Shown here: in pieces, positions 1 to 64,000 of the stretch
Position numbering within the stretch: the first letter of the stretch is position 1
Layout of the letters: every line of letters starts with the position of its first letter
Source of the DNA: an uncultured Gammaproteobacteria bacterium
GTDB taxonomy: Bacteria > Patescibacteriota > Patescibacteriia > Veblenbacterales > UBA10138
Direction: 5' to 3'
Assembly: GCA_964453605.1 (NCBI GenBank)
Contig: CAYVOI010000001.1
Coordinates: 420,095 to 484,094, forward strand
DNA length: 64,000 bases
Notes under the pieces: generated by a model
The model's database searches: none
Told to the model about the DNA's origin: nothing
What the model saw: the letters and a program-made list of their open reading frames with translations, nothing else
Translations under genes and position numbers: made by a program

Positions 1-2
1 TC

Positions 3-1670
3 GGCGTTATTACCCTCCAGCTCTTTAACCTGCAGGTTATAAACCATGGCACCTACGAGGCCTTGGCCTCCGGGCAGCACGATCTGGTAGCGGAGCTTGC
101 GCCTTCGCGCGGGCAGATCTACGTGCAAGACCCGCTGTTGCAACGCGCCACCTTTCCGGTGGCGGTGAACCAGGCCCTCAACTTTGTGTACGCTTCCCCA
201 AAGCGTGTCGGTAATGCCAAAGCCGAGGCCACTGCCCTGGCCCCACTCCTAGGGCTTGAACCTGGCGTACTAGAACTCACCTTAGGCAAGGTAGGGGACC
301 CGTGGGAGCCTCTAGCACACGGGGTGAGTGACGAGGTGGCCGCAGGAGTTACCAAACTGGCACTGCCAGGTGTGTACGTTACACCAGAAGAAACCAGGCT
401 GTACCCAGCTGGGGCCCTCTTTGGTCAGGCCGTGGGGTTTGTGGGTTATAATAGTTTGGGTCAGCGGCAGGGACAGTATGGCGTGGAGGGGTACTGGGAC
501 CGCGAGCTCGCCGGGACGGTGGGGGAGCTGAGGTCTGAGAAAGACCCAGCCGGGAGCCTCATAGCCCTAGGCCAGCACGACCTGGTACCAGCTGTTGATG
601 GCGACGACTTGGCATTAACCCTCGACAAGAACGTGCAAACCGTAGCTTGTGGTGCGCTCGAACGCGCGGTAGCGAAGCATGGGGCGCAGAGCGGGAGCCT
701 AGTAGTGTTGGACCCTGCCACGGGCGCCGTGCGCGCGCTCTGTAATGCGCCAGGCTTTGACCCTAACACCTACGCCGAGGTAAAAGATTTGTCGCAGTTT
801 GCTGACGCCGCCGTGTCCTCGGCTTACGAACCTGGCTCGGTGTTTAAAGCTATCACCATGGCGTCAGCTCTGAACGAGGGCAAACTCACGCCCGACACCA
901 CCTACCAAGACACTGGCGAGGTGACCATAGGCCCCAACACCATAAAGAACTCAGACAACAAGGCACATGGGGTGCAGACTATGACACAGGTGTTGGATGA
1001 GTCTTTAAACACGGGCGCCATTTTTGCTATGCGTCAGACCGGGGCCGCTACGTTTGTTGATTATGTGAAACGTTTTGGCTTTGGAGCTCTGACGGGCATT
1101 GAAATGCCCCACGAGAGCGCAGGTAACTTGAGTACACTTCAGAAACGCGGTGAGATTTACCCCGCCACCGCCTCATTCGGTCAAGGTATTACCGCTACGG
1201 TACTGCAGCTGGCGGCGGCGTTTGCGGCTATGGGCAACAAGGGTAAGCTAATGCAGCCCTATGTAGTACAACAGGTAACGCACCCTGACGGCCGTACTGA
1301 AGACACCACGCCAACGTTTGTGCGGCAGGTGGTAACGCCCGAGGTAGCGCGGACGCTCTCGGCCATGCTGGTTTCGGTGGTGGAGCTGGGGCACGGCAAG
1401 CGCGCGGGCGTACCGGGTTACTATGTGGCTGGCAAAACGGGCACCGCGCAGGTGCCTATTCCTGGCAGTGGTAAGTACGACCCACACAAAACCATTGGTA
1501 CCTTTGCTGGTTTTGCACCAGTTGATGATCCGAAGTTCGCCATGGTGGTCAGGGTGAACGAGCCGCAGGATGTGGTGTTTGCTGAGAGTTCGGCCGCGCC
1601 TGTGTTTGGTGAGGTGGCTAAGTTCTTGCTACAGTACTACCAGGTCCCGCCCGTAAGGCCCTTGAAGTAG
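3..1670 (+). CDS. Class B penicillin-binding protein (transpeptidase), 5' end truncated by the window edge; the ORF track starts at an internal TTG at 63 but the frame is open to the window start
   Basis: SxxK (GSVFKAIT), SDN (KNSDNKAHG) and KTGTA (AGKTGTAQV) transpeptidase motifs; lies immediately upstream of murF. Confidence 0.85.
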   Translation, partial: GVITLQLFNLQVINHGTYEALASGQHDLVAELAPSRGQIYVQDPLLQRATFPVAVNQALNFVYASPKRVGNAKAEATALAPLLGLEPGVLELTLGKVGDPWEPLAHGVSDEVAAGVTKLALPGVYVTPEETRLYPAGALFGQAVGFVGYNSLGQRQGQYGVEGYWDRELAGTVGELRSEKDPAGSLIALGQHDLVPAVDGDDLALTLDKNVQTVACGALERAVAKHGAQSGSLVVLDPATGAVRALCNAPGFDPNTYAEVKDLSQFADAAVSSAYEPGSVFKAITMASALNEGKLTPDTTYQDTGEVTIGPNTIKNSDNKAHGVQTMTQVLDESLNTGAIFAMRQTGAATFVDYVKRFGFGALTGIEMPHESAGNLSTLQKRGEIYPATASFGQGITATVLQLAAAFAAMGNKGKLMQPYVVQQVTHPDGRTEDTTPTFVRQVVTPEVARTLSAMLVSVVELGHGKRAGVPGYYVAGKTGTAQVPIPGSGKYDPHKTIGTFAGFAPVDDPKFAMVVRVNEPQDVVFAESSAAPVFGEVAKFLLQYYQVPPVRPLK

Positions 1671-1689
1671 CGGAGGCCGGTAATTATAT

Positions 1690-2973
1690 ATGAGGCTGGT
1701 CATTAGAGTACTGCTTAAAGTTTTAGCGCGAGCGACGCTCAGGCGTTACCACCCGCGCATTGTTGGTATTACTGGTTCAGTTGGGAAATCCTCCACCAAA
1801 GAAGCTGTGGCGCAAGTTTTAGGGTTGAAGTACCGCGTGTTCCAGAGCCCTAAGAACTTGAACAACGAGCTCGGGTTACCGCTGGCGGTTTTAGGTGAGG
1901 CTGACTCAGGCTATAGCAATCTCTTTGCTTGGGCAGCTATTTTCTGGCGAGCCCTGCGCCAGCTTACGAGCGGCAACACCAACTACCCTGAGGTGTTGGT
2001 GCTAGAGTACGGCGTTGACCACCCTGGTGACATGGCTTATTTGCTTTCGGTAGCTAAGCCAAACGTGGCAGTGGTTACGGCCGTTGCCCCCACCCACCTA
2101 GAGTTTTTAAAAACCGTGGCTGGCGTCGCTAAGGAAAAGCGCCAGCTGGTAGCTTCACTTGATGCTTCGGGTGTGGCCGTGCTCTCGGCCGATGACCCCG
2201 TGGTAGCTGGTTTTGCTGAAGGGCTGAAGGGTAGGGTAGTCACGTTTGGTCTAGCGCCTAGCGCTGAGGTTAAGGCGGAGGCGGTGTCGTTCAGCGTTGC
2301 GGGCGACGGTAGCCGCGCTGGTACTACGTTCAAACTGAGCTTGGCAGGCAGTAGTGTACCGGTAAACTTGGTGGGTGTAGTTGGCCACCCGTCCGTGGCT
2401 GCGGCGCTGGCCGCTGCCGCCGTTGGGGAAGCACTAGGTCTGCCGCTCATAAACATGGTGAACGCACTGCAGCACGTAGCCTGGCCAGCGGGTAGGCTTA
2501 GAGTTCTGCCCGGAGCCGGAGAGACCGTTTTGATTGATGATACGTACAATTCGTCTCCGCGCGCTGTGTACGAGGCCCTCCGTGTGTTGCGAGAGCTGGC
2601 CGTGCCAGGCGGGGGCAGGCGCTGGGCCATTCTGGGTGATATGTTGGAACTTGGCAAGCAGAGCGCGGAGCTGCACCGTGAGGTGGGCAAGCAAGTGGCC
2701 GCTTCTGGTATCGACTACCTAGTTACAGTTGGAAAAGAGTCGCAAGAGGTACATCAGGCCGCGCTCGCCGCCGGATTTAATCCGCAGCACGTGTGGCACT
2801 TTGCCGCGAGCCCAGAAGTGGCACGGGCCATAGCTTCGCGTTTGCGCGCTGGTGATGCACTGCTTATTAAAGGGTCGCAAGGTGTACGGTGTGAACGGGT
2901 GACCCGGGCATTACTTCGTAATCCAGACCAGGCTCACGAGCTACTGGTACGCCAGTGCAAGCCGTGGGTTTGA
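1690..2973 (+). CDS. murF: UDP-N-acetylmuramoyl-tripeptide--D-alanyl-D-alanine ligase
   Basis: Mur ligase P-loop GITGSVGKSSTKE; C-terminal LIDDTYNSSP resembles the MurF DDSYNANP motif. Confidence 0.8.
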   Translation: MRLVIRVLLKVLARATLRRYHPRIVGITGSVGKSSTKEAVAQVLGLKYRVFQSPKNLNNELGLPLAVLGEADSGYSNLFAWAAIFWRALRQLTSGNTNYPEVLVLEYGVDHPGDMAYLLSVAKPNVAVVTAVAPTHLEFLKTVAGVAKEKRQLVASLDASGVAVLSADDPVVAGFAEGLKGRVVTFGLAPSAEVKAEAVSFSVAGDGSRAGTTFKLSLAGSSVPVNLVGVVGHPSVAAALAAAAVGEALGLPLINMVNALQHVAWPAGRLRVLPGAGETVLIDDTYNSSPRAVYEALRVLRELAVPGGGRRWAILGDMLELGKQSAELHREVGKQVAASGIDYLVTVGKESQEVHQAALAAGFNPQHVWHFAASPEVARAIASRLRAGDALLIKGSQGVRCERVTRALLRNPDQAHELLVRQCKPWV

Positions 2974-2984
2974 AAAGTACATCG

Positions 2985-3028
2985 GTATCCTCATTCTCAA
3001 ATTCTTAAGAATTTGAGAATGAGGATAC
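2985..3028. repeat. Perfect 44-bp palindrome (20-bp arms around central TTAA), AT-rich, between murF and tRNA-Glu
   Basis: gtatcctcattctcaaattc TTAA gaatttgagaatgaggatac; the arms are exact reverse complements. Confidence 0.9.
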
Positions 3029-3124
3029 GCTTCTCGACCTTGATTTATTTTGGTCTTGCGGGTAATCTTAAGTTCGCCCTTGCCCCTTGGTCATGGGCGA
3101 CTGTAGCACCAGTTCCACCCCCGA

Positions 3125-3202
3125 GGCCTCATCGTCTAGCCCGGTCCAGGACGTCTCCCTCTCACGGAGAAAACTGGGGTTCGAATCCCCATGAGGCTAC
3201 CA
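3125..3202 (+). tRNA. tRNA-Glu (anticodon CTC) with encoded CCA
   Basis: Cloverleaf folded by hand: acceptor ggcctca/tgaggct; D-stem gtct/ggac; anticodon stem tctcc/ggaga with loop ctCTCac (U33, A37); T-arm tgggg-TTCGAAT-cccca; discriminator A + CCA. D-arm resembles E. coli tRNA-Glu (tcgtctag...caggac). Confidence 0.85.
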
Positions 3203-4706
3203 ACGTTTCTTTTTGAGCAGGTAGCACTGGAATTAGGCCGAAAATAGGGCACGCTTCTGGGGTTTGAAATCCAGGGTAATTGTAGAAGACATTTTGCGGA
3301 AACAGAATCTTTCGCAAAACCTTTAAGTCAGCGGGGTCAAGAGCCTTCCACTCATGCGGAAGGTTTTTGATATATCCGAATGAGAAATCAATTGCCTTGC
3401 TGACATCCAGGCCATCGTAACCGCTATTGCTTCGGGACATCTGTAGCGCTCGTATCCTTTCCTCAAACTTACCTCGATGTTCCTTAAACTCTTCGTCAGA
3501 GATGAGGTCACCCTTGAGCTTCAGCTCTAGCAGACTGTCTCGTTGCTCACCCAACCTCTTGAGCTCGGTCTCGATCTTGGAGTTCTGTTTAGACACCTCC
3601 GCCAGCTCAGTCTCATAAGCGCAGGCTACGGCCTCTTTTAAAATATCGAGTGTGTCCTCCACTGGCACAAGTTGGGTCAAGAACCCTGTAAATTCGCCCT
3701 CAAAGTCATCCTTCGAAATCGAATGGCGCATTTCGCAGCCAACCTTGCCACAGTTGTAGTAGGCATAGCGTCTGCCAGTCTTGCCCCTTGTCCAACCGCC
3801 AGTTATGGAATGGCCGCAGGCACCGCACTTCACACCACGCAACGGGAAGTCGGGGTTGTTGAGGTTCCGAATGACTTTCTTCGGGTCGCCGCCGGTCAGT
3901 AAAAACTGCACCTTGTCGAACAGCTCCTTGCTCACGATCGGCTCATGCTTGCCTGGCACGCAAATGTCCCACTTAGGAACACTAATCCAACCGCAGTACA
4001 GTGGGTTGGTCAAAATCTTCACTAACAACTGGGGCGAAATGTCTAGACGGAGCGTCGGGTCGAGTTTCATGGCCTTTTGCGCCAGTTCCCGAAACGTATA
4101 AATGCCCTTGGCATACTCCTCAAAAATGAAACGCACAATAGGCTCGCGTTTCCGTTCAGGCACAATGACTTTGTTGTTAGCGGCATCTCTAGTATTAACG
4201 TAACCGAAGTTGGCCTTGAACGCCCAGTTACCAGCGTTCAGCGCTGTCCTCATTCCCTCGGCCGTTCGTTGCGCTCTAATGTTGTTATCGAACTGAGCCA
4301 TGGCAGATAAAATCCCTTCCATCAGTTGTCCCTGCGGGTCGCTTGCTATTGCCTCCGTGGCAGATAAAATTGTTACACCACACTTACGCAATATTACCTT
4401 TAGGGCATAGTGATCCTCCAGATTACGAGCGAAGCGGTCAAGCTTGTAGACGATCACGTTTCCCACCCTCCCCTGATTTTTACCGCAGTAGCGGAGCAAA
4501 TTTTGCAATTCGGTTCGGTCGGCTGTTTTTGCAGATTCACCCTCTTCCCTGAATAGCTTGAGTACTGCCAGCCCTTGCTTGTCGGCATAGGCTCGACAAA
4601 CCTTCTCTTGGCTTTCCAGGCTATAGCCATCAAGCTGATCCTTCGAGGAGACCCTGATGTAGATGACGGCTGTCAAAACTGGTTGGTTGCCTAATTTTGC
4701 TTTCAT
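3162..4706 (-). CDS. Large serine recombinase/integrase (resolvase catalytic domain, recombinase domain, zinc ribbon, coiled coil)
   Basis: N-terminal VIYIRVSSKDQ...SLESQ serine-recombinase catalytic motif; CGACGHS...YYNC zinc ribbon; 514 aa; the C-terminal ...GFEPQFSP is encoded by the reverse complement of the tRNA-Glu T-arm. Confidence 0.85.
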   Translation of the reverse strand: MKAKLGNQPVLTAVIYIRVSSKDQLDGYSLESQEKVCRAYADKQGLAVLKLFREEGESAKTADRTELQNLLRYCGKNQGRVGNVIVYKLDRFARNLEDHYALKVILRKCGVTILSATEAIASDPQGQLMEGILSAMAQFDNNIRAQRTAEGMRTALNAGNWAFKANFGYVNTRDAANNKVIVPERKREPIVRFIFEEYAKGIYTFRELAQKAMKLDPTLRLDISPQLLVKILTNPLYCGWISVPKWDICVPGKHEPIVSKELFDKVQFLLTGGDPKKVIRNLNNPDFPLRGVKCGACGHSITGGWTRGKTGRRYAYYNCGKVGCEMRHSISKDDFEGEFTGFLTQLVPVEDTLDILKEAVACAYETELAEVSKQNSKIETELKRLGEQRDSLLELKLKGDLISDEEFKEHRGKFEERIRALQMSRSNSGYDGLDVSKAIDFSFGYIKNLPHEWKALDPADLKVLRKILFPQNVFYNYPGFQTPEACPIFGLIPVLPAQKETLVASWGFEPQFSP

Positions 4707-4846
4707 AGGTTATGAATGATTAAGGTAAGCTTTGCTCGTTTGGTCAAGCTCGGCAAATTAGAGTCGCAAATCACCGAATGGGGTAATCGGCCACGAAACG
4801 GAGAATAACCACGCCTGGGCCAAATTTACATCCCTAGCGACCATCC

Positions 4847-5059
4847 TCATGGGGGGTTAGAGAGCTGGTCGAGGTAGGCAAGAATCTCAAATCGCTCCTG
4901 TTTGTCATAGTCGTCCTTATCCACCAACTTGTTGAACCAGTAATGAACCACGCGGCTGCTAAAGCGCTGTCCTGTAATGGCGGTGGAAAAACATAAGTAC
5001 GAGCTCCAGCCAGGACGCCTTGTAACTAATTGTTTGTACCTACGCTCTATAGATTTCAT
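4847..5059 (-). CDS. Small excisionase/AlpA-like HTH protein (possible recombination directionality factor)
   Basis: STAITGQRFSSRVVHYW matches the Xis/MerR-type HTH_17 pattern (A-x3-G-x3-S-x-V-x2-W); lies next to the recombinase. Confidence 0.4.
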   Translation of the reverse strand: MKSIERRYKQLVTRRPGWSSYLCFSTAITGQRFSSRVVHYWFNKLVDKDDYDKQERFEILAYLDQLSNPP

Positions 5060-5105
5060 ATGGGTTTAAATAAACACTGGGGATACAGGCTATTACAAGC
5101 AACCA

Positions 5106-5312
5106 CTATAACCCCTCTTTTTTAGGCCTTTCTAAAAATGCAACACCTTGGCCCCGTTCCTTAAGCCAACGACGGACGAGGAAATGGGCCAAATCAAAAA
5201 TTTGCTGCGCGAGCGCATCCAACTCATCGTCGGTCAAGGCAGAATACTTAGCCCTAAGCCACTCCGCTATAATTTGCGCTCTTCTTTCATTAAAAAGCTG
5301 ACCCCGTACCAT
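5106..5312 (-). CDS. Hypothetical small protein (island cargo)
   Basis: 68-aa ORF in an operon-like array with its neighbours; no recognisable motif. Confidence 0.35.
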   Translation of the reverse strand: MVRGQLFNERRAQIIAEWLRAKYSALTDDELDALAQQIFDLAHFLVRRWLKERGQGVAFLERPKKEGL

Positions 5313-5351
5313 GGAGTCAGCATAAAATATGAGTAAACTAGTAAGATGACC

Positions 5352-6158
5352 TTATTTTCCTATATTCCTTCGCCTCATCCTTTCGCGTTGTTTTCTCAGG
5401 CGCATAAGCGCTTTCCTATCCATCGGGTCATTAGGATCTTGTGGCATATATTCAGCGACTAGACTAAGGTCATTTTCTTGTTCCAAGCGCTGCTCTACAA
5501 CTTCCATCACTTTACCTTTTTTAACGACGGCAGCCACGTTGGCACTACTCCTTAACCTCCGAACTTTGTTCACACCACAGCTGATAACTAGCTTTTGAAA
5601 GGCATCCCAAACTTCTTTTTTGAGCTTCGGCACTCTGCCCCTAAACCGAATACCAAAGGCATGACGGAATTCGGCCAGGGCGTACTCCTTATCTTCAGTT
5701 GAGAGAGGAATTTCGTCCAGGTTGCCAGCAATCAACAGCAGGTTTCCCAAGAATGTGGTCGGCAACATTGTACTTAGCACAGGCACGCGGTACACCAGAG
5801 CCGCGGTGTAATTTTCTATTAAAGTTAACGGGAGTTCAAATTTTCGCAGCTCTTCCACCACATCAGCCAATAGTGCGAAATCCTCCTGCTGAGATAATGA
5901 GTGAAACCAGGGTGAGCTATTGTACAAATTTATATCATTGTCCTCAGTGAATTCATAAAAATCTTCCTCAGGCTTCAGGCGAGGAATATGGTGACGTTTC
6001 CTCAGCTTTACCAAGGAAGCTTCCATAGCTCCGGTCTCATTAAGCAGAGGCAGACGGCTTTCAGAGATAGCATACTGTGAACTCACGTAATGCTCAGATA
6101 CCAGCTTGAAGGACATTTGTATCGCTTCGGCGATGGGCGAGGGATTGCTATCTTCCAT
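5352..6158 (-). CDS. Hypothetical protein (island cargo), basic C-terminus
   Basis: 268-aa ORF; a TATAAT box sits ~9 nt upstream of the ATG on the minus strand, so the transcript may be leaderless; no known motif. Confidence 0.5.
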   Translation of the reverse strand: MEDSNPSPIAEAIQMSFKLVSEHYVSSQYAISESRLPLLNETGAMEASLVKLRKRHHIPRLKPEEDFYEFTEDNDINLYNSSPWFHSLSQQEDFALLADVVEELRKFELPLTLIENYTAALVYRVPVLSTMLPTTFLGNLLLIAGNLDEIPLSTEDKEYALAEFRHAFGIRFRGRVPKLKKEVWDAFQKLVISCGVNKVRRLRSSANVAAVVKKGKVMEVVEQRLEQENDLSLVAEYMPQDPNDPMDRKALMRLRKQRERMRRRNIGK

Positions 6159-6252
6159 ATGACTTAATTATAGCGAAAAATGTTGATTTATGTTAATTTA
6201 ATGATACAACTTAATGGCCTAAACTTGGTATTTGCCAGGCATGGCTAAAAGA

Positions 6253-6332
6253 CCCAATGACGATACTGAGCTCTACGTTCAGCAACTCGTCATTGGGCCA
6301 TATCCCGAAAGGGGTATGGGGTTCGAAAGAAC
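6253..6332 (+). other. Structured intergenic element: an 11-bp inverted repeat followed by two adjacent GNRA-tetraloop hairpins
   Basis: cccaatgacga...tcgtcattggg; catatccc-GAAA-ggggtatg; ggttc-GAAA-gaacc. Confidence 0.4.
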
Positions 6333-6407
6333 CTAGCTGGCGTAGGGCTTTGTGTTTTGCCAAGAACCAACTCCAAAATTTCTTTTGTTTTACCTTAAAC
6401 CAAAATT

Positions 6408-6881
6408 ATGAACGCCGCCGAAGAAATTGTGAAATACTGGTATGAACAGCAAGGTTATTTTTGCATGGAATCAATTAAGGTTGGGCGAAGAGAAATCGAC
6501 CTGCTTGCCATAAAGTTAAAAGAGAAAGACAACTCGATTCAGGAGGCGGTTCACGTGGAGGTACAAGTTTCAATCAACTATACAAATTTTAAAGAGACTG
6601 TGAAGCAGATAGCGACCCGCTACGACGGCAAGTTTAACGATAAAAAGGTTCAGGCCTACATCCAGCGACTCATCGGCAAGAGTTACCATAAGATCGAGGT
6701 TAGGGGCAAAATGGCACTGAAAGGCAAGGACATAAGACCTGAATATATAAAATTACGAAAGCGCTCAGGAATCACTGTCATCCCATTTGAAAAAATATTC
6801 AACGAAGTAACACAAAAAATGGGCACCGATCATCAACTCAACCCAATAATCCAGGCCGTGCAGCTAGCCAAGTATCAATAA
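6408..6881 (+). CDS. Hypothetical protein, possibly a PD-(D/E)xK nuclease fold
   Basis: REIDLLAIK ... VHVEVQVS resembles the D...ExK core (Q in place of K); conserved N-terminal Glu; 157 aa. Confidence 0.35.
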   Translation: MNAAEEIVKYWYEQQGYFCMESIKVGRREIDLLAIKLKEKDNSIQEAVHVEVQVSINYTNFKETVKQIATRYDGKFNDKKVQAYIQRLIGKSYHKIEVRGKMALKGKDIRPEYIKLRKRSGITVIPFEKIFNEVTQKMGTDHQLNPIIQAVQLAKYQ

Positions 6882-7082
6882 TAACCACACGCCAGTACTT
6901 ATGTCTCAAACCAAGCTTCCCCGTCACACAGTATACTTTTTCACCATTACGAGCTTTATTCACTCGGATATACCGACCTCTACAACACCTGCCCGCTATA
7001 TAAACTAGGTCATATAGAATAAATCTTTTGTAAACTTACCGCTTTTTAAATTAACTTATAAAAAAGAATTTTATTTTTTAAG

Positions 7083-7110
7083 AAAAATGGCTTATTTTAG
7101 CCATTTTTTT
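7083..7110. terminator. AT-rich hairpin terminator (bidirectional)
   Basis: aaaaatggct-tatttt-agccattttt followed by a T-run. Confidence 0.5.
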
Positions 7111-7175
7111 ATATTTATAACATTCTATAAAACTTAAATAATGTATGTCTAAGAATAGAAATTTTATAAATCCCC

Positions 7176-7204
7176 TTGACAGGCCTTTATAGATTGCCTA
7201 AAAT
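7176..7204 (+). promoter_or_regulatory. Near-consensus sigma70-type promoter upstream of the 7237 ORF
   Basis: TTGACA, 17-bp spacer, TAAAAT. Confidence 0.55.
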
Positions 7205-7236
7205 GATACTGTCTTACAACTTAATCTCATAACTTT

Positions 7237-8037
7237 ATGGGGCTCAGTGACTTAATTGTTGACCAAAGGCAAATCAGCGAAGAAATGATTGAAAACCTAC
7301 TCAAAGGAAATGTTGAGCTAATTAAAGAGGACAGCGGGGTCAGGTTAATGCCCGCAGTTTCAAAATTCACTGCTGCTACCAAAGTCCTCCTCATCTTGGC
7401 AGCTAAAAAGGCTTGGGAAATGATATCGAAAACTCCACACCCAACTACTGCCTCAGAAATTGAAGGTGCCACTGGGCTACCGCTAAACACAATTTACCCA
7501 GTAATGAAAAAATTTAACGACGACCGTTTGGCAATATCGAGCAAAGGGAAGTACAGCATAACAAATAGGGGCATCCTCCAGCTACCCGCTCTAATTGATG
7601 CGGACAAAAATCGCAGTCACACAAATAAGACGAGTAATACGGCTGGCAAAGTGACTCGCAACCGCCCCAGTGGGCGCCCAGATATAATTAAAGCAATTAA
7701 GGAACACCACATGGAGCCTCAATACGTTGAAACCATCCTACCTATTCTGGAAAAGTCCAGGCACAGTGATAAATACTTATTAGCTATCTACATCGCAAAA
7801 GATAAAATGGCAATAGATGGACTAACCTCTAGTGAGATTCAATACTTACTTAACGAGGCCCCGCTCAAATTGCCGAAATTGTACTCTTCAAATATTAGTC
7901 GCGATCTACCAAAGCTCAGGAATTTTACCACACCATATCCAGCTGGAAGTTCCTACGAATACCGCCTTACATCATTGGGAGAGAGGCGCGTCAAAGAGTT
8001 AATCGAAGGTGGAAGTACCAACGTACATCAAGCATAA
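7237..8037 (+). CDS. Hypothetical protein with two winged-helix-like DNA-binding segments
   Basis: ASEIEGATGLPLNTIYPVMKKF...ISSKGKYSITNRG and LTSSEIQYLLNEAPLKL...YRLTSLGERRV look like wHTH units; ends 6 nt before the next ORF. Confidence 0.45.
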   Translation: MGLSDLIVDQRQISEEMIENLLKGNVELIKEDSGVRLMPAVSKFTAATKVLLILAAKKAWEMISKTPHPTTASEIEGATGLPLNTIYPVMKKFNDDRLAISSKGKYSITNRGILQLPALIDADKNRSHTNKTSNTAGKVTRNRPSGRPDIIKAIKEHHMEPQYVETILPILEKSRHSDKYLLAIYIAKDKMAIDGLTSSEIQYLLNEAPLKLPKLYSSNISRDLPKLRNFTTPYPAGSSYEYRLTSLGERRVKELIEGGSTNVHQA

Positions 8038-8043
8038 TTCTAT

Positions 8044-8745
8044 ATGCCAGACTTTATTCAAGATACAGAAGCTCTCATCTCTAACCTATCTCAAAGGTCG
8101 GGAAAAGAAATTTCCGAAAAAGCCTTACTAACACAGGCTCGGGCTTGGGTTAAAAATTATAGCCACACACTCGATACTGTTTTTAGTGGCCCAAACGACC
8201 TCGATAAACTCCACTACATCGGCCGTACTGTCCATAACCAACGTTTAGATAAAAGTAGCTGGCTAAAAAAATTAAAAGCACTTAAAAAGAAAATGGAAAT
8301 ATTAGAGCAAACAAAAGAATCCTCACTGGGTATCTGGTCGTTCGATCCTAATAAACCGTTTACCGCCTACCAGACCCTACGAGAATTTTTTGCTAATGCA
8401 CAAAACAGGGTACTGATTTATGATGGTTACGTTGAGGAAAAAACCCTAGAAATATTAGGTTCATTGCCTAAATCTGCATCAATAAGAATTTTAACAAATA
8501 ATACATATGGAAACTTTACAAGAGAGTTGAGGCTATTTGAAAAAGAACACTCTATAGAGGTTAAAAAATTATCAACCGTGCATGATAGGTTTTTTATAAT
8601 TGATGGAAAATGTTACTTATCAGGGACATCTCTACACTCCCTTGGAGGGCAAAAATCATCCACCCTATGCTCCGTGGATAGTCATATAATGCAAATTTTC
8701 GAAAAACGATTTGAACAAGATTGGGCTCCCGCTACTAAAGTCTAG
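8044..8745 (+). CDS. Hypothetical protein with a phospholipase-D/HKD-like variant motif (putative nuclease or phosphodiesterase fold)
   Basis: VHDRFFIIDGKCYLSGTSL fits H-x-(K/R)-x4-D-x6-G-(S/T), the PLD superfamily signature with K replaced by R; one copy, implying a dimeric Nuc/BfiI-like arrangement. Confidence 0.4.
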   Translation: MPDFIQDTEALISNLSQRSGKEISEKALLTQARAWVKNYSHTLDTVFSGPNDLDKLHYIGRTVHNQRLDKSSWLKKLKALKKKMEILEQTKESSLGIWSFDPNKPFTAYQTLREFFANAQNRVLIYDGYVEEKTLEILGSLPKSASIRILTNNTYGNFTRELRLFEKEHSIEVKKLSTVHDRFFIIDGKCYLSGTSLHSLGGQKSSTLCSVDSHIMQIFEKRFEQDWAPATKV

Positions 8746-8913
8746 TTTGATAAACCGAAAGGGAGTAACCCAAAACGGCGATAAGAACGAACCCTGGGGC
8801 TTTGCGGTGAAATATTTACAGTATTTCCAAACTGAAAAAGTCTAGAAATTAACTCAATCAACGGTTTTGTATTTTTTCGACATAGGGCTACCACTTCAGT
8901 AGTTTTCTTCTGC

Positions 8914-8930
8914 GGGGTCACGGTGACCCC
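8914..8930. repeat. GC-rich palindrome ggggtcac-g-gtgacccc
   Basis: 8-bp inverted repeat with a 1-nt centre, in an intergenic region. Confidence 0.6.
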
Positions 8931-9006
8931 CTGGGCGGACAAATCCCGATAGTGGTACCAAAAGGGATAAAATTCAAACTACTCTATATTAGGGTAGTTT
9001 TTATGC

Positions 9007-9035
9007 TTGACACGGTTAGCATGATAGCTTAAGAT
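9007..9035 (+). promoter_or_regulatory. Candidate sigma70-type promoter for the 9091/9290 ORFs
   Basis: TTGACA, 17-bp spacer, TAAGAT. Confidence 0.35.
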
Positions 9036-9090
9036 TGGGCTGATTAAAAACGTCGTTCCTTTCCATCAACTATTATAGAGGAGTTTAATT

Positions 9091-9264
9091 ATGGACAAAC
9101 TAGATCTCTCGGCAGAGGGTAGAAAAATTTTTGAAGATGCCCTGAACGAGGCGTACGAGGCCGGGTTTCAAAACGCCACGTTCACCATGGGTTCGGTTCA
9201 TGAACTCGCAACCTCACAGGAAGATGAGGTAAAAAAAATCGTTGATGAATTCGTCAGTATATAA
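9091..9264 (+). CDS. Small hypothetical protein (57 aa), absent from the ORF track because it is under 60 aa
   Basis: GGAG RBS 7 nt upstream of the ATG; MDKLDLSAEGRKIFEDALNEAYEAGF... Confidence 0.45.
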   Translation: MDKLDLSAEGRKIFEDALNEAYEAGFQNATFTMGSVHELATSQEDEVKKIVDEFVSI

Positions 9265-9289
9265 CCAACGTCATTTCTGGAGAAGGCTC

Positions 9290-9505
9290 ATGGATATCCC
9301 TAAGGACAAAAGTTACCCAGCTGATTCGGTGCAGTGCAACGGCTGTGGTGGGCATGGTTGCACCACCTGCAACAACAAGGGCTGGCTTACACCCAGCAAC
9401 CATCCAAAGGGCCGTAGGTGCGAACGGGAAGGTTGTGGCAACCCAATTCCACCAAGCCAGGTAGCGATCTACTGCACTAACGAGTGCGCAGCGTTGGACG
9501 CCTGA
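9290..9505 (+). CDS. Cys-rich zinc-finger/ribbon-like small protein; start placed at the internal ATG that has a strong RBS
   Basis: GGAGAAGG RBS before ATG 9290; CNGCGGHGCTTC...C..C..C cysteine clusters. Confidence 0.45.
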   Translation: MDIPKDKSYPADSVQCNGCGGHGCTTCNNKGWLTPSNHPKGRRCEREGCGNPIPPSQVAIYCTNECAALDA

Positions 9506-9639
9506 ACACAACCCTCTTCTTCTACCAAAATGGTAGGGGAAGAGGGTATTTATTTTGGCTGGTAGCTTACGCGGTAGATAGGGCCAGCTTTGTCGTCCGA
9601 AATGTAGATAGCACCGCCGGGCTCAGCACGTATAGCACA

Positions 9640-9666
9640 CAGCGGCCACCTGGGTGGTGGCCGCTG
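9640..9666. terminator. GC-rich hairpin (10-bp stem) between convergent genes
   Basis: cagcggccac-ctgggtg-gtggccgctg followed by gttgttggg. Confidence 0.45.
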
Positions 9667-9682
9667 TGAGTTGTTGGGCTAA

Positions 9683-11677
9683 CTAGTCGTCGTGCTTGCC
9701 GTTGCCCTTACCTTCTGACTTGTCGTGGTTCCCCTGGCTGTCTTGGTTACTGAGGCCCTGGGTACCAGACTTGCCATGTTCGTTATCGTTTTCACCCTGG
9801 CCCTGTCCGTTCTCTGACTTGTGCCCCTGCGGTTTAGCTGAAACCGTTAAGCCAGTGAGCGATTGCAAGCTGATGATGTTCTTGAACTTTTTACCCTTGG
9901 CGTGCCCGACTGCCCTGCCCTTAAACACCTTGAGGTTACAGTTAGCAGCGAGGTACACCGTGGTAGAGCCAGTTACCTGGTACAGGCGACCGTTGATAAG
10001 GCCGTTGGCACACACCTTACCCTGACGGTTCTCGTTCTCGCCTGAGAAGCTACCGGTTATCGCATGGCTGCCGGTGGCGTTGTTACCAGCTGCATCTTTA
10101 ATGACTGAGCCAGCCATAGTTACCGTGTCACCAACTGTTACCGTAGGCAGGGAAGTGCCGGCTGACAGGGTAATGGTGAGCATGGTGCCGCCGAGGTCCC
10201 AGGCCGCGCTGCCAATGTGTCCAGCGCCATCGAGCCAGCTGTGGCTGTTATTTAGCATGAGAGTTGAGTTGATGTTACTGTCCGTAATAGTGGGCTTGTT
10301 GGTAGCCTCACCAAAGGTGAGCACCACGCTGTCACCAGCTTCTGTAGCGTTCGTGCCGCCAGTGTTCTGGGCTACTGCGCTTGTAAGCACCGGGCCAGTA
10401 GTGTCAGTGGTAGTGAAGGTGCCGGTGATAGCGCTGCTGCCTGTGGCGCTGTTGCCACTCGCATCCTGCACCACTGAACCAGCCATAGTTACGGTGTCAC
10501 CCACAGCTACGGTAGGAACAGAGGTTGCACCGCTCAGTGTGATGGTAATGATAGTGCCAGCCGCATTCCATACCGCTGAACCAATATGGCCAGCCCCATC
10601 GAGCCAGCTGTGGCTGTTGTTCAAGGTGAAGGTAGTGTTGATGTTGCTGTCGGTAATAGCAGGCTTGTTGGTAGCCTCGTTAAACGTTACTGCTACGCTG
10701 TCGCCCGCTTCCTTGGCAATGGTACCGCCAGTGTTAGCTGCTACCGCGCTCGTGAGCACTGGGCCGGTGACATCACTGGTGAAGCTGCCGGTGATAGCCA
10801 TGCTGCCGCTAGCGCTGTTACCAGAGCCGTCGGTAATAACGCTGCCCATAACCGTTACGGTGTCGCCGGGCTCCACCGTAGGTAGGCTACCGTTGCCGCT
10901 TAGCGTGATGGTGTAAGCAGTACCAGCGGCGTTCCAGCTCGCTGACATGAGCACACCCAAGCCGTCGAGGAACGAGTGTCCGCTGGAGAGACCAAACACA
11001 CTCGGCAGGCTTCCAACTGTTATGACTGGTTTGTTGGTAGCTTCATTGAACGTCAACACCACGCTGTCACCAGCTTCCTTAGCACTGGTGCCGCCAGTGT
11101 TCATGGCTACAGCGCTCGTAAGGTGTGGGCCAGTAGTGTCGGCCGTGATCATGGCTGTGGTAACCGCCGTAGTGGTTGGAGAGTTGGCAGAGGTGACAAT
11201 GGCGTCGGTGGCGAGCTGGGCCGTGAAACCGTCAGCCGTGGCAGTGTCGCTCCAGGTTGAGCCGGTGGCCACCGTCACAAAGAACGTGGCACCAGTACCA
11301 ATGGTGTTGTTGCTGCCCGTGGTAATAGTCGTAGCTGAATCGACGTTCACCGTGCTCTGCGAACCAGCCAGCAAGTCTGAGCCGGCGTTAAAGCTGCCAT
11401 CGCCGTTGTCTTTATATACGGCGACCGAGGCGAGGTCAGAGCCTGCCAGCGTACTGCCGCTCACCTTGGTGAGGGTGACGTTGACACTAGAGAGCGTTTC
11501 ACCAGCGTCTTGTCCCAAAGAAAACTTAAACAGCGCCAGAGGAGCACTTGAGGCGGGTGCGACCTGTGGCGAGGTAACCAGGGAAACTGGTCCGGTGGTA
11601 ACCGTGACCGTGGCGTTGGCTACTGGCACAAACAGCGCCAGCTGCAACAGCGCCACCAGAGATGAAAATTTCTTCAT
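9683..11677 (-). CDS. Secreted or cell-surface protein with three tandem ~120-aa repeat domains and a Gly/Gln/Lys/His-rich C-terminal tail
   Basis: Signal peptide MKKFSSLVALLQLALFVPVANA; three repeats beginning TGPVLTSAVA.NTGGT...; the reverse-strand ORFs the track lists inside it are artefacts. Confidence 0.7.
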   Translation of the reverse strand: MKKFSSLVALLQLALFVPVANATVTVTTGPVSLVTSPQVAPASSAPLALFKFSLGQDAGETLSSVNVTLTKVSGSTLAGSDLASVAVYKDNGDGSFNAGSDLLAGSQSTVNVDSATTITTGSNNTIGTGATFFVTVATGSTWSDTATADGFTAQLATDAIVTSANSPTTTAVTTAMITADTTGPHLTSAVAMNTGGTSAKEAGDSVVLTFNEATNKPVITVGSLPSVFGLSSGHSFLDGLGVLMSASWNAAGTAYTITLSGNGSLPTVEPGDTVTVMGSVITDGSGNSASGSMAITGSFTSDVTGPVLTSAVAANTGGTIAKEAGDSVAVTFNEATNKPAITDSNINTTFTLNNSHSWLDGAGHIGSAVWNAAGTIITITLSGATSVPTVAVGDTVTMAGSVVQDASGNSATGSSAITGTFTTTDTTGPVLTSAVAQNTGGTNATEAGDSVVLTFGEATNKPTITDSNINSTLMLNNSHSWLDGAGHIGSAAWDLGGTMLTITLSAGTSLPTVTVGDTVTMAGSVIKDAAGNNATGSHAITGSFSGENENRQGKVCANGLINGRLYQVTGSTTVYLAANCNLKVFKGRAVGHAKGKKFKNIISLQSLTGLTVSAKPQGHKSENGQGQGENDNEHGKSGTQGLSNQDSQGNHDKSEGKGNGKHDD
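10034..11122 (-). repeat. Three tandem ~360-bp coding repeats inside the surface protein gene
   Basis: The protein-level repeats at aa 186-305, 306-427 and 428-548 map to these coordinates. Confidence 0.7.
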
Positions 11678-11821
11678 ACAAGCATGGGTTAATAGTTATA
11701 CTTAGATATACCCAGGCGTACCCGGGTACACACCTAATATATACGTATAATTTTAGGGTTTGTTTCGCTGTTACCTAAGAAAACCCCTCGTAATTTTACG
11801 CAGGTTTTCTTAGGTTTGGTG

Positions 11822-13303
11822 TTACTTTTTAATGGCTGGAGGTGCAGGTAGTTTACCTATTAGCTCGCGCACTGCTGCCACAAAATCCGGGAAGTTGTAG
11901 TAGCTCAAGAGCTCGCTTGGCCAGTTCTTGTCCGTGAGCTTAACCTGCGGCTCGACACCGCGGCCTTCGATAGCTTGGCCGTCGTTCCTGACGGTCACGC
12001 TGTGCACCAAGAGCATGGAGTAGGTTTGTGTAGGGTCAATAACTGTTTGGAGAGGTACCACGCTTTCCACCGTACCCCAGCCTTTTGATTTCGTACCAAC
12101 CAGCACGCCAATGTGGTACTTCTTTAACGTATCAGCAATAACCTCGGCTGAGGACTGCGTGTTCTCATCGATTAACACCACTACCTGTTTGAACCGACTG
12201 AGGCTCGGGAGCCAGGCAACTTTGGTTTTGTACGGTGTGGTGTCACCCTGGTGGTAGAATTCGTAGGCGTAGGCGTCGGGACCTAAGAAGAGCCCGAGGA
12301 AGTAGGGGAGTATGTCGATATCACCGCCGATGTTGCCGCGGATATCTAGTACCAGGTACGTAAGCTCCGCGTGTTTAGCAAAACTGTCTGCTACCTGTGC
12401 TAGCTCTTGCACGGTAGGTGGGGAGATGCGCGTGATTTTGAGAGCAAGCGTTTTTCTCTGTACGATGTGCCCTGTCACCGTTGGCTCCACGCCGCTCTTG
12501 TCGTACTGCGTTCTAGCTTGAGCAGTACCCACCGCGCTGTAGGCACGCCCTACCTGGGCCAACTTGTCGGCGGCATCAGTAGCCTTGCTCTGTTTTAGCT
12601 CGCTTGATCTCTGCTCAAACGCTTTAGTGATTTCAGCCGAGGTAGCAGTTTTACTCACGCCTAAGGTGTGGTAGAGGTCGGTGGTAGGGTCAGTGTTGTT
12701 GACCTCGTTCTGGAGCGCTTGCTCGTTCTTGGTGCTGTAGAGGCGGCTCCGGCTGAACGGGTTTAGGTTGGCCAGCACAACGTCGCCTAAGCTTACCGCC
12801 AGAGTTTTTTGTTCAGCCTCACTCATAGGCTGCATGGTTTTGGTGAGCAATGCCTCAAGCCCAACCCTTGTTGGTGGGTTGAGTTCCACCGTACTATTCG
12901 TAAGTTTTGCCAAGCCCCGCTGGTAGATACCGCCTAAGGTGGCTTCATCTATTTTGTCCCAGTAGCGCTGTTTAACCTGGTCAAAAATTTCTAGCAAGAA
13001 ATCAACTCGGCTGTTGCCGGTCGCAGCTGGCGTAGTCGGTTGTGCCGTAGCCGGTTTAGTAGGTTGCTCGTGCGGGAGGTAGTAGGCAGCCGCGGCACCA
13101 CCGGCTAATAGGACCCCGAGGACGATTACGTACCTCAGGCGCCACCGTTTTTTGGGTTCAACTGGAGTCGACCAGAGCACGTGCGGTGGTGTATGTGTAG
13201 CTTCACGCGACGGGGCAGTTGTTTTTCCTGGGTTCAAGAAGTTTGGGCTGTGGCCATTTGTGTATTCCATGGTAGGTATATAGTATAGCATTTCTGCTGC
13301 CAC
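11822..13303 (-). CDS. S41-family (C-terminal processing) peptidase, membrane-anchored, with a J-domain-like segment lacking HPD
   Basis: VVLIDENTQSSAEVIADTLKKYHIGVLVGTKSKGWGT matches the S41 catalytic region; N-terminal TM helix; DLYHTLGVSKTATSAEITKAF...YDKSG is J-like but has no HPD. Confidence 0.7.
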   Translation of the reverse strand: MAAEMLYYIPTMEYTNGHSPNFLNPGKTTAPSREATHTPPHVLWSTPVEPKKRWRLRYVIVLGVLLAGGAAAAYYLPHEQPTKPATAQPTTPAATGNSRVDFLLEIFDQVKQRYWDKIDEATLGGIYQRGLAKLTNSTVELNPPTRVGLEALLTKTMQPMSEAEQKTLAVSLGDVVLANLNPFSRSRLYSTKNEQALQNEVNNTDPTTDLYHTLGVSKTATSAEITKAFEQRSSELKQSKATDAADKLAQVGRAYSAVGTAQARTQYDKSGVEPTVTGHIVQRKTLALKITRISPPTVQELAQVADSFAKHAELTYLVLDIRGNIGGDIDILPYFLGLFLGPDAYAYEFYHQGDTTPYKTKVAWLPSLSRFKQVVVLIDENTQSSAEVIADTLKKYHIGVLVGTKSKGWGTVESVVPLQTVIDPTQTYSMLLVHSVTVRNDGQAIEGRGVEPQVKLTDKNWPSELLSYYNFPDFVAAVRELIGKLPAPPAIKK

Positions 13304-13359
13304 GTCCTGCGTACGTTTTCTGCTAGAAGCCTCAAGGGGCCCTGTGCTAGAATGTATCT

Positions 13360-13803
13360 ATGAATAAATATCTTGGTTTATGGCTCGGTGGATTGTTCGT
13401 CATAGCCGTGGTAGCAGGAGTAGTGTGGTACACTTTGCCGCGTACCGTGGTAGCACCACCTGTATCTACCAACCAGCCACCACCAAGTGAGGTGCAGGTG
13501 TTTGAGCCTACGGCTAACGCCGTAGTTGTGAGCCCGCTGGCGGTTTACGGCCGCGCGCCCGGAAATTGGTTCTTTGAAGCGTCGCTCCCGGTGGTCCTGA
13601 CTGACGAAACCGGTAAGGAGCTCGCGCACCAGCCAGCTCAGGCCCAGAGCGACTGGATGGTGACCACACCAGTTGAGTTTCGCACCAGCTTGACCTTTAC
13701 ACCGCCTGCCAGTGGCACCGGGTACCTGGTAGTGAAGAACGACAACCCATCAGGTTTGCCACAGCTTGATAAGAGCTACCAGGTTAAGGTTCGCTTCAAA
13801 TGA
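13360..13803 (+). CDS. Hypothetical membrane-anchored protein
   Basis: N-terminal TM helix; 147 aa; no motif. Confidence 0.5.
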   Translation: MNKYLGLWLGGLFVIAVVAGVVWYTLPRTVVAPPVSTNQPPPSEVQVFEPTANAVVVSPLAVYGRAPGNWFFEASLPVVLTDETGKELAHQPAQAQSDWMVTTPVEFRTSLTFTPPASGTGYLVVKNDNPSGLPQLDKSYQVKVRFK

Positions 13804-14936
13804 TACACTTTAAAGTTCTGAAGCAGTCGCGCCGGAGCCGCGCGCGACTGGGGCTTTTAGAAACTCCGCACGGTGTAGTGGAGACACCGTGCTTGGTGCC
13901 GGTGGCTACCCAGGCGGTGGTTAAGACCTTAACTTCCGAGCAAGTAGCAGCGACCGGAGCCAAGCTCCTCATTGCTAACACCTTTCACCTGCACCTTCGC
14001 CCAGGTGAGCGGGTAGTGAAAGCTGCCGGAGGCTTACACACGTTTGCTAACTGGCCGCACTCGTTCATGACCGACTCTGGGGGCTTTCAGGTGTTCTCCC
14101 TCGGGTTCGGGCGCGATTTCAACCACAGCAAAATAACCCGGGAACCTGCTCGCCCAAGCATACGGCACGGGCAGCAACCCAAGCTCATAAAGATTACTGA
14201 GCGTGGGGTGTGGTTTACCTCACCAATCGACGGGCGTAAGTTGTTCCTAGGGCCTAAGGAATCCATTCGTATCCAAGAAGCCTTGGGCGCTGACATCATA
14301 TTTGCTTTTGACGAATGCACTTCACCACTCGCCAACCAAACCTACACCGCCAACTCGCTCACACGTACGCACACCTGGGCTAAGGAGTGTTTAAGGCTTA
14401 AGCGGACCCGCCAAGCGCTCTACGGCATTGTACAGGGCGGGAAGTTTAAGTCGCTCCGCATTGAGAGTGCGCGGACTTTAGGCTCGCTGCCCTTTGACGG
14501 CTACGGCATTGGTGGTGAATTTGGTAGCGATAAAAAAATTATGGCGAACATGATAGGCTGGGTCAACGCCGAACTGCCTCCGGAGAGACCTCGGCACCTT
14601 CTCGGAATTGGTTTTCCTGAAGATATTGCACCTATTATCAAAGCCGGGGTGGATACGTTTGACTGCATTGTGCCCACCAACCAAGCGCGCCATGGTATGG
14701 CTTTCACCAGCACCGGCAAACTTGACTTGGCACAAACCCGGTACCTTACAGACAAAGCGCCGCTCGACCGTACCTGCACCTGCTTAACCTGCCAGGGGTA
14801 CGAGCGCAGGTACATTGCGCACCTGGTTCGCGCGCACGAGGTTACTGCCATGTCGCTCCTCACCCAGCACAACCTCACCTGGTTTACCACCTACGTGAGA
14901 GAGCTGCGCCAGAAGATTAAACAAGGAAAACTGTGA
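13800..14936 (+). CDS. tgt: Queuine tRNA-ribosyltransferase (tRNA-guanine transglycosylase)
   Basis: LLETPHGVVETP, LIANTFHLHLRPG and the zinc site CTCLTCQGYERRYIAHL. Confidence 0.9.
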   Translation: MIHFKVLKQSRRSRARLGLLETPHGVVETPCLVPVATQAVVKTLTSEQVAATGAKLLIANTFHLHLRPGERVVKAAGGLHTFANWPHSFMTDSGGFQVFSLGFGRDFNHSKITREPARPSIRHGQQPKLIKITERGVWFTSPIDGRKLFLGPKESIRIQEALGADIIFAFDECTSPLANQTYTANSLTRTHTWAKECLRLKRTRQALYGIVQGGKFKSLRIESARTLGSLPFDGYGIGGEFGSDKKIMANMIGWVNAELPPERPRHLLGIGFPEDIAPIIKAGVDTFDCIVPTNQARHGMAFTSTGKLDLAQTRYLTDKAPLDRTCTCLTCQGYERRYIAHLVRAHEVTAMSLLTQHNLTWFTTYVRELRQKIKQGKL

Positions 14937-15973
14937 GCCGTACGTTCAAGCACCTACTTGCCAGCTACGACTATCCGGTAAACCCGAAGCTCATTGCCCA
15001 GGTGCCACCTCGCCCACGGGACAGCGCTCGGCTTTTGGTATACAACCGTGCCAGTGGCCAGGTGCACCACGACCGCTTTACCAATCTCCATAAGTACCTG
15101 CCACCGCGGGCGGTGCTCGTCTTTAACCAGACCAAGGTACTACCAGCGAGACTTGCCGTGCAGAAACCAAGTGGCGGCCAGGTTAAGCTGCTCTACCTGG
15201 GCAGCCGCGGCAAACAGGTCGAGGTACTAGCTGAGAAAAGGCTAGAGCAGGGGAGTGAGCTGACTTTGCAAGGTCGTTACCATTTTACCGTTACCCGCGT
15301 AGCTGGTAATCACTACTGGTTGAAACCGAAATTCGCTTCGCCGGCATTTTTAAGTTTGTTAGCTCGTTACGGCGAAACACCACTCCCGCCGTACCTCAAG
15401 CACTCGCCCCTGAGCGAAGCCCGCCGCAGGGCAGAGTACCAAACCATATTCGCCAAGCAGTCTGGTTCAGTGGCCGCACCAACGGCAGCCCTTCACTTCA
15501 CCAAACGTTTACTCCAAAAACTCAAGGCCGGGGGTTTTGGTGTAGAATTTGTGACGCTTCATGTTTCTCTTGGTACCTTTGCGCCGCTCACGGAAAGCCA
15601 GGTACGCAGGGGCAAGCTTCACGCTGAGTACTATGAGGTAAGCCAGAGTACAGCACGGGCACTTACACAAGCCAAAGCACAAGGCAGGCCGATTATCGCC
15701 GTGGGTACCACTGTTGTGCGTACCTTAGAGTCCGCTGCTACACCACAGGGTCACCTTACCAAGCGTACCGGAGCAACACAGTTGTTCATCAGCCCCGGCT
15801 ACCGTTTTAAGTTTATCAGCGGGCTCATTACCAACTTCCACGTGCCGCGTTCAAGCCTCCTCATGTTGGTAGCAGCACTTACCACCCGCCTCAAGCTCTT
15901 AAAGCTCTACGCCCTGGCCCAACGCCACAAGTACAGACTATTTTCATTTGGCGATGGCATGCTTATTACCTAA
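14933..15973 (+). CDS. queA: S-adenosylmethionine:tRNA ribosyltransferase-isomerase
   Basis: LASYDYPVNPKLIAQVPPRPRDSARLLVY is the QueA N-terminal signature; overlaps the tgt stop. Confidence 0.85.
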   Translation: MSRTFKHLLASYDYPVNPKLIAQVPPRPRDSARLLVYNRASGQVHHDRFTNLHKYLPPRAVLVFNQTKVLPARLAVQKPSGGQVKLLYLGSRGKQVEVLAEKRLEQGSELTLQGRYHFTVTRVAGNHYWLKPKFASPAFLSLLARYGETPLPPYLKHSPLSEARRRAEYQTIFAKQSGSVAAPTAALHFTKRLLQKLKAGGFGVEFVTLHVSLGTFAPLTESQVRRGKLHAEYYEVSQSTARALTQAKAQGRPIIAVGTTVVRTLESAATPQGHLTKRTGATQLFISPGYRFKFISGLITNFHVPRSSLLMLVAALTTRLKLLKLYALAQRHKYRLFSFGDGMLIT

Positions 15974-15978
15974 GCTTT

Positions 15979-16248
15979 ATGCGTAAACACCTCAACATCA
16001 GGGTCTACGGTGTAGTGCAGGGTACAGGCTACCGTGCTAGTGCACGAGAGCGTGCACGACACTTAAAGCTTACAGGTTTTGTGCGCAACGAGCCTGATGG
16101 TTCAGTCTACCTTGAGGTCGAGGGGAGCGAGGCGGACCTGGCCAAGTTTCAAAAGTGGTGTAGCAAGGGCCCATGGTTTGCGCGGGTGACGAAGTTGGAG
16201 GCAGAGCCTGGTGAACTTCAGCACTACGTAGGGTTTACCGTAGCCTAG
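15979..16248 (+). CDS. acyP: Acylphosphatase
   Basis: VYGVVQGTGYRASARERARHLKLTGFVRNEPDGSV, 89 aa. Confidence 0.85.
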   Translation: MRKHLNIRVYGVVQGTGYRASARERARHLKLTGFVRNEPDGSVYLEVEGSEADLAKFQKWCSKGPWFARVTKLEAEPGELQHYVGFTVA

Positions 16249-16330
16249 GGGTTCACTGCAGGTTCATATCATAGGTGGAACATTCTGTTAGCCTAAGCGT
16301 TATAGTTTAGGCGAAGGGAGGTGAACACCT

Positions 16331-16468
16331 ATGCATGCATCAACAAGAATGAACTTGGCGGTGGCAGTTGTAGCGGTGGGGTTGGTTTTGGCGGGCACTG
16401 TGTTCGCAGCCAATCCGTCGGGAACGGGCCAGCCAAGCCAAGCGTGTGGTGCGGAAGGGCCACTATGA
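16331..16468 (+). CDS. Small signal-peptide ORF (45 aa), overlapped ATGA-style by a second 50-aa ORF (16465..16617); may be one frameshifted gene
   Basis: Strong RBS GGAGGTG before the ATG; MHASTRMNLAVAVVAVGLVLAGTVFA|AN resembles a Sec signal with AXA cleavage. Confidence 0.35.
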   Translation: MHASTRMNLAVAVVAVGLVLAGTVFAANPSGTGQPSQACGAEGPL

Positions 16469-16681
16469 GCCCACCAGGTTTTAGTACTGATGGTTTTGCC
16501 AATGCTGAAACACATTACGCGGGGAGCGGCGGTACGGCTTCCGCACAACATGCCCACAGCACTCACGCTGTGTCACAGTACGACGTAGCCTGTTTCCAGT
16601 ACACCTCGAACCACTAGTACTGGTGAGGCAAGTTAAACAAACAAGCACCGCCGAAACAGCGGTGCTTGTTGCTAGTACGTT

Positions 16682-17290
16682 CTAGTGGAGTATGTAGTTA
16701 AGCTTAGTTTGCCAGCTGCTTACCGCTGGTCCGCTGCAGCTTTCAGGGTCCGGTGTGGTGTTGGCTTTTTCAGCTGAGCTGCTGATACTCTTGGCTTGGG
16801 TTTGGAGCTTAGCTTTATCACTAGTCCCGTAACTTACGAGTAGCTTATCTAAGCTTTTGATAACAACACCGGCCGGGTTATCCATTGTCTGACCGTTCAA
16901 GATGTAGGTGAGTTTGTGGTTTGCGTCGCTCAGGTAGAGTTTGCTGCGGGTTTGTAGGTAGTTCGGGCCAATGCCCCAGCCCAGGTTTTGGAAAAACTCC
17001 CCCCAAGTTACAGCTGGCGCCTCCACGTGGATCAGGTCATTCACCTTATCGTGCATATGGGCGCGAGCCAAAGGGGTGTTAGCTTTGTCAGCACTACAAC
17101 CAGCCTCTTCTTCGTAGTAGGTGTCAGCGGCAAAAGGCTCACGGTTGCCGTTGATGTAGACCGCGAAGTTAGCGTGGTAGTGCACGGCCGTACTGTGGTA
17201 GGCAGCCAGTCGCCAGGCGGCCAGTGCACCAGCGCCAACGAGCGCGCCAAGTATAAGTAGGGATAGTGTTTTCATGACCTTAGTATACAC
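16682..17290 (-). CDS. Hypothetical secreted protein
   Basis: Signal peptide MYTKVMKTLSLLILGALVGAGALA; 202 aa. Confidence 0.55.
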   Translation of the reverse strand: MYTKVMKTLSLLILGALVGAGALAAWRLAAYHSTAVHYHANFAVYINGNREPFAADTYYEEEAGCSADKANTPLARAHMHDKVNDLIHVEAPAVTWGEFFQNLGWGIGPNYLQTRSKLYLSDANHKLTYILNGQTMDNPAGVVIKSLDKLLVSYGTSDKAKLQTQAKSISSSAEKANTTPDPESCSGPAVSSWQTKLNYILH

Positions 17291-17321
17291 GATTCAGCTT
17301 GTGGGGGATAGGCTGGTCCCA

Positions 17322-17350
17322 TTGACACTTTGCTGTGCTAGTGTTAGTAT
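17322..17350 (+). promoter_or_regulatory. Sigma70-type promoter for the AbrB-like regulator/efflux operon
   Basis: TTGACA, 17-bp spacer, TAGTAT. Confidence 0.45.
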
Positions 17351-17385
17351 AGGTATGTAATTTCATACTTTTCATATTCTATACT

Positions 17386-17634
17386 ATGCCAAAACCTAAA
17401 CCTACTCGCAATCAGGCCCGGGCCTTGGGGGAACTTCCCATTACCATGGGTACGGCCACAGTTGGAAGCCGCGGACAAGTGGTTATTCCCGCTGACGTTA
17501 GGGAGCAAGTCGGGCTGCGACCAGGGGATAAGCTGGTTGTGTTTAGCCCTCGGCCGGGCTTGCTCTCGATGGTCCGGGCCAGCGCCTTTCGTAGTTTTTT
17601 AACGCAGATTGGAAAACACTTAACTAGAACTTAG
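17386..17634 (+). CDS. AbrB/MazE/SpoVT-family DNA-binding protein
   Basis: TVGSRGQVVIPADVREQVGLRPGDKLVV matches the SpoVT/AbrB swapped-hairpin motif. Confidence 0.65.
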   Translation: MPKPKPTRNQARALGELPITMGTATVGSRGQVVIPADVREQVGLRPGDKLVVFSPRPGLLSMVRASAFRSFLTQIGKHLTRT

Positions 17635-17654
17635 CTCTAAGCCTGCAAATCAGT

Positions 17655-19232
17655 ATGAACTTCCGTCAACTGTTCACCCGCAAGCGAATTATCTGGACCG
17701 CTATCATTATTGTGGTGGTAGGCTACATTGCCTACCGTGCCTCAGCTGGTAAGGGGGGCCCGAGCCAGTTTCAAACTGATACCGTAAAGCGTCAGACGTT
17801 AGAGCAAACGGTGCTGACCACGGGTCAGGTGGTTTCGAGTGTAGACTTGGAATTGAGTTTTAAGTCCGGCGGTATTGTAAGTCGTGTAAGTGTGAAAGAG
17901 GGCGACAAAGTCCGTGCCGGTACGGTGCTGGCTTCCCTAGACCAGCGTGACCAGTTAGCTACTTTGACTCAGGCCCAGGGCGCGTTGGCCTCTGCCCAAG
18001 CTAACTACAGCAAGGTCTTAGCGGGTGCGACCAGCCAAGATGTTGAGGTAAGCAAGGCGGCTGTGGTGTCAGCTCAAGCTACGCTCGACAACGCTCACAC
18101 CAGCTATACCAACACCGTAGCACTCCAGCAGACTACGGTGGCCAATGCCTACAGTGCGCTGCTGAATTCTGCTCCGGAAGCGGTGCCAGATAAAGACAAC
18201 CATTCCACGGTTACGCTAACTATTAGTGGTGCTTATGCGGCCACTGAGAGCGGTAGGTACACCATAAGCATTGCTAACCCTAACACCTTAAACTACAATG
18301 TGTCGGGGTTGGAGGTAGTGGCTGGTCAAGAGGGCAGTCGGACTACGCCGTCACCCTTAGGTACACGCGGTCTCAAGCTCCAGTTTAGCGCTACGGGAAC
18401 AGTTGCCGATCGCGACTCTTGGACTGTAGACCTGCCGAACACCCAGGCTTCCACCTACCTCGCCAACTATAATGCTTACCAAGCGGCGTTGCAGACCCAA
18501 ACTCAGTCCGTGGCCAGTGCACAGGGCGCTGTAGCCTCGGCCCAAGCCGCCCTGGCCCAAGCCCAAGCCGCCCTGGCCCTGAAGCAAGCCGAAGCCCGGC
18601 CAGCCGATGTGGATGCAGCTCGTGCCCAAGTGCTGACTGGCCAGGGCCAGGTACAAGCGGCCGAAGCCGCTCTTGAGCACACGCTTGTTCGTGCTCCAGC
18701 TGATGGCACGGTTACCCAAGTTAATATCAAAGTTGGGGAGCAGGCGACCGCGGGAACACCAGTGGTAGTGTTGCAAGACGTGGCTAATTTGCACCTCGAG
18801 GCGAACGTGAGCGAAGCAGACATTGCTTCAGTCAGCCCCAACCAGAGTGTAGACGTAACCTTTGACGCGCTCGGCGTAGCCCGGCACTTTACCGCTCAGG
18901 TTGAGACGGTGAACCCAGCCTCAACTGTTATTTCGGGTGTGGTGAACTATAAGGTTAAGGCACTCCTCACCAACGTTAGTAGCGAGATTAAACCTGGCAT
19001 GACTGCCAACATGACTATTCAGGTTGCCCATAAAGATAACGTGCTAGCAGTACCTCAGCAAGCCGTGGTCACGGAGGACCATAGCCAGTACGTTAGGGTA
19101 GTGGACGATTTGAAAAAGAAAACCTACCACCAGGTTAAGGTTGAAACTGGCATAACCGCTGATGGCGGGTTAGTGGAAATTACGGGGGGTTTAAGCGAAG
19201 GCCAAACCGTGGTTACCTACCTTAAGCCGTAG
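17655..19232 (+). CDS. Efflux periplasmic adaptor (HlyD/MacA-family membrane fusion protein) with an extended Ala/Gln-rich coiled coil
   Basis: N-terminal TM; lipoyl-like GQVVSSVDLELSFKSGGIVSRVSVKEGDKVRAGTVLASLD; precedes the MacB-like ATPase and permeases. Confidence 0.75.
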   Translation: MNFRQLFTRKRIIWTAIIIVVVGYIAYRASAGKGGPSQFQTDTVKRQTLEQTVLTTGQVVSSVDLELSFKSGGIVSRVSVKEGDKVRAGTVLASLDQRDQLATLTQAQGALASAQANYSKVLAGATSQDVEVSKAAVVSAQATLDNAHTSYTNTVALQQTTVANAYSALLNSAPEAVPDKDNHSTVTLTISGAYAATESGRYTISIANPNTLNYNVSGLEVVAGQEGSRTTPSPLGTRGLKLQFSATGTVADRDSWTVDLPNTQASTYLANYNAYQAALQTQTQSVASAQGAVASAQAALAQAQAALALKQAEARPADVDAARAQVLTGQGQVQAAEAALEHTLVRAPADGTVTQVNIKVGEQATAGTPVVVLQDVANLHLEANVSEADIASVSPNQSVDVTFDALGVARHFTAQVETVNPASTVISGVVNYKVKALLTNVSSEIKPGMTANMTIQVAHKDNVLAVPQQAVVTEDHSQYVRVVDDLKKKTYHQVKVETGITADGGLVEITGGLSEGQTVVTYLKP

Positions 19233-19254
19233 GGTACGCTCTGGCTCTTTCGCT

Positions 19255-19971
19255 ATGGACCTGATCCGCGTATACAACCTGACCAAAGACTACGTCAACG
19301 ACGACGTGGTGACCTCGGTGCTCCACGGGCTAAGCTTTACTATTGCACCAGGTGAGTTTGTGGCTATCATGGGCCCGTCGGGTAGTGGCAAGAGCACGCT
19401 CATGCACATTTTAAGTTTCCTGGACCGGCCCACGGGGGGTACCTACGAGTTTGAAGGTAAGGACACTAGTGGATTTTCTGATAACTATTTAGCCCAGCTC
19501 AGGAATGAACGGGTGGGGTTTGTGTTCCAGTCGTTTAACCTGTTGGCCAGAACCTCCGTGCTCGATAACGTTAAGCTGCCCCTGCTCTACAGTACTAAGC
19601 GCGACCACGACGCCTTGGCTAAGCAGGCCTTGGCGGCGGTTGACCTGTCCCACCGCCTAGACTACTTCACCAACCAAATTTCTGGTGGTGAAAAACAGCG
19701 CGTAGCCATAGCCCGTGCTTTGGTCTGCAACCCAGCGGTTATTTTTGCGGACGAACCCACCGGGAACCTCGACTCCAAGTCCGGCAACAGCGTGATGCAA
19801 ATTCTGCAGCGCCTGAACGACGACGGCCACACCATTATTTTGGTAACACACGAAACCGACACCGCCAACCACGCTAAGCGCATCATCCGCCTGAAGGACG
19901 GTAACATTATGGCTGACGACGTCGTGCGCCAGCGCACCGTAGCGAGCACAGATAAAGAGCTGGTGAAGTAA
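19255..19971 (+). CDS. ABC transporter ATP-binding protein (MacB/LolD-like)
   Basis: Walker [10 protein letters not shown]; ABC signature [15 protein letters not shown]. Confidence 0.9.
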
Positions 19972-19983
19972 ACTCAAGGCGCC

Positions 19984-21255
19984 ATGAACTACTTTGCTAC
20001 CATTCGACTGGTACTTCGGACCTTGGTGGCGCGAAAAGGTAGGTCGGCGCTGACCATTTTAGGCATAGTGATTGGTGTAGCTGGAGTTATCATCATCATT
20101 GCGCTCGGCGCTGGGGCGCAGGCCTTGGTCTTGGGGCAGATAACCAAACTTGGGTCTAATTTGCTTTCCGTACAGGCCGGCAAGAGCAACGAGAAGGGCC
20201 CGCCGGTGCAACTCTTTGGTATTGTGGTAACGAGTTTAGTGAACCAAGACGCCGAGGCTCTCAGGAGCCCCACGGCTGTACCCCACGCCGTAGCGGTGAA
20301 CGCCAACGTCCGCGGTACGGCGAGCGTAACCTGGGGCAATAAAACCATTGATACCAATTTCCTAGCCACTGACGCTAGCTACCCGCACGTCGTTTCTTTT
20401 AATATGCATGAGGGGCAGTTCTATGACGAGCAACAAGGCAGCGGGGGCGCGAATGTGGTTGTACTTGGTTCGACGGTGGCTGACGAACTCTTTGGCGGCA
20501 CAGGGGTGAGCCCGTTGGGGCAAATTATAAAAGTAAAAAGTTCCACGCAAACTGCCGTGGGCGGTGTACCCTTACGGGTTGTTGGTGTGGTGGAGCCGCG
20601 GGGCACTGCTTTTTTCCAAGACCTAGATGATTTACTGTTCCTGCCCCTGCCCATTGGCCAGACTGAGCTCCTCGGGGTGCACTACCTACAAGCTATTAAC
20701 ATCAAAGTCGATGCCGGTGACAACGTGGCGCAGACTATTCAAGACGTTACCACCGTGTTGCGTACCCGGCACCACCTGGAGCAGGGCAGTGAGGACGACT
20801 TTACGGTTCGTAACATTGCCGACGCCGTTAGCGTGCTCACTACCATTACCGACGCGCTCTCGCTCTTCCTCACCGCCATGGCCGCCATCGCTTTAGTGGT
20901 AGGGGGTATTGGCATTCTCAACATTATGCTAGCGACGGTGGCGGAGCGGACGCGTGAGGTGGGCCTGCGGAAAGCGGTGGGTGCCACCAACCGTGCTATC
21001 CGTAACCAGTTTTTATTTGAGGCTGGCACCTTAACCCTCATCGGCGGGCTGGCTGGCATTGTGAGCGGCGTGGTGGTGGCGTACCTTGTCTCGCTGCTCA
21101 TGCGGTTTTTGGGTTACGACTGGGCGTTTGTTATTTCACTGCAATCAGTTGTCCTTGCCGTAGGCGTATCAATCTTAACTGGTGTGGTGTTTGGGCTGTA
21201 CCCGGCGTTTAAGGCAGCCAAGCTCAACCCCATCGACGCCCTACGCTATGAGTAA
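19984..21255 (+). CDS. ABC transporter permease (FtsX/MacB-type)
   Basis: N-terminal TM, large periplasmic loop and a C-terminal 3-TM FtsX-like region. Confidence 0.8.
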   Translation: MNYFATIRLVLRTLVARKGRSALTILGIVIGVAGVIIIIALGAGAQALVLGQITKLGSNLLSVQAGKSNEKGPPVQLFGIVVTSLVNQDAEALRSPTAVPHAVAVNANVRGTASVTWGNKTIDTNFLATDASYPHVVSFNMHEGQFYDEQQGSGGANVVVLGSTVADELFGGTGVSPLGQIIKVKSSTQTAVGGVPLRVVGVVEPRGTAFFQDLDDLLFLPLPIGQTELLGVHYLQAINIKVDAGDNVAQTIQDVTTVLRTRHHLEQGSEDDFTVRNIADAVSVLTTITDALSLFLTAMAAIALVVGGIGILNIMLATVAERTREVGLRKAVGATNRAIRNQFLFEAGTLTLIGGLAGIVSGVVVAYLVSLLMRFLGYDWAFVISLQSVVLAVGVSILTGVVFGLYPAFKAAKLNPIDALRYE

Positions 21256-21258
21256 CCT

Positions 21259-22515
21259 ATGGTAGCCGCCCTGAAACAAGCTACTCAGGTGCTCCGCGCT
21301 AACCTAGCGCGTACGGTGCTCACGACCTTAGGGATTGTTATTGGCATTTCTACGGTTATCTTGGTGCTCTCAGCTGGGGAGGGGTTCCGGAGCCTTATTA
21401 ATGCCCAGCTCGCGGCCTGGGGTACGGACACATTGTTCTTAGAAACCCGCGTACCGCCTACCACCAAGAACCGTGCCAACAACAACCAGGCTGGTGCAGA
21501 TTTCAGCCGCATAACGTCGGCAGTTCCTATCACTACGCTGAAACAGCGGGATTTAGATGAAATTGGCAAGCTCCCGAACGTGGTGCAAGACTACGGCATG
21601 GTTACGGGCTCGGCGGTCGCGAGCTACCGCAACGTCGAAAAGTACGTGCTCTACTACGGCGCCTCGGCTGTCAGGTTTCAGGTTGATAAGCACACGCTTA
21701 AGGCCGGCCGCTTCTACACCGAGGCCGAGGACACCGGCGGCGCACAGGTAGCTATTTTAGGCTCTAATCTGGCACACGACCTCTATGGTGATGAAGACCC
21801 GGTGGGTAAGCTCTTGCGCCTGGGCACGTTGAATTTCCAAATCATCGGGGTGTACAACACCCAAGGTTCTCTGGGCGGGCCAGCTGACGATATGCTCTAC
21901 ATGCCCCTCACTACGGCGCAGAAGAAAATGCTCGGCATAGACTACCTACTCGTAGCAGTGGTTGAAGTTAAGGACACCTCACTTAGCGAGGCAACAGCTG
22001 ACGCTATCCGCGTGCTCCTTAGACACAACCACGACATCACGGACCCCGCGCGGGACGACTTCACCGTCACCACGCAAGCCCAAGCGCTCGATACCTTTAA
22101 CACCATTTTCAACGGTGTCACCATTCTGCTCATGGCCATAGCCGCCATCTCGTTAATCGTCGGGGGAGTGGGAATCATGAACATTATGTACGTGGTGGTC
22201 ACCGAGCGCACGGCCGAAATTGGTTTAAAGAAAGCGCTCGGCGCCACTAACCGCGACATCCTGCAGGAGTTTCTCCTGGAGTCGGTCCTGGTAACTCTGA
22301 TAGGTGGCGTAATTGGTATTTCGTTTGGGGCGGCCTTAGGCTGGGTGGTGGCTAAGGTGGCCCAAGCAGCTAGTTTGCCCTGGGTGTTCTCAGTGCCAGC
22401 CTATGCCATTCTGCTAGGGTTTGGCGTGTCGGCCGCCATTGGCCTAAGCTTTGGTGTGTTGCCAGCCCGGAGCGCTGCCCGGCTGGACCCGGTAGAGGCG
22501 ATGCGGTACGAGTAG
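21259..22515 (+). CDS. ABC transporter permease (FtsX/MacB-type), second copy
   Basis: Paralogous architecture to the previous gene. Confidence 0.8.
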   Translation: MVAALKQATQVLRANLARTVLTTLGIVIGISTVILVLSAGEGFRSLINAQLAAWGTDTLFLETRVPPTTKNRANNNQAGADFSRITSAVPITTLKQRDLDEIGKLPNVVQDYGMVTGSAVASYRNVEKYVLYYGASAVRFQVDKHTLKAGRFYTEAEDTGGAQVAILGSNLAHDLYGDEDPVGKLLRLGTLNFQIIGVYNTQGSLGGPADDMLYMPLTTAQKKMLGIDYLLVAVVEVKDTSLSEATADAIRVLLRHNHDITDPARDDFTVTTQAQALDTFNTIFNGVTILLMAIAAISLIVGGVGIMNIMYVVVTERTAEIGLKKALGATNRDILQEFLLESVLVTLIGGVIGISFGAALGWVVAKVAQAASLPWVFSVPAYAILLGFGVSAAIGLSFGVLPARSAARLDPVEAMRYE

Positions 22516-22683
22516 GGACTAAGTTAAAGTTGAGAAAATAAAAAAGAGCCGCAGCATGTGCCTTGGCTCTCTACTTTTCTTGAATGGTTTTGGCTGTCTC
22601 ACGACAGGTTTGTACATAGGTGGGTAACCTGCCCACCTAACCAGGGCCCTGACGTTATGTCGGGATTCGTTTTGATTTTTCCC

Positions 22684-23124
22684 CTACTTGCCAGGTGTCC
22701 GAGACTTGCGGACGCCGCCGAACCACCAGTAGCCATCCCAGTCGTCGTCGGTGCTGCCCACGTCCACGAAACGCCCGCCAGCGTTCCGGGCGAAGGTGAT
22801 GTAGCAAAAGTTACCATCATCATCCTTCCATTGAGTACCGTTGGGGTACTCGTCAGCGAACGCTGGGTCGGCTTCGTTTACTGCCGCTTGAGCGTAGGGG
22901 TCGGGAGCCAGTCCCCGTGCTTCGAACACAAGCACCAAGTCGCTGACACTTACCCACGTATCGAGCGTGAAGAACTCGACTGTCGCCTCCTCGCCTTCAC
23001 CCCGGGGGATAATTTTGACCACGGAACTGTGCCTGTGCTCGCCGCGGTTCAGGGCCGTGATCATTTCCTGGGGAGGGCGATTGCGGTTGACCTTCGCTGT
23101 ACGGTGGATGGTTGCCGTTTCCAT
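22684..23124 (-). CDS. Hypothetical protein (acidic, Trp-rich C-terminus)
   Basis: GGAG RBS before the ATG on the minus strand; the overlapping + ORF 22558..23172 looks like an artefact. Confidence 0.45.
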   Translation of the reverse strand: METATIHRTAKVNRNRPPQEMITALNRGEHRHSSVVKIIPRGEGEEATVEFFTLDTWVSVSDLVLVFEARGLAPDPYAQAAVNEADPAFADEYPNGTQWKDDDGNFCYITFARNAGGRFVDVGSTDDDWDGYWWFGGVRKSRTPGK

Positions 23125-23344
23125 TTTGGCATCTCCTTATTTACTTCACCTCAACTGGTACGGTTGAGGTAGTGACTATATTGCCCTAGTGTGTACCACG
23201 CATGATTCATTCAACCATTATCGCTATAAGGGCTGAAAACATGCGCCACTAGGGCTTATTTGTTAAAAATCAGTCAAAACAACAATAACAAACTATACTA
23301 TCACCGCCTGACGTTTTTGTCAAGCCCTGGGGTACGATATAATA

Positions 23345-23373
23345 AAGAGAGCGTCCAGTTGCGGAACGCTCTC
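23345..23373 (-). terminator. Hairpin terminator downstream of the 23404..24270 gene
   Basis: agagagcgt-ccagttgcgga-acgctctct followed by a T-run on the minus strand. Confidence 0.5.
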
Positions 23374-23403
23374 TAAGGTTCGGTGGTGTTGGGTTGCGCG
23401 GTT

Positions 23404-24270
23404 TTAGAAGTAGAAACTGGCACCTAAGGTCAGGCCCTCACGGCTGATGCCGCTCTGCGGCACCACCACGATGTGGTTTGGTTCAATACCACCCTGGTAG
23501 GCTAGGCTTAGCTGAATGCGGTCGTGGTGGGGCGTGTCGCCAAGGTTGGTGGAGCCAGTGATCCGTACCAGGTAGCGGGCACGTTGCTCAAGTTCAGTGT
23601 CGAGCTGGAGTGCCAGGCGGTAGTTCTCACTGCGCCAGACCGTGGCCAGTGCGTTAGCGTAGAACCGACGCTCGTACGGCGTAAAGGCATCGCTGGCAAA
23701 CATTTCTTTAGGTTCGGCCAACAGAAAGAAGTTCATGCGGATTGGCTGCGTGCCCACGGTCCAGGCGTAGTCAGCTTCCTCTTGCCCAATGTCGACCCTG
23801 ATCAGGTTTACGTCCTCTACTTCGATATAGATTTGCTGCAGGTCGCGCGCCTCGTCAATACTGGCCGCATCAATAGGGTCGATATAGTGCGTCGAGACGT
23901 GGAAGACAGCTGTCTGCGCGTATAAGTGGTAGAAGGGTAAACGGTGCCGGAAGGCGAGGCTGATGTCGAAGCTGCCGGCGTAGAGCTTGGCCCGGCGCTG
24001 CTTCAGGCCGCCCCACAGGAACTGGATGTAGGACTGAAGCGTTACCGACCAGTCGTCGTAGTTCGCTAGGTAGTACTTGTTCTGCAGGTCGAACCTGCCG
24101 ATGAAGCTGTTCCTGACGAAGTCGGTGGTATTGGCTGAGGCACCCAGGCTCTTGTCAAAATCAGCGGCGGCGTAACCACCAGCAAATAAACCGGTGCGGG
24201 GCTGGGCGAAGGCGCGCGGGTGCAGGCCCGCGAGCACCGCCGCGACGAGAAGTACAGCAGTGTGTTTCAT
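23404..24270 (-). CDS. Hypothetical secreted protein, beta-rich, ending in an aromatic residue (porin-like signature)
   Basis: Signal peptide MKHTAVLLVAAVLAGLHPRAFA; alternating hydrophobic pattern; C-terminal ...GASFYF. Confidence 0.5.
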   Translation of the reverse strand: MKHTAVLLVAAVLAGLHPRAFAQPRTGLFAGGYAAADFDKSLGASANTTDFVRNSFIGRFDLQNKYYLANYDDWSVTLQSYIQFLWGGLKQRRAKLYAGSFDISLAFRHRLPFYHLYAQTAVFHVSTHYIDPIDAASIDEARDLQQIYIEVEDVNLIRVDIGQEEADYAWTVGTQPIRMNFFLLAEPKEMFASDAFTPYERRFYANALATVWRSENYRLALQLDTELEQRARYLVRITGSTNLGDTPHHDRIQLSLAYQGGIEPNHIVVVPQSGISREGLTLGASFYF

Positions 24271-24404
24271 GGTTACCTCACAGCATGTGTTGGGGTTGTT
24301 GGTTTAGTGAATTGCCTTAGTGTTTGCGTATTTTCAAGGTGCGGGTAATTATGACCATCTTAGTACAGCCCTATCGGCCGTCAAGGCGGTGTGCCTTAAT
24401 GGTC

Positions 24405-24432
24405 TTGACAAGCCTGTTTTAGGGGGTATACT
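24405..24432 (+). promoter_or_regulatory. Sigma70-type promoter of the heat-shock operon
   Basis: TTGACA, 16-bp spacer, TATACT, immediately upstream of CIRCE. Confidence 0.55.
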
Positions 24433-24437
24433 GGGTG

Positions 24438-24464
24438 TTAGCACTCGGAGCTCGAGAGTGCTAA
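24438..24464 (+). promoter_or_regulatory. CIRCE operator (HrcA binding site)
   Basis: TTAGCACTC-ggagctcga-GAGTGCTAA, an exact match to the CIRCE consensus with a 9-nt spacer. Confidence 0.9.
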
Positions 24465-24477
24465 TTCAAAAACTTTC

Positions 24478-25170
24478 ATGCAGGAACGCCAGCACAACTT
24501 ACTTGCCCACGTAGTTCGAAGCTACATTCGAGAGGCTGAACCGGTAGGTTCCAAGGCCCTGGAGGGCACTTTAGGCTTAAGCTCGGCCACTATCCGGAAC
24601 GAAATGGCGGAGCTTGAGGCCGAGGGCTACCTGAGCCAGCCTCACACTTCGGCTGGCCGGGTGCCGACGCTTAAGGGGTACCAGTTTTTCCTGGACCACC
24701 TGGTAGAGCGGCAAGAGCCCAAAGCCGCTGAACAGCGGACCCTCAGGGAGCTGATGGGTGAGCCCCAGGTAACCCACGAGCAGTTTTCCAAAAAATTGGC
24801 TCGTACCTTGGCCGAGTGTGCGGGTGAGGCCGCGGTAGTTGGTTTGAGCCGCCATGATTCGTACTACACTGGCCTGTCGAACTTGTTTGAGCAGCCAGAG
24901 TTTCGTGCGCTCGACATGGTGCGCGCCTTAGGCCAGGTGGTGGATCACCTGGACGAGGCTATGCTCAAGCTGTACCGCACCCTGACGACTATGGATGACG
25001 TAGCAGTAAAAATTGGTTCAGCCAACCCGTTTGGTGAAGACTGTGCGCTCGTTTTTACCACCTATGGCAAGGGGAACACCAGTGTTATTGGTATTTTGGG
25101 CCCCTTACGCATGGACTACGACGCCAACTTAGGACGTTTACACTATGTCAGACAACTCTTCCATTCCTAA
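24478..25170 (+). CDS. hrcA: Heat-inducible transcription repressor HrcA (short form)
   Basis: N-terminal wHTH LLAHVVRSYIREAEPVGSKAL; position directly after CIRCE and before grpE. Confidence 0.8.
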   Translation: MQERQHNLLAHVVRSYIREAEPVGSKALEGTLGLSSATIRNEMAELEAEGYLSQPHTSAGRVPTLKGYQFFLDHLVERQEPKAAEQRTLRELMGEPQVTHEQFSKKLARTLAECAGEAAVVGLSRHDSYYTGLSNLFEQPEFRALDMVRALGQVVDHLDEAMLKLYRTLTTMDDVAVKIGSANPFGEDCALVFTTYGKGNTSVIGILGPLRMDYDANLGRLHYVRQLFHS

Positions 25171-25627
25171 TCCAGAACCCGGCGCCGAGCTCGAACAGCT
25201 GAAGGCCCAGGCCGCCGAGTACCTGCAGGGTTGGCAGCGCGCTAAGGCTGACTACGCCAACCTGAAGCGCGAGAGCGAGGCCAAATTCAGCGAGCTCACC
25301 CAGTATGCCACCAGCGAGCTCCTCACCGAACTTTTGCCACTGGTAGACTACTTCAAACATGCGCTCCGCGCTGTGCCGCCAGAGCAAAAAGGCCTGCCTT
25401 GGGTAGAGGGGATACAGCATATTCAATCAAAGCTTGAGCAGGTGCTTGCTTACCACGGGGTTAAGGAGCTGGAAGTAGTAGGTGAGAAGTTTGACCCCGG
25501 CGTACATGAGGCAGTAGGGGAAGTTCAAAGCACCGAACCCTCGGGCACGGTCGTAGAAGAAGTAAGAACCGGTTTTATGCTCCATGACAAGCTTCTACAG
25601 CCAGCCCGCGTTAAAATTGCTAAATAA
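25145..25627 (+). CDS. grpE: Nucleotide exchange factor GrpE
   Basis: Coiled-coil N-terminus (YLQGWQRAKADYANLKRE) and the C-terminal beta domain. Confidence 0.85.
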   Translation: MSDNSSIPNPEPGAELEQLKAQAAEYLQGWQRAKADYANLKRESEAKFSELTQYATSELLTELLPLVDYFKHALRAVPPEQKGLPWVEGIQHIQSKLEQVLAYHGVKELEVVGEKFDPGVHEAVGEVQSTEPSGTVVEEVRTGFMLHDKLLQPARVKIAK

Positions 25628-25649
25628 ATACTCACTATTAACGCATACT

Positions 25650-25814
25650 ATGGACTACATTTGCCCCGAGTGCGGCTACACTGACGAGGCTAAAGGCCGC
25701 TGCCCCTCTTGCGACGTGCCCCTTATCCATATAGACAAAGTGGGTGAAGGTGCCGAAGGTGATGAGGGTGAGGCGGAGGACACCATGTCACCGCACGATG
25801 AGGACGAGGAGTAA
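25650..25814 (+). CDS. Small zinc-ribbon protein with an acidic tail (start moved to the internal ATG)
   Basis: CPECGYT...CPSCD forms a CxxC...CxxC ribbon. Confidence 0.5.
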   Translation: MDYICPECGYTDEAKGRCPSCDVPLIHIDKVGEGAEGDEGEAEDTMSPHDEDEE

Positions 25815-25859
25815 GTTGTACTAACTATTAACCTACAACCTAGGGAAGGAGAACACACT

Positions 25860-26258
25860 ATGCCTATTGTACGCTGGGCACCAATGCTACCTTCGTTTGA
25901 TGACATGTTTGACGGTTCGGGTTTCCCGAGTTTCGCCCCCGCGCTCGACGTGTACCAAACCAAGGACGACGTGGTGGTAGAAGCACCACTGCCAGGGTTA
26001 GACCCTGATAAGGTCACTGTCTCTATTGAGAACGACGTTTTGACGCTCGAAGGTAACTTCGAGCACAAGACCGAGGTGGATGACAAGAACTACTACCGTA
26101 GGGAAGTGCGCGCTGGTGCGTTTCACCGCCAAGTGGCGCTCCCCACTGCAGTTTCTGGTGAGCAGGCCAAGGCGACGTATGAAAAAGGTGTTTTGAAGAT
26201 TGTTATCCCTAAAGAGGAACGAGCAAAACCAAAAACAGTTAAAGTGGAAATTAAGTAG
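25860..26258 (+). CDS. Hsp20/alpha-crystallin family small heat-shock protein
   Basis: Alpha-crystallin domain (VDVYQTKDDVVVEAPLPG...FHRQVALP). Confidence 0.85.
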   Translation: MPIVRWAPMLPSFDDMFDGSGFPSFAPALDVYQTKDDVVVEAPLPGLDPDKVTVSIENDVLTLEGNFEHKTEVDDKNYYRREVRAGAFHRQVALPTAVSGEQAKATYEKGVLKIVIPKEERAKPKTVKVEIK

Positions 26259-26330
26259 TTGCTGGGAAAGCGAGGAACCGCCGCTAGGCGGGGCCGAAGC
26301 CCCGTACCGTGCCGTAGGCTCTGGTGCGGG

Positions 26331-26375
26331 GAGGAGCGCGCTAAACCCAAGACGGTTAAGGTAGAGGTAAAGTAA
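26331..26375 (+). repeat. Orphan, synonymously recoded copy of the last 14 codons plus stop of hsp20, in frame and 117 nt downstream of the real copy (26214..26258)
   Basis: gaggagcgcgctaaacccaagacggttaaggtagaggtaaagtaa encodes EERAKPKTVKVEVK*; the real end gaggaacgagcaaaaccaaaaacagttaaagtggaaattaagtag encodes EERAKPKTVKVEIK*. Confidence 0.85.
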
Positions 26376-26472
26376 CCCCTCAGGTCCGATGTTTCTCGGA
26401 CGCTCGGGTGAGGCCGCAAGACTTTACGACCTCACGCGAGACAATTAATTCGACTAACATTTACTAGATACT

Positions 26473-28389
26473 ATGCCAAAGATACTCGGAATTGATTTAG
26501 GCACCACCAACTCCTGCGTCGCCATTATCGAGGGCGGCCAGCCCAAGGTGCTGGAGAACAAAGAGGGCATGCGCACCACGCCTTCGGTGGTCGCTACCAC
26601 TAAAACTGGTGAGCGTTTGGTAGGGCTCTTGGCTAAGCGCCAGGCAGTTACCAACCCGCAGAACACGCTTTACTCTGTTAAACGTCTCATTGGCCGCCGC
26701 TGGGATGATGCGGAGGTGCAACGTGACCTCAAGGTGCTGCCGTTTAAGATCAAGCAGGCGGGTAACGGTGTAAAAATTGAGATGAACGGTAAAGACTACT
26801 CCCCACAGGAAATTAGCGCCATGGTGCTGCAGAAGCTGAAGGCCGACGCTGAGGAAAAGCTAGGTGAGAAAATTACCGAGGCGGTTATTACCGTGCCTGC
26901 CTACTTCGACGACAGTCAGCGCCAAGCCACCAAAGACGCCGGGGAAATAGCTGGCCTCACCGTGAAGCGCATTATCAACGAGCCCACGGCCGCCGCCCTA
27001 GCCTATGGTTTCGACAAGAAAAAGGACGAGAAGATAGCCGTCTATGACCTTGGCGGTGGTACGTTCGACATCTCCATTCTGGAAGTGTCCGCTGACACCG
27101 TAGAGGTTAAGGCCACGAACGGTGACACCCACCTTGGTGGTGACGACTTTGACCAGCGCATCATTGGTTGGATTGTAGACGAGTTTAAAAAGGAGAATGG
27201 TATTGATCTGTCCAAAGACCCGCTCGCCCTACAGCGCGTTAAGGAGTCAGCCGAAAAGGCGAAAATAGAGCTCTCGACTGCTACCGAGACAGAGATAAAC
27301 CAGCCATTCATTACCTCAGACGCCGCTGGCCCGAAGCACCTGGTGATGAAGATCACGCGCGCCAAGCTGGAGAGTATAGTGGGGGATTTGGTCGAGAAAA
27401 CGCTGGAGCCTACCAAAAAGGCCTTGGCTGATGCTGGCCTTAAGACCACCGACATTCACGAGGTGGTGCTGGTTGGTGGCATGACGCGCATGCCCATGGT
27501 TATTCAGGCGGTGGAAAAGTTCTTTGGCAAAAAGCCCAACGCCAGCGTGAACCCGGACGAAGTGGTGGCAGTGGGTGCCGCGGTGCAGGCCGGTGTGCTG
27601 CAAGGTGAAGTGCGCGACGTCCTCTTGCTCGACGTAACACCACTCTCACTTGGTATTGAAACCTTGGGCGGGGTTATGACCAGGCTTATTGAGCGCAACA
27701 CCACGGTGCCAACCTCCAAGAGCCAGGTATTCTCGACAGCTGCCGACGGGCAAACCTCGGTTGAGATTTTGGTGCTCCAAGGTGAACGTGAGTTTGCCAA
27801 GGACAACAAAACCTTGGGTCGGTTTATTCTAGACGGTATTCCGCCGGCGCCGCGCGGCATGCCGCAGGTGGAGGTGAGCTTCGATATTGACGCTAACGGT
27901 ATTCTCTCAGTTAAGGCAAAAGACAAAGCCACCAACAAAGAGCAGAAGATTACTATCACTGCTTCGTCAGGCCTTAGTAAGGACGAGGTTGAGAAAATGA
28001 AGAAAGAAGCCGAGCTCCATGCTGAAGAGGACAAGAAACAGCGCGAGCTGGTGGATATGAAGAACACAGCCGAGAGTACGGTGTATCAGACCGAGAAAAT
28101 GCTGAAAGAGCAGGGTGACAAGGTGCCAGCCGAGGTTAAGACCGAGGTGGAGGCAGGGCTGGCTGATGTGAAAACGGCTAAGGATGGCACCGACGCCGCA
28201 GCTATTAAGAACGCACTCGATGCGTTGCAGCAGGCTGCTATAAAGATTGGTGAGGCTATGTACAAGTCCGCCCAGGGCGGATCCGCCTCGGACGGAGCGT
28301 CTAACGGGTCTTCGACAGGTGATGGACAATCGTCAGGCGACAAAAAGGACGAACCCATCAGTGGAAGTTACGAGGAGGTTAAGAAGTAG
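26473..28389 (+). CDS. dnaK: Molecular chaperone DnaK (Hsp70)
   Basis: [16 protein letters not shown] and the other Hsp70 signatures, full length. Confidence 0.95.
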
Positions 28390-28414
28390 TAATCGCTGCC
28401 ATTAGACTAAAATT

Positions 28415-28840
28415 ATGAATCCAGATTTAATTCAGGCACTAATGAGTCAGATAATTGTTCCGCTTGGTGTTAGTATCAGCGCAAATTTGGTTTCCAAAGC
28501 TTTAGAAGATTCATTGGTTAATGGTGAAGTAAAGTCTTTAGATGAATTAAAACAAAAATTAGCTTCGTTACTGAAAGTCGACAACGCCAACATTATCGCG
28601 GATAAAGTAGTTACCTTTTTAGCTGAAAGTGGAGATATTCAAATCCGTGGTTCTAGGGTTTTTGGTAGTTCAGTCTTGTTGGCTTCATCTTCAGGTACAG
28701 AATTAAACTTTGGAGATAATAGTAGTGTTGAAACAAAAGCAAAGAGTGCTATTTATGCGGGAGCAAGAGCAGGAGTCATCGCTAGAGGTGGTGCTCAAAT
28801 AGAATTAGATGAGCAAGGTAATATTATGTTCCGTACCTAA
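28415..28840 (+). CDS. Hypothetical protein, strongly AT-rich relative to its flanks, inserted between dnaK and dnaJ
   Basis: About 35% GC against about 58% nearby; 141 aa; Gly/Ser-rich C-terminal half. Confidence 0.55.
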   Translation: MNPDLIQALMSQIIVPLGVSISANLVSKALEDSLVNGEVKSLDELKQKLASLLKVDNANIIADKVVTFLAESGDIQIRGSRVFGSSVLLASSSGTELNFGDNSSVETKAKSAIYAGARAGVIARGGAQIELDEQGNIMFRT

Positions 28841-28861
28841 CTATTAAAACGTTATTAGATT

Positions 28862-29152
28862 ATGCCTAACGAACAACAGCAGCAAATTCAGGTGAAGGTT
28901 ACCGACGAGGTACTGAAGGGTGTGTACTCTAACCTTGCCCAGATTGCCCACACCAAAGAGGAGTTTGTGATAGATTTCATGAGTATGATGCCGCCACAGG
29001 GCATTGTGAACGCCAGGGTGTACCTGAACCCAGCCCACGCTAAACGCCTGGCTCATGCGCTCATGGACAACGTTAAGAAGTACGAGGAGCAGTTTGGCAA
29101 GGTGGACGAGGGCAGCCAGACCGCGCCGGAAATTGGCTTTAAGACTACCTAA
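28862..29152 (+). CDS. Small conserved hypothetical protein (possibly a DUF3467-like family member)
   Basis: 96 aa; QVKVTDEVLKGVYSNLAQIAHTKEEFVIDF...; between dnaK and dnaJ. Confidence 0.45.
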   Translation: MPNEQQQQIQVKVTDEVLKGVYSNLAQIAHTKEEFVIDFMSMMPPQGIVNARVYLNPAHAKRLAHALMDNVKKYEEQFGKVDEGSQTAPEIGFKTT

Positions 29153-29173
29153 ACTTTAAAGCTACCTAAGCCA

Positions 29174-30289
29174 ATGGCCAGTAAAGACTACTACCAGGTT
29201 CTTGGGGTACCAAAGAGCGCCTCGGCAGAGGAGATAAAAAAGGCTTTTCGGAAACTGGCGCACCAGCACCACCCCGACAAGCACGGCGGGAGCGACGCTA
29301 AGTTTAAGGAGATAAATGAGGCCTACCAGGTTTTGGGGAACGCCGATAAGCGGAAAACTTATGACCAGTTCGGCGCCAATTTTGAGCAGGCCGGGGGGCC
29401 GGGTGGGTTTAACTGGCAAGACTTTTCACGCGGTGGTGGGTTTAACAGCCAGGGTGTTAATTTTGATTTTGGAAACTTAGGGGACATTTTTGGTGACTTT
29501 TTTGGTGGCGGGGGGCGCACTTCACGGAGGACTGGTCCACAGCGCGGGAGCGATGTGCAGTTTGTGACTGCCGTGGATTTTCGAGAGGCGGTGTTTGGTG
29601 TGGAGAAAACGTTACGGTTTGAGAAAGATATTGTGTGCAGCCGTTGCAAGGGCACTAGAGTGGAGCCTGGTGCTAAGGTGGAAACCTGTAAAACTTGTAA
29701 CGGGCAGGGGCACGTGGAACAAATGCAGCGCACGTTCCTGGGGAGCATGCGTACCGTGACCGTTTGCCCAACCTGCGGTGGCGAGGGTGAAACCACTGAC
29801 AAGGTGTGCGCCAAGTGTCGCGGCGAGGGGAGAGAGCAGGGCGTTCGGGAACTCAAGGTGCAGATTCCAGCTGGCATAGACGACGGCCAAACTATTCGCC
29901 TGTCGGGTGAGGGTGAGCCCGGGCTTAAGGGTGGCCCGGGCGGCGACCTGCTACTCACTGTGCAGGTGAGACCCGATAGAACTTTTAAGCGCGAGGGTTA
30001 TAATCTCTACACCACTAAGGACATCAGCCTGAGTCTAGCGAGTTTGGGTGGCAAGGTGCTGCTCACTACCCTAGACGGCGATGTGCACATGAAAATACCG
30101 ACTGGTACACAGAGCGGCAAGGTGTTTAAACTTGAAGGTAAGGGCGTGCTGAAACTCAAGAGTAAGTCGCGCGGCGATTTGCTGGTTACCATTCACGTGC
30201 AAACGCCGGAGAAACTGTCACGGAAGCAGAAGGAGGCGCTCAAAGAGTTTTCGGCTTGGGAAGGGGAGGAGCCGGAGGGAAGGCTGTAG
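29174..30289 (+). CDS. dnaJ: Molecular chaperone DnaJ
   Basis: J domain with HPD (DYYQVLGV...HQHHPDKH), a G/F region and four CxxCxGxG zinc repeats. Confidence 0.95.
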   Translation: MASKDYYQVLGVPKSASAEEIKKAFRKLAHQHHPDKHGGSDAKFKEINEAYQVLGNADKRKTYDQFGANFEQAGGPGGFNWQDFSRGGGFNSQGVNFDFGNLGDIFGDFFGGGGRTSRRTGPQRGSDVQFVTAVDFREAVFGVEKTLRFEKDIVCSRCKGTRVEPGAKVETCKTCNGQGHVEQMQRTFLGSMRTVTVCPTCGGEGETTDKVCAKCRGEGREQGVRELKVQIPAGIDDGQTIRLSGEGEPGLKGGPGGDLLLTVQVRPDRTFKREGYNLYTTKDISLSLASLGGKVLLTTLDGDVHMKIPTGTQSGKVFKLEGKGVLKLKSKSRGDLLVTIHVQTPEKLSRKQKEALKEFSAWEGEEPEGRL

Positions 30290-30387
30290 TATTTGACAGT
30301 TATAGCTTTGGTCTGTAGAGTATGAGGAATGAAAAATCAAACCTAATTCACTGATCCTACAACCACAAAATAAACAGGAGGTTAATA

Positions 30388-30819
30388 ATGATCGAATTTC
30401 GGCACGCCCGCCTGATTGAGCTGTTTTGGAAGGCAAGGTACGACGTACGTGCGGTCGGGTCAAGCGCACGCCGCGCTTTCCAAATTTTTTCCGACGTTTT
30501 GCCACATATTACCAGTGGCAAAATTTTGAACCCCGACCAGTCGCGCGTTCTCATGGCCCATGGCCTGCTACCCTGTGCCTATGAGCCGCCCCAGGCATTT
30601 CAGGAGCTGGCCAACCGGCTTGATATGAGCCCCAGCGAAGTGGCTGAGGCCTATAGCCGGGGAGTAGAAGAGTTTGCCGCCTCACCCGATATTGAGAGCG
30701 TGATGGCTCTCCACGGCGTGTACAAAGAGCGGGGCCATAGCTTTGGCCCCCAGGTAGAGGTGAACGACGCCGTACTGCAGTTTGAACTTCCCACCTTCAC
30801 TGCCGATCAGCGGCAGTAA
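30388..30819 (+). CDS. Hypothetical protein
   Basis: Strong RBS AGGAGG; 143 aa; no motif. Confidence 0.5.
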   Translation: MIEFRHARLIELFWKARYDVRAVGSSARRAFQIFSDVLPHITSGKILNPDQSRVLMAHGLLPCAYEPPQAFQELANRLDMSPSEVAEAYSRGVEEFAASPDIESVMALHGVYKERGHSFGPQVEVNDAVLQFELPTFTADQRQ

Positions 30820-30843
30820 CCCTGGGTTCACCATCCCTCTGCG

Positions 30844-30878
30844 ACAGCTCCTGTGGAATATTCCAGGAGCTGTTTTCC
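30844..30878 (+). terminator. Rho-independent terminator
   Basis: acagctcctg-tggaatattc-caggagctgt followed by TTTT. Confidence 0.65.
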
Positions 30879-30975
30879 TTATAGTTGGGACTGGCTCATG
30901 GTTGACAAGGTAGCAGCCTTACTTTAAAAGTTGTTATAAGATGTAGTAAAGACAACAAAAACCAAATGCAAACAT

Positions 30976-31611
30976 ATGGAGGGAACAATGTACCTAGCAA
31001 TACTAGCGCTGTCAGTACTCTCGTACCTCTTGGGGTCTATACCTTTCGGCTACCTCATCGCCCGGCGGCTGGGCGTAGATATTCGAAGCTACGGTAGCGG
31101 CAACATTGGCGCTACTAACGTCGGCCGCGCGCTCGGCTGGAAGTGGTTCCTGCTTACGCTGCTAGCGGATGCCGCCAAAGGGTTTGCGGCTGTTTCGTTG
31201 GTTGGTGTGTGGCTCGACGAGCCCAAGGTCGGTTTCTACATTCTAGCGGGGAGCCTCGCTATTCTCGGTCACTGCCTGCCGGTGTGGCTCAGCTTCCGCG
31301 GTGGCAAAGCCGTGGCCACTTCGCTCGGGGTTCTGGTTGGTCTTTTGCCGTGGGGGTTTGTGCTCGTGGTGGTGGCCACGTTTGGTGTAGTGTTCCTGCT
31401 TTCAAAGCAGGTTTCCCTGGGCTCCATCTGCGCGGCACTCGTGGCGGTGATTACCAAAATTACCTTGGGGGGCGGATTCAACCAGCAAAACTTCGAGCTT
31501 ACGCTCTTCATGGTAGGCCTGGCGGCACTCATAGTTTACACGCACAAGGAAAACATCAAGAGAATTTTGAGCGGTACGGAGCATAAGGTTCAACTACCTC
31601 GTTCATTATGA
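30976..31611 (+). CDS. plsY: Glycerol-3-phosphate acyltransferase PlsY
   Basis: LGSIPFGYLIARRLGVDIRSYGSGNIGATNVGRALG. Confidence 0.85.
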   Translation: MEGTMYLAILALSVLSYLLGSIPFGYLIARRLGVDIRSYGSGNIGATNVGRALGWKWFLLTLLADAAKGFAAVSLVGVWLDEPKVGFYILAGSLAILGHCLPVWLSFRGGKAVATSLGVLVGLLPWGFVLVVVATFGVVFLLSKQVSLGSICAALVAVITKITLGGGFNQQNFELTLFMVGLAALIVYTHKENIKRILSGTEHKVQLPRSL

Positions 31612-31635
31612 GCGGGGTAGTTTTGTCTAGCGGTT

Positions 31636-32721
31636 TTATGACTCAGCCGTCCCTGGTGTAGGCGAGGGTGCGAGTATAGCCTGAACATCAGGTAGCGTTG
31701 CCGCGCGCACGAGCTTGGATCTGAGCTCCGAAGCACCTGGGAACCCCTTGGCATACCAGCCCAGGTGTTTCCTCAGCTCAAGCAAACCCCGTTCGCCCTT
31801 GCTCCCCAGAGACAGCTCGGCGTGCTGCAGCATCACCTGTTTTATCTCGCCCCAGGGTAGTTCCTGGTAGCTGCCCGTGCTCAGGTAGTCCTTAACCTGC
31901 GTAAACAGCCACGGCTTGCCCCAGGCCCCACGGGCTAGCCCTACACCATCTGCGCCTGTGGCTTCCAACACCTCTTTGGCTTTTTCTGGGGAGTAGATGC
32001 CGCCGTTGGCAATCAGCCTGCCTGGCCAAATTTTTCGTACTTCGGCGATGATGTTCAGGTTTGGTTCGCCGTCGAACGGCTGCTCGAACGACCGGCCGTG
32101 GATCATAATAGCTTGCACTGGCAGGTCCTTAATGGTTTTTACTAAGTCCAGCGCAGTTACCACGTCCACCGGGCATTCATACTGGTCAAGTTCAGCCTCA
32201 GCTTCCGGGTTTTCGATTTTGTCCTTAGTGTCTTGCCCCCGGCGTATGCTGGCGCGGATTTTTATGGACACGGGGAGTGGGGTGCCCTCGCAGGCGGCTT
32301 GGACCAGTTCGTAGCACAAGGGCAGGTTGCGCATGAGGGTTACCCCACCGCCTGATTTTACGACCTTGTACGCGGGACAGCCGAAGTTTATGTCCACACC
32401 AGCAAAACCCATCTCTTCCAAAACTTTAACGGCCTTAAAAAAGTGTTCCGGTTTCTTACCAAATATTTGGCACACCACCGGCTGCTCCATGGGGTCATAA
32501 GCAATGAGCTCGCGGGTTTTCTGGTTCTCGTAGACCAGCGCATCGGCTGAGGCAAACTCGGTGTAGATAACATCCGCCCCAAAGCGTTTACAGAGCTGAC
32601 GAAAGGCGGTGTCAGTCACGCCGGCCATGGGTGCTAAGGCCAGAATAGGTTTTTTGAGTGCGGTCCAAAAGTTTGGCATAAGCGTAGGTACGAGTGTAGC
32701 AGTGGTAGTACCCATTGACAA
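31636..32721 (-). CDS. tRNA-dihydrouridine synthase
   Basis: LAPMAGVTDTAFRQLCKRFGADVIYTEF and the TIM-barrel Dus signature. Confidence 0.8.
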   Translation of the reverse strand: MSMGTTTATLVPTLMPNFWTALKKPILALAPMAGVTDTAFRQLCKRFGADVIYTEFASADALVYENQKTRELIAYDPMEQPVVCQIFGKKPEHFFKAVKVLEEMGFAGVDINFGCPAYKVVKSGGGVTLMRNLPLCYELVQAACEGTPLPVSIKIRASIRRGQDTKDKIENPEAEAELDQYECPVDVVTALDLVKTIKDLPVQAIMIHGRSFEQPFDGEPNLNIIAEVRKIWPGRLIANGGIYSPEKAKEVLEATGADGVGLARGAWGKPWLFTQVKDYLSTGSYQELPWGEIKQVMLQHAELSLGSKGERGLLELRKHLGWYAKGFPGASELRSKLVRAATLPDVQAILAPSPTPGTAES

Positions 32722-32773
32722 GATGCACCTTTTTTGCTAGTTTGGAAGCAAACCAACAACAAGGAGGATCGCT

Positions 32774-32941
32774 ATGATAATTCTAGGCGCTCTACTCGTG
32801 CTGGTCGTGCTGGGGCTCATCGGCGCAACCTGGGAGGGCATTCACTCACACGCCAGCCAACGTTACGCCGGCACCCGGACACTCCACGCTTATCGTTTTC
32901 TCCCGGCCGCCAAGTTCTTCCGCTCCTTCAGTTGGAGCTAA
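32774..32941 (+). CDS. Small membrane protein (55 aa), absent from the ORF track
   Basis: AAGGAGG RBS; hydrophobic N-terminus MIILGALLVLVVLGLIG; followed by a terminator. Confidence 0.45.
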   Translation: MIILGALLVLVVLGLIGATWEGIHSHASQRYAGTRTLHAYRFLPAAKFFRSFSWS

Positions 32942-32970
32942 AAAGAATTTCTGGCATCGTCCCAACTACC

Positions 32971-33005
32971 AGCCCGAGTCGCAAGACTCGGGCTTTCTTT
33001 TTTTG
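32971..33005 (+). terminator. Rho-independent terminator (bidirectional with cysS)
   Basis: agcccgagtc-gcaa-gactcgggct followed by TTTCTTTTTTT. Confidence 0.7.
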
Positions 33006-33008
33006 GCC

Positions 33009-34367
33009 TTAGGCTTTGGTGAGTGGCTTGGTAATGGGGCCCAGTTCGGTATCGTCCAGGGCAAAGCCGTGTTCGGCTATGGTCTGCCTGAGCCGGTCAG
33101 CTTGTACCCAGTTTTTCTGAGCTCTCGCTTGCTCACGTTCGGCCACCAGGTGTTGCACCTCGGTGGGTACGGTGAGCGGTTTAACCTGTTTGAGGCCGAG
33201 GCCTAGAATTTCGTCAAACTTGAGGAGCGATTGCTTTTTGGCGGTGTCGGGGTACTCGCTCTTCATAAGCTCCCATACAACTGCCAAGCCCTTGGGCGTA
33301 TTGAGATCGTCGTTTACTGCGGCCATAAATTTTTCCTCAAACTCAGCGCAGCCGGTTTGGGCATTCCCCATGGTGGCTACTTTGTTTTGCAGCGTTTCGA
33401 GCGCGCTGGCGGCACCTTGCACAGCTTCAAGGGAAAAGTTTAGGACTTTTCGGTAGTGCGTACCCAGGCAAAAGTAGCGGTAGGCAAGTGGGCTTATGCC
33501 GCGGTCGATTAAATCGCGTAAAGTGTAGAAGTTGCCGAATGACTTCGCCATTTTTTTATTGTCTACCAAGAGCCATTCGTTGTGCAGCCAGTATTTAACG
33601 AAAGGTTTGCCAGTCGCCCCTTCTGACTGTGCAATTTCGTTTTCGTGGTGTGGAAAAATATTGTCAACACCGCCGGTATGTAGGTCAAATTGCTGGCCCA
33701 GATTTTCCATTGACATTGCTGAACACTCGATGTGCCACCCAGGCCGACCCTTACCAAGAGGCGTATTCCAGAAAACATCGCCATCTTTTTCATCCCATGC
33801 TTTCCAGAGTGCAAAATCCTGGACATTGTCCTTATCGTATTCGTCCGTTTTAATTCGGCCACTCGCATTTCCCTTTTGTTTGTCTAATGTAATATGAGAG
33901 AGCTTGCCGTAATTTTTAAATTTTTTAATATTGAAATAAACGCTGCCGTCGGGGCTTTGATAGGCGAAGCCTTTCGTTAAAAGTTTTTGGATAAGTGTAA
34001 CCATCGCTTCGATGTAGTCCGTAGCGCGAGTATATTTCTCGGGCGGCAAGATACCAAGCATGCGCACGTCTTTATAAAATTCTTGCGTATAAAATTCAGT
34101 GAATTCTTTTAAGCTGCGTCTTTCTTTTTGCGATTCACGGATGGTTTTATCATCCACGTCGGTTAAGTTCATAATATGGTGTACACGGTAGCCGTTGTAC
34201 AGCAATACTCTTTTCAAAATGTCCGCAAAAATGTAGGCGCGATAATTGCCTATGTGGGGATAGTTGTAGACCGTGGGGCCGCAGGTGTAAAGCCCAACCT
34301 GGCCAGGGGTACGTGGTGCAAATTCTTCTTTCTGGCGGGTCAGCGTATTATAGAGCTGCAGTGACAT
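33009..34367 (-). CDS. cysS: Cysteine--tRNA ligase
   Basis: HIGH motif CGPTVYNYPHIGN and KMSKS variant KMAKSFGN. Confidence 0.9.
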   Translation of the reverse strand: MSLQLYNTLTRQKEEFAPRTPGQVGLYTCGPTVYNYPHIGNYRAYIFADILKRVLLYNGYRVHHIMNLTDVDDKTIRESQKERRSLKEFTEFYTQEFYKDVRMLGILPPEKYTRATDYIEAMVTLIQKLLTKGFAYQSPDGSVYFNIKKFKNYGKLSHITLDKQKGNASGRIKTDEYDKDNVQDFALWKAWDEKDGDVFWNTPLGKGRPGWHIECSAMSMENLGQQFDLHTGGVDNIFPHHENEIAQSEGATGKPFVKYWLHNEWLLVDNKKMAKSFGNFYTLRDLIDRGISPLAYRYFCLGTHYRKVLNFSLEAVQGAASALETLQNKVATMGNAQTGCAEFEEKFMAAVNDDLNTPKGLAVVWELMKSEYPDTAKKQSLLKFDEILGLGLKQVKPLTVPTEVQHLVAEREQARAQKNWVQADRLRQTIAEHGFALDDTELGPITKPLTKA

Positions 34368-34476
34368 AGTGATTGGTTAGTATTGTAACGCGATTTTTGA
34401 ACAATTGACAATTTTAGGGGTTAGGCTAAGGTGAAGCCAAAACATCACTAGAACTGTTAACACAACAGGAGAAAAA

Positions 34477-34953
34477 ATGAAAAAAATGCTCGTTCCATTA
34501 CTGATAGGTGTGGTGGCTGGATTACCGCTCATCGGTTATATCGTTGGCTCGAACACCATAGTTGCTGCGCCAGAAACACTGGCGTGTATCTGTGCGGCGC
34601 TTAGCGCTCTTGGTGCTCTTCTGTACCTTACTACATGTCGGTTTATGAGTCAGGTGTCACCACTGAGGTACGTGGTCGAACTCATAGTAGCCGAAAGCTG
34701 GGGTGTGGGAGTCGCTCTGGGAAGCCTTATTATTACGGTGTACCGTAATACGCTAAGCCTAGAGAGTGGAGCATTTAACAATCAGCTTGTGCTCGTCGCT
34801 AGCGCTATACTCTTCGGGTGCGGGGTGCTTACGGTGGCCTATAAGCAAGGCCACATTAAACTAGGGTTTGGGGAGATGGTTAGTATGGTGGCTGGTGCCG
34901 TTATAACTTTTTCGGTTATCTTTAACCTATACTACCAGCAACTACATAACTAG
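34477..34953 (+). CDS. Hypothetical integral membrane protein
   Basis: Four predicted TM helices. Confidence 0.5.
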   Translation: MKKMLVPLLIGVVAGLPLIGYIVGSNTIVAAPETLACICAALSALGALLYLTTCRFMSQVSPLRYVVELIVAESWGVGVALGSLIITVYRNTLSLESGAFNNQLVLVASAILFGCGVLTVAYKQGHIKLGFGEMVSMVAGAVITFSVIFNLYYQQLHN

Positions 34954-34993
34954 TGCGGCTGAAGTTTGTACATGCAGTCGTCAGTGCGGCAAC

Positions 34994-35224
34994 GTGCTGA
35001 CGACTTTTCTATTGGGTAAGGCATGGTATACTGAGCACATGTCCAGACAGCCGCTTAATCTCTACGTTTTTGTTGGTGTGCTGGTGGGTGCGTTTGTGGG
35101 CACGTTCTTAGTGCCAGGTTTGGGTACGGTGATAGGTGCTGTGGTTGGCGGGGTAGTGGGGCTGGTAGTTTCACACCAACGCCGGAAGCGCCAGATCCCT
35201 ACAGACGTTCCGCCTAGGATGTAG
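34994..35224 (+). CDS. Small glycine-zipper membrane protein
   Basis: VGVLVGAFVGTFLVPGLGTVIGAVVGGVVGLVV. Confidence 0.4.
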   Translation: MLTTFLLGKAWYTEHMSRQPLNLYVFVGVLVGAFVGTFLVPGLGTVIGAVVGGVVGLVVSHQRRKRQIPTDVPPRM

Positions 35225-35282
35225 TTTATTTTGCTTTAACCTACTCCTACCATTACGGTAGGAGTTTTGGTATACTGGGGTT

Positions 35283-35696
35283 ATGTTTAAGCTTTCGGCC
35301 CGCGGGGATTACGGCCTCATGTTCCTGAAATCGCTCTCACAGCTGCCCCCTGGTCAGTACGCCACCGTGCGGCAGGTTGCCGAGCAGCAGCGACTGCCAG
35401 CGAAGTACCTGGAGCGGGTGGCGGCCGCCCTGGCTGCTGCAGGGGTTTTGCTAAGCCGTGAGGGGCAGGGCGGCGGCTACGCCCTGGCTAAGCCCTCACG
35501 CGAGCTTAAGTTGGTTGAGGTACTAGCAGTATTGGAAGGAGAACTTGAGCCTGTGCACTGCACGCATGATGGGCGGTGCTGCGACCGCGAACATGCCTGT
35601 GAACGGAAAACCGGCTGGCAAAAGGTGCATACAAAGCTTTACGACATTCTCTTACAGCATACGCTCGCAGATATTTTATCAACAATTAACACCTAA
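35283..35696 (+). CDS. Rrf2-family transcriptional regulator (IscR-like) with a Cys cluster
   Basis: N-terminal HTH ([21 protein letters not shown]) and [14 protein letters not shown]. Confidence 0.8.
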
Positions 35697-35707
35697 CCCT
35701 TACATGT

Positions 35708-36307
35708 ATGTTTGAACTTCCTAAATTGCCTTACGCCTTTGACGCGCTAGAGCCGCACCTCGATGCCAAAACCATGGAGCTCCACCACGGCAAGCACCAC
35801 CAGACCTACGTTACCAAGCTTAATGAAGCGCTGGCGACTGCACCGGAGTGGGCCGCCAAGTCGATTGAGGAGATTGTGCAAGGGTATGGGCAGGCCCCTG
35901 AGGGTATTCGCAGTGCACTCAGGAACCACGGCGGCGGGCACTACAACCACTCTATGTTTTGGCAGATTATGCGGCCACAGGGTGGTGGTGAACCAGAGGG
36001 TAGCTTAGGCCAGGGGATTGCGAGCACCTTTGGCGACTTTGGCAAGTTCCGTGAAGCGTTTACCAAAGCCGCGCTCGGTGTGTTTGGCAGCGGGTGGGCC
36101 TGGCTCGTGGCTGACGCCGCCGGCAAGCTCTCTATTACTACTACCCCTAACCAAGATTCGCCCCTGACCCAAGGCTTGCGGCCGCTCCTGGGCTTAGATG
36201 TGTGGGAGCACGCCTACTACTTGAAGTACCAAAACCGTCGGCCCGAGTACGTGGAAGCTTGGTGGAATGTTGTTAATTGGGAAGCGGTGGAGGAGCGTTT
36301 AGGTTAA
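35708..36307 (+). CDS. Fe/Mn superoxide dismutase
   Basis: [28 protein letters not shown]...DVWEHAYY. Confidence 0.9.
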
Positions 36308-36374
36308 GTCGTTTTGTCATTACTGACCACTTTCTTATTCGCGCGAATAAGAAAATACTACCCAGCAGTACACC

Positions 36375-37124
36375 ATGCTAGAGATTAAAAATCTTCATGT
36401 TTCTGTTGACCAGAAGCAGCTCGTGCACGGCGTAACACTGACAGTACGCCCTGGTGAGGTGCATGCGCTCATGGGCCCTAACGGTTCGGGCAAGTCGTCT
36501 TTGGCCGCAGCACTTATGGGTCACCCGAGCTACGCTATTACTTCGGGTAAGGTAGTGCTGAGTGGAGAAGACATTACGATGCTTGCGCCAGAGAAGCGGG
36601 CTGGCTCAGGGCTTTTTTTAGCGTTTCAGTACCCCCAGAGCATACCCGGGCTATCGGTGCAGCAGTTCTTGCAGGCTGCGGTGAATGCTCAGGCAGAGAG
36701 CAGGGGTAAAAAACCTTTGAGCGCAAAAGAGTTCGGCGTCTTACTTGAGGCCGCGGCTACCGCACTGCAGCTTGATAAAGCATTTTTGGAGCGCGGGGTG
36801 AACGATGGATTTTCGGGTGGGGAGAAAAAGCGGCTGGAGGTGTTGCAGCTCAGTGTGCTCAAGCCCCACTTTGCGGTGCTTGACGAAACTGATTCGGGGC
36901 TCGATGTTGATGCCCTGAAGCTAGTGGCGGAGGGGGTGAATAGGGAAGTAGCAGAACGGAACATGGGCGTGTTAGTTATTACTCACTACCAGCGCTTGCT
37001 GCACTACCTTAAACCCACCCACGTGCATGTGATGGCGGAGGGGAAGGTTGTAGCCTCAGGCGGGCCTGAGCTCGTAGAGCGGGTCGAGGCCACAGGCTAC
37101 CAAACTTTTTTGCACCATGCCTAA
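36375..37124 (+). CDS. sufC: Fe-S cluster assembly ATPase SufC
   Basis: Walker A GPNGSGKSSL; the suf operon context. Confidence 0.9.
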   Translation: MLEIKNLHVSVDQKQLVHGVTLTVRPGEVHALMGPNGSGKSSLAAALMGHPSYAITSGKVVLSGEDITMLAPEKRAGSGLFLAFQYPQSIPGLSVQQFLQAAVNAQAESRGKKPLSAKEFGVLLEAAATALQLDKAFLERGVNDGFSGGEKKRLEVLQLSVLKPHFAVLDETDSGLDVDALKLVAEGVNREVAERNMGVLVITHYQRLLHYLKPTHVHVMAEGKVVASGGPELVERVEATGYQTFLHHA

Positions 37125-38511
37125 ACCTGTTGTTACCCAAGGTTACCAGTATGGTTTCCACGACGCTGTAGCGCCGGTGGTGCAGCTGCCGCGCGGGTTG
37201 TCGAAAAAAGTGGTGGAGGAAATCTCTCACCTTAAAGGAGAGCCGGCCTGGATGCGGGAGCGCAGGCTACGGGCGCTGGAGATTTTTGAAGCTAAGGAGC
37301 TCCCGACCTGGGGAGCTGACCTTTCGGGTATTAACTTTAACGACATTTGCTACTATCTTAAACCCTCCGACCGGAGTGCGGGCACGTGGGACGACGTGCC
37401 GGTAGGCATTCGTAGCACCTTTGAAAAGCTTGGCATTCCCCAGGCTGAGGCTAAACTGCTTTCAGGTGTGGGTGCACAGTACGACAGTGAGGCCATTTAC
37501 CACAACCTAAAAGAAGAGTGGAAAAAACTTGGCGTGGTGTTTTTGGACATGGACTCAGGGCTCAAGGAGTACCCAGACTTGGTAAAAGAGTACTTTGGTA
37601 GCGTGGTGCCCTTAGGTGACAACAAGTTTGCTGCACTGAACTCGGCCGTGTGGAGCGGTGGTAGTTTTGTGTACGTGCCCAAAGGCGTGCAGGTAACCGT
37701 ACCACTGCAGGCTTATTTCCGGCTCAATGCCCAGAACATGGGACAGTTCGAGCGCACCCTTATCATTGCGGACGAGGGCAGTTTTGTAACCTACGTAGAG
37801 GGTTGCACAGCGCCGGTGTACGCGGTGGATTCGCTCCACTGTGCGGTGGTGGAGATAATCGCGAAACCGTACTCGCGCGTACGCTACACCACCATGCAGA
37901 ACTGGAGCAACGACGTGTACAACTTGGTAACCAAGCGGGCGGTAGCCTACGAAGGTGCGACCGTGGAATGGGTGGATGGTAACTTTGGTAGCAAGGTAAC
38001 CATGAAGTACCCCTGCGTGGTGATGAAAGAGCCCGGGGCCAAGGCCGACGTGCTTTCGCTCGCCGTAGCTGGCCCAGGCCAACACCAAGACGCTGGTGCC
38101 AAAGCTTTGCACTTGGCACCCAATACCAGCAGCAACATTATTTCCAAATCAGTGTCGCACGGCGGTGGACGTACTTCATACCGTGGTCTACTAAAAGTCG
38201 CGCCGCAGGCTCATGGGGTGAAATCAAAAGTAAAATGCGACGCGCTGCTCCTGGACCCAGCCTCGCGCTCAGACACCTACCCCACCATGAAAGTGGATGC
38301 ACCTGATGCGCGAGTGGAGCACGAAGCTACAGTTTCAAAGGTAGGGGAAGAGCAGCTGTTTTACCTCCGCTCGCGCGGAGTGAGCGAGAACGAGGCAGTG
38401 TCTTTAATCGTCTCCGGCTTTATTGAGCCAATCGCCAAAGAATTACCACTAGAGTACGCAATGGAACTAAATAGGTTGATTCAGTTAGAAATGGAGGGGA
38501 GTGTGGGGTAA
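37117..38511 (+). CDS. sufB: Fe-S cluster assembly protein SufB
   Basis: SufB/SufD beta-helix family; 464 aa; after sufC. Confidence 0.85.
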   Translation: MPKPVVTQGYQYGFHDAVAPVVQLPRGLSKKVVEEISHLKGEPAWMRERRLRALEIFEAKELPTWGADLSGINFNDICYYLKPSDRSAGTWDDVPVGIRSTFEKLGIPQAEAKLLSGVGAQYDSEAIYHNLKEEWKKLGVVFLDMDSGLKEYPDLVKEYFGSVVPLGDNKFAALNSAVWSGGSFVYVPKGVQVTVPLQAYFRLNAQNMGQFERTLIIADEGSFVTYVEGCTAPVYAVDSLHCAVVEIIAKPYSRVRYTTMQNWSNDVYNLVTKRAVAYEGATVEWVDGNFGSKVTMKYPCVVMKEPGAKADVLSLAVAGPGQHQDAGAKALHLAPNTSSNIISKSVSHGGGRTSYRGLLKVAPQAHGVKSKVKCDALLLDPASRSDTYPTMKVDAPDARVEHEATVSKVGEEQLFYLRSRGVSENEAVSLIVSGFIEPIAKELPLEYAMELNRLIQLEMEGSVG

Positions 38512-38625
38512 AAAAGTCCGCTCGATGCTTTGAGCGGACTCTATTGGGTCCTGACGGTAGGTTCACCGTCCACATTTGGGTACCACCCAATTGGTTACAG
38601 CACCCGCACATGTGAGGCCAGTATT

Positions 38626-39393
38626 ATGTTAACAAAATCCCAAGCAGACATCAAGGAGCTAAGAGGTGAGTGTGGCATTGTGGAAGTGCCACTGGGGTTG
38701 GCTACCAAACTTTATATTGCTCCACAGGCAGTGGCGACTATTGTAGCAACTTCTGCAGCCGAGGAGGGTGGTTTGCAATTGAACGTGGGTGAGGGCGCGG
38801 GCGTGCACTTGGTACTGCCGGAGCTGCCACTACACGGGAATGTAGTAGTAGAGGTTGGTGCTGGGGCACAGTTTACCCTTTCCGTTGTTGCCAAAGTAGA
38901 GCACAAGCATGTGTTCGAAAGTTTGGTACGCCTCACGGGCGAGGGTTCACGCGCTCACGCGCAGGTGGCGGTGGTAGGCACAGGGGATAGTGAGACCGAA
39001 CTTTCTCTAAGTTTAGAACATGTAGCTAAATCTACTTTTGGGCGCATGGTTGTTAGGCGCGTGCAGTCGGGAAATTCATTCAGCACACTTAGGGGTATGT
39101 TGAAGGTAGCAGCTGGCGCTCATGGCACCGACACCTACCTCTCCGACAAAGCGCTTCTGTTAGGTGAGAAGGCGCGGGCCGAGTCCAACCCCGGGCTGGA
39201 GATTTTGGCTGATGATGTTAGAGCGTCCCACGGCGCCACGGTTGGACAATTAAGCCCAGATGAGCTATTTTATGTGCGATCGCGCGGCCTCACTGAAACA
39301 CTAGCACAGGAACTCTTAGTCCAAGCATTCCTAAGCTCTGCGCTCGTTGGTGTGCCGCCGGAACACCACGTACACGCTTATGTTGCCAAGTAA
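38626..39393 (+). CDS. sufD: Fe-S cluster assembly protein SufD (short; start moved to the internal ATG)
   Basis: SufBD-family C-terminal domain; operon position. Confidence 0.65.
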   Translation: MLTKSQADIKELRGECGIVEVPLGLATKLYIAPQAVATIVATSAAEEGGLQLNVGEGAGVHLVLPELPLHGNVVVEVGAGAQFTLSVVAKVEHKHVFESLVRLTGEGSRAHAQVAVVGTGDSETELSLSLEHVAKSTFGRMVVRRVQSGNSFSTLRGMLKVAAGAHGTDTYLSDKALLLGEKARAESNPGLEILADDVRASHGATVGQLSPDELFYVRSRGLTETLAQELLVQAFLSSALVGVPPEHHVHAYVAK

Positions 39394-40588
39394 CCTACGC
39401 AATCAGTTCCCCATTTTCGCTAAGCATCCAAACTTAGCATTTTTAGATAACGCTGCTTCCGCACAGAAGCCCGAAGTTGTGCTCAAGACTATGGATGAGC
39501 TCTACCGTTCGAGCTACGCCAACATTCACCGTGGGGTGTACCGCCTGGCTGAAGACGCCACGGCAGCTTATGAAGAAACCCGCGCGATGGTGGCAAAGTT
39601 TTTGAACGCGCGTGAGCCAGCAGAAATCGTGTTTACTCGGAACGCTACCGAAAGTTTGAACACAGTGGCCCAGTCATATGCACGGAACCTTAAAGCCGGC
39701 GATGAGGTTTTGCTGACTGAACTAGAGCACCATGCCAATCTTGTACCCTGGCAGCAAATGGCTAAGCGCTATGGTTTTACCGTGAAATTTTTACCAGTAA
39801 TTTCTGAAGGGCGCTTGGAGCTTGGCAAACTCAGTGAGTTTTTGAGTGCCAAGACCAAAGTGGTGGCACTGAGCGCTATGTCGAACGTACTCGGATGTGT
39901 GACTGAGCTTGAACAAATTATTCCAGCTGCGCATGAGATAGGCGCCATTGTGGTGGTGGATGCAGCTCAGGCTGCCGCCCACCTACCCCTTGACGTACAG
40001 AAGCTCGACTGTGATTTTTTGGCTATCACTGGGCACAAGCTGTTTGGCCCCTCGGGCATCGGCGCACTCTACGGTAAGCGTGCCCTCTTAGAGCGCTTAG
40101 AACCGTTTCAGTTTGGCGGGAGCATGATAGACGACGTAAGTTGGTTCGACTCCACCTGGGCCCAAGCCCCTGAAAAGTTTGAAGCTGGCACCCCGCCCAT
40201 TGCTGAGGCAGTTGGCCTTGGGGCGGCCTTGAAGTTTATGGAAGGCATTGGGTGGAGTCAGATTATGGAGCATGAGGCGGAGCTTACGGCGTATGGCTTA
40301 GAGCAACTTAATCAGGTTCAAGGGCTCCACCTGGTTGGCCCACGTACGCCAGTAGCGCGTGGCCCCGTGTTTTCGTTTACTGTAGACGGCGTGCACCCGC
40401 ACGATTTGGCTAGTGTGCTGGATGAGGCAGGTGTGGCGGTGCGCTCGGGTCACCACTGCGCTATGCCACTGCACAAAAAATTTGAGCTACCCGCGACCAC
40501 GCGCGCTAGTTTAACCCTCTACAATACAAAAGAGGATATTGACAGGCTGGTTGCCGGTGTCGCCCAGGCGCAAAAACTATTTACCTGA
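39374..40588 (+). CDS. sufS: Cysteine desulfurase SufS
   Basis: Aminotransferase class V; HK(L)FGP PLP-lysine region; the C-terminal Cys loop. Confidence 0.85.
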   Translation, partial: TLMLPSNLRNQFPIFAKHPNLAFLDNAASAQKPEVVLKTMDELYRSSYANIHRGVYRLAEDATAAYEETRAMVAKFLNAREPAEIVFTRNATESLNTVAQSYARNLKAGDEVLLTELEHHANLVPWQQMAKRYGFTVKFLPVISEGRLELGKLSEFLSAKTKVVALSAMSNVLGCVTELEQIIPAAHEIGAIVVVDAAQAAAHLPLDVQKLDCDFLAITGHKLFGPSGIGALYGKRALLERLEPFQFGGSMIDDVSWFDSTWAQAPEKFEAGTPPIAEAVGLGAALKFMEGIGWSQIMEHEAELTAYGLEQLNQVQGLHLVGPRTPVARGPVFSFTVDGVHPHDLASVLDEAGVAVRSGHHCAMPLHKKFELPATTRASLTLYNTKEDIDRLVAGVAQAQKLFT

Positions 40589-40591
40589 GGT

Positions 40592-40948
40592 ATGGACATC
40601 TACCAGCAAAATATTTTGGACTACTACAAGCACCCACGGTACCACAGGGAAGTGACGGGTAGTACGAATCATGGAGAGGCCTCGAACCCGCTGTGTGGTG
40701 ACCGAATTGAGTTTTGGTTAAAGCTCGACGGCGGAAAGGTAGCAGAAGTTGGCTGGGGCGGGGAGGGGTGTGTGCTTTCACAAGCTGCGGCCTCAATGCT
40801 GGCTGAGTCGCTCCACAGCAAAACGTTAGCCGAAGTTCAGCGGGTATCGAAAGATGATCTTCTAGCTATGGTAGCTGTGACCTTAGGTCCCAACCGCCTC
40901 AAGTGCGTGCTGCTTCCACTCGACGCGCTGCAAAAGGCTACACGTTAG
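40592..40948 (+). CDS. sufU: SufU/IscU-like Fe-S scaffold or sulfur acceptor
   Basis: NPLCGD...GCVLSQAAAS conserved Cys and Asp ligands. Confidence 0.75.
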   Translation: MDIYQQNILDYYKHPRYHREVTGSTNHGEASNPLCGDRIEFWLKLDGGKVAEVGWGGEGCVLSQAAASMLAESLHSKTLAEVQRVSKDDLLAMVAVTLGPNRLKCVLLPLDALQKATR

Positions 40949-41295
40949 GCTTTCGAGCTGCGGTTGCTGCCCACTAAGCAGCCTGCCACGCCAAGAGCCA
41001 GGTGGAAGATGTTTTCAAATATCTCGATGTGAAAGAGGTCGAAAAAGTTTGGCAGGGTGAGGCCGAATAATACAAAAGCCAGGCCCATAACGCCCGTAGC
41101 TGTAGCGTAGCGGCCGAGTGTTTGAGGTGTCGTTTTACTAAACGTCAGCTTTAACCCAACGGCGCCAAAACCTAGGTAGATGAGGCTTTGGAACAGGTCA
41201 AACTGTACTACGTGGGGAATAGGCGAGCCTAGGAACCCCCACAGTCCAAGTATAAAGAGTAGCGCGGCTACCACCCGTGAGTAGGTTTTGATCAT
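40945..41295 (-). CDS. Hypothetical membrane protein
   Basis: Four TM helices; 116 aa. Confidence 0.5.
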   Translation of the reverse strand: MIKTYSRVVAALLFILGLWGFLGSPIPHVVQFDLFQSLIYLGFGAVGLKLTFSKTTPQTLGRYATATGVMGLAFVLFGLTLPNFFDLFHIEIFENIFHLALGVAGCLVGSNRSSKA

Positions 41296-41352
41296 GTGTT
41301 AAGTATAGGTGACTAGCTTTGGGCACTCAAGTTTTCGTGGTACACTTCGGGT

Positions 41353-42330
41353 ATGAAGGCAGGGGTTTTAACTATCGGTGGGGCAACCTGGGATGTACTT
41401 TTTACCACACCCGAGGCACACCTTGTTGCCGATAAGGCTACCCGCGAGCGTCTACTGGCCTTTCCGTACGGTGGTAAGGTTGACGCGCACGGTGTCAGTT
41501 ATGGGTTTGGTGGTGGCGCTGCCAACGTGGCAGTAGCGCTGAGGCGCCTGGGGGTGAGCACCGGCATTGCTGCTCGTGTTGGTGGCGACTGGAGGGGGAC
41601 TGAGGTGGTAAAGAATCTGCGTGCGCATAAAGTTGCTACCTCGCTAGTCCAGCTCGACCGTGCGGAAACAACGCCGCTCTCCTTTATAGTGACCACTGGC
41701 GGCGCCCATGACCACGTGGCGTTTGTTTCGCGTGGGGCAGCCAAAAATTTTGCACTCCCCAAAGCAGTGCCCACCATGTACTCGTGGGTATACGTAACGT
41801 CGCTCGCTACCCCACGTTGGCACGCCGAGCTTCGTACGCTCTTTGCTAACCTCAAACGCCGCGGCCAGCAGGTGTTTTGGAACCCAGGCGCGGCTCAGCT
41901 GGCGGAAGGCAAACGCCTCAAAACACTCCTTCACTCTGTCTCCATTCTTGATGTTAATCGTGAAGAGGCCGAAGTCTTAGCTCACGACCTTAAGCTTAAG
42001 CGCACCAACCTCAGCACCTTGCTCCACAGTTTGAAAACACTAGGCCCCAAGGCTGTGCTTATTACCGACGGCGGCAACGGTGCCTACTACTACGATGGCG
42101 ACCGTGTGCTCCACCGCCCGGCGCTCAAGGTAAAGCCAGTTAACACCACTGGCGCTGGTGATGCGTTTGGTTCCGGCTTTCTGGCTGGCTACCTCCACTC
42201 ACGAGGCAACGTGCGCGTGGCACTTGATTGGGGTATGTATAACTCAAGCTCGGTCATTACCGACGTAGGAGCTCAACGAGGTTTACTTACCTTATCGCGT
42301 CTTCGCAAGTTTGCAAAAAAGTATGACTGA
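41353..42330 (+). CDS. PfkB-family carbohydrate kinase
   Basis: C-terminal TTGAGDAFGSGFLAG ribokinase signature. Confidence 0.8.
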   Translation: MKAGVLTIGGATWDVLFTTPEAHLVADKATRERLLAFPYGGKVDAHGVSYGFGGGAANVAVALRRLGVSTGIAARVGGDWRGTEVVKNLRAHKVATSLVQLDRAETTPLSFIVTTGGAHDHVAFVSRGAAKNFALPKAVPTMYSWVYVTSLATPRWHAELRTLFANLKRRGQQVFWNPGAAQLAEGKRLKTLLHSVSILDVNREEAEVLAHDLKLKRTNLSTLLHSLKTLGPKAVLITDGGNGAYYYDGDRVLHRPALKVKPVNTTGAGDAFGSGFLAGYLHSRGNVRVALDWGMYNSSSVITDVGAQRGLLTLSRLRKFAKKYD

Positions 42331-42751
42331 AGGTAGTTCTTCGAATCCACGCGTTGGCATAGGAATTATGGTACTAAAGGAGGGCAAGGTGCTTTTAGGA
42401 AAGAGGCGAGGCTCACATGGCGCGGGAGAGTATGCATTCCCTGGAGGACATCTAGAGTACACGGAATCGTTTGTTGACTGTGTTACGCGTGAGGTGGCGG
42501 AAGAGTGTGGAATTAGTTTGGCTAATGTGCGCTTTCAATTTGTTGCTAACGTGCGTACATACGCACCAAAACATTATGTTCATATTGGTTTGATAGCGGA
42601 TTGGGTTGCCGCCGAGCCCCAAGTACTCGAGCCAGATAAATGTGAAAGCTGGGGTTGGTATGATATGAAAACCCTTCCAGAGCCACTGTTTAAGATGGCC
42701 CGTCTAGCTGTTGATAGCTCGCAGACCGGTACAACCTATTACGACATATAG
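42311..42751 (+). CDS. NUDIX hydrolase
   Basis: Nudix box GGHLEYTESFVDCVTREVAEECGI. Confidence 0.85.
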   Translation: MQKSMTEGSSSNPRVGIGIMVLKEGKVLLGKRRGSHGAGEYAFPGGHLEYTESFVDCVTREVAEECGISLANVRFQFVANVRTYAPKHYVHIGLIADWVAAEPQVLEPDKCESWGWYDMKTLPEPLFKMARLAVDSSQTGTTYYDI

Positions 42752-42752
42752 T

Positions 42753-43325
42753 ATGCCAGAGCGACAAGTTCCCATTGAAGTTTCAGCCAGACACGTGCAC
42801 CTTTCAGCCGAGCACTTGGCTGCTCTGTTTGGCCCCGCCGCTTCGCTCCACAGCTTGAAAACCATTTCCCAGCCCGGGCAATTTGCAGCCGAGGAGCGGG
42901 TTGATGTAGTTACGCCCAAGGGGAAACTCTCGGTACGCGTGGTGGGGCCAGTCAGAAGCGAAACCCAAGTGGAGCTGGCCGCTTCCGAGTGCCGTAGCCT
43001 TGGGCTACCTGTGATGCTTAAGGTGTCAGGTAGTCTCGAGGGTACGCCCGGCGCCACACTAGAGGGCCCGTATGGCACGGTTGAGCTTTCACGTGGGGTC
43101 ATAGTGGCGCAGCGGCATTTGCACATTGCGCCTACAGCGGCTGCCGCCTGGAACTTGAAACATGGTGATGTTGTTTCTATTAAGACCGGCGGGAGTAGAC
43201 CGGTAACGTTCCATGATGTCTATGTGCGTTCGCGCGAAGGGGTGGACGAGCTTTCGTTCATGATAGATACCGACGAGGCTAACGCGGCGGGACTTACTGG
43301 TGGTGAGCAGGGTGAGGTAGTGTAG
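42753..43325 (+). CDS. pduL: PduL-type phosphate acyltransferase (start at the internal ATG after the NUDIX stop)
   Basis: Duplicated SARHVHL / AQRHLH motifs typical of PduL; precedes ackA. Confidence 0.75.
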   Translation: MPERQVPIEVSARHVHLSAEHLAALFGPAASLHSLKTISQPGQFAAEERVDVVTPKGKLSVRVVGPVRSETQVELAASECRSLGLPVMLKVSGSLEGTPGATLEGPYGTVELSRGVIVAQRHLHIAPTAAAAWNLKHGDVVSIKTGGSRPVTFHDVYVRSREGVDELSFMIDTDEANAAGLTGGEQGEVV

Positions 43326-43326
43326 T

Positions 43327-44502
43327 ATGGCTAAGACAACGGTAGTGGACCCTGGGTATGTGCTCAGCCTTAACGCTGGTAGTGCCACGTTGAAGTGGGC
43401 ACTTTACCAAGCTCCTGAACTTACCGAACTAGGCCGTGGCGTAGTAGAGCGAGTGGGGGAGAGTGGCAGCTTTGCTGAGTGGCGGTTGCAGGGGAAAATT
43501 GGTGTTAAAAAGGTGCCCTGCAAAAACCATGAGGTCGCTGTGGGCTACATACTAAAGCTCTTAGCCTGGCACCACCTTAATCTTCAACACGTTACGGTGG
43601 TGGGACACCGTGTGGTACATGGTGGAGCATTGTTTAGTGTGCCGACAAAGCTGACCGCTAAAGTGTTTCAACAGTTGAAGGGCTTGACTGTACTAGCACC
43701 ACTCCACAACCCCGTTCAAGTAGCAGTGGCTAAAACTACTGCTAAGCTCTTACCCAAGGCCCAACAGGTCGCCGTGTTCGACACTGCTTGGTACAGCAAC
43801 CTGCCGCCTGAGGCTCGACTCTACGCTCTACCCGAGAGCTTAACCAAAAAGTACAACCTTAGGCGCTATGGGTTCCATGGGCTCTCGCACTCCTACGTAA
43901 GTAGCGAGGCTGCCCGGCGTTTGTGTCACCCGCTTCAAAACCTGAACCTGATCACCTGTCACCTAGGTAGCGGCGCTAGTATCACGGCGGTGCGGGCAGG
44001 TCGGGCTATAGACACTTCCATGGGTTTTACTCCCCTCGAGGGTTTAGTGATGGATACCAGAGCCGGCGATGTTGACCCGGGGCTGCTACTCTACCTCATA
44101 ACCCAAAAAGGCTTGCAGGCCAAAGCACTGCTCAAGCTCTTAGATGAAGACTCGGGCCTTAAGGGGGTGGCAGGGGTGCCTGATATGCGCGAGGTGTTAA
44201 CACGTGCTGGCTATGAGGTGTTAGGGTTTCGGCCCAAAGGCACCGCGACCAGCGGCGACAAAAAGCGCGCTCAGCTGGCGCTCAAGCTCTTCCTCTACCG
44301 CGTGCAGAAGTACCTCGGGGCGTATGCAGCTGTTTTGGGGACCGTACACGCGATCGTGTTCACCGGTGGCATAGGTGAGCGGAACGAAGTGGTGCGTAAC
44401 CTTATTATGCAGGGCGTGCCTGGCCTGAAGCACATACCCGTGTTGGCTATTCCAACCAACGAGGAACTGGCTATTGCACAGCAGGTAGCAAGCCTGGCGT
44501 AA
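43327..44502 (+). CDS. ackA: Acetate kinase
   Basis: VLSLNAGSATLKWALY N-terminus; the acetate/propionate kinase family. Confidence 0.9.
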   Translation: MAKTTVVDPGYVLSLNAGSATLKWALYQAPELTELGRGVVERVGESGSFAEWRLQGKIGVKKVPCKNHEVAVGYILKLLAWHHLNLQHVTVVGHRVVHGGALFSVPTKLTAKVFQQLKGLTVLAPLHNPVQVAVAKTTAKLLPKAQQVAVFDTAWYSNLPPEARLYALPESLTKKYNLRRYGFHGLSHSYVSSEAARRLCHPLQNLNLITCHLGSGASITAVRAGRAIDTSMGFTPLEGLVMDTRAGDVDPGLLLYLITQKGLQAKALLKLLDEDSGLKGVAGVPDMREVLTRAGYEVLGFRPKGTATSGDKKRAQLALKLFLYRVQKYLGAYAAVLGTVHAIVFTGGIGERNEVVRNLIMQGVPGLKHIPVLAIPTNEELAIAQQVASLA

Positions 44503-44506
44503 ACGT

Positions 44507-45145
44507 ATGGCTGAACGCATCGGCACCATTCCCGGCACTGTCATACACCCCGCTGAAGTACGGAACGGCCAGAGCGTAGTAGCAGTTATGAAAGGTGTGA
44601 CCACGGCCGAGGTGGAGCTTAAGACCCAAGGGCTGGTAGTGGCTACCTGCGGCGGTGCCAGTACCCCTCAGTCTGACCCTATCTGTTTTCAAGCCCAGAA
44701 GCTTGCCGTGGGCGTGGTGGCTCGGGGTGGCGTGATGGTGAACGGTGGCGAAACCGGCGGCATTGCCCTAGCTATTACCGAAGCAGAGGAAAAAGCTACG
44801 CTCCACATCGCCTGCCCCTACCACGAGGTGCTAAAGTTTGGGGCTAAGGCCATGGTGAGTTCGTACCAGACCAGGAAGATGCTCATCACGGTCATGCCGG
44901 TGGTAGTTATTTTCCCGGGGAAAGTCGGCACGCTCGACGAGCTGGTGACCACGTTGGGGTGGATAAAGTCGTTAATCCACCAAAACGCCGAACCGCCGAC
45001 GGTGTGGGTGCACGAGTTTTGGTGGGACTTCCTAGACTTCTTGAACCGTAAAGGTGCTATTCAGCCTGGGGTGTGGGAGCGGGTTCACCGTTTTACCGCT
45101 GCCGACGAAATTCTAAACACCCTCACCCCCGTCTCACCTGGGTAG
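44507..45145 (+). CDS. LOG-family (TIGR00730) Rossmann-fold protein
   Basis: GGxGxM...PGKVGTLDEL. Confidence 0.75.
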   Translation: MAERIGTIPGTVIHPAEVRNGQSVVAVMKGVTTAEVELKTQGLVVATCGGASTPQSDPICFQAQKLAVGVVARGGVMVNGGETGGIALAITEAEEKATLHIACPYHEVLKFGAKAMVSSYQTRKMLITVMPVVVIFPGKVGTLDELVTTLGWIKSLIHQNAEPPTVWVHEFWWDFLDFLNRKGAIQPGVWERVHRFTAADEILNTLTPVSPG

Positions 45146-45159
45146 TGTATACTTTACCT

Positions 45160-45420
45160 ATGAGCACAAAATCGTTGCGCTTAGAACTTCTTCAAAAAAT
45201 GTCGGAGCTAGCCACCGCCGGGTTTGGGTTAGTGGCGGCGTTAGCCTGGAACGATGCTATCCAGTCGTTTTTCAAAGACCTGTTTGGCGAGCAGTCGGCC
45301 ACCTGGGCTAAGTTTGTTTATGCCGTACTAGTGACACTCATTGTGGTGTTCATTACCCTTAAGCTCGGGAGCCTTATTAGCAAGCTCAAGGAGCCAGGCA
45401 ATGGAGCACAAAACCAATAA
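45160..45420 (+). CDS. Small membrane protein (start moved to the internal ATG)
   Basis: Two TM helices; 86 aa. Confidence 0.45.
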   Translation: MSTKSLRLELLQKMSELATAGFGLVAALAWNDAIQSFFKDLFGEQSATWAKFVYAVLVTLIVVFITLKLGSLISKLKEPGNGAQNQ

Positions 45421-47194
45421 CCTCAACTGGAAAATCGGTGGTGAGGCTGGCTACGGTATACTGTCGGCTGGGGAAATTTTTGCCTACGCTTGTGCCCACG
45501 GCGGCTTGGAGACCTTTGCCTATTTAGAGTACCCCTCACTCATTCGCGGTGGGCACAATACCTACCAGGTGTGGGCCAGAGCCGACAACGTGCAATCGCA
45601 CTCGCACCTGGTTGATCTACTGGTAGGGCTGAACAAAGAAACCATTGATAGGCATGTAGAGGAAGTAGTGCCTGGTGGCGGGTTAGTGTACGATACCGAC
45701 GATAAACTTTTGCGCGGCTACAAGTGTACCAAAAAAGGCATGGCTGCTTTCCCCATGCCGCTTGAAACCCTGGCCAGGAGTACGGGCGGGGAAAAGCTGA
45801 TGCGGAACGCCGTGGCGGTGGCCGCGAGCTTTGCCTTGGTGCAGTTTCCCTTTGAGTACCTGACTGAGCTTTTAAAGCGCGCCTTTGGTAAGAAAGGTGA
45901 GAAGGTGGTAAACCTAAACATTGCAGCCGCTAAGGCTGGTTATGATTATGTGGCCAAGCACTTTGCGGGTAAGTTTTTATACAAACTCGAGGTGCGGCCT
46001 GAGCGTGGGAAACGTTTGCTGGTCAATGGTAACGAGGCTATAGCTATGGGTGCTATTAAGGGTGGCGTAAAGTTCTACGCGGCTTACCCTATGACACCCG
46101 CCTCCTCCATTCTCCATTACCTGGCAACGCAGGAGAGGAACTACAAGTTGGTGGTAAAGCAAACCGAAGATGAGCTGGCCGCCATGAACATGGTGGCAGC
46201 CGCTGGCTTTGCAGGTGTCAGGGCTATGACCGCCACCTCAGGTGGTGGCTTTTCGCTGATGGTGGAAGCCCTAGGCCTGGCTGGCATGGTGGAGTCACCG
46301 GCGGTGGTTGTACTCGCGCAGCGCCCAGGCCCAGCCACGGGTTTGCCAACCTGGACTGAGCAAGGTGACTTACGTTTTGCCATGCACGCCGCCCAAGGTG
46401 ATTCGCCGCGCCTTATTGTGGCACCCGGCGACCCCGAAGAGTGCTTTGAGCTTACCTTTCATGCCTTTAACGTGGCGGAAAAGTACCAGCTGCCGGTAAT
46501 TGTGATGACCGATAAGTACCTGGCTGAGGCTAGACAAACCGTGCCCTTCTTTAAGACCGTCGGACTTACGATAGATAGGGGCGAGTGGGCCGATACATCG
46601 AAGCTGCCGCCTGATGCGCGCTTCAACCGCTACGCCGATACGGCGAATGGCGTAAGCCCTAGGAGCATCCCCGGCCAACCTGGTGGCATGTTTGTGGCTA
46701 ATAGCGATGAGCACGAGCCGACTGGATTAGCGGACGAGGAAGTTGGGACGAGAAAGATTATGATGGAAAAAAGGATGCGCAAGTTACAGTTCGCCAAGAC
46801 CGACGTGCCCGAACCCATAAAGCTCTACGGCCCTAAGGAAGCCGATGTTACGCTAGTGGGGTGGGGGAGTACGAAAGGTCCGATTTTAGAAGCCATCAAG
46901 ATGTTAGAGCGCGAGCCTAATAAGGCGAAGCCCGGTACCGACCCGGCCAGGACGGGGTCTGGTATCCGGGTAAACTTTTTGCAGGTGCGGTTACTCCATC
47001 CATTCCCGGTAAAAGAGGTGGATGCAGTTTTGAGGCAAGCCAAGCGCCGCGTGCTGATTGAAAATAATTATTCCGGCCAGCTCGGCGGTTTGATTCGGGA
47101 AAAAACGGGTATAGATATTACCGAACGACTGCTCAAGTACGACGGCCGACCCGTGCATCCGGAGGAGATTGTACAAAAACTAGTGGGCACTTAA
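45401..47194 (+). CDS. korA: 2-oxoacid:ferredoxin oxidoreductase alpha subunit (start at the ATG with an AAGGAG RBS)
   Basis: PFOR/KOR alpha domain architecture; followed by the TPP-binding beta subunit. Confidence 0.85.
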   Translation: MEHKTNNLNWKIGGEAGYGILSAGEIFAYACAHGGLETFAYLEYPSLIRGGHNTYQVWARADNVQSHSHLVDLLVGLNKETIDRHVEEVVPGGGLVYDTDDKLLRGYKCTKKGMAAFPMPLETLARSTGGEKLMRNAVAVAASFALVQFPFEYLTELLKRAFGKKGEKVVNLNIAAAKAGYDYVAKHFAGKFLYKLEVRPERGKRLLVNGNEAIAMGAIKGGVKFYAAYPMTPASSILHYLATQERNYKLVVKQTEDELAAMNMVAAAGFAGVRAMTATSGGGFSLMVEALGLAGMVESPAVVVLAQRPGPATGLPTWTEQGDLRFAMHAAQGDSPRLIVAPGDPEECFELTFHAFNVAEKYQLPVIVMTDKYLAEARQTVPFFKTVGLTIDRGEWADTSKLPPDARFNRYADTANGVSPRSIPGQPGGMFVANSDEHEPTGLADEEVGTRKIMMEKRMRKLQFAKTDVPEPIKLYGPKEADVTLVGWGSTKGPILEAIKMLEREPNKAKPGTDPARTGSGIRVNFLQVRLLHPFPVKEVDAVLRQAKRRVLIENNYSGQLGGLIREKTGIDITERLLKYDGRPVHPEEIVQKLVGT

Positions 47195-47219
47195 CTTATT
47201 AGTTTAATAAAATATCACC

Positions 47220-47579
47220 ATGGAGGCTCCGCTATCTATAAACAACAAAACAGGAATAGTATGGTACAAATCAGGTAAGGGCATTGGTGATTTTATTCTA
47301 CGCCTCTGCTTTGTTTGTGTGCTTATGTATTTTGTGCTCATAGGTGCGGCTTTTATTCTTATATATAGTGGATTTTTACAAGATATAGCATTAAGTGTAA
47401 GCAACGGTGCATACTATAATCAAATTTTGTTAAGTTATTATATTATCATAGCCTTAGTTACAGCGACACCGTTAGCTGGGCTCAATAGTAAGCAGGTACA
47501 GCAGGGTAAACGGTCGTATTTCTGGTGCACGCTTCTATGTGAGTTAATTTTTGCAGCCGTTCTGCTGCATATATGGTAA
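47220..47579 (+). CDS. Hypothetical three-TM membrane protein, AT-rich cargo between korA and korB
   Basis: About 37% GC; three hydrophobic helices. Confidence 0.5.
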   Translation: MEAPLSINNKTGIVWYKSGKGIGDFILRLCFVCVLMYFVLIGAAFILIYSGFLQDIALSVSNGAYYNQILLSYYIIIALVTATPLAGLNSKQVQQGKRSYFWCTLLCELIFAAVLLHIW

Positions 47580-47621
47580 CCACCAAAGATTTCGAAACTT
47601 CCCAATTTCCCACCTGGTGCC
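47571..47621 (+). repeat. Direct repeat copy 1: orphan copy of the korB start region (51 bp, 49 identical)
   Basis: atatgGTaaccaccaaagatttcgaaacttcccaatttcccacctggtgcc against copy 2 at 48851..48901 (atatgCCaacc...). Confidence 0.9.
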
Positions 47622-47687
47622 TTGAGCACCCGAGCCGGCCCATGCATCCGAAGGAAATCATAAATAACCATTAACTAGGATAAATGT

Positions 47688-48833
47688 ATGAATCTGCTGC
47701 AGTATAAGGAAGTCTCCAGAAGTCAACGTATTTTGTATTGGATAGCTCAGTTGATACCTTCAGTTTTAGTATTACTAATAAACTATATCGTTTTTAGCTA
47801 TTTTATAGACATAAATACTATTTATACAAAAGTGAACGAGTCGTTACTTTCCCCAATACTTGCAGGTTTTTATATCTTGGTGTTTGAGATAGTGCTCTGC
47901 TTAGTCTTCAGTTTAGGAATTAACCTGGCGTTCTTTTACAGACGCATCATTAAATCCACCGCCGGCCTCATCTTCTTAGTGTCATTGCAAATAGTGATTT
48001 TACCAATAGTTCAATATGCTGAGGCTAGTATTAAAGATAGTTATTATACGAGGAGCCGTGTTGACCTAGTCCAGAAGGTCTTAAATACAAAAAGTTCTGA
48101 GGTCGCAATACAAGAAATCATTGCGATGGATTTTACCGGCAGAAGGACAACTGAAACTGAGCTTATTAATACCCTGGTAGCAGCCCTCAACAGCGCAAAC
48201 GATGCTGACTCTCAAACAAGGCTTATACGAGCTATGGCAAACCCGTCGTTTGCTCTTCAGTTAGATAACAATAAGCATTGGGTTTACCCAATAGCCACAG
48301 CGATTGTTGAACTGAATACTAAAACATCCACAGCTTTTACCGTCAGGCAAGCGAGCTTTGCTACCCTTAAGGTTCACTGTACTGATGACACCGTGAGCGA
48401 CAATATTACTTGCGTAGGGTTATGGGAGTTGACCAAAGCCTCTTTGAACCTAAATGACGAGGCAGTACGTCAACTCACCTACTCAAATTTTTTTGATGCT
48501 GCTACGATGACCAACTATCAGTTCGATGACCCCCTCAGTAAGAGTGCCCTGAGTGCTATTTTTTCTTCTTTTGTTAATGAGCCAAATACAAGTGTTCGGG
48601 CGAACATGGCGATCGAAATGGTAAAATGGCTTGGGTCGGGCAACACTCATTATAATCTAATATCTACTACGAATAGTACTCTATCCATAGAGCTTGTTAA
48701 TTTGTTGTTAAGTTATAAAGATCAATTGCAGCCACTCGCTAATCCGCCAGGCAGACTAGGTTATGATCCTGTTAAAAATCTAGAACAGCTTAAGGTTAGT
48801 TTAGGTGGATCGGTAAACATTGCGACGCCATAG
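47688..48833 (+). CDS. Hypothetical membrane protein (four N-terminal TM helices plus a ~250-aa soluble domain), AT-rich cargo between the repeats
   Basis: About 30-35% GC; AGGA RBS; no motif. Confidence 0.6.
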   Translation: MNLLQYKEVSRSQRILYWIAQLIPSVLVLLINYIVFSYFIDINTIYTKVNESLLSPILAGFYILVFEIVLCLVFSLGINLAFFYRRIIKSTAGLIFLVSLQIVILPIVQYAEASIKDSYYTRSRVDLVQKVLNTKSSEVAIQEIIAMDFTGRRTTETELINTLVAALNSANDADSQTRLIRAMANPSFALQLDNNKHWVYPIATAIVELNTKTSTAFTVRQASFATLKVHCTDDTVSDNITCVGLWELTKASLNLNDEAVRQLTYSNFFDAATMTNYQFDDPLSKSALSAIFSSFVNEPNTSVRANMAIEMVKWLGSGNTHYNLISTTNSTLSIELVNLLLSYKDQLQPLANPPGRLGYDPVKNLEQLKVSLGGSVNIATP

Positions 48834-48850
48834 TCCGATTGAATGATCTT

Positions 48851-48901
48851 ATATGCCAACCACCAAAGATTTCGAAACTTCCCAATTTCCCACCTGGTGC
48901 C
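48851..48901 (+). repeat. Direct repeat copy 2: the functional korB start
   Basis: See copy 1. Confidence 0.9.
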
Positions 48902-49740
48902 CGGGGTGCGGGGACTTTGGTATTTGGACGTGCCTCAAGAATGCTTTTGTGGAGCAAGGTTTAGCGCCGCACGAGGTGTGCGTGTCGTTTGGCATTGGTT
49001 GCAGCGGCAACATGGCCAGCTTCCTTAATGTATATGGGTTCCACGGGCTCCACGGCCGCAGTATTCCACCTGCGAGCGCTATAAAGCTTGCGAATCATAA
49101 ATTAAATGTAGTTGCAATTGGTGGCGATGGCGATGGCTACGGCATTGGCCTGGGGCACACCATTCATGCTATGCGAAGGAACCTGGACATAACCTACGTG
49201 GTGCACAACAACCAGGTGTACGGGCTTACCAAGGGCCAAGCCTCACCTACCACTGAGAAGGGTGCGCCGACAAAGTCCACGCCGTTTGGTTTAATCGAAG
49301 AGCCGCTGGACCCTATGGCGCTTGCTATTTCAGCTGGGGCCACGTACGTCGCGCGCGGCTACGCGGGTAACGTAAAGCAGCTCACGGAGCTTATTGTGGG
49401 CGGTATGAAGCACAAAGGCTTTGCACTCATCGACGTAATGCAGCCGTGCGTTACCTACAACCACCTCAACACCTTTCACTGGTTCTACCAGCGTATCTAT
49501 GAGTTGGATAAAGAAGGCCATAATCCCAAAGACAAGCACGCTGCTTGGCTTAAGGCTATGGAGTGGCCCACGCCGTTAACGTATGACCCGAACCGCATTG
49601 ATCGAATTCCCACCGGGCTCTTCTACCAAGAAGAGCGGCCGACGTATGAAGACGAACTACCAGCTATTGCGGACAAGCCCTTAGTGGAACACTCGTTGGA
49701 GAACATCGATATTACAGCCCTAATGGAAACATTGAGCTAG
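48853..49740 (+). CDS. korB: 2-oxoacid:ferredoxin oxidoreductase beta subunit (TPP-binding)
   Basis: CPGCGDFG Cys motif and the GDG TPP-binding region. Confidence 0.9.
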   Translation: MPTTKDFETSQFPTWCPGCGDFGIWTCLKNAFVEQGLAPHEVCVSFGIGCSGNMASFLNVYGFHGLHGRSIPPASAIKLANHKLNVVAIGGDGDGYGIGLGHTIHAMRRNLDITYVVHNNQVYGLTKGQASPTTEKGAPTKSTPFGLIEEPLDPMALAISAGATYVARGYAGNVKQLTELIVGGMKHKGFALIDVMQPCVTYNHLNTFHWFYQRIYELDKEGHNPKDKHAAWLKAMEWPTPLTYDPNRIDRIPTGLFYQEERPTYEDELPAIADKPLVEHSLENIDITALMETLS

Positions 49741-49759
49741 CCTGTGTTAGAATAGTAAG

Positions 49760-51478
49760 GTGACAAGCAAACGTTGGCAGGTAGCCGAACCAATTTCGCA
49801 AGAGGTTACAGGGTCGTTCCCGGAGATTGACCCAGTTTTGCTGCAACTGCTCTGGAACCGGGACGTGCGCACCCAAGAAGCGATTGATGAGTTCCTGAAC
49901 CCTGAGTGGAGTAAAGACGTACACGATCCCTACTTGTTCCGCCACATGAAAAAGGCGGTGGAGCGGGTGTACGAGGCTATTGGCGCGGGGCAGGCGATTG
50001 GCGTGTTTGGGGATTACGATGCCGACGGTGTGAGTGCGGCCGTTATACTGTCTGACACGTTGAAAAAACTTGGCGCCAAGCTCGAAGTGTACTTGCCTCA
50101 CCGTGAGCGTGAGGGCTATGGACTCAATACTGAAGCCATCAAGTACTTGCACGGTAAGGGCGCCACAGTCCTCGTTACCTGTGATTGCGGGATTGCGAAC
50201 GTCAGCCAGGTAGCCTACGCTAACAGCCTCGGAATCGATGTTATAATCACCGACCACCACCAGCGTCAGGCTGAGCTGCCGCAGGCCTACGCCATTCTGC
50301 ACTGTGGGTTAGACGAGGAAACGTACCCGTTTAAGTATCTCTCAGGCGGCGGCATGGCGTTTAAATTTGTGCAGGGGCTGCTGCGCTATGATGGCTGCCA
50401 CTTGCCTGAGCCTGAGCGCGAAGCACACGAGAAGTGGTTACTGGATTTGGTAGCCATTTCGACAGTGGGGGACATGATGGAGCTCGTGGGGGAAAACCGT
50501 ACCCTGGTGAAATACGGCCTGGTGGTTTTACGGAAAACGAAACGTTTAGGGTTACGCAAGCTGATAGAGGCAGCCGCACTTAAGGCAGAGAACTTAGACA
50601 CCTACTCCATTGGTTTCCAAATCGCGCCGCGTATTAACGCCGCGGGACGCATGGACCACGCCAACGCTGCCTACGCACTGCTTATGTCAGAGAACGTGGG
50701 TGAGGCTGGGGAGCTGGCGCGAGCCCTTAACCTTACCAACAGCGCGCGGCAGAAATTAACCGACGAAATGTTTGAAGCCTCGTGTGAGCAGATTGGCGAG
50801 CTGAAACCTGACCAGTACCTGGTGCATGCGTTTGCGCCGGAGTGGCCCTTGGGAATGGTGGGGTTGGTGGCAGGCAAACTGGTGCAAGAGTACGGCCGGC
50901 CGGCTCTTGTACTCTGCGAGAATGGCGGCCGGGTAGCAGGTTCGGGTCGCAGCGGCGTAGGTGGGTTTGATTTAGCGGCCGCACTTACCGAGTGCAAGGA
51001 GCTCCTCACCAGCTGGGGTGGGCACAAAGAGGCGGCTGGGTTTTCTTTGCCCAAAGAGAACCTGGAGTCGTTCCTAGCTCAGTTTGAACGTATTGCTGTT
51101 CGCGAGCTTGCGGGAGTTGATCTTACACCTGTGATGAGGATAGATTTGGCCGTTCTACTGCCACAAGCCGATTGGGCTCTAGTAGAACAGGTAGCGCAAC
51201 TTGAGCCAACCGGACAGCTTAACCCTAAGGCTCGGTTTGTGAGCTACAAGCTTACAGTGGACGAACTCCGGCCAGTTGGTGCCCAAGGCCAGCACCTTAC
51301 ACTTGTGCTAGAAGGCGACGGCGTGGCGCGTAAGTTCATTCTGTTCCGCCAGGGCGATACCGGCACTTTGCTTAAATTGGGGGACAAAGTTGATGTGGTG
51401 TACGAGGTCGGCGTGAACGAGTGGAATGGGAATAGGGAGCTTGAGTTGAAGGTAGTTGATATAAAGAAGAGTATTTAG
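49760..51478 (+). CDS. recJ: Single-stranded-DNA-specific exonuclease RecJ
   Basis: DHH motifs GVFGDYDADGVSAA and ITDHH; DHHA1 domain. Confidence 0.85.
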   Translation: MTSKRWQVAEPISQEVTGSFPEIDPVLLQLLWNRDVRTQEAIDEFLNPEWSKDVHDPYLFRHMKKAVERVYEAIGAGQAIGVFGDYDADGVSAAVILSDTLKKLGAKLEVYLPHREREGYGLNTEAIKYLHGKGATVLVTCDCGIANVSQVAYANSLGIDVIITDHHQRQAELPQAYAILHCGLDEETYPFKYLSGGGMAFKFVQGLLRYDGCHLPEPEREAHEKWLLDLVAISTVGDMMELVGENRTLVKYGLVVLRKTKRLGLRKLIEAAALKAENLDTYSIGFQIAPRINAAGRMDHANAAYALLMSENVGEAGELARALNLTNSARQKLTDEMFEASCEQIGELKPDQYLVHAFAPEWPLGMVGLVAGKLVQEYGRPALVLCENGGRVAGSGRSGVGGFDLAAALTECKELLTSWGGHKEAAGFSLPKENLESFLAQFERIAVRELAGVDLTPVMRIDLAVLLPQADWALVEQVAQLEPTGQLNPKARFVSYKLTVDELRPVGAQGQHLTLVLEGDGVARKFILFRQGDTGTLLKLGDKVDVVYEVGVNEWNGNRELELKVVDIKKSI

Positions 51479-51525
51479 CTGACCGTGGGTTTAAGTTTGA
51501 TCTTTTTGAATACAGAGACAAAATG

Positions 51526-51556
51526 AAAGCCCCTCCAACGCGAAAGGGCTTTTTCA
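51526..51556 (+). terminator. Rho-independent terminator after recJ
   Basis: aaagccc-ctccaacgcgaaa-gggcttt followed by TT. Confidence 0.55.
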
Positions 51557-51580
51557 GAACATGTTCTTTGGCTCTATGCT

Positions 51581-51889
51581 TCAGTAGCCAGCCAGTTCCT
51601 TTACGGAGAGTATAAACATTTTGAGTTTCCGCTTGCATTTTTTGCACCCGCCATCGAGTACAAGGATATGCCGGAGACCTTGTTCTAGTAAGTCAGGATC
51701 TACCCGCTCAAGGCTGTGCGGCCATCGGTGCTGGGTGTGTTTGATGTATATATCAATTATTTGATCGGTGAACTCAGCACCACCTTCTCGTAGCCTTTCT
51801 TTTAAAAGTTGGTTTACCGCACTGAGCTCCTCCGCGTTGGATGTTAAGGCCTTAAGCTCATTTACAGAAAAAAAGCTTGTGGGTTCCAT
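51581..51889 (-). CDS. Hypothetical protein
   Basis: 102 aa; C-terminal CKKCKRK. Confidence 0.45.
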   Translation of the reverse strand: MEPTSFFSVNELKALTSNAEELSAVNQLLKERLREGGAEFTDQIIDIYIKHTQHRWPHSLERVDPDLLEQGLRHILVLDGGCKKCKRKLKMFILSVKELAGY

Positions 51890-51967
51890 GTTTGAGCCCT
51901 TTATGTATGTTTGACTTTTATTGAGTTAAGCTGTTATTTGGTTTAAACTTAGATCGTAAGCATTTCT

Positions 51968-52387
51968 ATGTCAAGAAATCATATAATGATTTTAAGAACC
52001 GATGGTGGCGCGCGGGGGAACCCAGGCCCTGCCGCGATTGGCGTGGTGATTGCCGACGAACAGGGGGGCATGGTGCGCGAGTTCGGCCGCTACATCGGCG
52101 AGACCACGAACAACCAAGCGGAGTACCAGGCCCTGCTCGCCGGCTTGGAGGAAGCAAAAAAGTTGGGCGCTACCGAGGTGCACTGCTATCTCGACAGCGA
52201 GCTTGTTGTTAAGCAGCTCAGGCAAGAGTATAAGGTAAAGGACAAGGGCTTAGCGCCGCTGTTTGTAAAAGTGTGGAACCTAAGTCAGTCGTTTACAAAG
52301 GTAACGTACACTAGTGTACCCCGCGAACAAAACAAGCGGGCTGATATGTTAGTGAACCAAACGCTCGATATTCATCCTAAGGCTTAA
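51968..52387 (+). CDS. rnhA: Ribonuclease HI
   Basis: TDGGARGNPGPAAIGVV...NNQAEYQALLAGLEEA...CYLDSELVVKQL matches the RNase H catalytic D/E/D motifs. Confidence 0.85.
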   Translation: MSRNHIMILRTDGGARGNPGPAAIGVVIADEQGGMVREFGRYIGETTNNQAEYQALLAGLEEAKKLGATEVHCYLDSELVVKQLRQEYKVKDKGLAPLFVKVWNLSQSFTKVTYTSVPREQNKRADMLVNQTLDIHPKA

Positions 52388-52389
52388 CG

Positions 52390-52421
52390 TTATTCCAATG
52401 TTCCTAAGAACATTGGAATAA
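52390..52421 (+). terminator. Perfect 14-bp-stem hairpin after rnhA
   Basis: ttattccaatgttc-ctaa-gaacattggaataa. Confidence 0.5.
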
Positions 52422-52524
52422 TAACTTGTAACACTATGAAAATTCAGCCGCGAGTTTGTCCTTGGCGCCTTCAGCAAAAACCGCCTGAGGTTTCAGACGG
52501 TCTTTGTTTCAAGCTGTGGGCACC

Positions 52525-52731
52525 TCACGCCGGGACGAGGTGGCAAATGTGGTGGGATAGGTACGCCATGTTTTCTCGGGCACAGTGTTCTTGTACGTGC
52601 GACGTAACCTGGGCGTAGGAATCTTTTAAGGGTAGGCGGCCGTCGATACGAACGTCTTTGAGGTGTTTGGTCAGCCTGCCAGTGCCGGCGGGTGATTTGT
52701 AGAGCACAATAATGCCTACGTTGAAGTTCAT
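52525..52731 (-). CDS. Hypothetical small protein (low confidence)
   Basis: AAGGA RBS on the minus strand; 68 aa. Confidence 0.3.
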   Translation of the reverse strand: MNFNVGIIVLYKSPAGTGRLTKHLKDVRIDGRLPLKDSYAQVTSHVQEHCARENMAYLSHHICHLVPA

Positions 52732-52814
52732 GGGGATCCTTTTTTGGTTGATGTGTTTTTAGTTTGGTTGTACTCTGTCTAAAGCTTAAAATTTGGCTAG
52801 CGTTCTGTCAACGT

Positions 52815-52849
52815 AAAACACCACCCTCGGGTTTGACCCGAGGGTGGTG
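52815..52849 (-). terminator. Rho-independent terminator of rnpB
   Basis: 13-bp perfect stem caccaccctcggg / cccgagggtggtg followed by UUUU on the minus strand. Confidence 0.8.
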
Positions 52850-52856
52850 ATATCTA

Positions 52857-53305
52857 TAGTGCTAAGCACACCTGATAAGCCGAATTCTGTATCCCGCCGA
52901 TGGCGGGACGGCGATTATCTATCTAGGCTCTACCTTGCGGTAGAGCTCAAGCTACCAACCCGACCGTAAAACTCACTTGTGGTGAGCCACGGCCCTATTT
53001 GGTATTGCACCGGGTAGAGTTTACCTAGCCGCCTGTGTCACCACAGACGCTGGTGGGCTTTTACGTTACTTCGCCGAAGCGAGTTATCCCGCGTAAGCGG
53101 GCCCACCGTTTCACCCCTTACCCGCCAGCTGGCGGGCGGGACTGTTCTCTGTTGTACTTGTCCTGCGGCGTGCCTTGCGGCAGCCAACGGCTCCTGTTAG
53201 GAGCTACCCCTCCCTATGCCTGGGAGCAGCGTGGTGTTCGGACTTTCCTCCCCGTAAAATCCCTTACGGGATCACGGGGCAATCGCCTAGGTGTACCTAG
53301 CTTGA
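52857..53305 (-). ncRNA. rnpB: RNase P RNA, bacterial type A (ends approximate)
   Basis: Minus-strand transcript contains GGAGGAAAGUCCGAAC (P4), GUAAGGGGUGAAACGGUGGG, GGUAAACUCUACCCGGUGCAAUACCAAAUAGGG and ACAGAAUUCGGCUUAUCAGGUG, aligning block by block with E. coli M1 RNA; a P1 helix is present. Confidence 0.9.
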
Positions 53306-53359
53306 CTAGTCTAGCATAAACTCGTAAAAAGTCAAGGAACTCGGTATACTAATTGGCGT

Positions 53360-54760
53360 ATGAAACGTTCTCAATTACTGCTCGCCACGGTCGCGCTACC
53401 GCTTGATTACGTACTCTTGCTGACTGCCGGGCTCCTCGCGTACCAGCTTCGTTTTGAGGCCTGGGTCACGGACCTGAGGCCGGTGGTGTTCCAGCTGCCC
53501 TTAGGGGAGTTTATGCAGCTCCTTATGGTAGTGGCGCTAGTCTGGTTGGTGCTGTTTGCGCTGGCGGGGCTCTATGCTATTTCAGGTTACCTGAAGTTCT
53601 CTACTGAGGTGGGGAAGCTGTTCTTAGCGTGCGCCGCGGGGTTGGCACTCATTATTACGCTGTTCTTCTTTAACCCACTGCTCTTTAGTTCTCGTTTCAT
53701 TGTGCTAGCGGGTTCGGGGTTTGCTTTTCTCTTCACGCTGCTTGGGCGCTTGGCACTACGGCTTCTACGCGCAGCGCTCTACCGGCGCGGTATTGCAATT
53801 ACCCGTGTGGTTCTGCTCGGCGACGACGCGGCCACACGTACCCTTGAACAGTTGTTCCAGCGTAATCCTGGGCTTGGTTTCCGCGTGGTAAAGCGTTTTG
53901 GGGCTGCTGAGCTTATTACCTTGTCTTCTGGCGAGATCGAGGCTGATGAGGTCCTGATAGGTGAAGCGGGTTTACCGCACCAGGTAATAGTGCAGGTTTT
54001 GGAGTACTGCGTCACACACCACCTAGGGTTCCGCTACGTGGCGGACATGTTGGAGGCACAGTCGCACAACGTGGTAACGCATACGTTGGCCGGGTTACCT
54101 ATTATAGAGATAAAGCGTACCCCCCTGGACGGTTGGGGTAGAGTAGCCAAACGTGTTTTTGACTTGGTAGCCTCTACGGTGTTAATAGTGCTACTGTCGC
54201 CAGTTATGTTTCTTACCGCACTCGTAATTCTGGTGGACTCTGGCTGGCCGGTACTCTGGAGTAAGTTTGACGATGGCACGCCCCTGAAGCGTATTGGGGA
54301 GCATGGTCGGCCGTTCCGGTACTTTAAGTTCCGCTCCATGAGAAATGGCACACACTCTTTGCGCTACACCGAGCTGGCCACGTACGACTTACGCCAGGGT
54401 GGCCCTTTGGTCAAAATTGAGAACGACCCACGGGTTACGTCGGTGGGGCGGTTTATAAGACGTTACTCTATTGATGAGCTACCCGAACTTTTTTTGGTTT
54501 TGTTCGGTCGTATGAGCTTGGTGGGGCCGAGGCCTCACCTGCCCGAAGAGGTAGCGCGCTACCGTGAGCGTGAGCGACGGGTGCTTGCTATTAAACCAGG
54601 TATTACGGGTTTGGCACAAATTTCTGGGCGCGATAACTTGAGCTTTGACGACGAAGTTAGGCTCGACACGTTCTACATTGAGAACTGGTCCTTGGGTAGC
54701 GACCTGGTTATCCTTATTAAAACTCTTGTCGTAGTATTGCAGCACAAGGCTGCTGTTTGA
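53360..54760 (+). CDS. Polyprenyl-phosphate glycosyl-phosphotransferase (bacterial sugar transferase, WbaP-like)
   Basis: N-terminal TM helices; C-terminal Bac_transf domain (...SLVGPRP...KPGITGLAQISGR). Confidence 0.85.
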   Translation: MKRSQLLLATVALPLDYVLLLTAGLLAYQLRFEAWVTDLRPVVFQLPLGEFMQLLMVVALVWLVLFALAGLYAISGYLKFSTEVGKLFLACAAGLALIITLFFFNPLLFSSRFIVLAGSGFAFLFTLLGRLALRLLRAALYRRGIAITRVVLLGDDAATRTLEQLFQRNPGLGFRVVKRFGAAELITLSSGEIEADEVLIGEAGLPHQVIVQVLEYCVTHHLGFRYVADMLEAQSHNVVTHTLAGLPIIEIKRTPLDGWGRVAKRVFDLVASTVLIVLLSPVMFLTALVILVDSGWPVLWSKFDDGTPLKRIGEHGRPFRYFKFRSMRNGTHSLRYTELATYDLRQGGPLVKIENDPRVTSVGRFIRRYSIDELPELFLVLFGRMSLVGPRPHLPEEVARYRERERRVLAIKPGITGLAQISGRDNLSFDDEVRLDTFYIENWSLGSDLVILIKTLVVVLQHKAAV

Positions 54761-54763
54761 CCT

Positions 54764-55852
54764 ATGCACGTAGCCCTGGCCCACGACCACCTGAACCAGT
54801 TTGGCGGTGCCGAACAAGTTCTAACCGAGTTCCATGGTCTGTACCCTGAGGCACCTATTTTTACGTTGCTCTACGACGAGGCGGCCGTCGGGGGCTACTT
54901 TCCAGGTTGGGATGTTCGTAACTCGTTCATTGAGCGCCTACCTGGTGGGCACCGGTTTTTCAAGTGGTACCTAGCACTCATGCCGACCGCTGTAGAGCAG
55001 CTTGATTTTTCTGGTTACGACCTGGTGGTTTCTTCGGCCTCCGCGCTCATTAAAGGTATTGTGGTAAAACCACACGCCACCCATGTGTGCTACTGTCACA
55101 CACCGACCCGCTACCTCTGGAGCGACGCGTTGGAGTACACCTCTGAGCTACCGCAGCCGTGGTTGGTGAAGAAGGTACTGCCGTTCTTGCTCACACGTCT
55201 CAGGCAGTGGGATTACTTGGCGGCTCAGCGGGTGGACCACTACGTAGCCAATTCTAAGTTCGTGGCCGCCAGAATTGCCAAGTACTACCGCCGGGAGGCT
55301 AAGGTTATCTACCCGCCGGTACACGTGGAGCGTTTTGCCAAGCTCGCCGAACCCGAGGACTACTTTTTGGTCGTGTCGAGGCTTAGGCCGTACAAGCGGG
55401 TAGACCTAGCTATACGCGCCTTCAACAAGCTCGGCATGAAGCTCAAAGTGATAGGCACTGGTGAGCAAGAGGCAGAGCTTAGGGCTATGGCAAAATCTAA
55501 CATAGAGTTTTTGGGGCAGGTTTCCGAAGAGCAGAAAGCTTACTACCTCGCGCGGGCCAAGGCACTCATTTTCCCGCAAGAAGAGGATTTTGGCATAACA
55601 GCGGTTGAGGCTATGGCCTCCGGCCGACCAGTCATTGCCTACCAAGCCGGCGGGGCCCTTGAAATAGTTAAAGACAGCGTGACGGGTAAGTTTTTTGAGG
55701 AACAGTCGTGGGAGGCCCTGGCAGATGCGGTTATACGGTTCCGCTACGAACAGTACAAGCCCGAGGCTATCCAAGCAGCCGCTCGTAGCTACTCAAGCCA
55801 GCGTTTTGCTGAGGAGTGGGGGAGTTACGTGAGCACCGTTACTAGCCGCTAA
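54764..55852 (+). CDS. Glycosyltransferase family 4
   Basis: EDFGITAVEAMASGRPVIA (E-x7-E motif). Confidence 0.8.
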   Translation: MHVALAHDHLNQFGGAEQVLTEFHGLYPEAPIFTLLYDEAAVGGYFPGWDVRNSFIERLPGGHRFFKWYLALMPTAVEQLDFSGYDLVVSSASALIKGIVVKPHATHVCYCHTPTRYLWSDALEYTSELPQPWLVKKVLPFLLTRLRQWDYLAAQRVDHYVANSKFVAARIAKYYRREAKVIYPPVHVERFAKLAEPEDYFLVVSRLRPYKRVDLAIRAFNKLGMKLKVIGTGEQEAELRAMAKSNIEFLGQVSEEQKAYYLARAKALIFPQEEDFGITAVEAMASGRPVIAYQAGGALEIVKDSVTGKFFEEQSWEALADAVIRFRYEQYKPEAIQAAARSYSSQRFAEEWGSYVSTVTSR

Positions 55853-55860
55853 GCCCTCAT

Positions 55861-57021
55861 ATGCGCCTGGGGGTAGACCTACGCTGTTTGCAAGATGGGA
55901 ACCGTACCGGGGTGGGGGAGGTGGCGTGGCAAACACTTCGGGCTTTAAGCACGCGTCCGGGAGTAGAACTTGTAGGTTTCGCTAATGCTGCTGGCACCAT
56001 AGACCTACCGCCACAACTTGAACGCGCTGTACAGGTGGTTAGAACCAGAGTGCCCAACAAGGTAAAAAACCTGAAGCTCTACCTTGGGCTTGGTGAGGCT
56101 ATTGACGTAACACTCAGTAAACAGACTGGAGCCAAGCTCGACGCACTGTGGCTCCCTAACCCCAGTTTTGCCCATGTTAGTAAGCATTGCCCAGTGGTGC
56201 TGACAGTGCACGACCTGTCGTTCTTTCACTACCCCGAGTTTTTTCCGCGCCGGGGGAGGGTGTGGTACTTTCCTGCCGTGCGGCGTTTGCTTGAACGTGG
56301 CCTACCACCACGTTCAAAGGTAGTAGCGGTTTCGCAGAGCACAGCACAAGACCTCAGTGAACAGTTCCCTGCCCTGCGTTCGCGCCTTGAAGTTATTTAC
56401 CCGGGCCTGACCCAAGATTACTTTGAGCCCCCAACTGTGGCTGAGCGCCAGCGGGCGACGGAACGTTTGCATTTACCTACAAAATTTTTGCTGAGTGTTG
56501 GCACCGTGGAGCCAAGGAAGAATTACCAGCTCCTGCTTAGGGCATACGATGAGCTGGTTCGCCTAGACCCTCAGTTTCCGTTTGACCTGGTGATTGCAGG
56601 CGGCTGGGGTTGGCGCTCAAAGCCGCTGGAACACCTCTACCACAGTTTGCCGAGCCGACGGCGTATACACTTTACTGGTTACGTGAGCGAGGCCGATAAA
56701 CGTGTGCTCTACGCTGAGGCCGCTGCGTTCTTATATCCATCGTACTACGAGGGCTTTGGCATTCCGGTGCTTGAAGCTATGGCGGCAGGGCTACCAGTGC
56801 TCGCCAGCCATAGCTCATCACTACCTGAGGTGGTGGGGGAGGCGGGCGTACTCCTAACGCCGTTAAACCCTAATGTTTGGTTGCAGGCTATTCAGTGGCT
56901 CATGAGAGACCAAACCGCTCGCACAGAACTCGCTACTAAGGCTCGCTCCCGAGCGCGTGAATTTTCTTGGGAACAGGCGGCTAATGCCTACTATGCGTTG
57001 TTTCGAGAACTTACCAGCTAG
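55861..57021 (+). CDS. Glycosyltransferase family 4
   Basis: EGFGIPVLEAMAAGLPVLAS. Confidence 0.8.
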   Translation: MRLGVDLRCLQDGNRTGVGEVAWQTLRALSTRPGVELVGFANAAGTIDLPPQLERAVQVVRTRVPNKVKNLKLYLGLGEAIDVTLSKQTGAKLDALWLPNPSFAHVSKHCPVVLTVHDLSFFHYPEFFPRRGRVWYFPAVRRLLERGLPPRSKVVAVSQSTAQDLSEQFPALRSRLEVIYPGLTQDYFEPPTVAERQRATERLHLPTKFLLSVGTVEPRKNYQLLLRAYDELVRLDPQFPFDLVIAGGWGWRSKPLEHLYHSLPSRRRIHFTGYVSEADKRVLYAEAAAFLYPSYYEGFGIPVLEAMAAGLPVLASHSSSLPEVVGEAGVLLTPLNPNVWLQAIQWLMRDQTARTELATKARSRAREFSWEQAANAYYALFRELTS

Positions 57022-57024
57022 GGT

Positions 57025-58110
57025 ATGAGAGTAGTACTTGACGCTCGACTCTACGGTTTGCACCACCGCGGGTTGGGGCGATACTTGGTGGAACTGGTAG
57101 CGGCGCTCCAGAGTGATACCACCACAGAGTACGTGCTCCTCGTAGACCCTCAGGCTAAGTTACCGGTGCTGCCACCTAATTTCCGTACTGTACCTGCACC
57201 GTGGCGCGTCTACAGCCTCGGCGAACAGATGTATCTGCCACGCCTCATTCGCAGGCTTACGCCAGACTTGGTTCATTTTCCTCACTTTGCTGGACCACTT
57301 TTTAGGCCCAGGCCCTACGTTATCACTATCCATGATCTTATTCTGCACCACCACCCTACCGAGCGCGCTACCACCTTGCCGAAGTTTTTCTACTGGGGGA
57401 AACTGTTGGGTTATCACCTGGTGGTACGCGTAGCACTCAGACGTGCATCCCGTGTTATGGTGGTTAGCCAAACCACCGCACAAGACTTGACAAGCTTCTA
57501 CCCTTGGGTGCGGTCGAAGCTCTTGGTGGTCCCCTTAGCTCCCGCAACCAAGGTCGTAGGCGTACCACTAGAGCTGCCGAAACAATACCTGCTCACTGTT
57601 GGAGCGGCGTACCCTCACAAGAACCTAGAGCTGGTGCTTCGGGCACTGCTGGAACTTCATCACATACAACCTGAGCTCAAACTTTTGGTAGTTGGTAGGA
57701 GAGATGTGTTCATGGAGCGACTACAACAGAGGGCACAGAACTTAGGCCTAGCTGAGAAGGTAGTGTTCTGGGGAGAGGCGAGCGAGGCCGAGTTGGCTAC
57801 GTTATATAAGCAAGCGACAGCTTACCTATTTCCATCATTCACAGAGGGATTTGGTTTGGGACCGCTAGAGGCACTGCAGTACGGCGCACCAGTGGTGGCA
57901 TCTGATATTCCAGTCCTGCATGAAGTTTTAGGTGCCGCTGCTGTGTTTATCGATCCGACCGACTCGAGCTCGTGTGCGCAGGGCATTGTGCGAGTGTTTG
58001 ATCCTAAAGTCAGGGAGGCGCTGCAGCAAGCGGCTAAACCAGTACTGGCGAGGCTGTCGTGGGGAGAGGTGGCACGCCAGACTAGGGACGTGTACATGTC
58101 AGTACGTTGA
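57025..58110 (+). CDS. Glycosyltransferase family 4
   Basis: EGFGLGPLEALQYGAPVVAS. Confidence 0.8.
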   Translation: MRVVLDARLYGLHHRGLGRYLVELVAALQSDTTTEYVLLVDPQAKLPVLPPNFRTVPAPWRVYSLGEQMYLPRLIRRLTPDLVHFPHFAGPLFRPRPYVITIHDLILHHHPTERATTLPKFFYWGKLLGYHLVVRVALRRASRVMVVSQTTAQDLTSFYPWVRSKLLVVPLAPATKVVGVPLELPKQYLLTVGAAYPHKNLELVLRALLELHHIQPELKLLVVGRRDVFMERLQQRAQNLGLAEKVVFWGEASEAELATLYKQATAYLFPSFTEGFGLGPLEALQYGAPVVASDIPVLHEVLGAAAVFIDPTDSSSCAQGIVRVFDPKVREALQQAAKPVLARLSWGEVARQTRDVYMSVR

Positions 58111-60653
58111 GTAGCCGCGTTTTTTCAGGTAGACTACGTATAGGTATGCGAAAGAAACCAACACCGAAGAGCAACGGTACAGGCAGGCAGCAAGGTGCGC
58201 TGCCGGCTTGGTGGTCGTTCGACGTGCAGCAAGGTTCACTGAAAGCAGATCCACAGGGTCGGGCGCGTCTTTCGCACCATGTTTTAAACCTGCGACCAAA
58301 TCTTGTACCGCCGAGGCCAGTGGAGGTAGCCATGCCACTCCAGGTTCATCGTACAGCTAACCTCCCGAGCCTTAACTTCCTCACCTATCTCACACCGAGC
58401 TACCAAGCGTCACGCCACCTCCGGGGTGCATTCTTAGAACACTACCCGGTGGTGCGGCTACTGTCAGTTTTTACCGTACTAGAGGTGCTGTGGCTCCTAC
58501 TTGCCCTGGTGTGGAACAGCACCGTCTACCTCTACCTTAGGCTTTTCAGTGAGGTAGGTGCTGTGGGGCAGGAGGTCTGGGTTGACCTCAAGAGCTTTGG
58601 CGGGGTAGTGCTGGTTGTGTTCGCCGCGCCCTTCCGCCTGCTACTACCAGAACGAGTAGCTGTCACCGTAGTGCGGCATGAGTTCCGCTGGCCTGCCGTA
58701 AGCCAGCTGGCGTTTTTTGTGGTGATGGCACTTGTCATTACGCTGCCGCTTAAGGGTATTGCTACCTGGGCTACCGTTAGTGCTCGTGAGGGCACGGTGC
58801 TTGAACTAGCTACCAAAGCCGTGGGTAACTTACGGGCTGGTGGCCAGCAACTTGAGAGTGGTAACGCTACCTTAGCTGAGCTCGATTTCAAGCGCGCCAG
58901 CGAAACGTTTAACCAAGCGCTTGGCACGTTAGGTACGCTGCCCAACCAAGCACTTACTATTTTAAACAGCCTGCCCGGCACACCACAGCGCCTGGTAGCC
59001 GCTAACCACTTGCTGGCCGCGAGCCAAGCCATTGCCCAGGCAGCCGCCACCGCTGCTCACACCTGGAGTGAGCTTTCGGCTAAGCGGGCGGTAACTGATT
59101 TTGGTACCCAGGTGGCTTTGTTCCAAGCAGGTTTCAGTGAGCTGAAGCCGCAGCTTGATCAGGCAATTGCAGAGCTTAGTCAGGTGGAACCCGGTTCCTT
59201 ACCCCCGAACCTAGGTGGGGCGGTAGCAAGTTTACAGAACGAGCTTAACCATGTTGAAGCACTAATCTCCCAAGCCTTCAGTTTGCCAGGGTTTCTTCAA
59301 CAAGCTCTGGCCTCAACTACGCCTAAGCGATATGTGGTCCTATTCCAGAACTCAAGTGAGCTGAGGCCAACCGGTGGGTTTTTAGGCAGCTTAGCCCTAG
59401 TGGAGCTGCAGAATGGTGTAGTGAAGCAGGTACAAATTCCTGGTGGAGGGCCGTACGACTTCCAAGGCTCCCTGAAGCAGGTTATCCGTCCACCTGAACC
59501 GCTCCGTCTGGTGCGTGGTACCTGGCAGCTGCAAGATGCGAATTGGTTCTACGATTTTCCAACGAGCGCCCAGAAAGTCCTGTGGTTTCTCAAAGCTTCG
59601 GGTGGGCCCGATGCTCAAGGTGTGGTTGCACTCACGCCCGATGTGGTGTTGAAGCTGTTGGAACTTACCGGGCCAATTGATCTGCCACAGTACCATAAGA
59701 CGCTCACCGCCGAGAATTTTATGCGCGAAACGCAGCTCGCGGTAGAGGTAGAGTACGACCGCACATCTAACCGGCCTAAGCAGTTTATAGCTGACCTGGC
59801 GCCAGTTCTACTCCAGCGGATCATCAACCTAAAGCCAGAGGCACGGCTCGGGCTCTTGTCGGTGGTAGAGGAGGCTATACGTCAGCGCAGCTTGCAGGTG
59901 TACTTTACAGAACCGGAATTAGAGGCCAATGCGCGTTCCTACGGTTGGGCCGGTGAGGTAAAACAGGCGCCTCTCGACTACCTGGCGGTCGTCCGTACGA
60001 ACATTGGTGGTGGTAAAACTGACGCGGTGACTGACGAGGTCGTGCGCCAAGAAGTTGAGATTCAGCCATCAGGTGAACTCATTAGCCAGCTCACCTTAAC
60101 GCGCACACACAGTGGTAGTAAGGCCGACCTGTTTGAGCAGCGCCGGAACACGGATTTTATTCGGTTCTATGTGCCGGCAGGCTCAACCCTCCTCAGTGCT
60201 GATGGTTTTACACCGCCCCCACCTGAGAACGTACTCCCGGTGTCGCAGGCTGCCCAGCTTGACTCTGACTTGCTGGCGGTTGAACAAGAGCCAAGCACCG
60301 ACGCAGCTTCAGGCCTTAGGGTAACGAATGAATTCGGTAAGGCAGTTTTTGGTGGTTGGCTGGCCGTGGCGCCAGGTGAAACGCGCACTATCCACCTTTC
60401 GTACCAGCTGCCCTTTAGCCTGAAGTCCGAGTCGAGCCTGCAGGACCTCCGGCGCTACAGTGTCTACTTCCAACGGCAGGCTGGCGTAAAGCCAGTGGAT
60501 TTTACCTCCACACTCAAACTACCAACAGGTTGGCGCGTGCGATGGCAAGAGAGCTCGAGTGAACTTACACCTGTAGAGCAAGGCCTTGAGTTTAAGGCCG
60601 ATTGGATGCAAGATGAGTACTACGGCGTAGTGCTCGAGCGTACGGCGCGCTAG
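58107..60653 (+). CDS. Large membrane-anchored hypothetical protein of the glycan cluster (possibly a DUF4012-like family member)
   Basis: N-terminal TM segments plus a ~650-aa extracytoplasmic domain; co-located with the glycosyltransferases. Confidence 0.55.
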   Translation: MSSRVFSGRLRIGMRKKPTPKSNGTGRQQGALPAWWSFDVQQGSLKADPQGRARLSHHVLNLRPNLVPPRPVEVAMPLQVHRTANLPSLNFLTYLTPSYQASRHLRGAFLEHYPVVRLLSVFTVLEVLWLLLALVWNSTVYLYLRLFSEVGAVGQEVWVDLKSFGGVVLVVFAAPFRLLLPERVAVTVVRHEFRWPAVSQLAFFVVMALVITLPLKGIATWATVSAREGTVLELATKAVGNLRAGGQQLESGNATLAELDFKRASETFNQALGTLGTLPNQALTILNSLPGTPQRLVAANHLLAASQAIAQAAATAAHTWSELSAKRAVTDFGTQVALFQAGFSELKPQLDQAIAELSQVEPGSLPPNLGGAVASLQNELNHVEALISQAFSLPGFLQQALASTTPKRYVVLFQNSSELRPTGGFLGSLALVELQNGVVKQVQIPGGGPYDFQGSLKQVIRPPEPLRLVRGTWQLQDANWFYDFPTSAQKVLWFLKASGGPDAQGVVALTPDVVLKLLELTGPIDLPQYHKTLTAENFMRETQLAVEVEYDRTSNRPKQFIADLAPVLLQRIINLKPEARLGLLSVVEEAIRQRSLQVYFTEPELEANARSYGWAGEVKQAPLDYLAVVRTNIGGGKTDAVTDEVVRQEVEIQPSGELISQLTLTRTHSGSKADLFEQRRNTDFIRFYVPAGSTLLSADGFTPPPPENVLPVSQAAQLDSDLLAVEQEPSTDAASGLRVTNEFGKAVFGGWLAVAPGETRTIHLSYQLPFSLKSESSLQDLRRYSVYFQRQAGVKPVDFTSTLKLPTGWRVRWQESSSELTPVEQGLEFKADWMQDEYYGVVLERTAR

Positions 60654-60656
60654 GTC

Positions 60657-60685
60657 TTGACAAAATCGTCGAAGTGTACTATCAT
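60657..60685 (+). promoter_or_regulatory. Sigma70-type promoter in the DUF4012-murJ intergenic region
   Basis: TTGACA, 17-bp spacer, TATCAT. Confidence 0.45.
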
Positions 60686-60860
60686 ACCTAGGTTAAGAAT
60701 TGAGCTTTTTGTAAGGCCCCCGCGGGTTGGGGGAGTTAGAGAATGACGTAGGGATCCGCACGTCACCGCCTCAATTAGGGTGGAGTACGTGCCCTCTCTC
60801 TGCTTGGATACCATCATTTTGGTCCCTTCAAGCCTTCTCGCCTCCAGCCCCTGGGGGCTT

Positions 60861-60888
60861 TTGAATTTCTTGCATTTTCAAGTATACT
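60861..60888 (+). promoter_or_regulatory. Candidate murJ promoter
   Basis: TTGAAT, 16-bp spacer, TATACT, 8 nt before the ATG region. Confidence 0.4.
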
Positions 60889-60895
60889 GAGGCCT

Positions 60896-62485
60896 ATGCT
60901 AGGTACGGGGCGCTTGAACACTAAACTTACCGGCGGTGCACTGGTCATCGCCTTTTTTTCTGTAGCCTCCAGGCTCCTGGGGGTGGTCAGGGACCGCGTG
61001 TTGGCCTCACACTTTGGAGCCGGTACCGTGCTCGATAGCTACTATGCCGCTTTTAAAATTCCTGACTTCATTTTCACCATTCTGGTGTTAGGCGCGTTTG
61101 GCTCGGCCTTTATTCCCGTGTACATTCAACTGAGGGAGCGAGCTGGAGAGGCTAAGGGGGTCGAACTCGCGCAGACCATGTTCAACATGCTGGTGGGCGC
61201 GCTCACCGTCTGCGCTGTTTTGGGAGCCGTGTTTGCCCCACAGCTCATGCCGCTTATAGCGCCAGGGTTTGACGTCGCGCGCCTCAGTCTGGCGATAGAC
61301 CTGTCGCGGCTGATGCTCATAGCCATTATCTTTTTTGGTGCCTCTAACCTTATTGGGTCAGTGCTCCAGGCACACCAGAGTTTTGTGGCGTACTCAGCTG
61401 CGCCGATTGTCTACAATCTTGGCATCATCGCAGGGCTGTACCTGTTGGTACCCGCCTTGGGCCCCGTAGGGTTGGCGTGGGGTGTGGTGCTAGGTAGCGC
61501 TCTGCACCTCGGGGTCCAGGTACCATCGGCAGTGAAGTTCGGGTGGCGGTGGCGGTGGCGCTTCAGCTGGCGTGACTCGGCCGTCCGAGAGGTGGTGCGG
61601 CTCATTGGCCCCCGGACCATTGGCGTAGCAGCCAGCTCTTTAGAACAGCTTATTACCGCCGTCTTTCTTTCTAGCTTAAGCGTTGGTAGTGTGGCCGCAT
61701 TCAACCTGGCTTCCAACTTACAAAGTTTCCCCATCAACGTGTTTGGTGTTTCGCTGGCTATTGCCGCTTTTCCTATTTTCAGCCAAGCGTTTAGCGCTAA
61801 CGACCACACTAGCTTTATACAACACTTTAAGGATAGTACACGCCTGATTCTGTTCTACGTCGTGCCACTCTCTATTCTGTTCTTGGTGCTTCGGGCACAG
61901 ATGGTGCGTGTGGTTTTAGGCAGTGGTGCGTTTAGCTGGGACGATACTATTCGTACCGCTGAGGTGTTAGGGTTTTTAGCTATGGCCATGGTCTCTGACA
62001 GCCTGGTACCGTTGGTGGCGCGGGTCTTTTACGCACTTGGTGATACTAAAACACCTGCCTGGACCGCCGTTGGCACAGTGGCTGTAAACCTCGTGCTCTT
62101 GCTGGTCCTTAAGACTTACGGTTTGGCAGGCATTGGCTTTGCTTACGTGCTATCACGTGCGTTTAGCTTGAGCCTGCTCGTGCTCTTCTTGGGTAAGCGC
62201 TTGGGGCAACTAGGTGGCGAGTATATACTACAAGGTGCAACCCGCATGACCTTGGCGGGTGTGGCGGCGGGTGGTGTAGCGTACGGTGCCCTCCACGTAC
62301 TCGCACCCTTGGTTGATATGCATACGTTTGTAGGCATATTTATCCAAGGCGTGGGGGCGGGCGCACTGGGCGCTCTGAGCTACGTGCTGCTCGCTATGCT
62401 CTGGCACTTGCCAGAGGTTCAATTTGTGGAGCGCTGGTTAGGTTCAGCTTGGCGCATAACGAAACGACTATGGACTCCGGCTTAA
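60896..62485 (+). CDS. murJ: Lipid II flippase MurJ
   Basis: MviN/MurJ N-terminus (...ASRLLGVVRDRVLASHFGAG...YYAAFKIPDF); 14 TM helices. Confidence 0.85.
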   Translation: MLGTGRLNTKLTGGALVIAFFSVASRLLGVVRDRVLASHFGAGTVLDSYYAAFKIPDFIFTILVLGAFGSAFIPVYIQLRERAGEAKGVELAQTMFNMLVGALTVCAVLGAVFAPQLMPLIAPGFDVARLSLAIDLSRLMLIAIIFFGASNLIGSVLQAHQSFVAYSAAPIVYNLGIIAGLYLLVPALGPVGLAWGVVLGSALHLGVQVPSAVKFGWRWRWRFSWRDSAVREVVRLIGPRTIGVAASSLEQLITAVFLSSLSVGSVAAFNLASNLQSFPINVFGVSLAIAAFPIFSQAFSANDHTSFIQHFKDSTRLILFYVVPLSILFLVLRAQMVRVVLGSGAFSWDDTIRTAEVLGFLAMAMVSDSLVPLVARVFYALGDTKTPAWTAVGTVAVNLVLLLVLKTYGLAGIGFAYVLSRAFSLSLLVLFLGKRLGQLGGEYILQGATRMTLAGVAAGGVAYGALHVLAPLVDMHTFVGIFIQGVGAGALGALSYVLLAMLWHLPEVQFVERWLGSAWRITKRLWTPA

Positions 62486-62517
62486 TTCGTAATTTTTGCA
62501 TCATAGCTCACATCGAC
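62470..62517 (+). repeat. Orphan, synonymously recoded copy of the first 16 codons of lepA, overlapping the murJ stop
   Basis: atggactccggcttaattcgtaatttttgcatcatagctcacatcgac (MDSGLIRNFCIIAHID) against the real start atggaaccgtcacacattcgtaatttctgtattatcgctcatattgat (MEPSHIRNFCIIAHID) 103 bp downstream. Confidence 0.85.
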
Positions 62518-62572
62518 CCCGCAGGAGAACGCTGTGCGTTCCCTACGGGGCAAGCCACGACTACCGCACACT

Positions 62573-64000
62573 ATGGAACCGTCACACATTCGTAATTTCT
62601 GTATTATCGCTCATATTGATCATGGAAAGTCGACCTTGGCCGATAGGTTCCTGGAGGTTACAGGTACCGTAGCGAAGCGCGATATGCGCGCGCAGCTCCT
62701 TGACCAAATGGATTTGGAACGTGAGCGGGGCATAACCATTAAGCTGCAGCCGGTCGCCATGCACTGGCGCGGGCACTTGCTCAACCTCATCGACACCCCG
62801 GGGCACGTCGACTTTACCTACGAGGTGTCGCGTTCTCTGGCCTGCGTGGAGGGCGCCATACTCTTAGTAGACGCCACCCAGGGTATACAGGCACAGACCA
62901 TAGCTAACTTTGAGCTGGCACGTGAGCAGAAGCTCAAAGTTATTCCGGCGGTGAATAAAATAGATATGCCCGCCGCCAATGTGGAGAGCGTAGTGGCAGA
63001 ACTCTGTCAGTTAGTAGGTTGCACGCCTTCAGACGTGTTGAAAGTTTCAGCCAAAGATGGCACAGGGGTAGAAACGTTGCTCCAAGCTGTCTTGGACCGA
63101 GTACCGCCACCAAAAGCTAGTGCGCCTGCAGCTACTACCAGGGCACTCATTTTTGACTCAGCCTACGACGATTTTCGCGGCGTGGTGGCGGCGGTGAGGG
63201 TGGTAGATGGTACCTTAGGTAAGGGTGGTCAGTACCGACTCTTAGGTAGTGGTGCGACTGGGGAACTTTTAGAAGTTGGGACCTACACGCCAAAACTTAA
63301 GCCAACTGATGCTTTGGGACCTGGTGAAATTGGTTATGTGGTCACTGGTCTTAAAGACATCCGCCAAGCCAGAGTTGGTGACACCATAGTCACTGGTGCA
63401 GGCACACCCGAGCCGTTGCCTGGCTACCGCGAGGTAAAACCCATGGTGTTCGCTGGGTTTTACCCAGGGGTGGGGGAGAGTGCAGATAAGCTCAGGGATT
63501 CGTTGGGAAAGCTTAAGCTTAGCGATGCCAGTTTAAACTTTGAGGGTGAACATTCGCAAGCACTAGGGTTTGGTTTTCGGTGTGGGTTTTTAGGGTTACT
63601 CCACCTTGATATTGCCCGTGAACGTTTGAAACGCGAGTACAACCTCAAGGTCACCATAACCACGCCCTCGGTCGCGTACGAAGCTGATCTCAAAACCGGT
63701 GAGCAGCTTAGTGTTCATGGACCCTTGGAGCTGCCGACGCCAGACCGCATTCTCGAGATTCGCGAGCCGGTGGTTAAAGTTGATATTGTTACACCCATGG
63801 ATTACCTCGGGAACCTGATGGCAATGGTTCAAGAGTTCAGGGGTACCTACCGCACCACCGATTACCTGGGTGAGGGCGAGCACAACACGCGAGCAGTTTT
63901 ACGCTACGAGTTACCTTTGAATGCCATACTGGTCGATTTTTACGACCAGGTGAAGAGCGTTAGCGCAGGGTATGCCTCGCTGAACTACGAATTTCTAGCC
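62573..64000 (+). CDS. lepA: Elongation factor 4 (LepA), 3' end truncated by the window edge
   Basis: G1-G4 GTPase motifs (AHIDHGKST, DTPGH, NKID); the frame is open to the window end. Confidence 0.9.
   Translation, partial: MEPSHIRNFCIIAHIDHGKSTLADRFLEVTGTVAKRDMRAQLLDQMDLERERGITIKLQPVAMHWRGHLLNLIDTPGHVDFTYEVSRSLACVEGAILLVDATQGIQAQTIANFELAREQKLKVIPAVNKIDMPAANVESVVAELCQLVGCTPSDVLKVSAKDGTGVETLLQAVLDRVPPPKASAPAATTRALIFDSAYDDFRGVVAAVRVVDGTLGKGGQYRLLGSGATGELLEVGTYTPKLKPTDALGPGEIGYVVTGLKDIRQARVGDTIVTGAGTPEPLPGYREVKPMVFAGFYPGVGESADKLRDSLGKLKLSDASLNFEGEHSQALGFGFRCGFLGLLHLDIARERLKREYNLKVTITTPSVAYEADLKTGEQLSVHGPLELPTPDRILEIREPVVKVDIVTPMDYLGNLMAMVQEFRGTYRTTDYLGEGEHNTRAVLRYELPLNAILVDFYDQVKSVSAGYASLNYEFLA

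Follow-up and report, generated by a model that had tools for sequence, protein, structure and literature searches.

How a stretch of compositionally foreign DNA, headed by a serine recombinase gene that runs antisense into a tRNA-Glu gene, came to lie where it does was the question raised by this locus. The locus belongs to a 64,000-nucleotide stretch of a Patescibacteria chromosome, which was analyzed as a whole and is called the window below. We consider it likely that the DNA is a 5.76-kb island which was inserted at the 3' end of tRNA-Glu(CTC) by its own large serine recombinase (LSR, integrase).

The Recombinase Gene Ends Within tRNA-Glu

The only tRNA found in the window by ARAGORN was a tRNA-Glu(CTC) with an encoded CCA end (3125-3202, plus strand). 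It scored 57.6 bits with the Rfam tRNA model and was fully paired in the acceptor and T stems, and its allele fits vertical descent within the host lineage. This gene, the putative integration target on the attL side, is overlapped by the gene of a 514-aa recombinase on the minus strand (3162-4706). The overlap comprises 41 nt (3162-3202). The C-terminal codons of the recombinase, LVASWGFEPQFSP, correspond to the tRNA read in antisense, starting at the CCA end and reaching the anticodon loop. Thirteen codons plus the stop are encoded in this way; the TGA stop itself is the antisense of anticodon bases 2-3 and the next base. These results agree with a preliminary description of this DNA, which had claimed a complete tRNA-Glu(CUC) gene, a 41-nt overlap and terminal recombinase codons that are the reverse complement of the tRNA T-arm.

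The domains of the recombinase were identified with Pfam as PF00239 Resolvase (3e-34, residues 13-161), PF07508 Recombinase (7e-12) and PF13408 Zn_ribbon_recom, the last of which was only just above the cut-off (25.6 against 25.3 bits). The protein also matched PHROG 95 “integrase” (9e-80), and in the PDB the domains of the TP901-1 and A118 integrases, including the C-terminal domain of A118 (1e-6). In an alignment with 48 homologues, the catalytic Ser20 and R18, R64, R91, and R94 of the N-terminal domain were located in invariant columns; the ORF is of full length and all invariant catalytic positions are present. The C-terminal Recombinase and zinc-ribbon domains separate integrases from small resolvases and invertases. 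Because all three domains and the PHROG 95 match were found, the protein is a complete LSR with the three-domain architecture and not a resolvase fragment. The search against serine integrases proposed in the preliminary description thus gave the expected enzyme, and the small resolvase fragment that it had allowed for was not what we found.

The Overlap With tRNA Genes Is Common in the Recombinase Clade

At least 1,872 homologues of the recombinase were obtained at E ≤ 1e-20. A complete tRNA was overlapped in 44 of 80 metagenomic homologue loci (33 Glu, 7 Ala, 3 Lys, and 1 Met), and the overlaps had a median length of 41 nt. Nearly all of the best 120 homologues had the C-terminal sequence LVxPxG(I/F)EP, which is tRNA antisense. 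Dozens of unrelated genomes showed the overlap in one and the same frame, and several tRNA species were involved. The tRNA overlap is a trait of the recombinase family, seen almost always in this large and barely described clade, which is dedicated to tRNA genes, mostly tRNA-Glu. Integration at tRNA genes is usually associated with tyrosine integrases.

Repeats of the tRNA 3' end, in register, were present at the far ends of the related islands L146, L095, L147, L106, L150, and L176, while the far end of L127 carries a 45-nt half-tRNA copy. In several related islands these repeats were 14-23 nt long, or were half-tRNA copies of 45-51 nt, which is at variance with the earlier statement that serine integrases leave only a 2-bp crossover. 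Half-tRNA blocks of about 45-51 nt, centered on the T-loop, were found beside the integrases in L127, L119, L131, and L152. Decayed or tandem relatives were observed in L127 and L146.

The Island Is Foreign in Composition and Absent From Relatives

The DNA behind tRNA-Glu is compositionally foreign. In 500-nt windows, the GC content was 33-48% over about 3000-9250 compared to 54-62% in the flanks. The GC content of 3203-8940 was 43.9%, while 5.7-kb host windows had 53.4 ± 1.6%, and the tetranucleotide correlation with the host was 0.18 compared to 0.89 ± 0.05 for host windows. The low GC content noticed before was therefore confirmed. The shift was sharp at both ends, and the right-hand one was at about 8940-8960.

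In L003, L004, L006, L083, L085, L180, and L181, tRNA-Glu(CTC) comes after a Mur ligase gene and has no integrase next to it; among these are relatives with 75, 64, 62, and 59% Mur-ligase identity. The site is empty in L083/L084, L085-L087, L180, and L181 (59-75% identity), and L085 retains the right flank with the surface protein, Gmad2 and Tgt. Since Mur-ligase identity to even the closest relatives is no higher than 75%, the absence of the island is evidence at about the genus level. The same site was occupied in L009 and L174 by recombinases with 32 and 52% identity. The stretch from tRNA-Glu to the surface protein was different in every relative: DinB, S24 peptidase and GSDH genes follow the tRNA in L083, genes for a cold-shock domain (CSD) protein and an ABC-F protein follow it in L085, and L003 is longer than L004 by 2.7 kb in this region, without an integrase. 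Together with the composition and the family-wide overlap, the comparison with relatives that lack the island supports the site-specific integration proposed in the preliminary description, with the att site in the 3' part of tRNA-Glu.

A tRNA 3'-End Repeat Marks the Right End

In the closest relative, L083, the 3' end of tRNA-Glu is identical to the segment 8941-8960 (AAATCCCGATAGTGGTACCA) at 19 of 20 positions; for this 20-mer, 0.01 hits with up to three mismatches were expected. Compared to the resident tRNA the same segment is in register and only 14-15 of 20 positions agree, and a search for a distal repeat with the resident tRNA alone gave no significant match. A weaker likeness extends left from 8941 to TCACGG at 8919, so that a tRNA-Glu 3'-half look-alike on the attR side spans 8919-8960 (plus strand); it is degenerate left of 8941, and its inner 20 nt are well kept. 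A hairpin follows at 8976-9000 (plus strand, AAACTAC...GTAGTTT and a T run), which is similar to the L083 terminator (p about 0.01). Because terminators of this kind lie directly 3' of tRNA-Glu in L083 and L181, we interpret this hairpin as the displaced, orphaned tRNA terminator and as host DNA. The 8 nt behind the distal remnant (AAAGGGAT) are identical to the 8 nt behind ACCA in L180.

The integrated element as a whole is accordingly placed at 3203-8960, with the recombinase beside the tRNA at one edge of the foreign segment and the tRNA-end repeat at the other. Its length of 5,758 bp holds regardless of which block shared by the junctions contains the crossover. An island was thus rightly recognized before, at an overestimated size of about 6.5 kb. 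Of the two right limits then suggested, the weak tRNA-like stretch near 8940 was borne out, and the view that no repeat defines the right end gives way to a degenerate, in-register one. The hairpin at 9640-9666 was rejected as the right end: hairpins do occur at 9511-9547 and 9641-9667, but the DNA around them was compositionally indistinguishable from that of the host, and the tRNA-end repeat lies at 8941-8960. The segment 8961-9682 looks like host DNA.

A Small Backbone Is Combined With Cargo Genes

A 70-aa protein (MKSIERR...WFNKLVDKDDY) is encoded upstream of the integrase at 4847-5059 (minus strand). Its family is conserved in integrative elements of Patescibacteria, upstream of both serine and tyrosine integrases. 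No match to it was found in Pfam, PHROG, NCBIfam, or PADLOC, and its structure model (four helices, pLDDT 91) retrieved nothing better than E = 1.6 from the PDB. The excisionase-like HTH gene previously proposed here therefore found no counterpart in either profiles or fold; in L178, a 70-aa homologue stands beside a separate HTH_17 gene. The protein is a candidate regulator or directionality factor. Beside it are encoded a 68-aa helical protein (5106-5312, minus strand), which has weak homologues in the corresponding place upstream of related integrases, and a 268-aa protein (5352-6158, minus strand), which may belong to the cargo or open the integrase-side operon and had no detectable family in Pfam, PHROG, PADLOC, or NCBIfam.

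A LOOT RNA (Rfam RF03000) was located at 6216-6334 on the plus strand, with 87.5 bits (gathering score, 46.4) and all 121 model positions covered (1-121). Its transcription diverges from that of the integrase module, and 12 of 21 related recombinase loci likewise had a LOOT RNA on the side of the island. LOOT is an orphan Rfam RNA, here carried by an island. The conserved backbone consists of the integrase, the 70-aa and 68-aa proteins and the divergent LOOT RNA, and the small proteins and the RNA may have a role in the life of the element. The rest is cargo. A 157-aa protein (6408-6881, plus strand), earlier guessed to be nuclease-like, was assigned to no family and had no profile match in the same four collections, and a 266-aa cargo protein (7237-8037, plus strand) had only sub-threshold, winged-helix-like hits in Pfam and PHROG. 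A 233-aa PLD-like cargo protein (8044-8745, plus strand) matched the PADLOC candidate defense family PDC-S05 (PDLC04879, 2.3e-21; PDLC04869, 3.7e-21), with a Pfam PLDc_2 score of 19.8 bits, below the cut-off of 27, and it is a candidate defense gene.

The Crossover Probably Lies in the Last tRNA Bases

Serine integrases recombine non-identical attP and attB sites by a 2-bp staggered crossover. In the proposed mechanism, the attP of this clade would both overlap the integrase gene at its 3' end and imitate the 3' part of a tRNA, which would explain why the ORF, once integrated, extends antisense into the tRNA as far as a stop in the anticodon loop. The element would bring its own look-alike of the tRNA-Glu 3' end, now at the far end (8919-8960), and recombination of this look-alike with the real tRNA end would yield imperfect direct repeats. 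Two blocks are common, in register, to both junctions. In the left junction region (3184-3203, plus strand) they are AATCCC (3184-3189) and TACCAA (3198-3203), and the crossover must lie inside one of them. If it took place in the last tRNA bases, in the shared TACCAA, the tRNA would be wholly host-encoded and only its terminator would have been moved, by 5.8 kb, to 8976-9000. The sites would then be attP = ...CCCGATAGTGGTACCAACGTTTC and attB = ...CATGAGGCTACCAAAAGGGAT.

A comparison of tRNA alleles bears on this choice. By Mur-ligase identity, the window groups with L083 (75%) and L085 with L180 (79%), while L181 stands apart. One tRNA allele is common to L085, L180, and L181; the window tRNA differs from it by two compensated pairs, and the remnant-type allele is present only in L083 among these four. 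The present 5' half is not matched by the acceptor and T-stem strands of the remnant, but it pairs perfectly with the present 3' half. The comparison indicates that the distal copy is the element's own, and the crossover would therefore probably be at the last tRNA bases, with TACCAA favored.

The same island and recombinase could also be reconciled with a crossover in the T-loop, in AATCCC (3184-3189 and 8942-8947), which we regard as possible but rather unlikely. The element would then have given the tRNA a replacement 3' end, 8942-8960 would be the displaced original host end, and attP would contain GGGCGGACAAATCCCCATGAGGCTACCAACG and attB GGGGTTCGAATCCCGATAGTGGTACCAAAAGGG. Such a tRNA-restoring design is classical for tyrosine integrases. 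In the attL/attR comparison, identity starts, on its left side, within the T-loop for L146, L147, L095, L106, and the window, but in L150 and L176 the identity begins only at positions 63-66. A serine integrase normally reads about 40 bp of its target. With a T-loop crossover the entire attB of about 40 bp would lie within conserved tRNA sequence, while a CCA-end crossover would put half of it in non-conserved flank DNA, an awkward target. The 45-51 nt half-tRNA blocks of L127, L119, L131, and L152 are of typical serine-integrase attP size and, being centered on the T-arm, also fit the T-loop better. Dyad symmetry is available in the T-arm, and a dyad-symmetry scan of the reconstructed attP favored no center. 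Against these points, the distal copy has the L083-type allele, which was derived on another branch, and its T-stem and acceptor strands would form four mismatched pairs with the host 5' half; the 3' end next to the integrase shows no such mismatch and has the allele of the lineage itself. The T-loop crossover could be rescued only by assuming five compensatory changes or one further recombination.

The Island May Still Be Mobile

Insertion by the island's recombinase is also compatible with an island that was integrated once in this way, no longer excises and persists as a fixed relic, a small defense or cargo locus. We give this only tentative credence. Excision by serine integrases needs a directionality factor, and none was recognized among the island proteins with Pfam, PHROG, PADLOC, and NCBIfam profiles, nor were genes for replication, transfer or packaging. 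In addition, the distal tRNA-like arm is degenerate left of 8941, relatives in L127 and L146 are decayed or in tandem, and in the one sample examined the island contig runs unbranched from the right host flank through the junction into the tRNA; the Logan contigs L001 and L002 end inside or near the tRNA, away from any predicted junction. On the other hand, the full-length integrase ORF with its invariant catalytic positions, the intact backbone of small proteins and LOOT RNA, and the well-preserved inner 20 nt of the distal arm suggest an element that may retain mobility.

That no element was integrated, and that a resident invertase or resolvase overlaps the tRNA by accident in a hypervariable host locus, would suit the variable interval between tRNA-Glu and the surface protein (L083, L085, L003 versus L004), but this is highly improbable and already contradicted by the family survey, given the same-frame overlap across unrelated genomes and tRNA species, the in-register tRNA-end repeats that bound several islands, the integrase-type C-terminal domains and the sharp compositional change at both ends.

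Comparison With Known Systems

The island recombinase shares the architecture of Resolvase, Recombinase and zinc ribbon with phage and ICE integrases of the A118, TP901-1, Bxb1, and phiC31 type, and like theirs its gene lies at the edge of the element that is moved. It differs from them in that no serine integrase among 50,697 phage records exceeded about 30% identity to it, its target is a tRNA gene and not a protein-coding or intergenic site, its attP would overlap the integrase 3' end, and the junctions share 14-23 nt or more in register in place of a 2-bp core.

The arrangement resembles that of P4-like and Islander-type islands of tyrosine integrases, in which the integrase gene directly adjoins a tRNA at its 3' end, the 3' part of this tRNA recurs as a direct repeat at the opposite limit of the island, the islands are small with cargo and defense genes, and tandem or decayed arrays occur at the same tRNA. 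However, the enzyme here is a serine recombinase, and the distal repeat appears to be the element's own and not a displaced host end.

The Ccr serine recombinases of SCC insert at the 3' end of rlmH, where the host gene stays functional and direct repeats are found at both ends. The island would share with SCC the insertion by a serine recombinase at the very 3' terminus of a housekeeping gene that is conserved and stays functional, with direct repeats on either side, and the best NCBIfam match of the island recombinase was CcrB. CcrA, CcrB, and CcrC were nevertheless rejected as identities, because CcrB scored 109 bits against a cut-off of 900; CcrA and CcrC scored 66 against 700 and 50 against 900. 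Unlike SCC, the island has a single recombinase and not a CcrA/CcrB pair, its target is a tRNA, and its host belongs to a different phylum.

In the TIGER survey, 14 of 297 serine-integrase islands were located at t(m)RNA genes, a use described as previously unreported and in need of experimental proof (Mageeney et al., 2020; PMC7192596). Among 937 Prochlorococcus elements, tycheposons and related cryptic elements, 27 carried a large serine recombinase (Hackl et al.). While those reports give counts only, the homologues collected here point to a whole clade dedicated to tRNA genes, which differs from the earlier cases in the fixed 41-nt gene overlap and the conserved backbone of an RNA and small proteins.

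Integrase Gene and tRNA-Glu Overlap

ARAGORN called a single tRNA in the 64-kb window, a tRNA-Glu(CTC) gene at 3125–3202 on the forward strand, and the Rfam tRNA model agreed. ORF coordinates and domain profiles placed a 514-aa large serine recombinase on the opposite strand (3162–4706). The coordinates confirmed the 41-nt antisense overlap between the two genes that the preliminary description had claimed. The last codons of the integrase gene, TTG GTA GCC TCA TGG GGA TTC GAA CCC CAG TTT TCT CCG TGA, are reverse-complementary to the tRNA between its CCA end and its anticodon loop, and the stop codon TGA (3162–3164) is the antisense of TCA, that is, of anticodon bases 2 and 3 and the next base. 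The protein matched the PHROG integrase family at 9e-80. A profile search found Resolvase, Recombinase, and zinc-ribbon domains, and the catalytic serine and arginines lay in invariant columns of an alignment of 48 homologues. Judged from these sequence features, the protein is a complete large serine recombinase.

At E ≤ 1e-20, the recombinase had at least 1,872 homologues. Among the best 120, almost every one ends in the tail LV(A/T)xxG(I/F/V)EPxxx, the translation of the strand opposite ACCA together with the acceptor and T arms. A set of 80 metagenomic loci was then classified by integrase tail and tRNA overlap. A complete opposite-strand tRNA was overlapped in 44 loci (33 tRNA-Glu, 7 tRNA-Ala(GGC), 3 tRNA-Lys(CTT), and 1 tRNA-Met). 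The tRNA-like tail was also present in 8 loci whose contigs ended less than 60 nt past the integrase stop (e.g., L094, L103, L110, L120, and L136), and in 11 loci not scored as complete-tRNA overlaps, most of which had only a half-tRNA beside the integrase, with a few reading through a whole tRNA. The tail was missing from 13 loci, and 4 ran off the contig. The median overlap was 41 nt and 22 of the 44 overlaps were exactly 41 nt, so the value in the window is the commonest in the clade and no peculiarity of this locus. The position of TGA opposite the anticodon probably explains why the overlap is so exact in these 22 members. The overlap also accounts for the odd "...LVAPRGIEP..." tail that is conserved in hundreds of proteins in the databases, and the frequent assembly breaks just past these integrase genes (8 of 80).

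None of the cultured phage integrases was more than about 30% identical to the window integrase. The viral contigs contributed five loci only, among which there was no unambiguous free attP and one had a prophage-type junction at tRNA-Arg. In L173, the locus of the closest homologue (60% identity), a 117-aa resolvase-domain ORF at 9643–9996 lies directly upstream of the full-length integrase and may be a truncated second recombinase.

Host Site and Foreign Composition

Both flanks of the island are chromosomal. A penicillin-binding protein and a Mur ligase are encoded on the left, and a repeat-rich surface protein, an S41 peptidase, a Gmad2-domain protein, and Tgt on the right. The genomes nearest to the host were Patescibacteria. 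The order of Mur ligase followed by tRNA-Glu(CTC) was kept in distant relatives (L003, L004, L006, and L009) as well as in the closest ones (L083/L084, L085–L087, L180, and L181, with Mur-ligase identities of 75, 64, 62, and 59%, respectively), and in all of them except L009 the integrase was absent behind the tRNA. The empty tRNA-Glu site that the preliminary description had proposed to look for is therefore present in relatives at 59–75% Mur-ligase identity. Recombinases of the same family, overlapping the tRNA at the same Mur/tRNA-Glu site, were found in L009 (32% identity) and L174 (52%), both Patescibacteria.

In L085, an orthologue of the surface protein (70% identity) stands beside the Gmad2 and Tgt genes, and by this conservation the host right flank starts at 9683 at the latest. 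Because the content between the tRNA and the right flank was different in every genome compared, we regard the tRNA-Glu site as an insertion hot spot. L003 carries 2.7 kb extra (11803–14479) directly after tRNA-Glu relative to the closely related L004 (7124), encoding a 198-aa ORF and a 652-aa secreted trypsin-like protease without an integrase, which is another sign of the hot spot.

The GC content was 33–48% across about 3000–9250. For 3203–8940 it was 43.9%, compared to 53.4 ± 1.6% in host windows of equal size, and the tetranucleotide correlation to the host was 0.18 compared to 0.89 ± 0.05 for host windows. The low GC content claimed earlier was thus confirmed. The GC content also dipped to 45–47%, against about 54%, at 46500–49500 and 33000–34500, which could be other acquired segments.

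Several further features of the window were recorded. A perfect palindrome of 44 nt (22-nt arms without a loop) at 2985–3028, right after the Mur ligase gene, is probably a terminator. The 664-aa surface protein (9683–11677, reverse strand), whose orthologue is in L085, contains three tandem modules of about 123 aa at 10046–11165, with a period of 369/366 nt and 67–72% DNA identity. The S41 peptidase (11822–13303, reverse strand), also found in L003 and L004, has an internal DnaJ (J) domain, an unusual fusion. An RNase P RNA of bacterial class A was located at 52860–53298 on the reverse strand (219.9 bits).

Right End of the Island

No repeat of the resident tRNA 3′ end was found in the island at up to 3 mismatches over 27 nt, and its best local alignment score of 22 was at chance level (21.3 ± 2.3 for shuffles). 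A candidate near 8940 stood in register with the resident tRNA (AATCCC....TACCAA, 15/20). The last 20 bases of tRNA-Glu from L083 matched 8941–8960 with one mismatch, where the chance expectation at up to 3 mismatches was 0.01; the remnant was significant only with this relative's allele as the query. A fainter likeness to tRNA reached back to TCACGG at 8919, the anticodon-loop position. A terminator hairpin at 8976–9000, 15 bases past the distal copy, resembles the terminator directly after tRNA-Glu in L083 and L181 (p about 0.01), and the composition of 8961–9682 was indistinguishable from the host. Taken together, the distal repeat, the likeness of the displaced terminator, and the host-like sequence beyond it place the end of the element at about 8960, giving a length of 5,758 bp. 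The tRNA-like stretch near 8940, one of two right-end candidates in the preliminary description, was thereby upheld (19/20 to L083). The other, a hairpin at 9640–9666, was given up, since the hairpins at 9511–9547 and 9641–9667 are ordinary terminators of host-like genes.

It had also been claimed that serine integrases leave no end repeat. This did not hold for the family, in which in-register distal repeats of the tRNA 3′ end bound several islands. They measured 22 nt in L146, 17 nt in L095 and L147, 15 nt in L106, 14 nt in L150, and at least 23 nt, on into the terminator, in L176. In L173, L174, and L175, the closest integrase relatives, the distal matches were no better than chance or the contig did not extend far enough.

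The family also has arrays, tandem or decayed, at a single tRNA. L127/L118 (11400–16900) contain a complete tRNA-Lys, 5.3 kb with an Rhs fragment and an IS3 transposase, a 45-nt half-tRNA, and the integrase, and in L146 (about 3000–3060) the sequence flanking the distal repeat can still be read as a decayed integrase tail. The half-tRNA loci were also considered as circles and rejected as such: L119, L131, L152/L153, and L126 had no terminal overlaps, and L118 and L127 were both chromosomal tandem arrays. Within the island, the T-arm-like 11-mer TGGGGTTCGAA at 6317–6327 was considered as a second att remnant and turned out to be the last hairpin of the LOOT RNA. The interval 9091–9505, between the displaced terminator and the surface-protein gene, contains a 57-aa gene and an 87-aa cysteine-rich, zinc-ribbon-like gene of host-like composition, and neither had a homologue in any relative fetched.

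Position of the Crossover

Two blocks are common to both junctions in register, namely AATCCC in the T-loop/T-stem and TACCAA, which comprises the discriminator base, the CCA end, and one base beyond. Crossover by serine integrases requires a shared dinucleotide, so the exchange would have taken place inside one of them. The length of the mobile segment is identical in either case.

The tRNA alleles of the relatives bear on the choice. L085, L180, and L181 have one common tRNA-Glu allele (GGTCCCA...CCCCA TGGGACT), from which the window tRNA differs by two compensated base pairs, and the allele GCCGCTA...CCCGA TAGCGGT was found in L083 only. By Mur ligase, the window groups with L083 (75% identity) and L085 with L180 (79%), with L181 apart. 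From the alleles and this grouping, the resident tRNA would be a vertically inherited allele. Both of its stems are fully paired. The distal copy cannot pair with the resident 5′ half: one T-stem pair and three acceptor-stem pairs are mismatched. It is an L083-type allele, a state derived on another branch. The 8 nt after it, AAAGGGAT, are identical to the 8 nt after ACCA in L180, as expected for host flank.

On balance, these observations favor a distal copy that is the element's own, the tRNA-like arm of attP, with the crossover at the very end of the tRNA. Exchange in TACCAA (3198–3203) would leave the tRNA intact and displace its terminator. The predicted attP would be CCCGATAGTGGTACCAACGTTTCTTTTTGAGC and attB CCCCATGAGGCTACCAAAAGGGATAAAATTC, and in an empty site, AAAGGGAT or CAAACTACTC would come immediately after the resident tRNA allele.

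The classical expectation is that the element supplies a new tRNA 3′ end and leaves the old one at the far end, which would put the crossover in AATCCC (3184–3189/8942–8947), with CTGGGCGGACAAATCCCCATGAGGCTACCAACG as attP, CTGGGGTTCGAATCCCGATAGTGGTACCAAAAGG as attB, and an empty-site tRNA ending in CCCGATAGTGGTACCA. The half-tRNA blocks in L127, L119, L131, and L152 are sized and centred as this would predict, but the distal copy is of the L083 type and unpaired with the resident 5′ half, whereas the resident tRNA is the perfectly paired allele of its lineage. We consider exchange at this position rather unlikely. The G1:U72 pair, considered as a sign of a chimeric tRNA, was discarded because an explicit check found the same wobble pair in L083 and L085; L180 and L181 have the same bases at these positions. 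A dyad-symmetry scan of the reconstructed attP gave 10–11/24 at several centres and singled out none of them. In the Logan sample with this genome, the sides of the tRNA lie on separate contigs, L001 ending at about 3014, inside the palindrome, and L002 at 3145. The latter break coincides with neither predicted junction and was rejected as a sign of excision.

Island Genes and the LOOT RNA

Two genes encoding 70-aa and 68-aa proteins adjoin the integrase gene on the same strand. The neighbor had been described as an excisionase-like HTH gene, which found no support: the 70-aa protein was confidently predicted to be a four-helix bundle (pLDDT 91), with no PDB match better than E = 1.6. All organism names attached to its 35 homologues were of Patescibacteria type, and in L120, L144, L128, and L176 homologues occupied the corresponding position upstream of related serine integrases. 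We regard it as a conserved element protein. In L178 (10001–12800), a homologue precedes both a tyrosine integrase and that integrase's HTH_17 excisionase gene, in an island that adjoins tRNA-Gly, tRNA-Leu, and tmRNA and carries a type I restriction system. The protein is thus common to serine- and tyrosine-integrase islands in Patescibacteria.

Among the ORFs upstream of the integrases, phmmer found weak homologues of the 68-aa protein at matching positions. When the fetched loci were searched by tblastn with the island ORFs (70-aa gene through 87-aa ORF), homologues were found for the 70-aa protein only. The 233-aa PLD-like protein matched the PADLOC candidate defence family PDC-S05 at 2e-21, and the remaining island ORFs are lineage-specific. 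An alignment-free structure of the 157-aa protein was unusable (pLDDT 49.6).

The Rfam scan of the whole window located a LOOT RNA (RF03000) at 6216–6334 on the forward strand, with 87.5 bits against a gathering score of 46.4. Of 21 related recombinase loci that were scanned, 12 had LOOT above the gathering score (L094, L096, L097, L100, L101, L106, L133, L144, L173, L174, L175, and L176), a finding also supported at the sequence level. In all 12 the RNA lay on the island side, 0.6–4 kb upstream of the integrase, and in 10 on the opposite strand. The longest words shared with cognate and non-cognate tRNAs were 6.9 and 6.4 (sense), and the longest complementary words 6.3 and 6.8 (antisense). 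These values show no complementarity directed at the target tRNA, and the reading of LOOT as a guide RNA was rejected. The literature search, in which most subscription journals were outside coverage, found no study of its function.

The tail of the integrase would change with integration. In the integrated form, the 514-aa protein ends in GFEPQFSP, encoded by the tRNA antisense, and its gene faces convergent tRNA transcription. The excised form, reconstructed under both crossover positions, would encode a 522-aa integrase with the element-encoded tail GFVRPGGHRDPAEENY. In this clade, one half of attP would closely copy the tRNA end that serves as half of attB, and it is conceivable, if improbable, that the tail swap and LOOT form a built-in switch that senses integration. 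If true, RNA- or tail-based control of directionality would stand in place of a classical directionality factor, and attL after integration would resemble attP and attR attB, which goes beyond the standard model of serine-integrase directionality. Our statements on present mobility, on the precise point of crossover, and on what the small proteins and LOOT do are inferred from sequence comparison.

Comparison With Known Systems

Targets in tRNA genes are textbook-assigned to tyrosine integrases. In the largest published survey that we found, 14 of 297 serine-integrase islands were at t(m)RNA genes (Mageeney et al., 2020; PMC7192596). The authors stated that tRNA use by serine integrases had been unreported before and that experimental proof was needed, treating it as rare and unproven. 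A large serine recombinase was present in 27 of 937 Prochlorococcus elements (Hackl et al.). Our search, with most subscription journals outside its coverage, found no description of serine integrases that target tRNA-Glu.

Neither the size nor the cargo of this one island is unusual. Of interest are the association with LOOT and the rule that holds across the clade, by which a serine integrase that targets a tRNA comes with a fixed gene overlap and an attP mimicking the tRNA. The window integrase belongs to a very large clade, most of it uncultivated, whose serine integrases are organized around tRNA genes and above all around tRNA-Glu. The rule offers a simple way to locate small defence islands in Patescibacteria, where mobile elements are poorly charted. 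For genome engineering, the clade would provide integrases with short, universally conserved natural targets, and LOOT, an orphan Rfam RNA, gains a genomic home in the backbone of these islands.

The nearest mechanistic analogue is SCCmec, which is inserted by its Ccr serine recombinases at the 3′ end of rlmH, with direct repeats left behind. The window protein is far below the cut-offs of the Ccr family. The element works in the same way as tRNA-integrating genomic islands, the difference being that its enzyme is a serine and not a tyrosine integrase.

Follow-up and report, generated by a model that had tools for sequence, protein, structure and literature searches.

A winged-helix protein and an HDR-type phospholipase D-fold protein encoded together on a mobile island: a candidate modular conflict system

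What do two small genes do when they travel together on a mobile island, one encoding a protein with two winged-helix units and the other a protein of the phospholipase D (PLD) fold in which the signature lysine is replaced by arginine? Do they act against phage, do they keep the island from being lost, or do they have a quieter occupation as regulators or membrane proteins? The two genes, which we call A and B, lie within the window (the whole stretch of 64,000 nucleotides that was analyzed). The answer that we favor, at odds only a little better than even (a probability of about 0.55), is that A and B are a minimal two-gene version of a modular Abi- or TA-like conflict module, whether anti-phage or addictive.

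The pair is a compact test case for two problems: whether PLD-fold proteins with the HDR form of the site are active nucleases and how winged-helix partners might control such effectors. If our answer is right, a multi-gene, effector-swapping architecture would be added to PDC-S05, a PADLOC defense candidate so far treated as a single gene, and it would be extended to small-genome, uncultured Patescibacteria, a group on which we found little defense literature. The practical value is modest; this is one candidate among hundreds that guilt-by-embedding has produced.

The Operon and Its Island

Both open reading frames (Table 1) are present as an earlier note on this DNA had described them, separated by 6 nt (positions 8038–8043, ttctat), and the shortness of that gap suggests that they may be translationally coupled, as the note had supposed. 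No obvious Shine–Dalgarno sequence precedes the start codon of A or of B. The near-consensus promoter that had been pointed out upstream, TTGACA-17-TAAAAT, is there as well: it matches 11 of 12 consensus positions and is the top promoter-like site within 6300–9700 (shuffled versions of this region gave 6.8 ± 2.3 weaker sites), and a related locus (L007) has TTGACA-17-TAAACT at the equivalent position. Another promoter-like site (9007–9035) comes just after the hairpin that follows B. Taken as a whole, the arrangement is that of a type II TA operon, with two small adjacent genes, a 6-nt gap, one promoter-like site, and the winged helix-turn-helix (wHTH) gene first. We weighed the upstream gene for a 157-aa protein (6408–6881) as a possible third component and dismissed it, since it has its own terminator and no counterpart in any relative.

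Table 1. Features of the A/B locus and of the island end, by position in the window
Feature	Position	Strand	Description	Basis
Gene A	7237–8037	+	266 aa; tandem winged-helix protein	ORF
Gene B	8044–8745, including stop codon	+	233 aa	ORF
Sigma-70-like promoter	7176–7204	+	TTGACA (7176–7181), 17-nt spacer, TAAAAT (7199–7204)	Consensus match only
Terminator-like hairpin, upstream	7081–7110	+	Ends the upstream 157-aa gene; upstream operon boundary	Consensus match only
Terminator-like hairpin, 3' of B	8976–9000	+	Probable transcript end	Consensus match only
B N-terminal four-helix domain	8044–8316	+	aa 1–91; putative adaptor or regulatory domain	AF2 model
B C-terminal PLD-fold domain	8332–8745, with stop codon	+	aa 97–233; HDR (MIT_C-like) clade	Pfam, PADLOC, Foldseek
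Active-site-like segment of B	8581–8637	+	H180-D181-R182-x4-D187-x6-G194-T-S196-L-H198	Conservation
tRNA-Glu(CTC)	3125–3199	+	Island integration end	
Large serine recombinase gene	3162–4706	−	Overlaps tRNA-Glu; island integration end	

That the pair sits on a mobile island, another claim of the earlier note, is confirmed by a GC content of 40–47% at about 4000–9700 (against about 55% elsewhere in the window) and by a large serine recombinase gene that overlaps tRNA-Glu. L007 shares this tRNA and recombinase layout. A LOOT RNA also lies nearby in the window. Large serine recombinases occur in the window, L007, and two other related loci (L006 and L016), complete in all but L016, where the contig end cuts the gene, and they adjoin tRNA genes in the window, L007, and L006. 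No direct repeats of note were seen at the island ends, which is uninformative because a very short core is all that serine recombinases require.

What else is on the island? As had been claimed, no methyltransferase domain was found among the island ORFs scanned (3100–9700), nor did these include the partner genes of Menshen (NsnA/NsnB), DISARM (DrmA/DrmB), or Mokosh (MkoA/MkoB helicase). Pfam and PADLOC scans of the neighbor genes came back empty, no restriction-modification (RM) genes adjoin the pair in either the window or L007, and a tblastx comparison of the window with the fetched related loci gave a single match, a housekeeping one. Membership in Menshen, DISARM, or Mokosh was rejected on the absence of those partner genes, and membership in classical RM was rejected on the absence of a methyltransferase domain from the same ORFs, RM genes being found beside relatives only.

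Protein B and Its Conserved Site

The AF2 model of B (mean pLDDT 91) combines an N-terminal domain of four helices (residues 2–16, 26–46, 50–62, and 70–91), for which no match was found among Pfam families, with a C-terminal alpha/beta PLD fold; it contains no predicted membrane segment and no wHTH. Foldseek assigned a probability of 1.0 to the likeness of B to NucT, Nuc, Zucchini, PLD3/4, and TrmBL2 (E of 1.9e-8 for TrmBL2, 1.9e-6 for NucT, 2.4e-6 for Zucchini, and 1e-5 for Nuc); SauUSI is also among the matches, which run from E 1e-8 to 1e-5, and poxvirus F13 and bacterial phospholipase D are fold matches too. The Pfam PLDc_2 profile aligns over positions 2–132 of 132 at E 7.3e-4, with a score of 19.8 bits that falls under the 27-bit gathering threshold, and it is matched at E ≤ 1e-3 by 26 of 100 relatives. 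The PLD domain by itself is widespread, with 2903 representative clusters in an exhaustive search.

The residues that matter most are within VHDRFFIIDGKCYLSGTSL (residues 179–197), where the pattern H-x-R-x4-D-x6-G-T-S reads exactly as the earlier note gave it; the codon of H180 occupies 8581–8583, and that of R182 occupies 8587–8589. In 100 distant relatives (about 20–30% identity), H180, D181, R182, and G194 are invariant, and D127 (8422–8424, the conserved partner of the HDR segment), S196, and W227 are nearly so. The invariance of the first four, with D127 and S196 close behind, argues for a functional site. In the model, residues 180–182 (HDR) stand directly before a strand (183–186), and D127 is in or after another (122–130); the HDR, or MIT_C-like, clade is characterized by a D/E after strand 2 and HDR before strand 5 (PMC12065111), and B has both. 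The canonical HKD motif, H-x-K-x4-D-x6-G-S-x-N, is absent. In other words, the proposal of a PLD/Nuc-type fold that has one motif, with R in the place of K, was a good one, the high pLDDT and the invariant motif speaking against a chance match. The novelty of the enzyme domain did not survive: it matches PDC-S05 in PADLOC (E = 2e-21), and its clade has already been described computationally.

Is B an enzyme at all? TrmBL2 is its best fold match (5bpi), TrmB is matched also (3qph and 2f5t), and TrmBL2 is again the best single-sequence match in the PDB (E 0.39), accompanied by a weak match to the NCBIfam TrmBL2 model. TrmBL2 is a non-enzymatic chromatin protein, and TrmB and TrmBL2 act as DNA-binding regulators without catalysis. 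One might imagine, then, that A (a DNA-binding type of protein by model and Foldseek) and B are a TrmB-like regulator or chromatin protein split into separate chains, with an HDR pocket that binds a small ligand and catalyzes nothing. We find this improbable. The TrmBL2 alignment lacks H-D-R, whereas HDR, D127, and S196 are conserved across the distant relatives of B; the global superposition of the two is poor (rmsd 17 Å, TM 0.4); B scores 13.4 bits on the NCBIfam model, whose cut-off is 530; the N-terminal domain of B is elsewhere fused to an RNase-type HEPN domain in place of the PLD domain; and the relatives of the pair occupy RM loci and islands rather than the neighborhood of metabolic operons. 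Membership of B in the TrmB family itself was rejected on that same score and on the lack of a wHTH in B.

A second doubt comes from membranes. The profile of the 100 relatives has MITD1 (2ymb) as its best PDB sequence match (E 9e-4, HDR aligned with HDR), 2 of the 100 match Pfam MIT_C, and F13 and phospholipase D are, as noted, fold matches, all of which would suit an HDR domain that acts on membranes or lipids and would make B either an effector directed at membranes or a membrane anchor without enzymatic activity. We give this very little credence: B has no membrane segment in its model, the closest small single-motif PLD enzymes by fold are nucleases (NucT, Nuc, Zucchini, and the SauUSI domain), published analyses read the clade as a nuclease effector (PMC12065111, PMC12839542), and the PLD domain trades places with an RNase-type HEPN domain.

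Several observations were counted against the conflict-module reading: the PLDc_2 score below its cut-off, the missing canonical motif, MITD1 as the closest protein of solved structure by sequence, TrmBL2 as the top fold match, the lack of RM genes beside the pair in the window and L007, and the unrelated downstream partners of A.

Partners, Neighborhoods, and a Possible Mechanism

The two wHTH-like units that the earlier note saw in A are supported by an AF2 model (pLDDT 85), in which they fall at about residues 46–108 and 176–244, and by local Foldseek matches to MarR, AspA, Sso10a, and TubR. A disordered basic linker (residues 129–143) joins the N-terminal unit (1–129) to the C-terminal unit (144–266). 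The family of A comprises 26 clusters, and its N-terminal unit also exists as a separate gene of 128–139 aa (hhalign probability 99.4%). Profile comparison of the small accessory families yielded only two or three convincing links, namely this one and that of the 120-aa family to the 115-aa family, with the C-terminal unit of A reaching 70% against the 180-aa family; a common origin of all of the units is not supported by these links.

Full-length homologs of B form a small family as well (26 clusters at 90% identity), and only nine representatives reached E ≤ 1e-30 when the search was exhaustive. Upstream sequence is available at 11 distinct loci, and in every one the B homolog is preceded by one to three genes of the small accessory families, at spacings from a 1-nt gap to overlaps of 11 and 20 nt, and the N-terminal unit of A is present in nine of the 11. 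The neighborhood search that had been suggested for co-occurrence thus found the A–B pairing in several distinct loci, and the bacteria that carry the module are mainly uncultured and are assigned to Patescibacteria where the lineage is named.

The relatives show a swapping of effectors. The N-terminal domain of B is fused to Ymh/HEPN (PF09509) in two proteins (P0117 and P0149) whose operons have the same layout and lie between hsdM and hsdS, and RM loci of types I and III contain A-family genes upstream of yet another family, whose members are about 250 aa long and have an R-x4-6-H-like motif. Altogether, the genes paired downstream with A fall into at least three unrelated families; extra small genes of the same kind as A are often present in related modules, and the operons vary from two to four genes. 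This larger, variable operon is at its smallest in the A–B pair, and the PLD protein is not the only partner of A. What had been called a two-gene module stands as a conserved pair, then, and has to be amended on two counts: the operon can be larger, and A keeps company with other putative effector families.

Six of the 11 B loci adjoin or lie within RM systems or a FokI-like gene: type I between hsdM and hsdS (L003), type IIG-like (L001, L006, and L016), type III (L008), and FokI-like (L005). The earlier suggestion that the pair is a candidate for defense or island maintenance gains from this context, with relatives in or beside type I, IIG, and III RM loci and in serine-recombinase islands. 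No full-length relatives were found in viral contigs or PHROGs, and tblastn against phages returned the PLD domain only, at about 30% identity, in haloarchaeal viruses.

Could the pair be nothing more than an addiction (TA) module, with B as the toxin and A as a labile, autoregulating antitoxin, which stabilizes the serine-recombinase island and has no part in phage defense? The type II TA layout would suit it (DNA-binding gene first, tight spacing, and a strong promoter), and the islands of the window and L007, which are small and integrated at a tRNA gene, carry the pair as their main cargo, with no RM genes beside it. Most relatives, however, are embedded in RM loci rather than carried as stand-alone island cargo; the unrelated downstream partners of A are easier to reconcile with a general sensor or regulator than with a cognate antitoxin and make A unlikely to be an antitoxin specific to B; and protection against phage was obtained with a PDC-S05 representative whose effector domain is the same (PMC12881386). 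We consider pure addiction unlikely. Defense and addiction roles can coexist.

How might a conflict module of this kind work? Starting from the folds, the conserved motif, the pairing of the genes, their embedding in RM loci and islands, and the swapping of effectors, we suggest that B would be the effector. Its PLD domain would dimerize as those of single-motif PLD nucleases do, such that H180, R182, and D127 of both subunits would come together in a single phosphodiesterase site for the cleavage of nucleic acid, and its N-terminal helical domain would serve as the adaptor that couples the effector to partner proteins. A would bind DNA, and it might repress the operon from its strong promoter, hold or target B through the N-terminal domain of B, or do both. 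B would become active only once infection or loss of the island disturbs A.

A bolder version of the conflict module is possible, and we offer it tentatively, as something on which we would not yet bet. The A-type proteins and the small accessory proteins may together be an unnamed multi-gene defense system, mostly of Patescibacteria where the lineage is named, in which a DNA-binding scaffold senses infection or the failure of neighboring RM and releases an HDR-PLD, Ymh/HEPN, or about-250-aa effector; the window would hold the system at its smallest, as two genes sufficient by themselves on a mobile island. Were this true, the system would offer a tractable way to ask about catalysis in the HDR PLD clade, to which human MITD1 and many BrxL proteins belong.

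Comparison with Known Systems

TrmB and TrmBL2 have a winged helix and a PLD-like domain in one chain and lack an HKD/HDR site; here, the two are separate proteins, and the site is strictly conserved. The nuclease domains of Nuc, NucT, Zucchini, BfiI, and SauUSI resemble B in fold and domain size (Foldseek target-normalized TM 0.5–0.68), but the single-motif PLD nucleases read HxK...GSxN, where B reads HxR...GxSxH, has an extra N-terminal helical domain, and lacks a signal peptide. Nuc and BfiI, which carry one motif per chain, are dimeric, and the one motif per chain of B leads us to expect a dimer there too.

To our knowledge, enzymatic activity has been shown for no member of the HDR/MIT_C-like clade. 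The clade was described computationally for Menshen NsnC, BrxL, and MITD1 (PMC12065111, PMC12839542), and nuclease activity of the HDR site has been proposed for Menshen NsnC variants, for about a third of BrxL proteins, and for MITD1; the PLD-like domain of MITD1 is known for membrane binding, its enzymatic activity being a hypothesis only (PMC12065111). The PB-PLD1/MIT_C site of NsnC has the same acidic residue after strand 2 and the same HDR before strand 5 as B (PMC12065111), and the C-terminal “HRD” HKD domain of BrxL has the same replacement of K by R (PMC12839542), but the NsnA/NsnB, BREX, or MIT-domain partners of these proteins are absent at the window locus. The NsnC model is matched by 15 of the 100 relatives and not by B itself, and MkoC matches B at E 0.0085 only; some relatives match MkoC or DrmC or carry AbiTii or TIR fusions.

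The Abi-type two-domain proteins of Anantharaman et al. (2013) have a variable N-terminal domain and a HEPN, HKD, or TIR effector, with Ymh in RM operons (PMC3710099). The B family likewise has a variable N-terminal domain, a swappable C-terminal effector (PLD or Ymh/HEPN), and a location in RM operons; the descriptions of the Abi-type proteins do not include the small genes that accompany the B family.

PDC-S05 is among the known systems closest to the pair. What defined the PDC candidates was their location within BREX, DISARM, or type I RM loci (bioRxiv 10.1101/2024.01.29.577857), and one PDC-S05 representative, in a study that labels the candidate “Virulence_RhuM,” reduced the plating of T7 and T5 in E. 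coli by a factor of about 1000 (PMC12881386). None of the 100 relatives of B matches the Virulence_RhuM Pfam family, and the RefSeq label for the N-terminal domain of bona fide PDC-S05 members is ORF6N. PADLOC HMMs for PDC-S05 (PDLC04879 and PDLC04869) match B at E 2.3e-21 and 3.7e-21 over model positions 136–282 of 285, and all 100 relatives match PDC-S05 models, the best at E 4e-42. Bona fide members are matched over positions 9–297 of 306 (E 1e-119) and by N-domain models as well (PDLC04856 and PDLC04849), and B does not have this full-length architecture of about 285–306 aa: the canonical protein is 298 aa long, with an ORF6N-type N-terminal domain before its PLD-like domain, whereas B has an unrelated four-helix domain there. 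What the two have in common is the C-terminal effector domain, with HDR, D127, G194, and S196 conserved, and something of the company that they keep. Both occur embedded between hsdM and hsdS (PDC-S05 in L028 and B in L003), and the PDC-S05 gene of Treponema pTS1 has a small wHTH gene immediately upstream, as B does. PDC-S05 is defined as a single gene, whereas B always comes with one to three accessory-family genes.

A two-gene unit on a mobile island

The pair consists of A, which encodes a tandem winged-helix protein, and B, which encodes a PLD-fold protein. ORF listing and sequence agree with the earlier note in making them two same-strand genes 6 nt apart, and the promoter that it proposed, TTGACA-17-TAAAAT, is the top sigma-70-like match within 6300-9700 (11 of 12 positions), ending 32 nt 5' of A. 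With its own promoter-like site and a terminator-like hairpin on either side, the pair appears to be a self-contained unit. No obvious ribosome-binding site was seen before the start codon of A or B, so it is only from gene spacing that we infer their coupling.

GC content is 40-47% across about 4000-9700 (vs. about 55% elsewhere in the window), and the serine recombinase ORF and tRNA-Glu(CTC) share about 40 nt at their 3' ends. These features, along with a scan of island ORFs that turned up neither a methyltransferase nor any other known defence gene, uphold the mobile-island setting that had been claimed; no long direct repeat was found at the far end of the window's island. One relative, L007 (a Saccharibacteria MAG), has the same layout: tRNA, opposite-strand serine recombinase, LOOT RNA, A and B, with the same tRNA/recombinase overlap. 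In both islands, the LOOT RNA (gathering score 46.4) lies between recombinase and A-B pair, which suggests that this orphan motif is part of this kind of mobile element; locus L006, also recombinase-bearing, gave no LOOT match.

Two neighbours deserve mention. The 157-aa ORF just 5' of the operon weakly resembles UPF0102/YraN (E 0.17), and its D...E-x-Q pattern hints at a PD-(D/E)xK nuclease; it ends in a terminator of its own, and related loci lack a counterpart. At the island edge, a Thr/Ser/Ala/Gly-rich protein with a signal-like N-terminus, roughly 120-aa internal repeats ("TGPVLTSAVA.NTGGT..KEAGDSV..TF.EATNKP") and no Pfam domain match probably belongs to the surface layer or the cell wall.

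Coordinates of features in the window and in loci of relatives (L numbers)
Feature	Position	Strand	Remarks
Gene A	7237..8037	+	266 aa
Gene B	8044..8745	+	233 aa
Sigma-70-like promoter	TTGACA 7176-7181, TAAAAT 7199-7204	+	17-nt spacer
Terminator-like hairpin	7081-7110		closes preceding 157-aa gene
Terminator-like hairpin	8976-9000		3' of B
Large serine recombinase	3162..4706	-	Resolvase, Recombinase, Zn_ribbon_recom domains
tRNA-Glu(CTC)	3125-3199	+	overlapped by recombinase ORF
LOOT RNA (Rfam RF03000)	6216-6334	+	87.5 bits
157-aa ORF	6408-6881	+	
664-aa protein	9683-11677	-	
RNase P RNA, bacterial class A	52860-53298	-	219.9 bits; ordinary housekeeping feature
tRNA/recombinase overlap	L007 1373-1444 and 1414-2883		
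LOOT RNA (Rfam RF03000)	L007 5932-6049	+	66.6 bits
Third-family genes	L020 8827-9594; L024 6110-6859; L025 7103-7897; L026 5421-6176		about 250 aa

The PLD-like domain of B

The AlphaFold model of B (pLDDT 91, from 26 homologues) places four N-terminal helices (residues 1-91) before an alpha/beta domain (97-233). Foldseek matched it in the PDB to TrmBL2 (1.9e-8), NucT (1.9e-6), Zucchini (2.4e-6) and Nuc (1e-5), and further to the SauUSI nuclease domain, PLD3/4 and poxvirus F13. Because the model is confident and its matches are PLD proteins, the PLD/Nuc-type fold claimed for B is, on modelling grounds, real; Pfam PLDc_2 aligns over its whole profile, below threshold (19.8 bits vs. 27). Could A and B instead be a split TrmB-like regulator, given that TrmBL2 is the top fold match? 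That reading is weakened by the HDR site (H180-D181-R182), which is strictly conserved and absent from TrmBL2, and the genomic contexts of relatives also count against it.

Invariant in 26 full-length homologues are H180, D181, R182, F184, G194, S196, L197, H198, G201 and K204; in 100 distant relatives (about 20-30% identity), H180, D181, R182 and G194 never vary, and D127, S196 and W227 hardly do. In the model, HDR directly precedes strand 183-186 and D127 is placed within or after strand 122-130, positions with which B fits the definition of the HDR / MIT_C-like PLD clade. The clade's site resembles MIT_C of MITD1 and is itself found in many BrxL proteins (PMC12065111), and a BREX survey counted 1030 BrxL proteins with the "HRD" variant, in which arginine replaces lysine (PMC12839542). 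MITD1 (2ymb), with its own H-D-R aligned, is the best solved-structure sequence match for the profile of the 100 relatives; the likeness suggested a membrane-directed role, for which neither B's own features nor its contexts offer support.

In an exhaustive profile search, B reached 2903 representative clusters at E <= 1e-3 and just 9 at E <= 1e-30, so by sequence full-length B is rare and its C-terminal domain widespread. All 100 distant relatives match models of PDC-S05 (a PADLOC single-gene phage defence candidate with an ORF6N N-domain and an HDR PLD-like domain); some also match NsnC, MkoC or DrmC, and some bear AbiTii, TIR, integrase or methyltransferase parts. Guilt-by-embedding in BREX, DISARM and type I RM loci is how the screen behind the PDC candidates picked them out (bioRxiv 10.1101/2024.01.29.577857), and in E. 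coli B one PDC-S05 representative lowered T7 and T5 plating by a factor of about 1000 (PMC12881386). B matches PDC-S05 (E = 2e-21) in the C-terminal half of the model only, whereas 298-aa proteins annotated as ORF6N domain-containing, found by tblastn of B in Treponema and Legionella plasmids, match it over its full length (E 1e-119, 1e-112) and hit separate N-domain models as well. Since B aligns with them in the PLD-like half alone, it counts, by sequence comparison, as a carrier of the PDC-S05 effector domain rather than as a full member. In Treponema, the gene and an 89-aa winged-helix gene directly 5' of it stand between hsdM and hsdS; their locus (L028, Treponema saccharophilum pTS1, 1-10330) is a dense embedded defence locus with hsdR, an ATP-binding protein, hsdM, the wHTH gene, PDC-S05 (ORF6N + HDR-PLD), hsdS, Fic, an HNH endonuclease and a P-loop NTPase. 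Viruses too carry the HDR-PLD domain, as in a hypothetical protein of haloarchaeal tailed viruses HRTV-16, HRTV-9 and HJTV-3 (MZ334506.1, MZ334505.1, MZ334515.1), about 30% identical to B residues 109-227.

Partners of B and exchange of effectors

Sequence libraries returned almost nothing for A (one weak HVO_A0261_N match). Its model (pLDDT 85, from 25 homologues) has two winged-helix units, at about 46-108 and 176-244; a long helix comes after each, and a disordered basic linker (129-143) connects them. Foldseek found local matches only (MarR-family, AspA, Sso10a, TubR and the tandem winged helices of an RNA polymerase III subunit). Model and matches support the "double winged-helix" description at the fold level, and A is predicted to bind DNA.

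In word-indexed searches, A and B each reached 26 clusters out of 5.8 billion. At each of the 11 distinct B loci recovered together with sequence 5' of B, 1-3 small genes precede B, tightly spaced or overlapping, so the pair is conserved as part of a variable module. A directly precedes B in the window and L007 (A and B each 41% identical); one or two additional genes of about 120-160 aa intervene in L001, L003 and L008; A's N-terminal unit has a 128-139-aa gene of its own in L005 and L017 (hhalign probability 99.4%) and is joined to another small unit in L013 and L018; and L006 and L016 have three other small genes without an A unit. The named MAG lineages are Giovannonibacteria, Saccharibacteria, Parcubacteria and one labelled Actinobacteria, and the family appears to lie mostly in Patescibacteria where lineages are named.

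The neighbourhoods are as follows: hsdR-hsdM-[A][119 aa][B]-hsdS in L003, L004 and L012; a type IIG MmeI-like enzyme directly 5' in L001; an HSDR_N-N6_Mtase enzyme 5' in L006 (with a serine recombinase beside tRNA genes) and L016 (with a specificity subunit); type III mod and res genes in L008; and a HARE-HTH/FokI-like gene in L005. L017 has an IS200-type transposase.

Some proteins from the exhaustive search share only B's N-terminal 95 residues. In two of them (P0117, P0149), this domain is followed by a Ymh/HEPN domain (PF09509) with its R-N-x-K-A-H motif intact, and their operons keep to the same layout, A N-unit, 139-143-aa gene, 120-aa gene, effector, with the whole set between hsdM and hsdS. 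A third family, of about 250 aa with an R-x4-6-H-like motif (e.g. IRNHRGVGH), stands downstream of A-family genes in place of B, in type I (L024, L026) and type III (L025) RM loci and beside a tRNA gene (L020); the one member scanned had no Pfam match, and the family may be an unrecognised HEPN-like effector. In L019, the gene after A encodes a different protein again, of 245 aa.

A candidate conflict module among known systems

The HDR site is conserved and catalytic-looking, the PLD domain is replaced in some proteins by an RNase-type domain while the N-terminal adaptor stays the same, the relatives are embedded in three RM system types and the genes are carried on recombinase islands; on sequence evidence, these observations point to a conflict module with B as effector. 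Nuc, BfiI and Zucchini have single-motif PLD domains that work as dimers, and by analogy B's would be expected to do the same. A, most likely DNA-binding, could be an operon repressor, or a tether or restraint of B via B's N-domain, or both. Because unrelated effectors accompany A, a general role as sensor or regulator seems likelier to us than that of a strictly cognate antitoxin. A pure addiction module must be taken seriously, either as a rival or as a complement. In the window and L007, the pair forms stand-alone cargo of its island, which makes phage defence and island addiction both plausible outputs.

How new is all this? B's fold, its replacement of K by R, the link to defence and the logic of embedding can all be found already in published work or PADLOC. 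As far as our searches show, what is undescribed is B's N-terminal adaptor domain, its constant partnership with the A family and that family's small satellite proteins, and the three-way effector exchange. The scheme itself, of variable N-domain and exchangeable effector, is common to the B family and the Abi proteins of Anantharaman et al. (PMC3710099), which by the same logic combine variable N-domains with HEPN, HKD or TIR effectors, with Ymh genes in RM operons.

Follow-up and report, generated by a model that had tools for sequence, protein, structure and literature searches.

A re-coded hsp20 gene end and a two-hairpin module ahead of a host-like orphan tail suggest exchange of a short DNA patch between diverged Patescibacteria

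The DNA analyzed here, a stretch of 64 kb from an 876-kb Patescibacteria genome (hereafter the window), contains a heat-shock operon in which the end of hsp20 is present twice. The operon starts with a sigma-70-like promoter and a perfect CIRCE operator (in the control for the latter, 3 of 100 shuffles matched at ≤3 mismatches) and continues through hrcA, grpE, a small open reading frame, hsp20 and dnaK. Relatives have a 46–54-aa gene in the same place as the small reading frame, which matched no NCBIfam family and, in a search for closer strains, no recorded sequence. Neither a promoter nor a terminator was predicted in the hsp20–dnaK intergenic region. The features, by position in the window, are the following.

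24405 to 24432, plus strand: sigma-70-like promoter of the heat-shock operon, TTGACA-16-TATACT (11 of 12 matches)
24438 to 24464, plus strand: CIRCE operator TTAGCACTC-N9-GAGTGCTAA, upstream of hrcA (0 mismatches)
24478 to 25627, plus strand: hrcA (24478-25170) and grpE (25145-25627), with Pfam matches HrcA and GrpE on the identical locus L081
25650 to 25814, plus strand: small 54-aa CxxC...CxxC open reading frame between grpE and hsp20, conserved in relatives
25860 to 26258, plus strand: hsp20 (132 aa; PF00011; 369 homologues), the functional gene, ending with the inserted tail
26214 to 26258, plus strand: T1, the translated AT3-rich tail EERAKPKTVKVEIK plus TAG, part of the insert; about 90% identical to the tails of AT-rich relatives
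26259 to 26330, plus strand: GC-rich spacer, 72 nt
26268 to 26334, plus strand: two-hairpin module AAGCGA-hp1-GAAG-hp2, a covariance-model match
26274 to 26295, plus strand: hairpin 1, its stem sequence lineage-specific and its pairing kept
26300 to 26331, plus strand: hairpin 2, CCCCGUACCG..GGCUCUGGUGCGGGG, conserved in sequence; its final G is the first base of T2
26331 to 26375, plus strand: T2, the orphan host-like tail EERAKPKTVKVEVK plus TAA, the displaced ancestral gene end
26384 to 26401, plus strand: hairpin A of the native hsp20–dnaK intergenic region
26403 to 26440, plus strand: hairpin B, CUCG-G-GUGAGG...CCUCAC-G-CGAG, conserved with covariation across relatives
26473 to 28389, plus strand: dnaK, co-transcribed with the upstream genes

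An earlier note on this DNA had described an in-frame duplication of the hsp20 end with almost purely synonymous recoding, and our analysis bears this out: T2 follows T1 at an offset of 117 nt, in the same frame in the window, behind the 72-nt spacer. T1 reads gag gaa cga gca aaa cca aaa aca gtt aaa gtg gaa att aag tag, and T2 reads gag gag cgc gct aaa ccc aag acg gtt aag gta gag gta aag taa. The two have 33 of 45 nt in common, with a longest identical run of 5 nt, and their peptides match at 13 of 14 residues, the exception being an I-to-V change. When 11 random substitutions were simulated in 42 nt, none of 20,000 replicates kept ≤1 amino-acid change (P<5e-5); across the carriers of the duplication, T1 and T2 differ at 11–13 of 42 nt with 0–1 amino-acid change. 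Because the differences are nearly all synonymous, both copies descend from functional genes. The contrast between an AT-rich functional copy and a host-like orphan likewise stands, with a GC3 of 0.21 in T1 (range 0.15–0.21 among T1 copies) versus 0.64 in T2, next to 0.585 in the hsp20 body, 0.61 in grpE and 0.65 in dnaK. As far as sequence comparison can tell, this codon usage and the similarity to the tails of AT-rich relatives indicate that T1 is foreign. No second hsp20 paralogue that could have been the donor was found in the window.

Several local origins of the pair do not fit. Slipped-strand or simple tandem duplication, already dismissed in the earlier note, is excluded by copies that are saturated at synonymous sites, to which their differences are confined, and by a spacer that is unlike the local sequence and has no counterpart there. 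A diversity-generating retroelement would be expected to leave its A-rich copy outside the coding gene, the reverse of what is seen, and the differences are synonymous third-position ones. Cytosine-deamination hypermutation was rejected as well, since the excess of G-to-A changes in hsp20, and of C-to-T changes at lepA (described below), follows from a shift of two-fold degenerate codons toward A/T endings. The spacer itself folds into two stable hairpins (-43.1 kcal/mol, z = -3.3). Both of the small GC hairpins reported earlier are thus present, but the second is larger than had been described. A search of Rfam 15 over 24200-26600 at E <= 10, which covered the spacer and the intergenic region, gave no relevant match, and over the whole window Rfam returned only RNase P, LOOT and one tRNA.

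Is the arrangement peculiar to this genome? The window locus is found with identical sequence in an independent Logan assembly of run SRR12313480 (L081), and the same architecture with a homologous spacer is present in L005 and L096, two unrelated MAG contigs from other studies. A concatenation of two strain haplotypes of the hsp20 end by the assembler, which a metagenome-derived source and copies differing like alleles might bring to mind, has a practically negligible chance of being correct: the structure is identical in the second assembly and homologous in the two MAG contigs, and concatenation cannot create a 72-nt spacer that has no counterpart in normal alleles. The Hsp20 proteins of the three carriers are mutually only 62–86% identical, and the right-hand junction is the same in all of them. 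Each carrier has an insert-free nearest relative, L082 for the window, L095 for L005 and L092 for L096, and these sister pairs are discordant for the insert at amino-acid identities of 89%, 93.5% and 90%. The insert is also missing from about 30 other loci. Look-ups P0004, P0005, P0010, P0031, P0038 and P0060 returned ordinary single-tail loci only, and a pattern search of 241 million metagenome records, together with a viral scan, yielded ordinary hsp20 genes and chance matches and no further copy, so that rarity and spread are hard to quantify.

Comparison with the insert-free relatives gives the polarity. L082, at 89% amino-acid identity the closest relative of the window, has one tail only, and behind it stand the intergenic hairpins that also follow T2; this tail and intergenic region match T2 and its downstream flank at 92% over 78 nt. 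In L005, T2 agrees with the L095 tail at 42 of 45 nt, the first 23 being identical, as against about 32 of 45 for T1, and the flanks of these two loci are about 92% identical; the last 30 nt of the L096 T2 match the L092 tail at 29 positions. A direct repeat of the gene end flanks the insert, which is missing from relatives with an intact site, and the tails of these relatives are T2-like rather than T1/T2 hybrids, which makes simple deletion from a composite unlikely. Because the relatives' single tail and downstream sequence align with the orphan, these alignments show T2 to be the ancestral gene end, as the earlier note had predicted for the GC-rich copy, with the AT-rich tail, its stop codon and the spacer as the insert.

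At the right junction of all three carriers, the spacer meets GARGAR CG. at a GA(G/A)GA(G/A) motif beside a G-run. The left join is variable: excess divergence begins 9 nt upstream of T1 in L005 and about 15 nt upstream in L096, and the boundary is indistinct in the window, where L082 is about 20% diverged throughout. L005 is missing seven native nucleotides (tcccaag). Between lineages, the T2 copies differ at 9–11 of 42 nt with 0–2 amino-acid changes. The L096 copy carries a K-to-N change where 24 fully read homologue tails and a tally of 120 hits have Lys (rarely Arg); we read this as a sign of relaxed constraint on the orphan.

Could T2 still be translated? The earlier note had placed the orphan in the hsp20 frame, which is true in the window but is not a conserved property, since L005 has T2 in the +1 frame. 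If ribosomes passed the TAG by programmed read-through, frameshift or bypass, a longer Hsp20 with two C-terminal V/I-x-V/I tails would result, and the spacer is indeed a multiple of three and open in frame in the window (72 nt) and in L096 (63 nt), with a stop codon followed by stable hairpins in a manner reminiscent of recoding sites. The L005 spacer of 76 nt breaks this pattern, the spacer peptide is not conserved, the same nucleotides being read in different frames, and none of the Rfam matches concerns the site. Given a frame that varies among carriers and a TAG that serves as a normal stop in this genome, ending 14 of 39 long open reading frames including dnaK, such recoding is very improbable. 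A small open reading frame ending in T2 was also rejected, its starts not being conserved (TTG in the window, GTG elsewhere in L005 and L096) and its spacer frames differing. The antisense frame at 26123-26419 on the minus strand is a product of both tails read backwards, and the L005 spacer would break it. T2 is thus probably untranslated.

The explanation that we favor, with a probability of roughly 55%, is that a patch of diverged DNA was introgressed by recombination, that this patch moves between lineages, and that the orphan is a relic. T2 (26331-26375) would be the original end of hsp20, now an untranslated remnant within the hrcA-grpE-hsp20-dnaK transcript, with a diverged homologous patch of about 117 nt placed directly before it that consists of the re-coded T1, the stop codon and the two-hairpin module of about 65 nt. 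T1 would now terminate an Hsp20 that is essentially unchanged, its C-terminal V/I-x-V/I motif having I in place of V. Rather than having been made in this genome, the patch may be one member of a long-standing cassette or allele that passes between related Patescibacteria and enters resident hsp20 genes via recombination with DNA taken up by the cell, joining on the left within homologous coding sequence at a variable position and on the right where the resident tail begins or a few bases inside it. With every further entry, a freshly functional resident tail would come to stand behind the cassette, so that the orphan appears intact and host-like in every carrier. The route is likely to be short-patch, homology-facilitated recombination after DNA uptake. 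Patescibacteria of the Saccharibacteria are naturally competent (PMC10633639), homology-facilitated illegitimate recombination is documented (de Vries & Wackernagel 2002, as cited in PMC6382021), and so is the short-patch insertion of ectopic single strands, SPDIR (10.1101/2023.11.22.568220). The homology-anchored recombination proposed in the earlier note fits the left end, which in L005 and L096 lies at a variable 9–15 nt ahead of the new tail, but its reading as the scar of one recombination is too narrow for a cassette that is present in three lineages and whose spacer family has another copy in the window.

A purely illegitimate join would not recur at the same right junction in three deeply diverged lineages, so donors that already carry the composite are needed; the shared junction implies one founding event followed by spread through such donors. 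The loci and scans searched yielded no composite donor beyond the three carriers, nor any locus in which T1 is naturally followed on its 3' side by the module. If the composite moved as a whole, the left part of T2 should decay, yet T2 differs between lineages by few amino acids, as given above, and the L005 copy equals the L095 tail over its first 23 nt.

Vertical descent offers another account of the shared junction. It supposes a single ancient tandem duplication of the tail, the first intergenic hairpin and the start of hairpin B, lost many times since, with selection maintaining T2 either because it is translated as an alternative tail or because it belongs to a regulatory RNA that governs dnaK. 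In sequence, the spacer end GCTCTGGTGCGGGG is similar to the 5' strand of native hairpin B, GCTCGGGTGAGG, with the junction at a GAGG/GARGAG microhomology; the divergence of T1 and spacer among carriers is of the same order as that of the hosts; and the length of T2, its stop position and nearly its whole peptide are kept in three lineages. The spacer, however, is unlike each carrier's own hairpin A, T2 has no conserved frame, start codon or recoding signal for translation, and the K-to-N change in L096 is atypical. Moreover, in L095 both the tail and the "gtt ccc aag" ahead of it are T2-like or host-like and not T1-like, so that simple deletion cannot give the insert-free relatives, and three discordant sister pairs with about 30 loci free of the insert would require very many precise losses. 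We consider this account improbable.

The spacer module is not confined to hsp20. From the spacers of the three hsp20 carriers we built a covariance model, which was run against the window and 680 kb of related loci, and a further event at the start of lepA, which has the same succession of orphan, hairpin and re-coded copy, contains a weak match to it. These features lie as follows.

46909 to 46973, plus strand: second module copy (covariance model), spanning the korA insertion
46916 to 46960, plus strand: 45-nt in-frame insertion PNKAKPGTDPARTGS in the 2-oxoacid:ferredoxin oxidoreductase alpha gene (korA), lineage-specific
62470 to 62517, plus strand: orphan lepA 5' end MDSGLIRNFCIIAHID, overlapping the end of murJ
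62517 to 62551, minus strand: GC-rich hairpin GCCCCGUA...UGCGGGG between the two lepA starts, a weak model match
62573 to 62620, plus strand: functional lepA start MEPSHIRNFCIIAHID

The korA copy scores 33 bits, the next best match in the related loci 16.6 bits, and the window holds two strong copies in all (at hsp20 and korA) besides the weak one at lepA. A further weak match at 53247-53307 on the minus strand is the 5' part of RNase P RNA and not a module. All module copies fold in the same way; in a model-fitted alignment of only 4 sequences, pairing extends to 95% of cells, compared with 34–51% in slid controls, and both sides have changed in 6 pairs. BLAST found no other spacer copy except the homologous L005 locus, and a Smith–Waterman search of the masked window gave nothing above shuffles, the korA copy being found by the covariance model only. 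No terminal inverted repeats or target-site duplication were found at the korA copy, and the duplicated 45 nt at hsp20, being re-coded, do not represent a duplicated target site. In L004, hairpins of the same style stand directly after stop codons.

The lepA 5' end (62470-62620) is a second event of this kind in the window, with 7 of 11 common codons synonymously re-coded between the two starts. Its hairpin folds better on the strand antisense to lepA, and when each locus is read in the orientation of its own hairpin, hsp20 and lepA show the same order of functional copy, hairpin and orphan. Duplications were also seen at the 5' end of dnaK in L005 and at the 3' end of an FtsX-like gene in L002, where an identical stretch of 32 nt is followed by 7 codons, every one of them re-coded; both have spacers different from the module. 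An apparent duplicate of the dnaJ start in L059 is a separate small J-domain open reading frame and a different phenomenon.

A related spacer copy inside korA without a duplicated flank points to mobility of the module itself. The two-hairpin module could then be a tiny non-autonomous mobile element, mobilized in trans, whose gene-end versions carry a re-coded "surrogate arm", which would keep the target gene intact while displacing its native end, in the manner of integrative elements that rebuild the 3' end of the gene they enter. The korA copy lies exactly on a lineage-specific insertion, the structure is conserved with compensatory changes, the same junction occurs in three lineages with the module missing from each nearest relative, and the related hairpin at lepA, in opposite orientation, has the same polarity when read in its own direction. 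The targets are very conserved motifs (the Hsp20 tail, the LepA G1 region, the DnaK N-terminus), as for homing elements. Against this, there is no recombinase, transposase or, apart from read-through frames, any open reading frame in or beside the insert, T1 and T2 have no identical core of more than 5 nt, and a variable left boundary and seven missing nucleotides in L005 are unexpected from site-specific insertion. The korA copy lacks duplicated flanks and its model match runs into native-looking codons (ERE, GIR), plain sequence similarity between copies does not exceed that of shuffles, the dnaK and FtsX-like duplications have different spacers, and there are only 2–3 copies in 64 kb. We regard such an element as a possible but doubtful source of the arrangement. 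We further speculate, as a rather unlikely generalization, that Patescibacteria harbor minute (~45–120 nt), protein-less mobile hairpin modules in or beside highly conserved gene ends, carrying surrogate last or first 11–16 codons so that essential genes (hsp20, lepA, perhaps dnaK) survive, homing-like and of fixed polarity, with movement either in trans or through the machinery that the cell itself has for DNA uptake and recombination.

What would be the relevance of such events? Patescibacteria have tiny genomes, few recognized mobile elements and, for most lineages, no genetics; routes of DNA exchange are therefore largely inferred. On our favored explanation of an introgressed patch, re-coded duplicates of gene ends are compact, searchable fossils of exchange between diverged lineages, which give polarity, patch size (~100–120 nt) and junctions. 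If they are common, short-patch homeologous recombination in uncultured bacteria could be read out from them directly, and they would be a warning for annotation, in that orphan gene ends or in-frame GC-rich insertions may be products of recombination or of mobile elements. If the module itself is mobile, it would be a minimal element of a new kind, one by which the target gene is protected. In the heat-shock operon, the single CIRCE-controlled transcript that carries hsp20 and dnaK is predicted to gain about -43 kcal/mol of structure between these two genes through the insert; the added hairpins may affect mRNA stability or dnaK expression, and could shift the relative expression of the two genes.

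Among known systems, short palindromic repeats occur in or beside genes as REP/BIME, MITEs and the Rickettsia palindromic elements, the last of these in frame within open reading frames. The module resembles them in being GC-rich, about 65 nt long and composed of two hairpins with conserved pairing, and in having at least two copies in 64 kb, one of them in frame inside an enzyme gene. Unlike them, it has no terminal inverted repeats or target-site duplication and its copy number is seemingly very low; to our knowledge, re-coded duplicates of a neighboring gene end are not a property of these families. Integrative elements that bring a surrogate gene end include prophage e14 or phage 21 in E. 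coli icd, islands in tRNA and tmRNA genes, and cis-mobilizable remnants. As there, the hsp20 end is present twice, the copy in the insert is translated and differs mostly synonymously, the native end is orphaned, and presence varies among relatives. In contrast to those elements, the hsp20 insert measures 117 nt and has no integrase and no identical core longer than 5 nt, its left boundary varies, and L005 is without seven native bases.

Short-patch or homology-facilitated recombination, finally, is unlike the hsp20 case in three respects: product and right junction recur in three diverged lineages, as a heritable, transferable cassette and not a unique scar; the patch always comes with a structured hairpin module; and the resident sequence is duplicated, or displaced, instead of being replaced. 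The likeness lies in diverged DNA joined through homology on one side and with little or no homology on the other, in a patch of about 100–120 nt with a variable left boundary, and in a host group with demonstrated competence (PMC10633639).

Our analysis of the duplicated hsp20 end revealed a recurrent, structured cassette that goes beyond a single recombination scar. Every element that the earlier note had described, namely the two tails, their shared frame and offset, the spacer hairpins and the codon bias, is present.

Features of the hsp20 operon in the window
24405-24432, upstream of hrcA: strong, near-consensus sigma-70-like promoter (TTGACA-16-TATACT)
24438-24464, directly after the promoter, upstream of hrcA: perfect CIRCE operator
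25860-26258, + strand: hsp20
26214-26258, + strand: T1, the last 14 codons of hsp20 and TAG
26331-26375, + strand: T2, second tail copy with a TAA stop, in the same frame 117 nt downstream of T1, beyond a 72-nt spacer
26384-26401: native hairpin A
26403-26440, between hsp20 and dnaK: native hairpin B, long and bulged (CUCG-G-GUGAGG...CCUCAC-G-CGAG)

T1 and T2 are identical at 33 of 45 nt, with a longest identical run of 5 nt, and encode EERAKPKTVKVEIK and EERAKPKTVKVEVK, respectively; none of 20,000 simulations of 11 random substitutions left one amino-acid change or fewer. T1 has a GC3 of 0.21 and T2 one of 0.64; the hsp20 body, grpE and dnaK have values of 0.59-0.65. The host is a Patescibacteria (CPR) bacterium, the group to which every close Hsp20 homologue belongs. 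Small heat-shock protein C-termini typically carry a V/I-x-V/I motif, and the tail EERAKPKTVKVEVK, which contains one, is near-invariant in this Hsp20 family (the exact ending PKEERAKPKTVKVEVK occurs in 29 of 120 homologues). Two diverged genes can therefore share the peptide yet differ at nearly all synonymous sites.

The order hrcA-grpE-(54-aa Cys-rich ORF)-hsp20-dnaK constitutes a single operon, likely under HrcA control. The hsp20-dnaK interval has no predicted promoter or terminator, so that T1, the spacer, T2 and hairpins A and B would all be internal to one transcript. Hairpin B is kept at the same place in six related loci (L005, L082, L083, L086, L092 and L095), its upper stems covary, and no Rfam family matched it; it may act in RNA processing or stability. 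Rfam matches at gathering score in the window are RNase P RNA class A (52860-53298, - strand), LOOT RNA (6216-6334, + strand) and a tRNA (3125-3199, + strand). Immediately after dnaK lies an AT-rich island (28400-28900; GC 0.33-0.41 versus 0.53 for the window) holding a 141-aa ORF (28415-28840) with no NCBIfam match. A motif resembling ACTAAC(A/T)(T/A)TTAAC, followed by (A/C)(A/T)ACT-ATG, precedes start codons at 25627-25652, 25815-25862, 26450-26475 and 62555-62575, mostly without a Shine-Dalgarno sequence, and may be a promoter or short-leader signal.

The same architecture of tail, TAG, GC-rich spacer and second tail with its own stop recurs in two unrelated contigs from other studies.

Further carriers of the cassette
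L005, Kerfeldbacteria MAG JACRFN010000073: 76-nt spacer; Hsp20 68% identical to the window's
L096, ENA ERZ27249422: 63-nt spacer; Hsp20 62% identical to the window's and 86% to that of L005

Concatenation of two strain haplotypes by the assembler, which the earlier note had feared, cannot be the source of a homologous spacer shared by unrelated contigs. Together with a Logan assembly of run SRR12313480 that is identical to the window locus, these carriers exclude an assembly artefact, to which we assign practically no probability. Translation of T2 by read-through or bypass of the hsp20 TAG is very improbable, given that T2 lies in the +1 frame in L005, that the spacer-encoded peptide lacks conservation and that TAG is the stop of 14 of the 39 long ORFs.

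Comparison with relatives shows which copy is native. L082, the closest to the window locus (89% amino-acid identity), has one tail; together with the intergenic region behind it, this tail aligns to T2 plus downstream flank at 92% over 78 nt. L095, the nearest to L005 (93.5% at the amino-acid level, flanks ~92% in nucleotides), likewise has a single tail, matching L005 T2 at 42 of 45 nt, the first 23 identical, versus only ~32 of 45 for T1, and L092, the nearest to L096 (90%, amino acids), matches the last 30 nt of its T2 at 29 positions. T2 is therefore the ancestral, displaced end, and T1, its stop and the spacer are the insert; the polarity proposed beforehand, with the GC-rich end as ancestral, is thus borne out. 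Since 'gtt ccc aag gaa gag cga' in L095 corresponds to 'gta cca aaa gag gaa aga' in L005, and 7 native bases are absent in front of T2 in L005, simple deletion from composites (insert plus T2) cannot give the insert-free alleles. An ancient duplication with a functional T2 would account for the conservation of T2; it demands many exact losses, however, and T2 lacks a conserved frame, start codon or recoding signal for translation, so that we consider it improbable. The integrity of T2 is most simply accounted for if each carrier gained the insert recently relative to its split from the insert-free sister, T2 having been a working tail until then. One sign of decay is a K->N change in the orphan T2 of L096, where 24 fully read homologue tails and the tail tally of 120 matches have Lys (rarely Arg). 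Five of the six differences between L096 T2 and L092 fall within the first 15 nt of T2, as expected if its leftmost part travelled with the cassette.

Excess divergence starts 9 nt (L005) or ~15 nt (L096) left of T1, as would fit a join, on that side, within homologous coding DNA. Third positions of T1 are A/T-rich in the window and L005 (GC3 0.15-0.36); in L096, T1 has a GC3 of 0.43-0.46 and T2 is no richer. These AT-rich third positions, along with a ~90% identity between T1 and the tails of L002 and other AT-rich relatives, point to a diverged donor. Between lineages, T1 differs at 6-13 and T2 at 9-11 of 42 nt, mostly synonymously in both. The insert is discordant in three sister pairs (window/L082, L005/L095 and L096/L092) and missing from ~30 further loci of this hsp20 family. 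Despite this, the three carriers share one right-hand junction (spacer | GARGAR-CG.) and have homologous spacers. Three independent illegitimate events are thereby excluded; the pattern would argue either for a single founding event, after which the composite spread, or for a site-directed process.

We propose, with a probability of roughly 0.55, that a short stretch of homologous, diverged DNA was introgressed. The earlier note's recombination with diverged donor DNA is supported as a general mechanism. Cultivated Patescibacteria have been shown to be naturally competent (PMC10633639). In homology-facilitated illegitimate recombination (HFIR), foreign DNA is joined by way of a single homologous anchor (PMC6382021), and replication forks can take in ectopic single strands via microhomologies (10.1101/2023.11.22.568220). 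Once formed, the composite could act as donor; during transfer the insert would loop out, and the flanking heteroduplex may stop at or just inside the resident tail. The outcome would be a normal Hsp20 C-terminus with T2 as a silent passenger, and it is conceivable that the two added hairpins change the 3'-end stability of the upstream mRNA or dnaK expression.

Folding of the window spacer gives two stable hairpins (-43.1 kcal/mol, z = -3.3), and the spacer's plan, AAGCGA / hairpin 1 / GAAG / hairpin 2, holds in all three carriers. The stem sequence of hairpin 1 is different in every lineage, and that of hairpin 2 is conserved (CCCCGYACCG.GC...GCUCUGGUGC(U)GGGG, with bulged U residues). A covariance model of the three spacers, searched against the window and related loci (680 kb), found a fourth copy in the window at 46909-46973 (33 bits; next best match 16.6 bits). 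It coincides with an in-frame insertion of 45 nt, specific to this lineage (46916-46960, PNKAKPGTDPARTGS), in the gene for the 2-oxoacid:ferredoxin oxidoreductase alpha subunit (korA), which folds like the hsp20 spacer and was not found in the solved homologue 5B46, in seven homologues (one 79% identical) or in L098 DNA. In an alignment of only these four sequences, fitted to the covariance model, 95% of cells are paired and six pairs are changed on both sides (34-51% paired in slid controls). Plain sequence similarity of the korA copy to the module is not above shuffles, and the covariance match partly spans codons of native appearance. Separately, L004 has at 4817-4861 a hairpin GUCCCGAU-UU-AUCGGGAC, then GAAG, directly on a stop codon, with a stem near-identical to hairpin 1 of the L005 spacer; CGAAGGATCCCGT is present after hsp20 in L014 too.

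Attention was drawn to the lepA start (TIGR01393) by a weak covariance-model match at 62517-62551, minus strand.

Duplication of the lepA 5' end in the window
62470-62620: whole duplication
62470-62517: orphan start, overlapping the murJ end, ATG GAC TCC GGC TTA ATT CGT AAT TTT TGC ATC ATA GCT CAC ATC GAC (peptide MDSGLIRNFCIIAHID)
62517-62551: GC-rich hairpin, minus-strand reading GCCCCGUA...UGCGGGG, in the 55-nt spacer after the orphan start
62573: working start, MEPSHIRNFCIIAHID...

Synonymous re-coding affects seven of the 11 codons common to the two copies, and the functional copy is once more the AT3-richer one; the signature is that of hsp20. The hairpin folds at -31.8 kcal/mol antisense to lepA versus -23 on the other strand, and in its own orientation both loci are ordered functional copy, hairpin, orphan. 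L005 has a re-coded working dnaK start preceded by two nested orphan starts ('atgccaaaaat' and 'atgccaaaaattttaggtattgacctcggt'; 2375-2610), and after each orphan comes an AT-rich inverted repeat (CCCTCC.AAGTTTT...AAAA.TT.GGAGG); this repeat also occurs upstream of dnaK in L086. In L002 (1306-1459), an FtsX-like permease gene has the ending PARRAADLDPIEALRYE* twice, in frame and 45 nt apart, the first 32 nt identical and the next 7 consecutive codons all synonymously different; here, in an AT-rich genome, the orphan has the higher GC content. These duplicates indicate that the phenomenon is general in these genomes, the hsp20 cassette being one instance of a wider Patescibacteria pattern of re-coded gene-end duplications, and that the GC-rich module is present in some, not all, of them. 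The peptide GLLVASLNV, shared by two adjacent paralogous genes (10101-10916 and 10947-11705) at 10101-11705 of the window, reflects ordinary tandem paralogy rather than a duplicated gene end.

A mobile mini-element bearing a surrogate arm would explain the korA copy, the identical right-hand junction and the shared polarity; lacking any recombinase, identical core or fixed left end, it is a tentative alternative, less likely than introgression. The interest of the system is moderate, and would be higher if the hairpin module proved to be a mobile element. In size, structure and in-frame insertion in an enzyme gene the module is akin to REP/MITE/RPE-type palindromic elements, from which it differs in having no terminal repeats, target-site duplication or high copy number; re-coded copies of gene ends are not known to accompany such elements. 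Gene-end duplications are left by integrative elements supplying a surrogate 3' end, such as e14 in icd and islands in tRNA genes. The hsp20 locus works like these, but without a recombinase, identical core or fixed left end; it also works like the products of HFIR or short-patch recombination, from which its recurrent junction and conserved structured module set it apart. The locus is thus a strict member of neither class.
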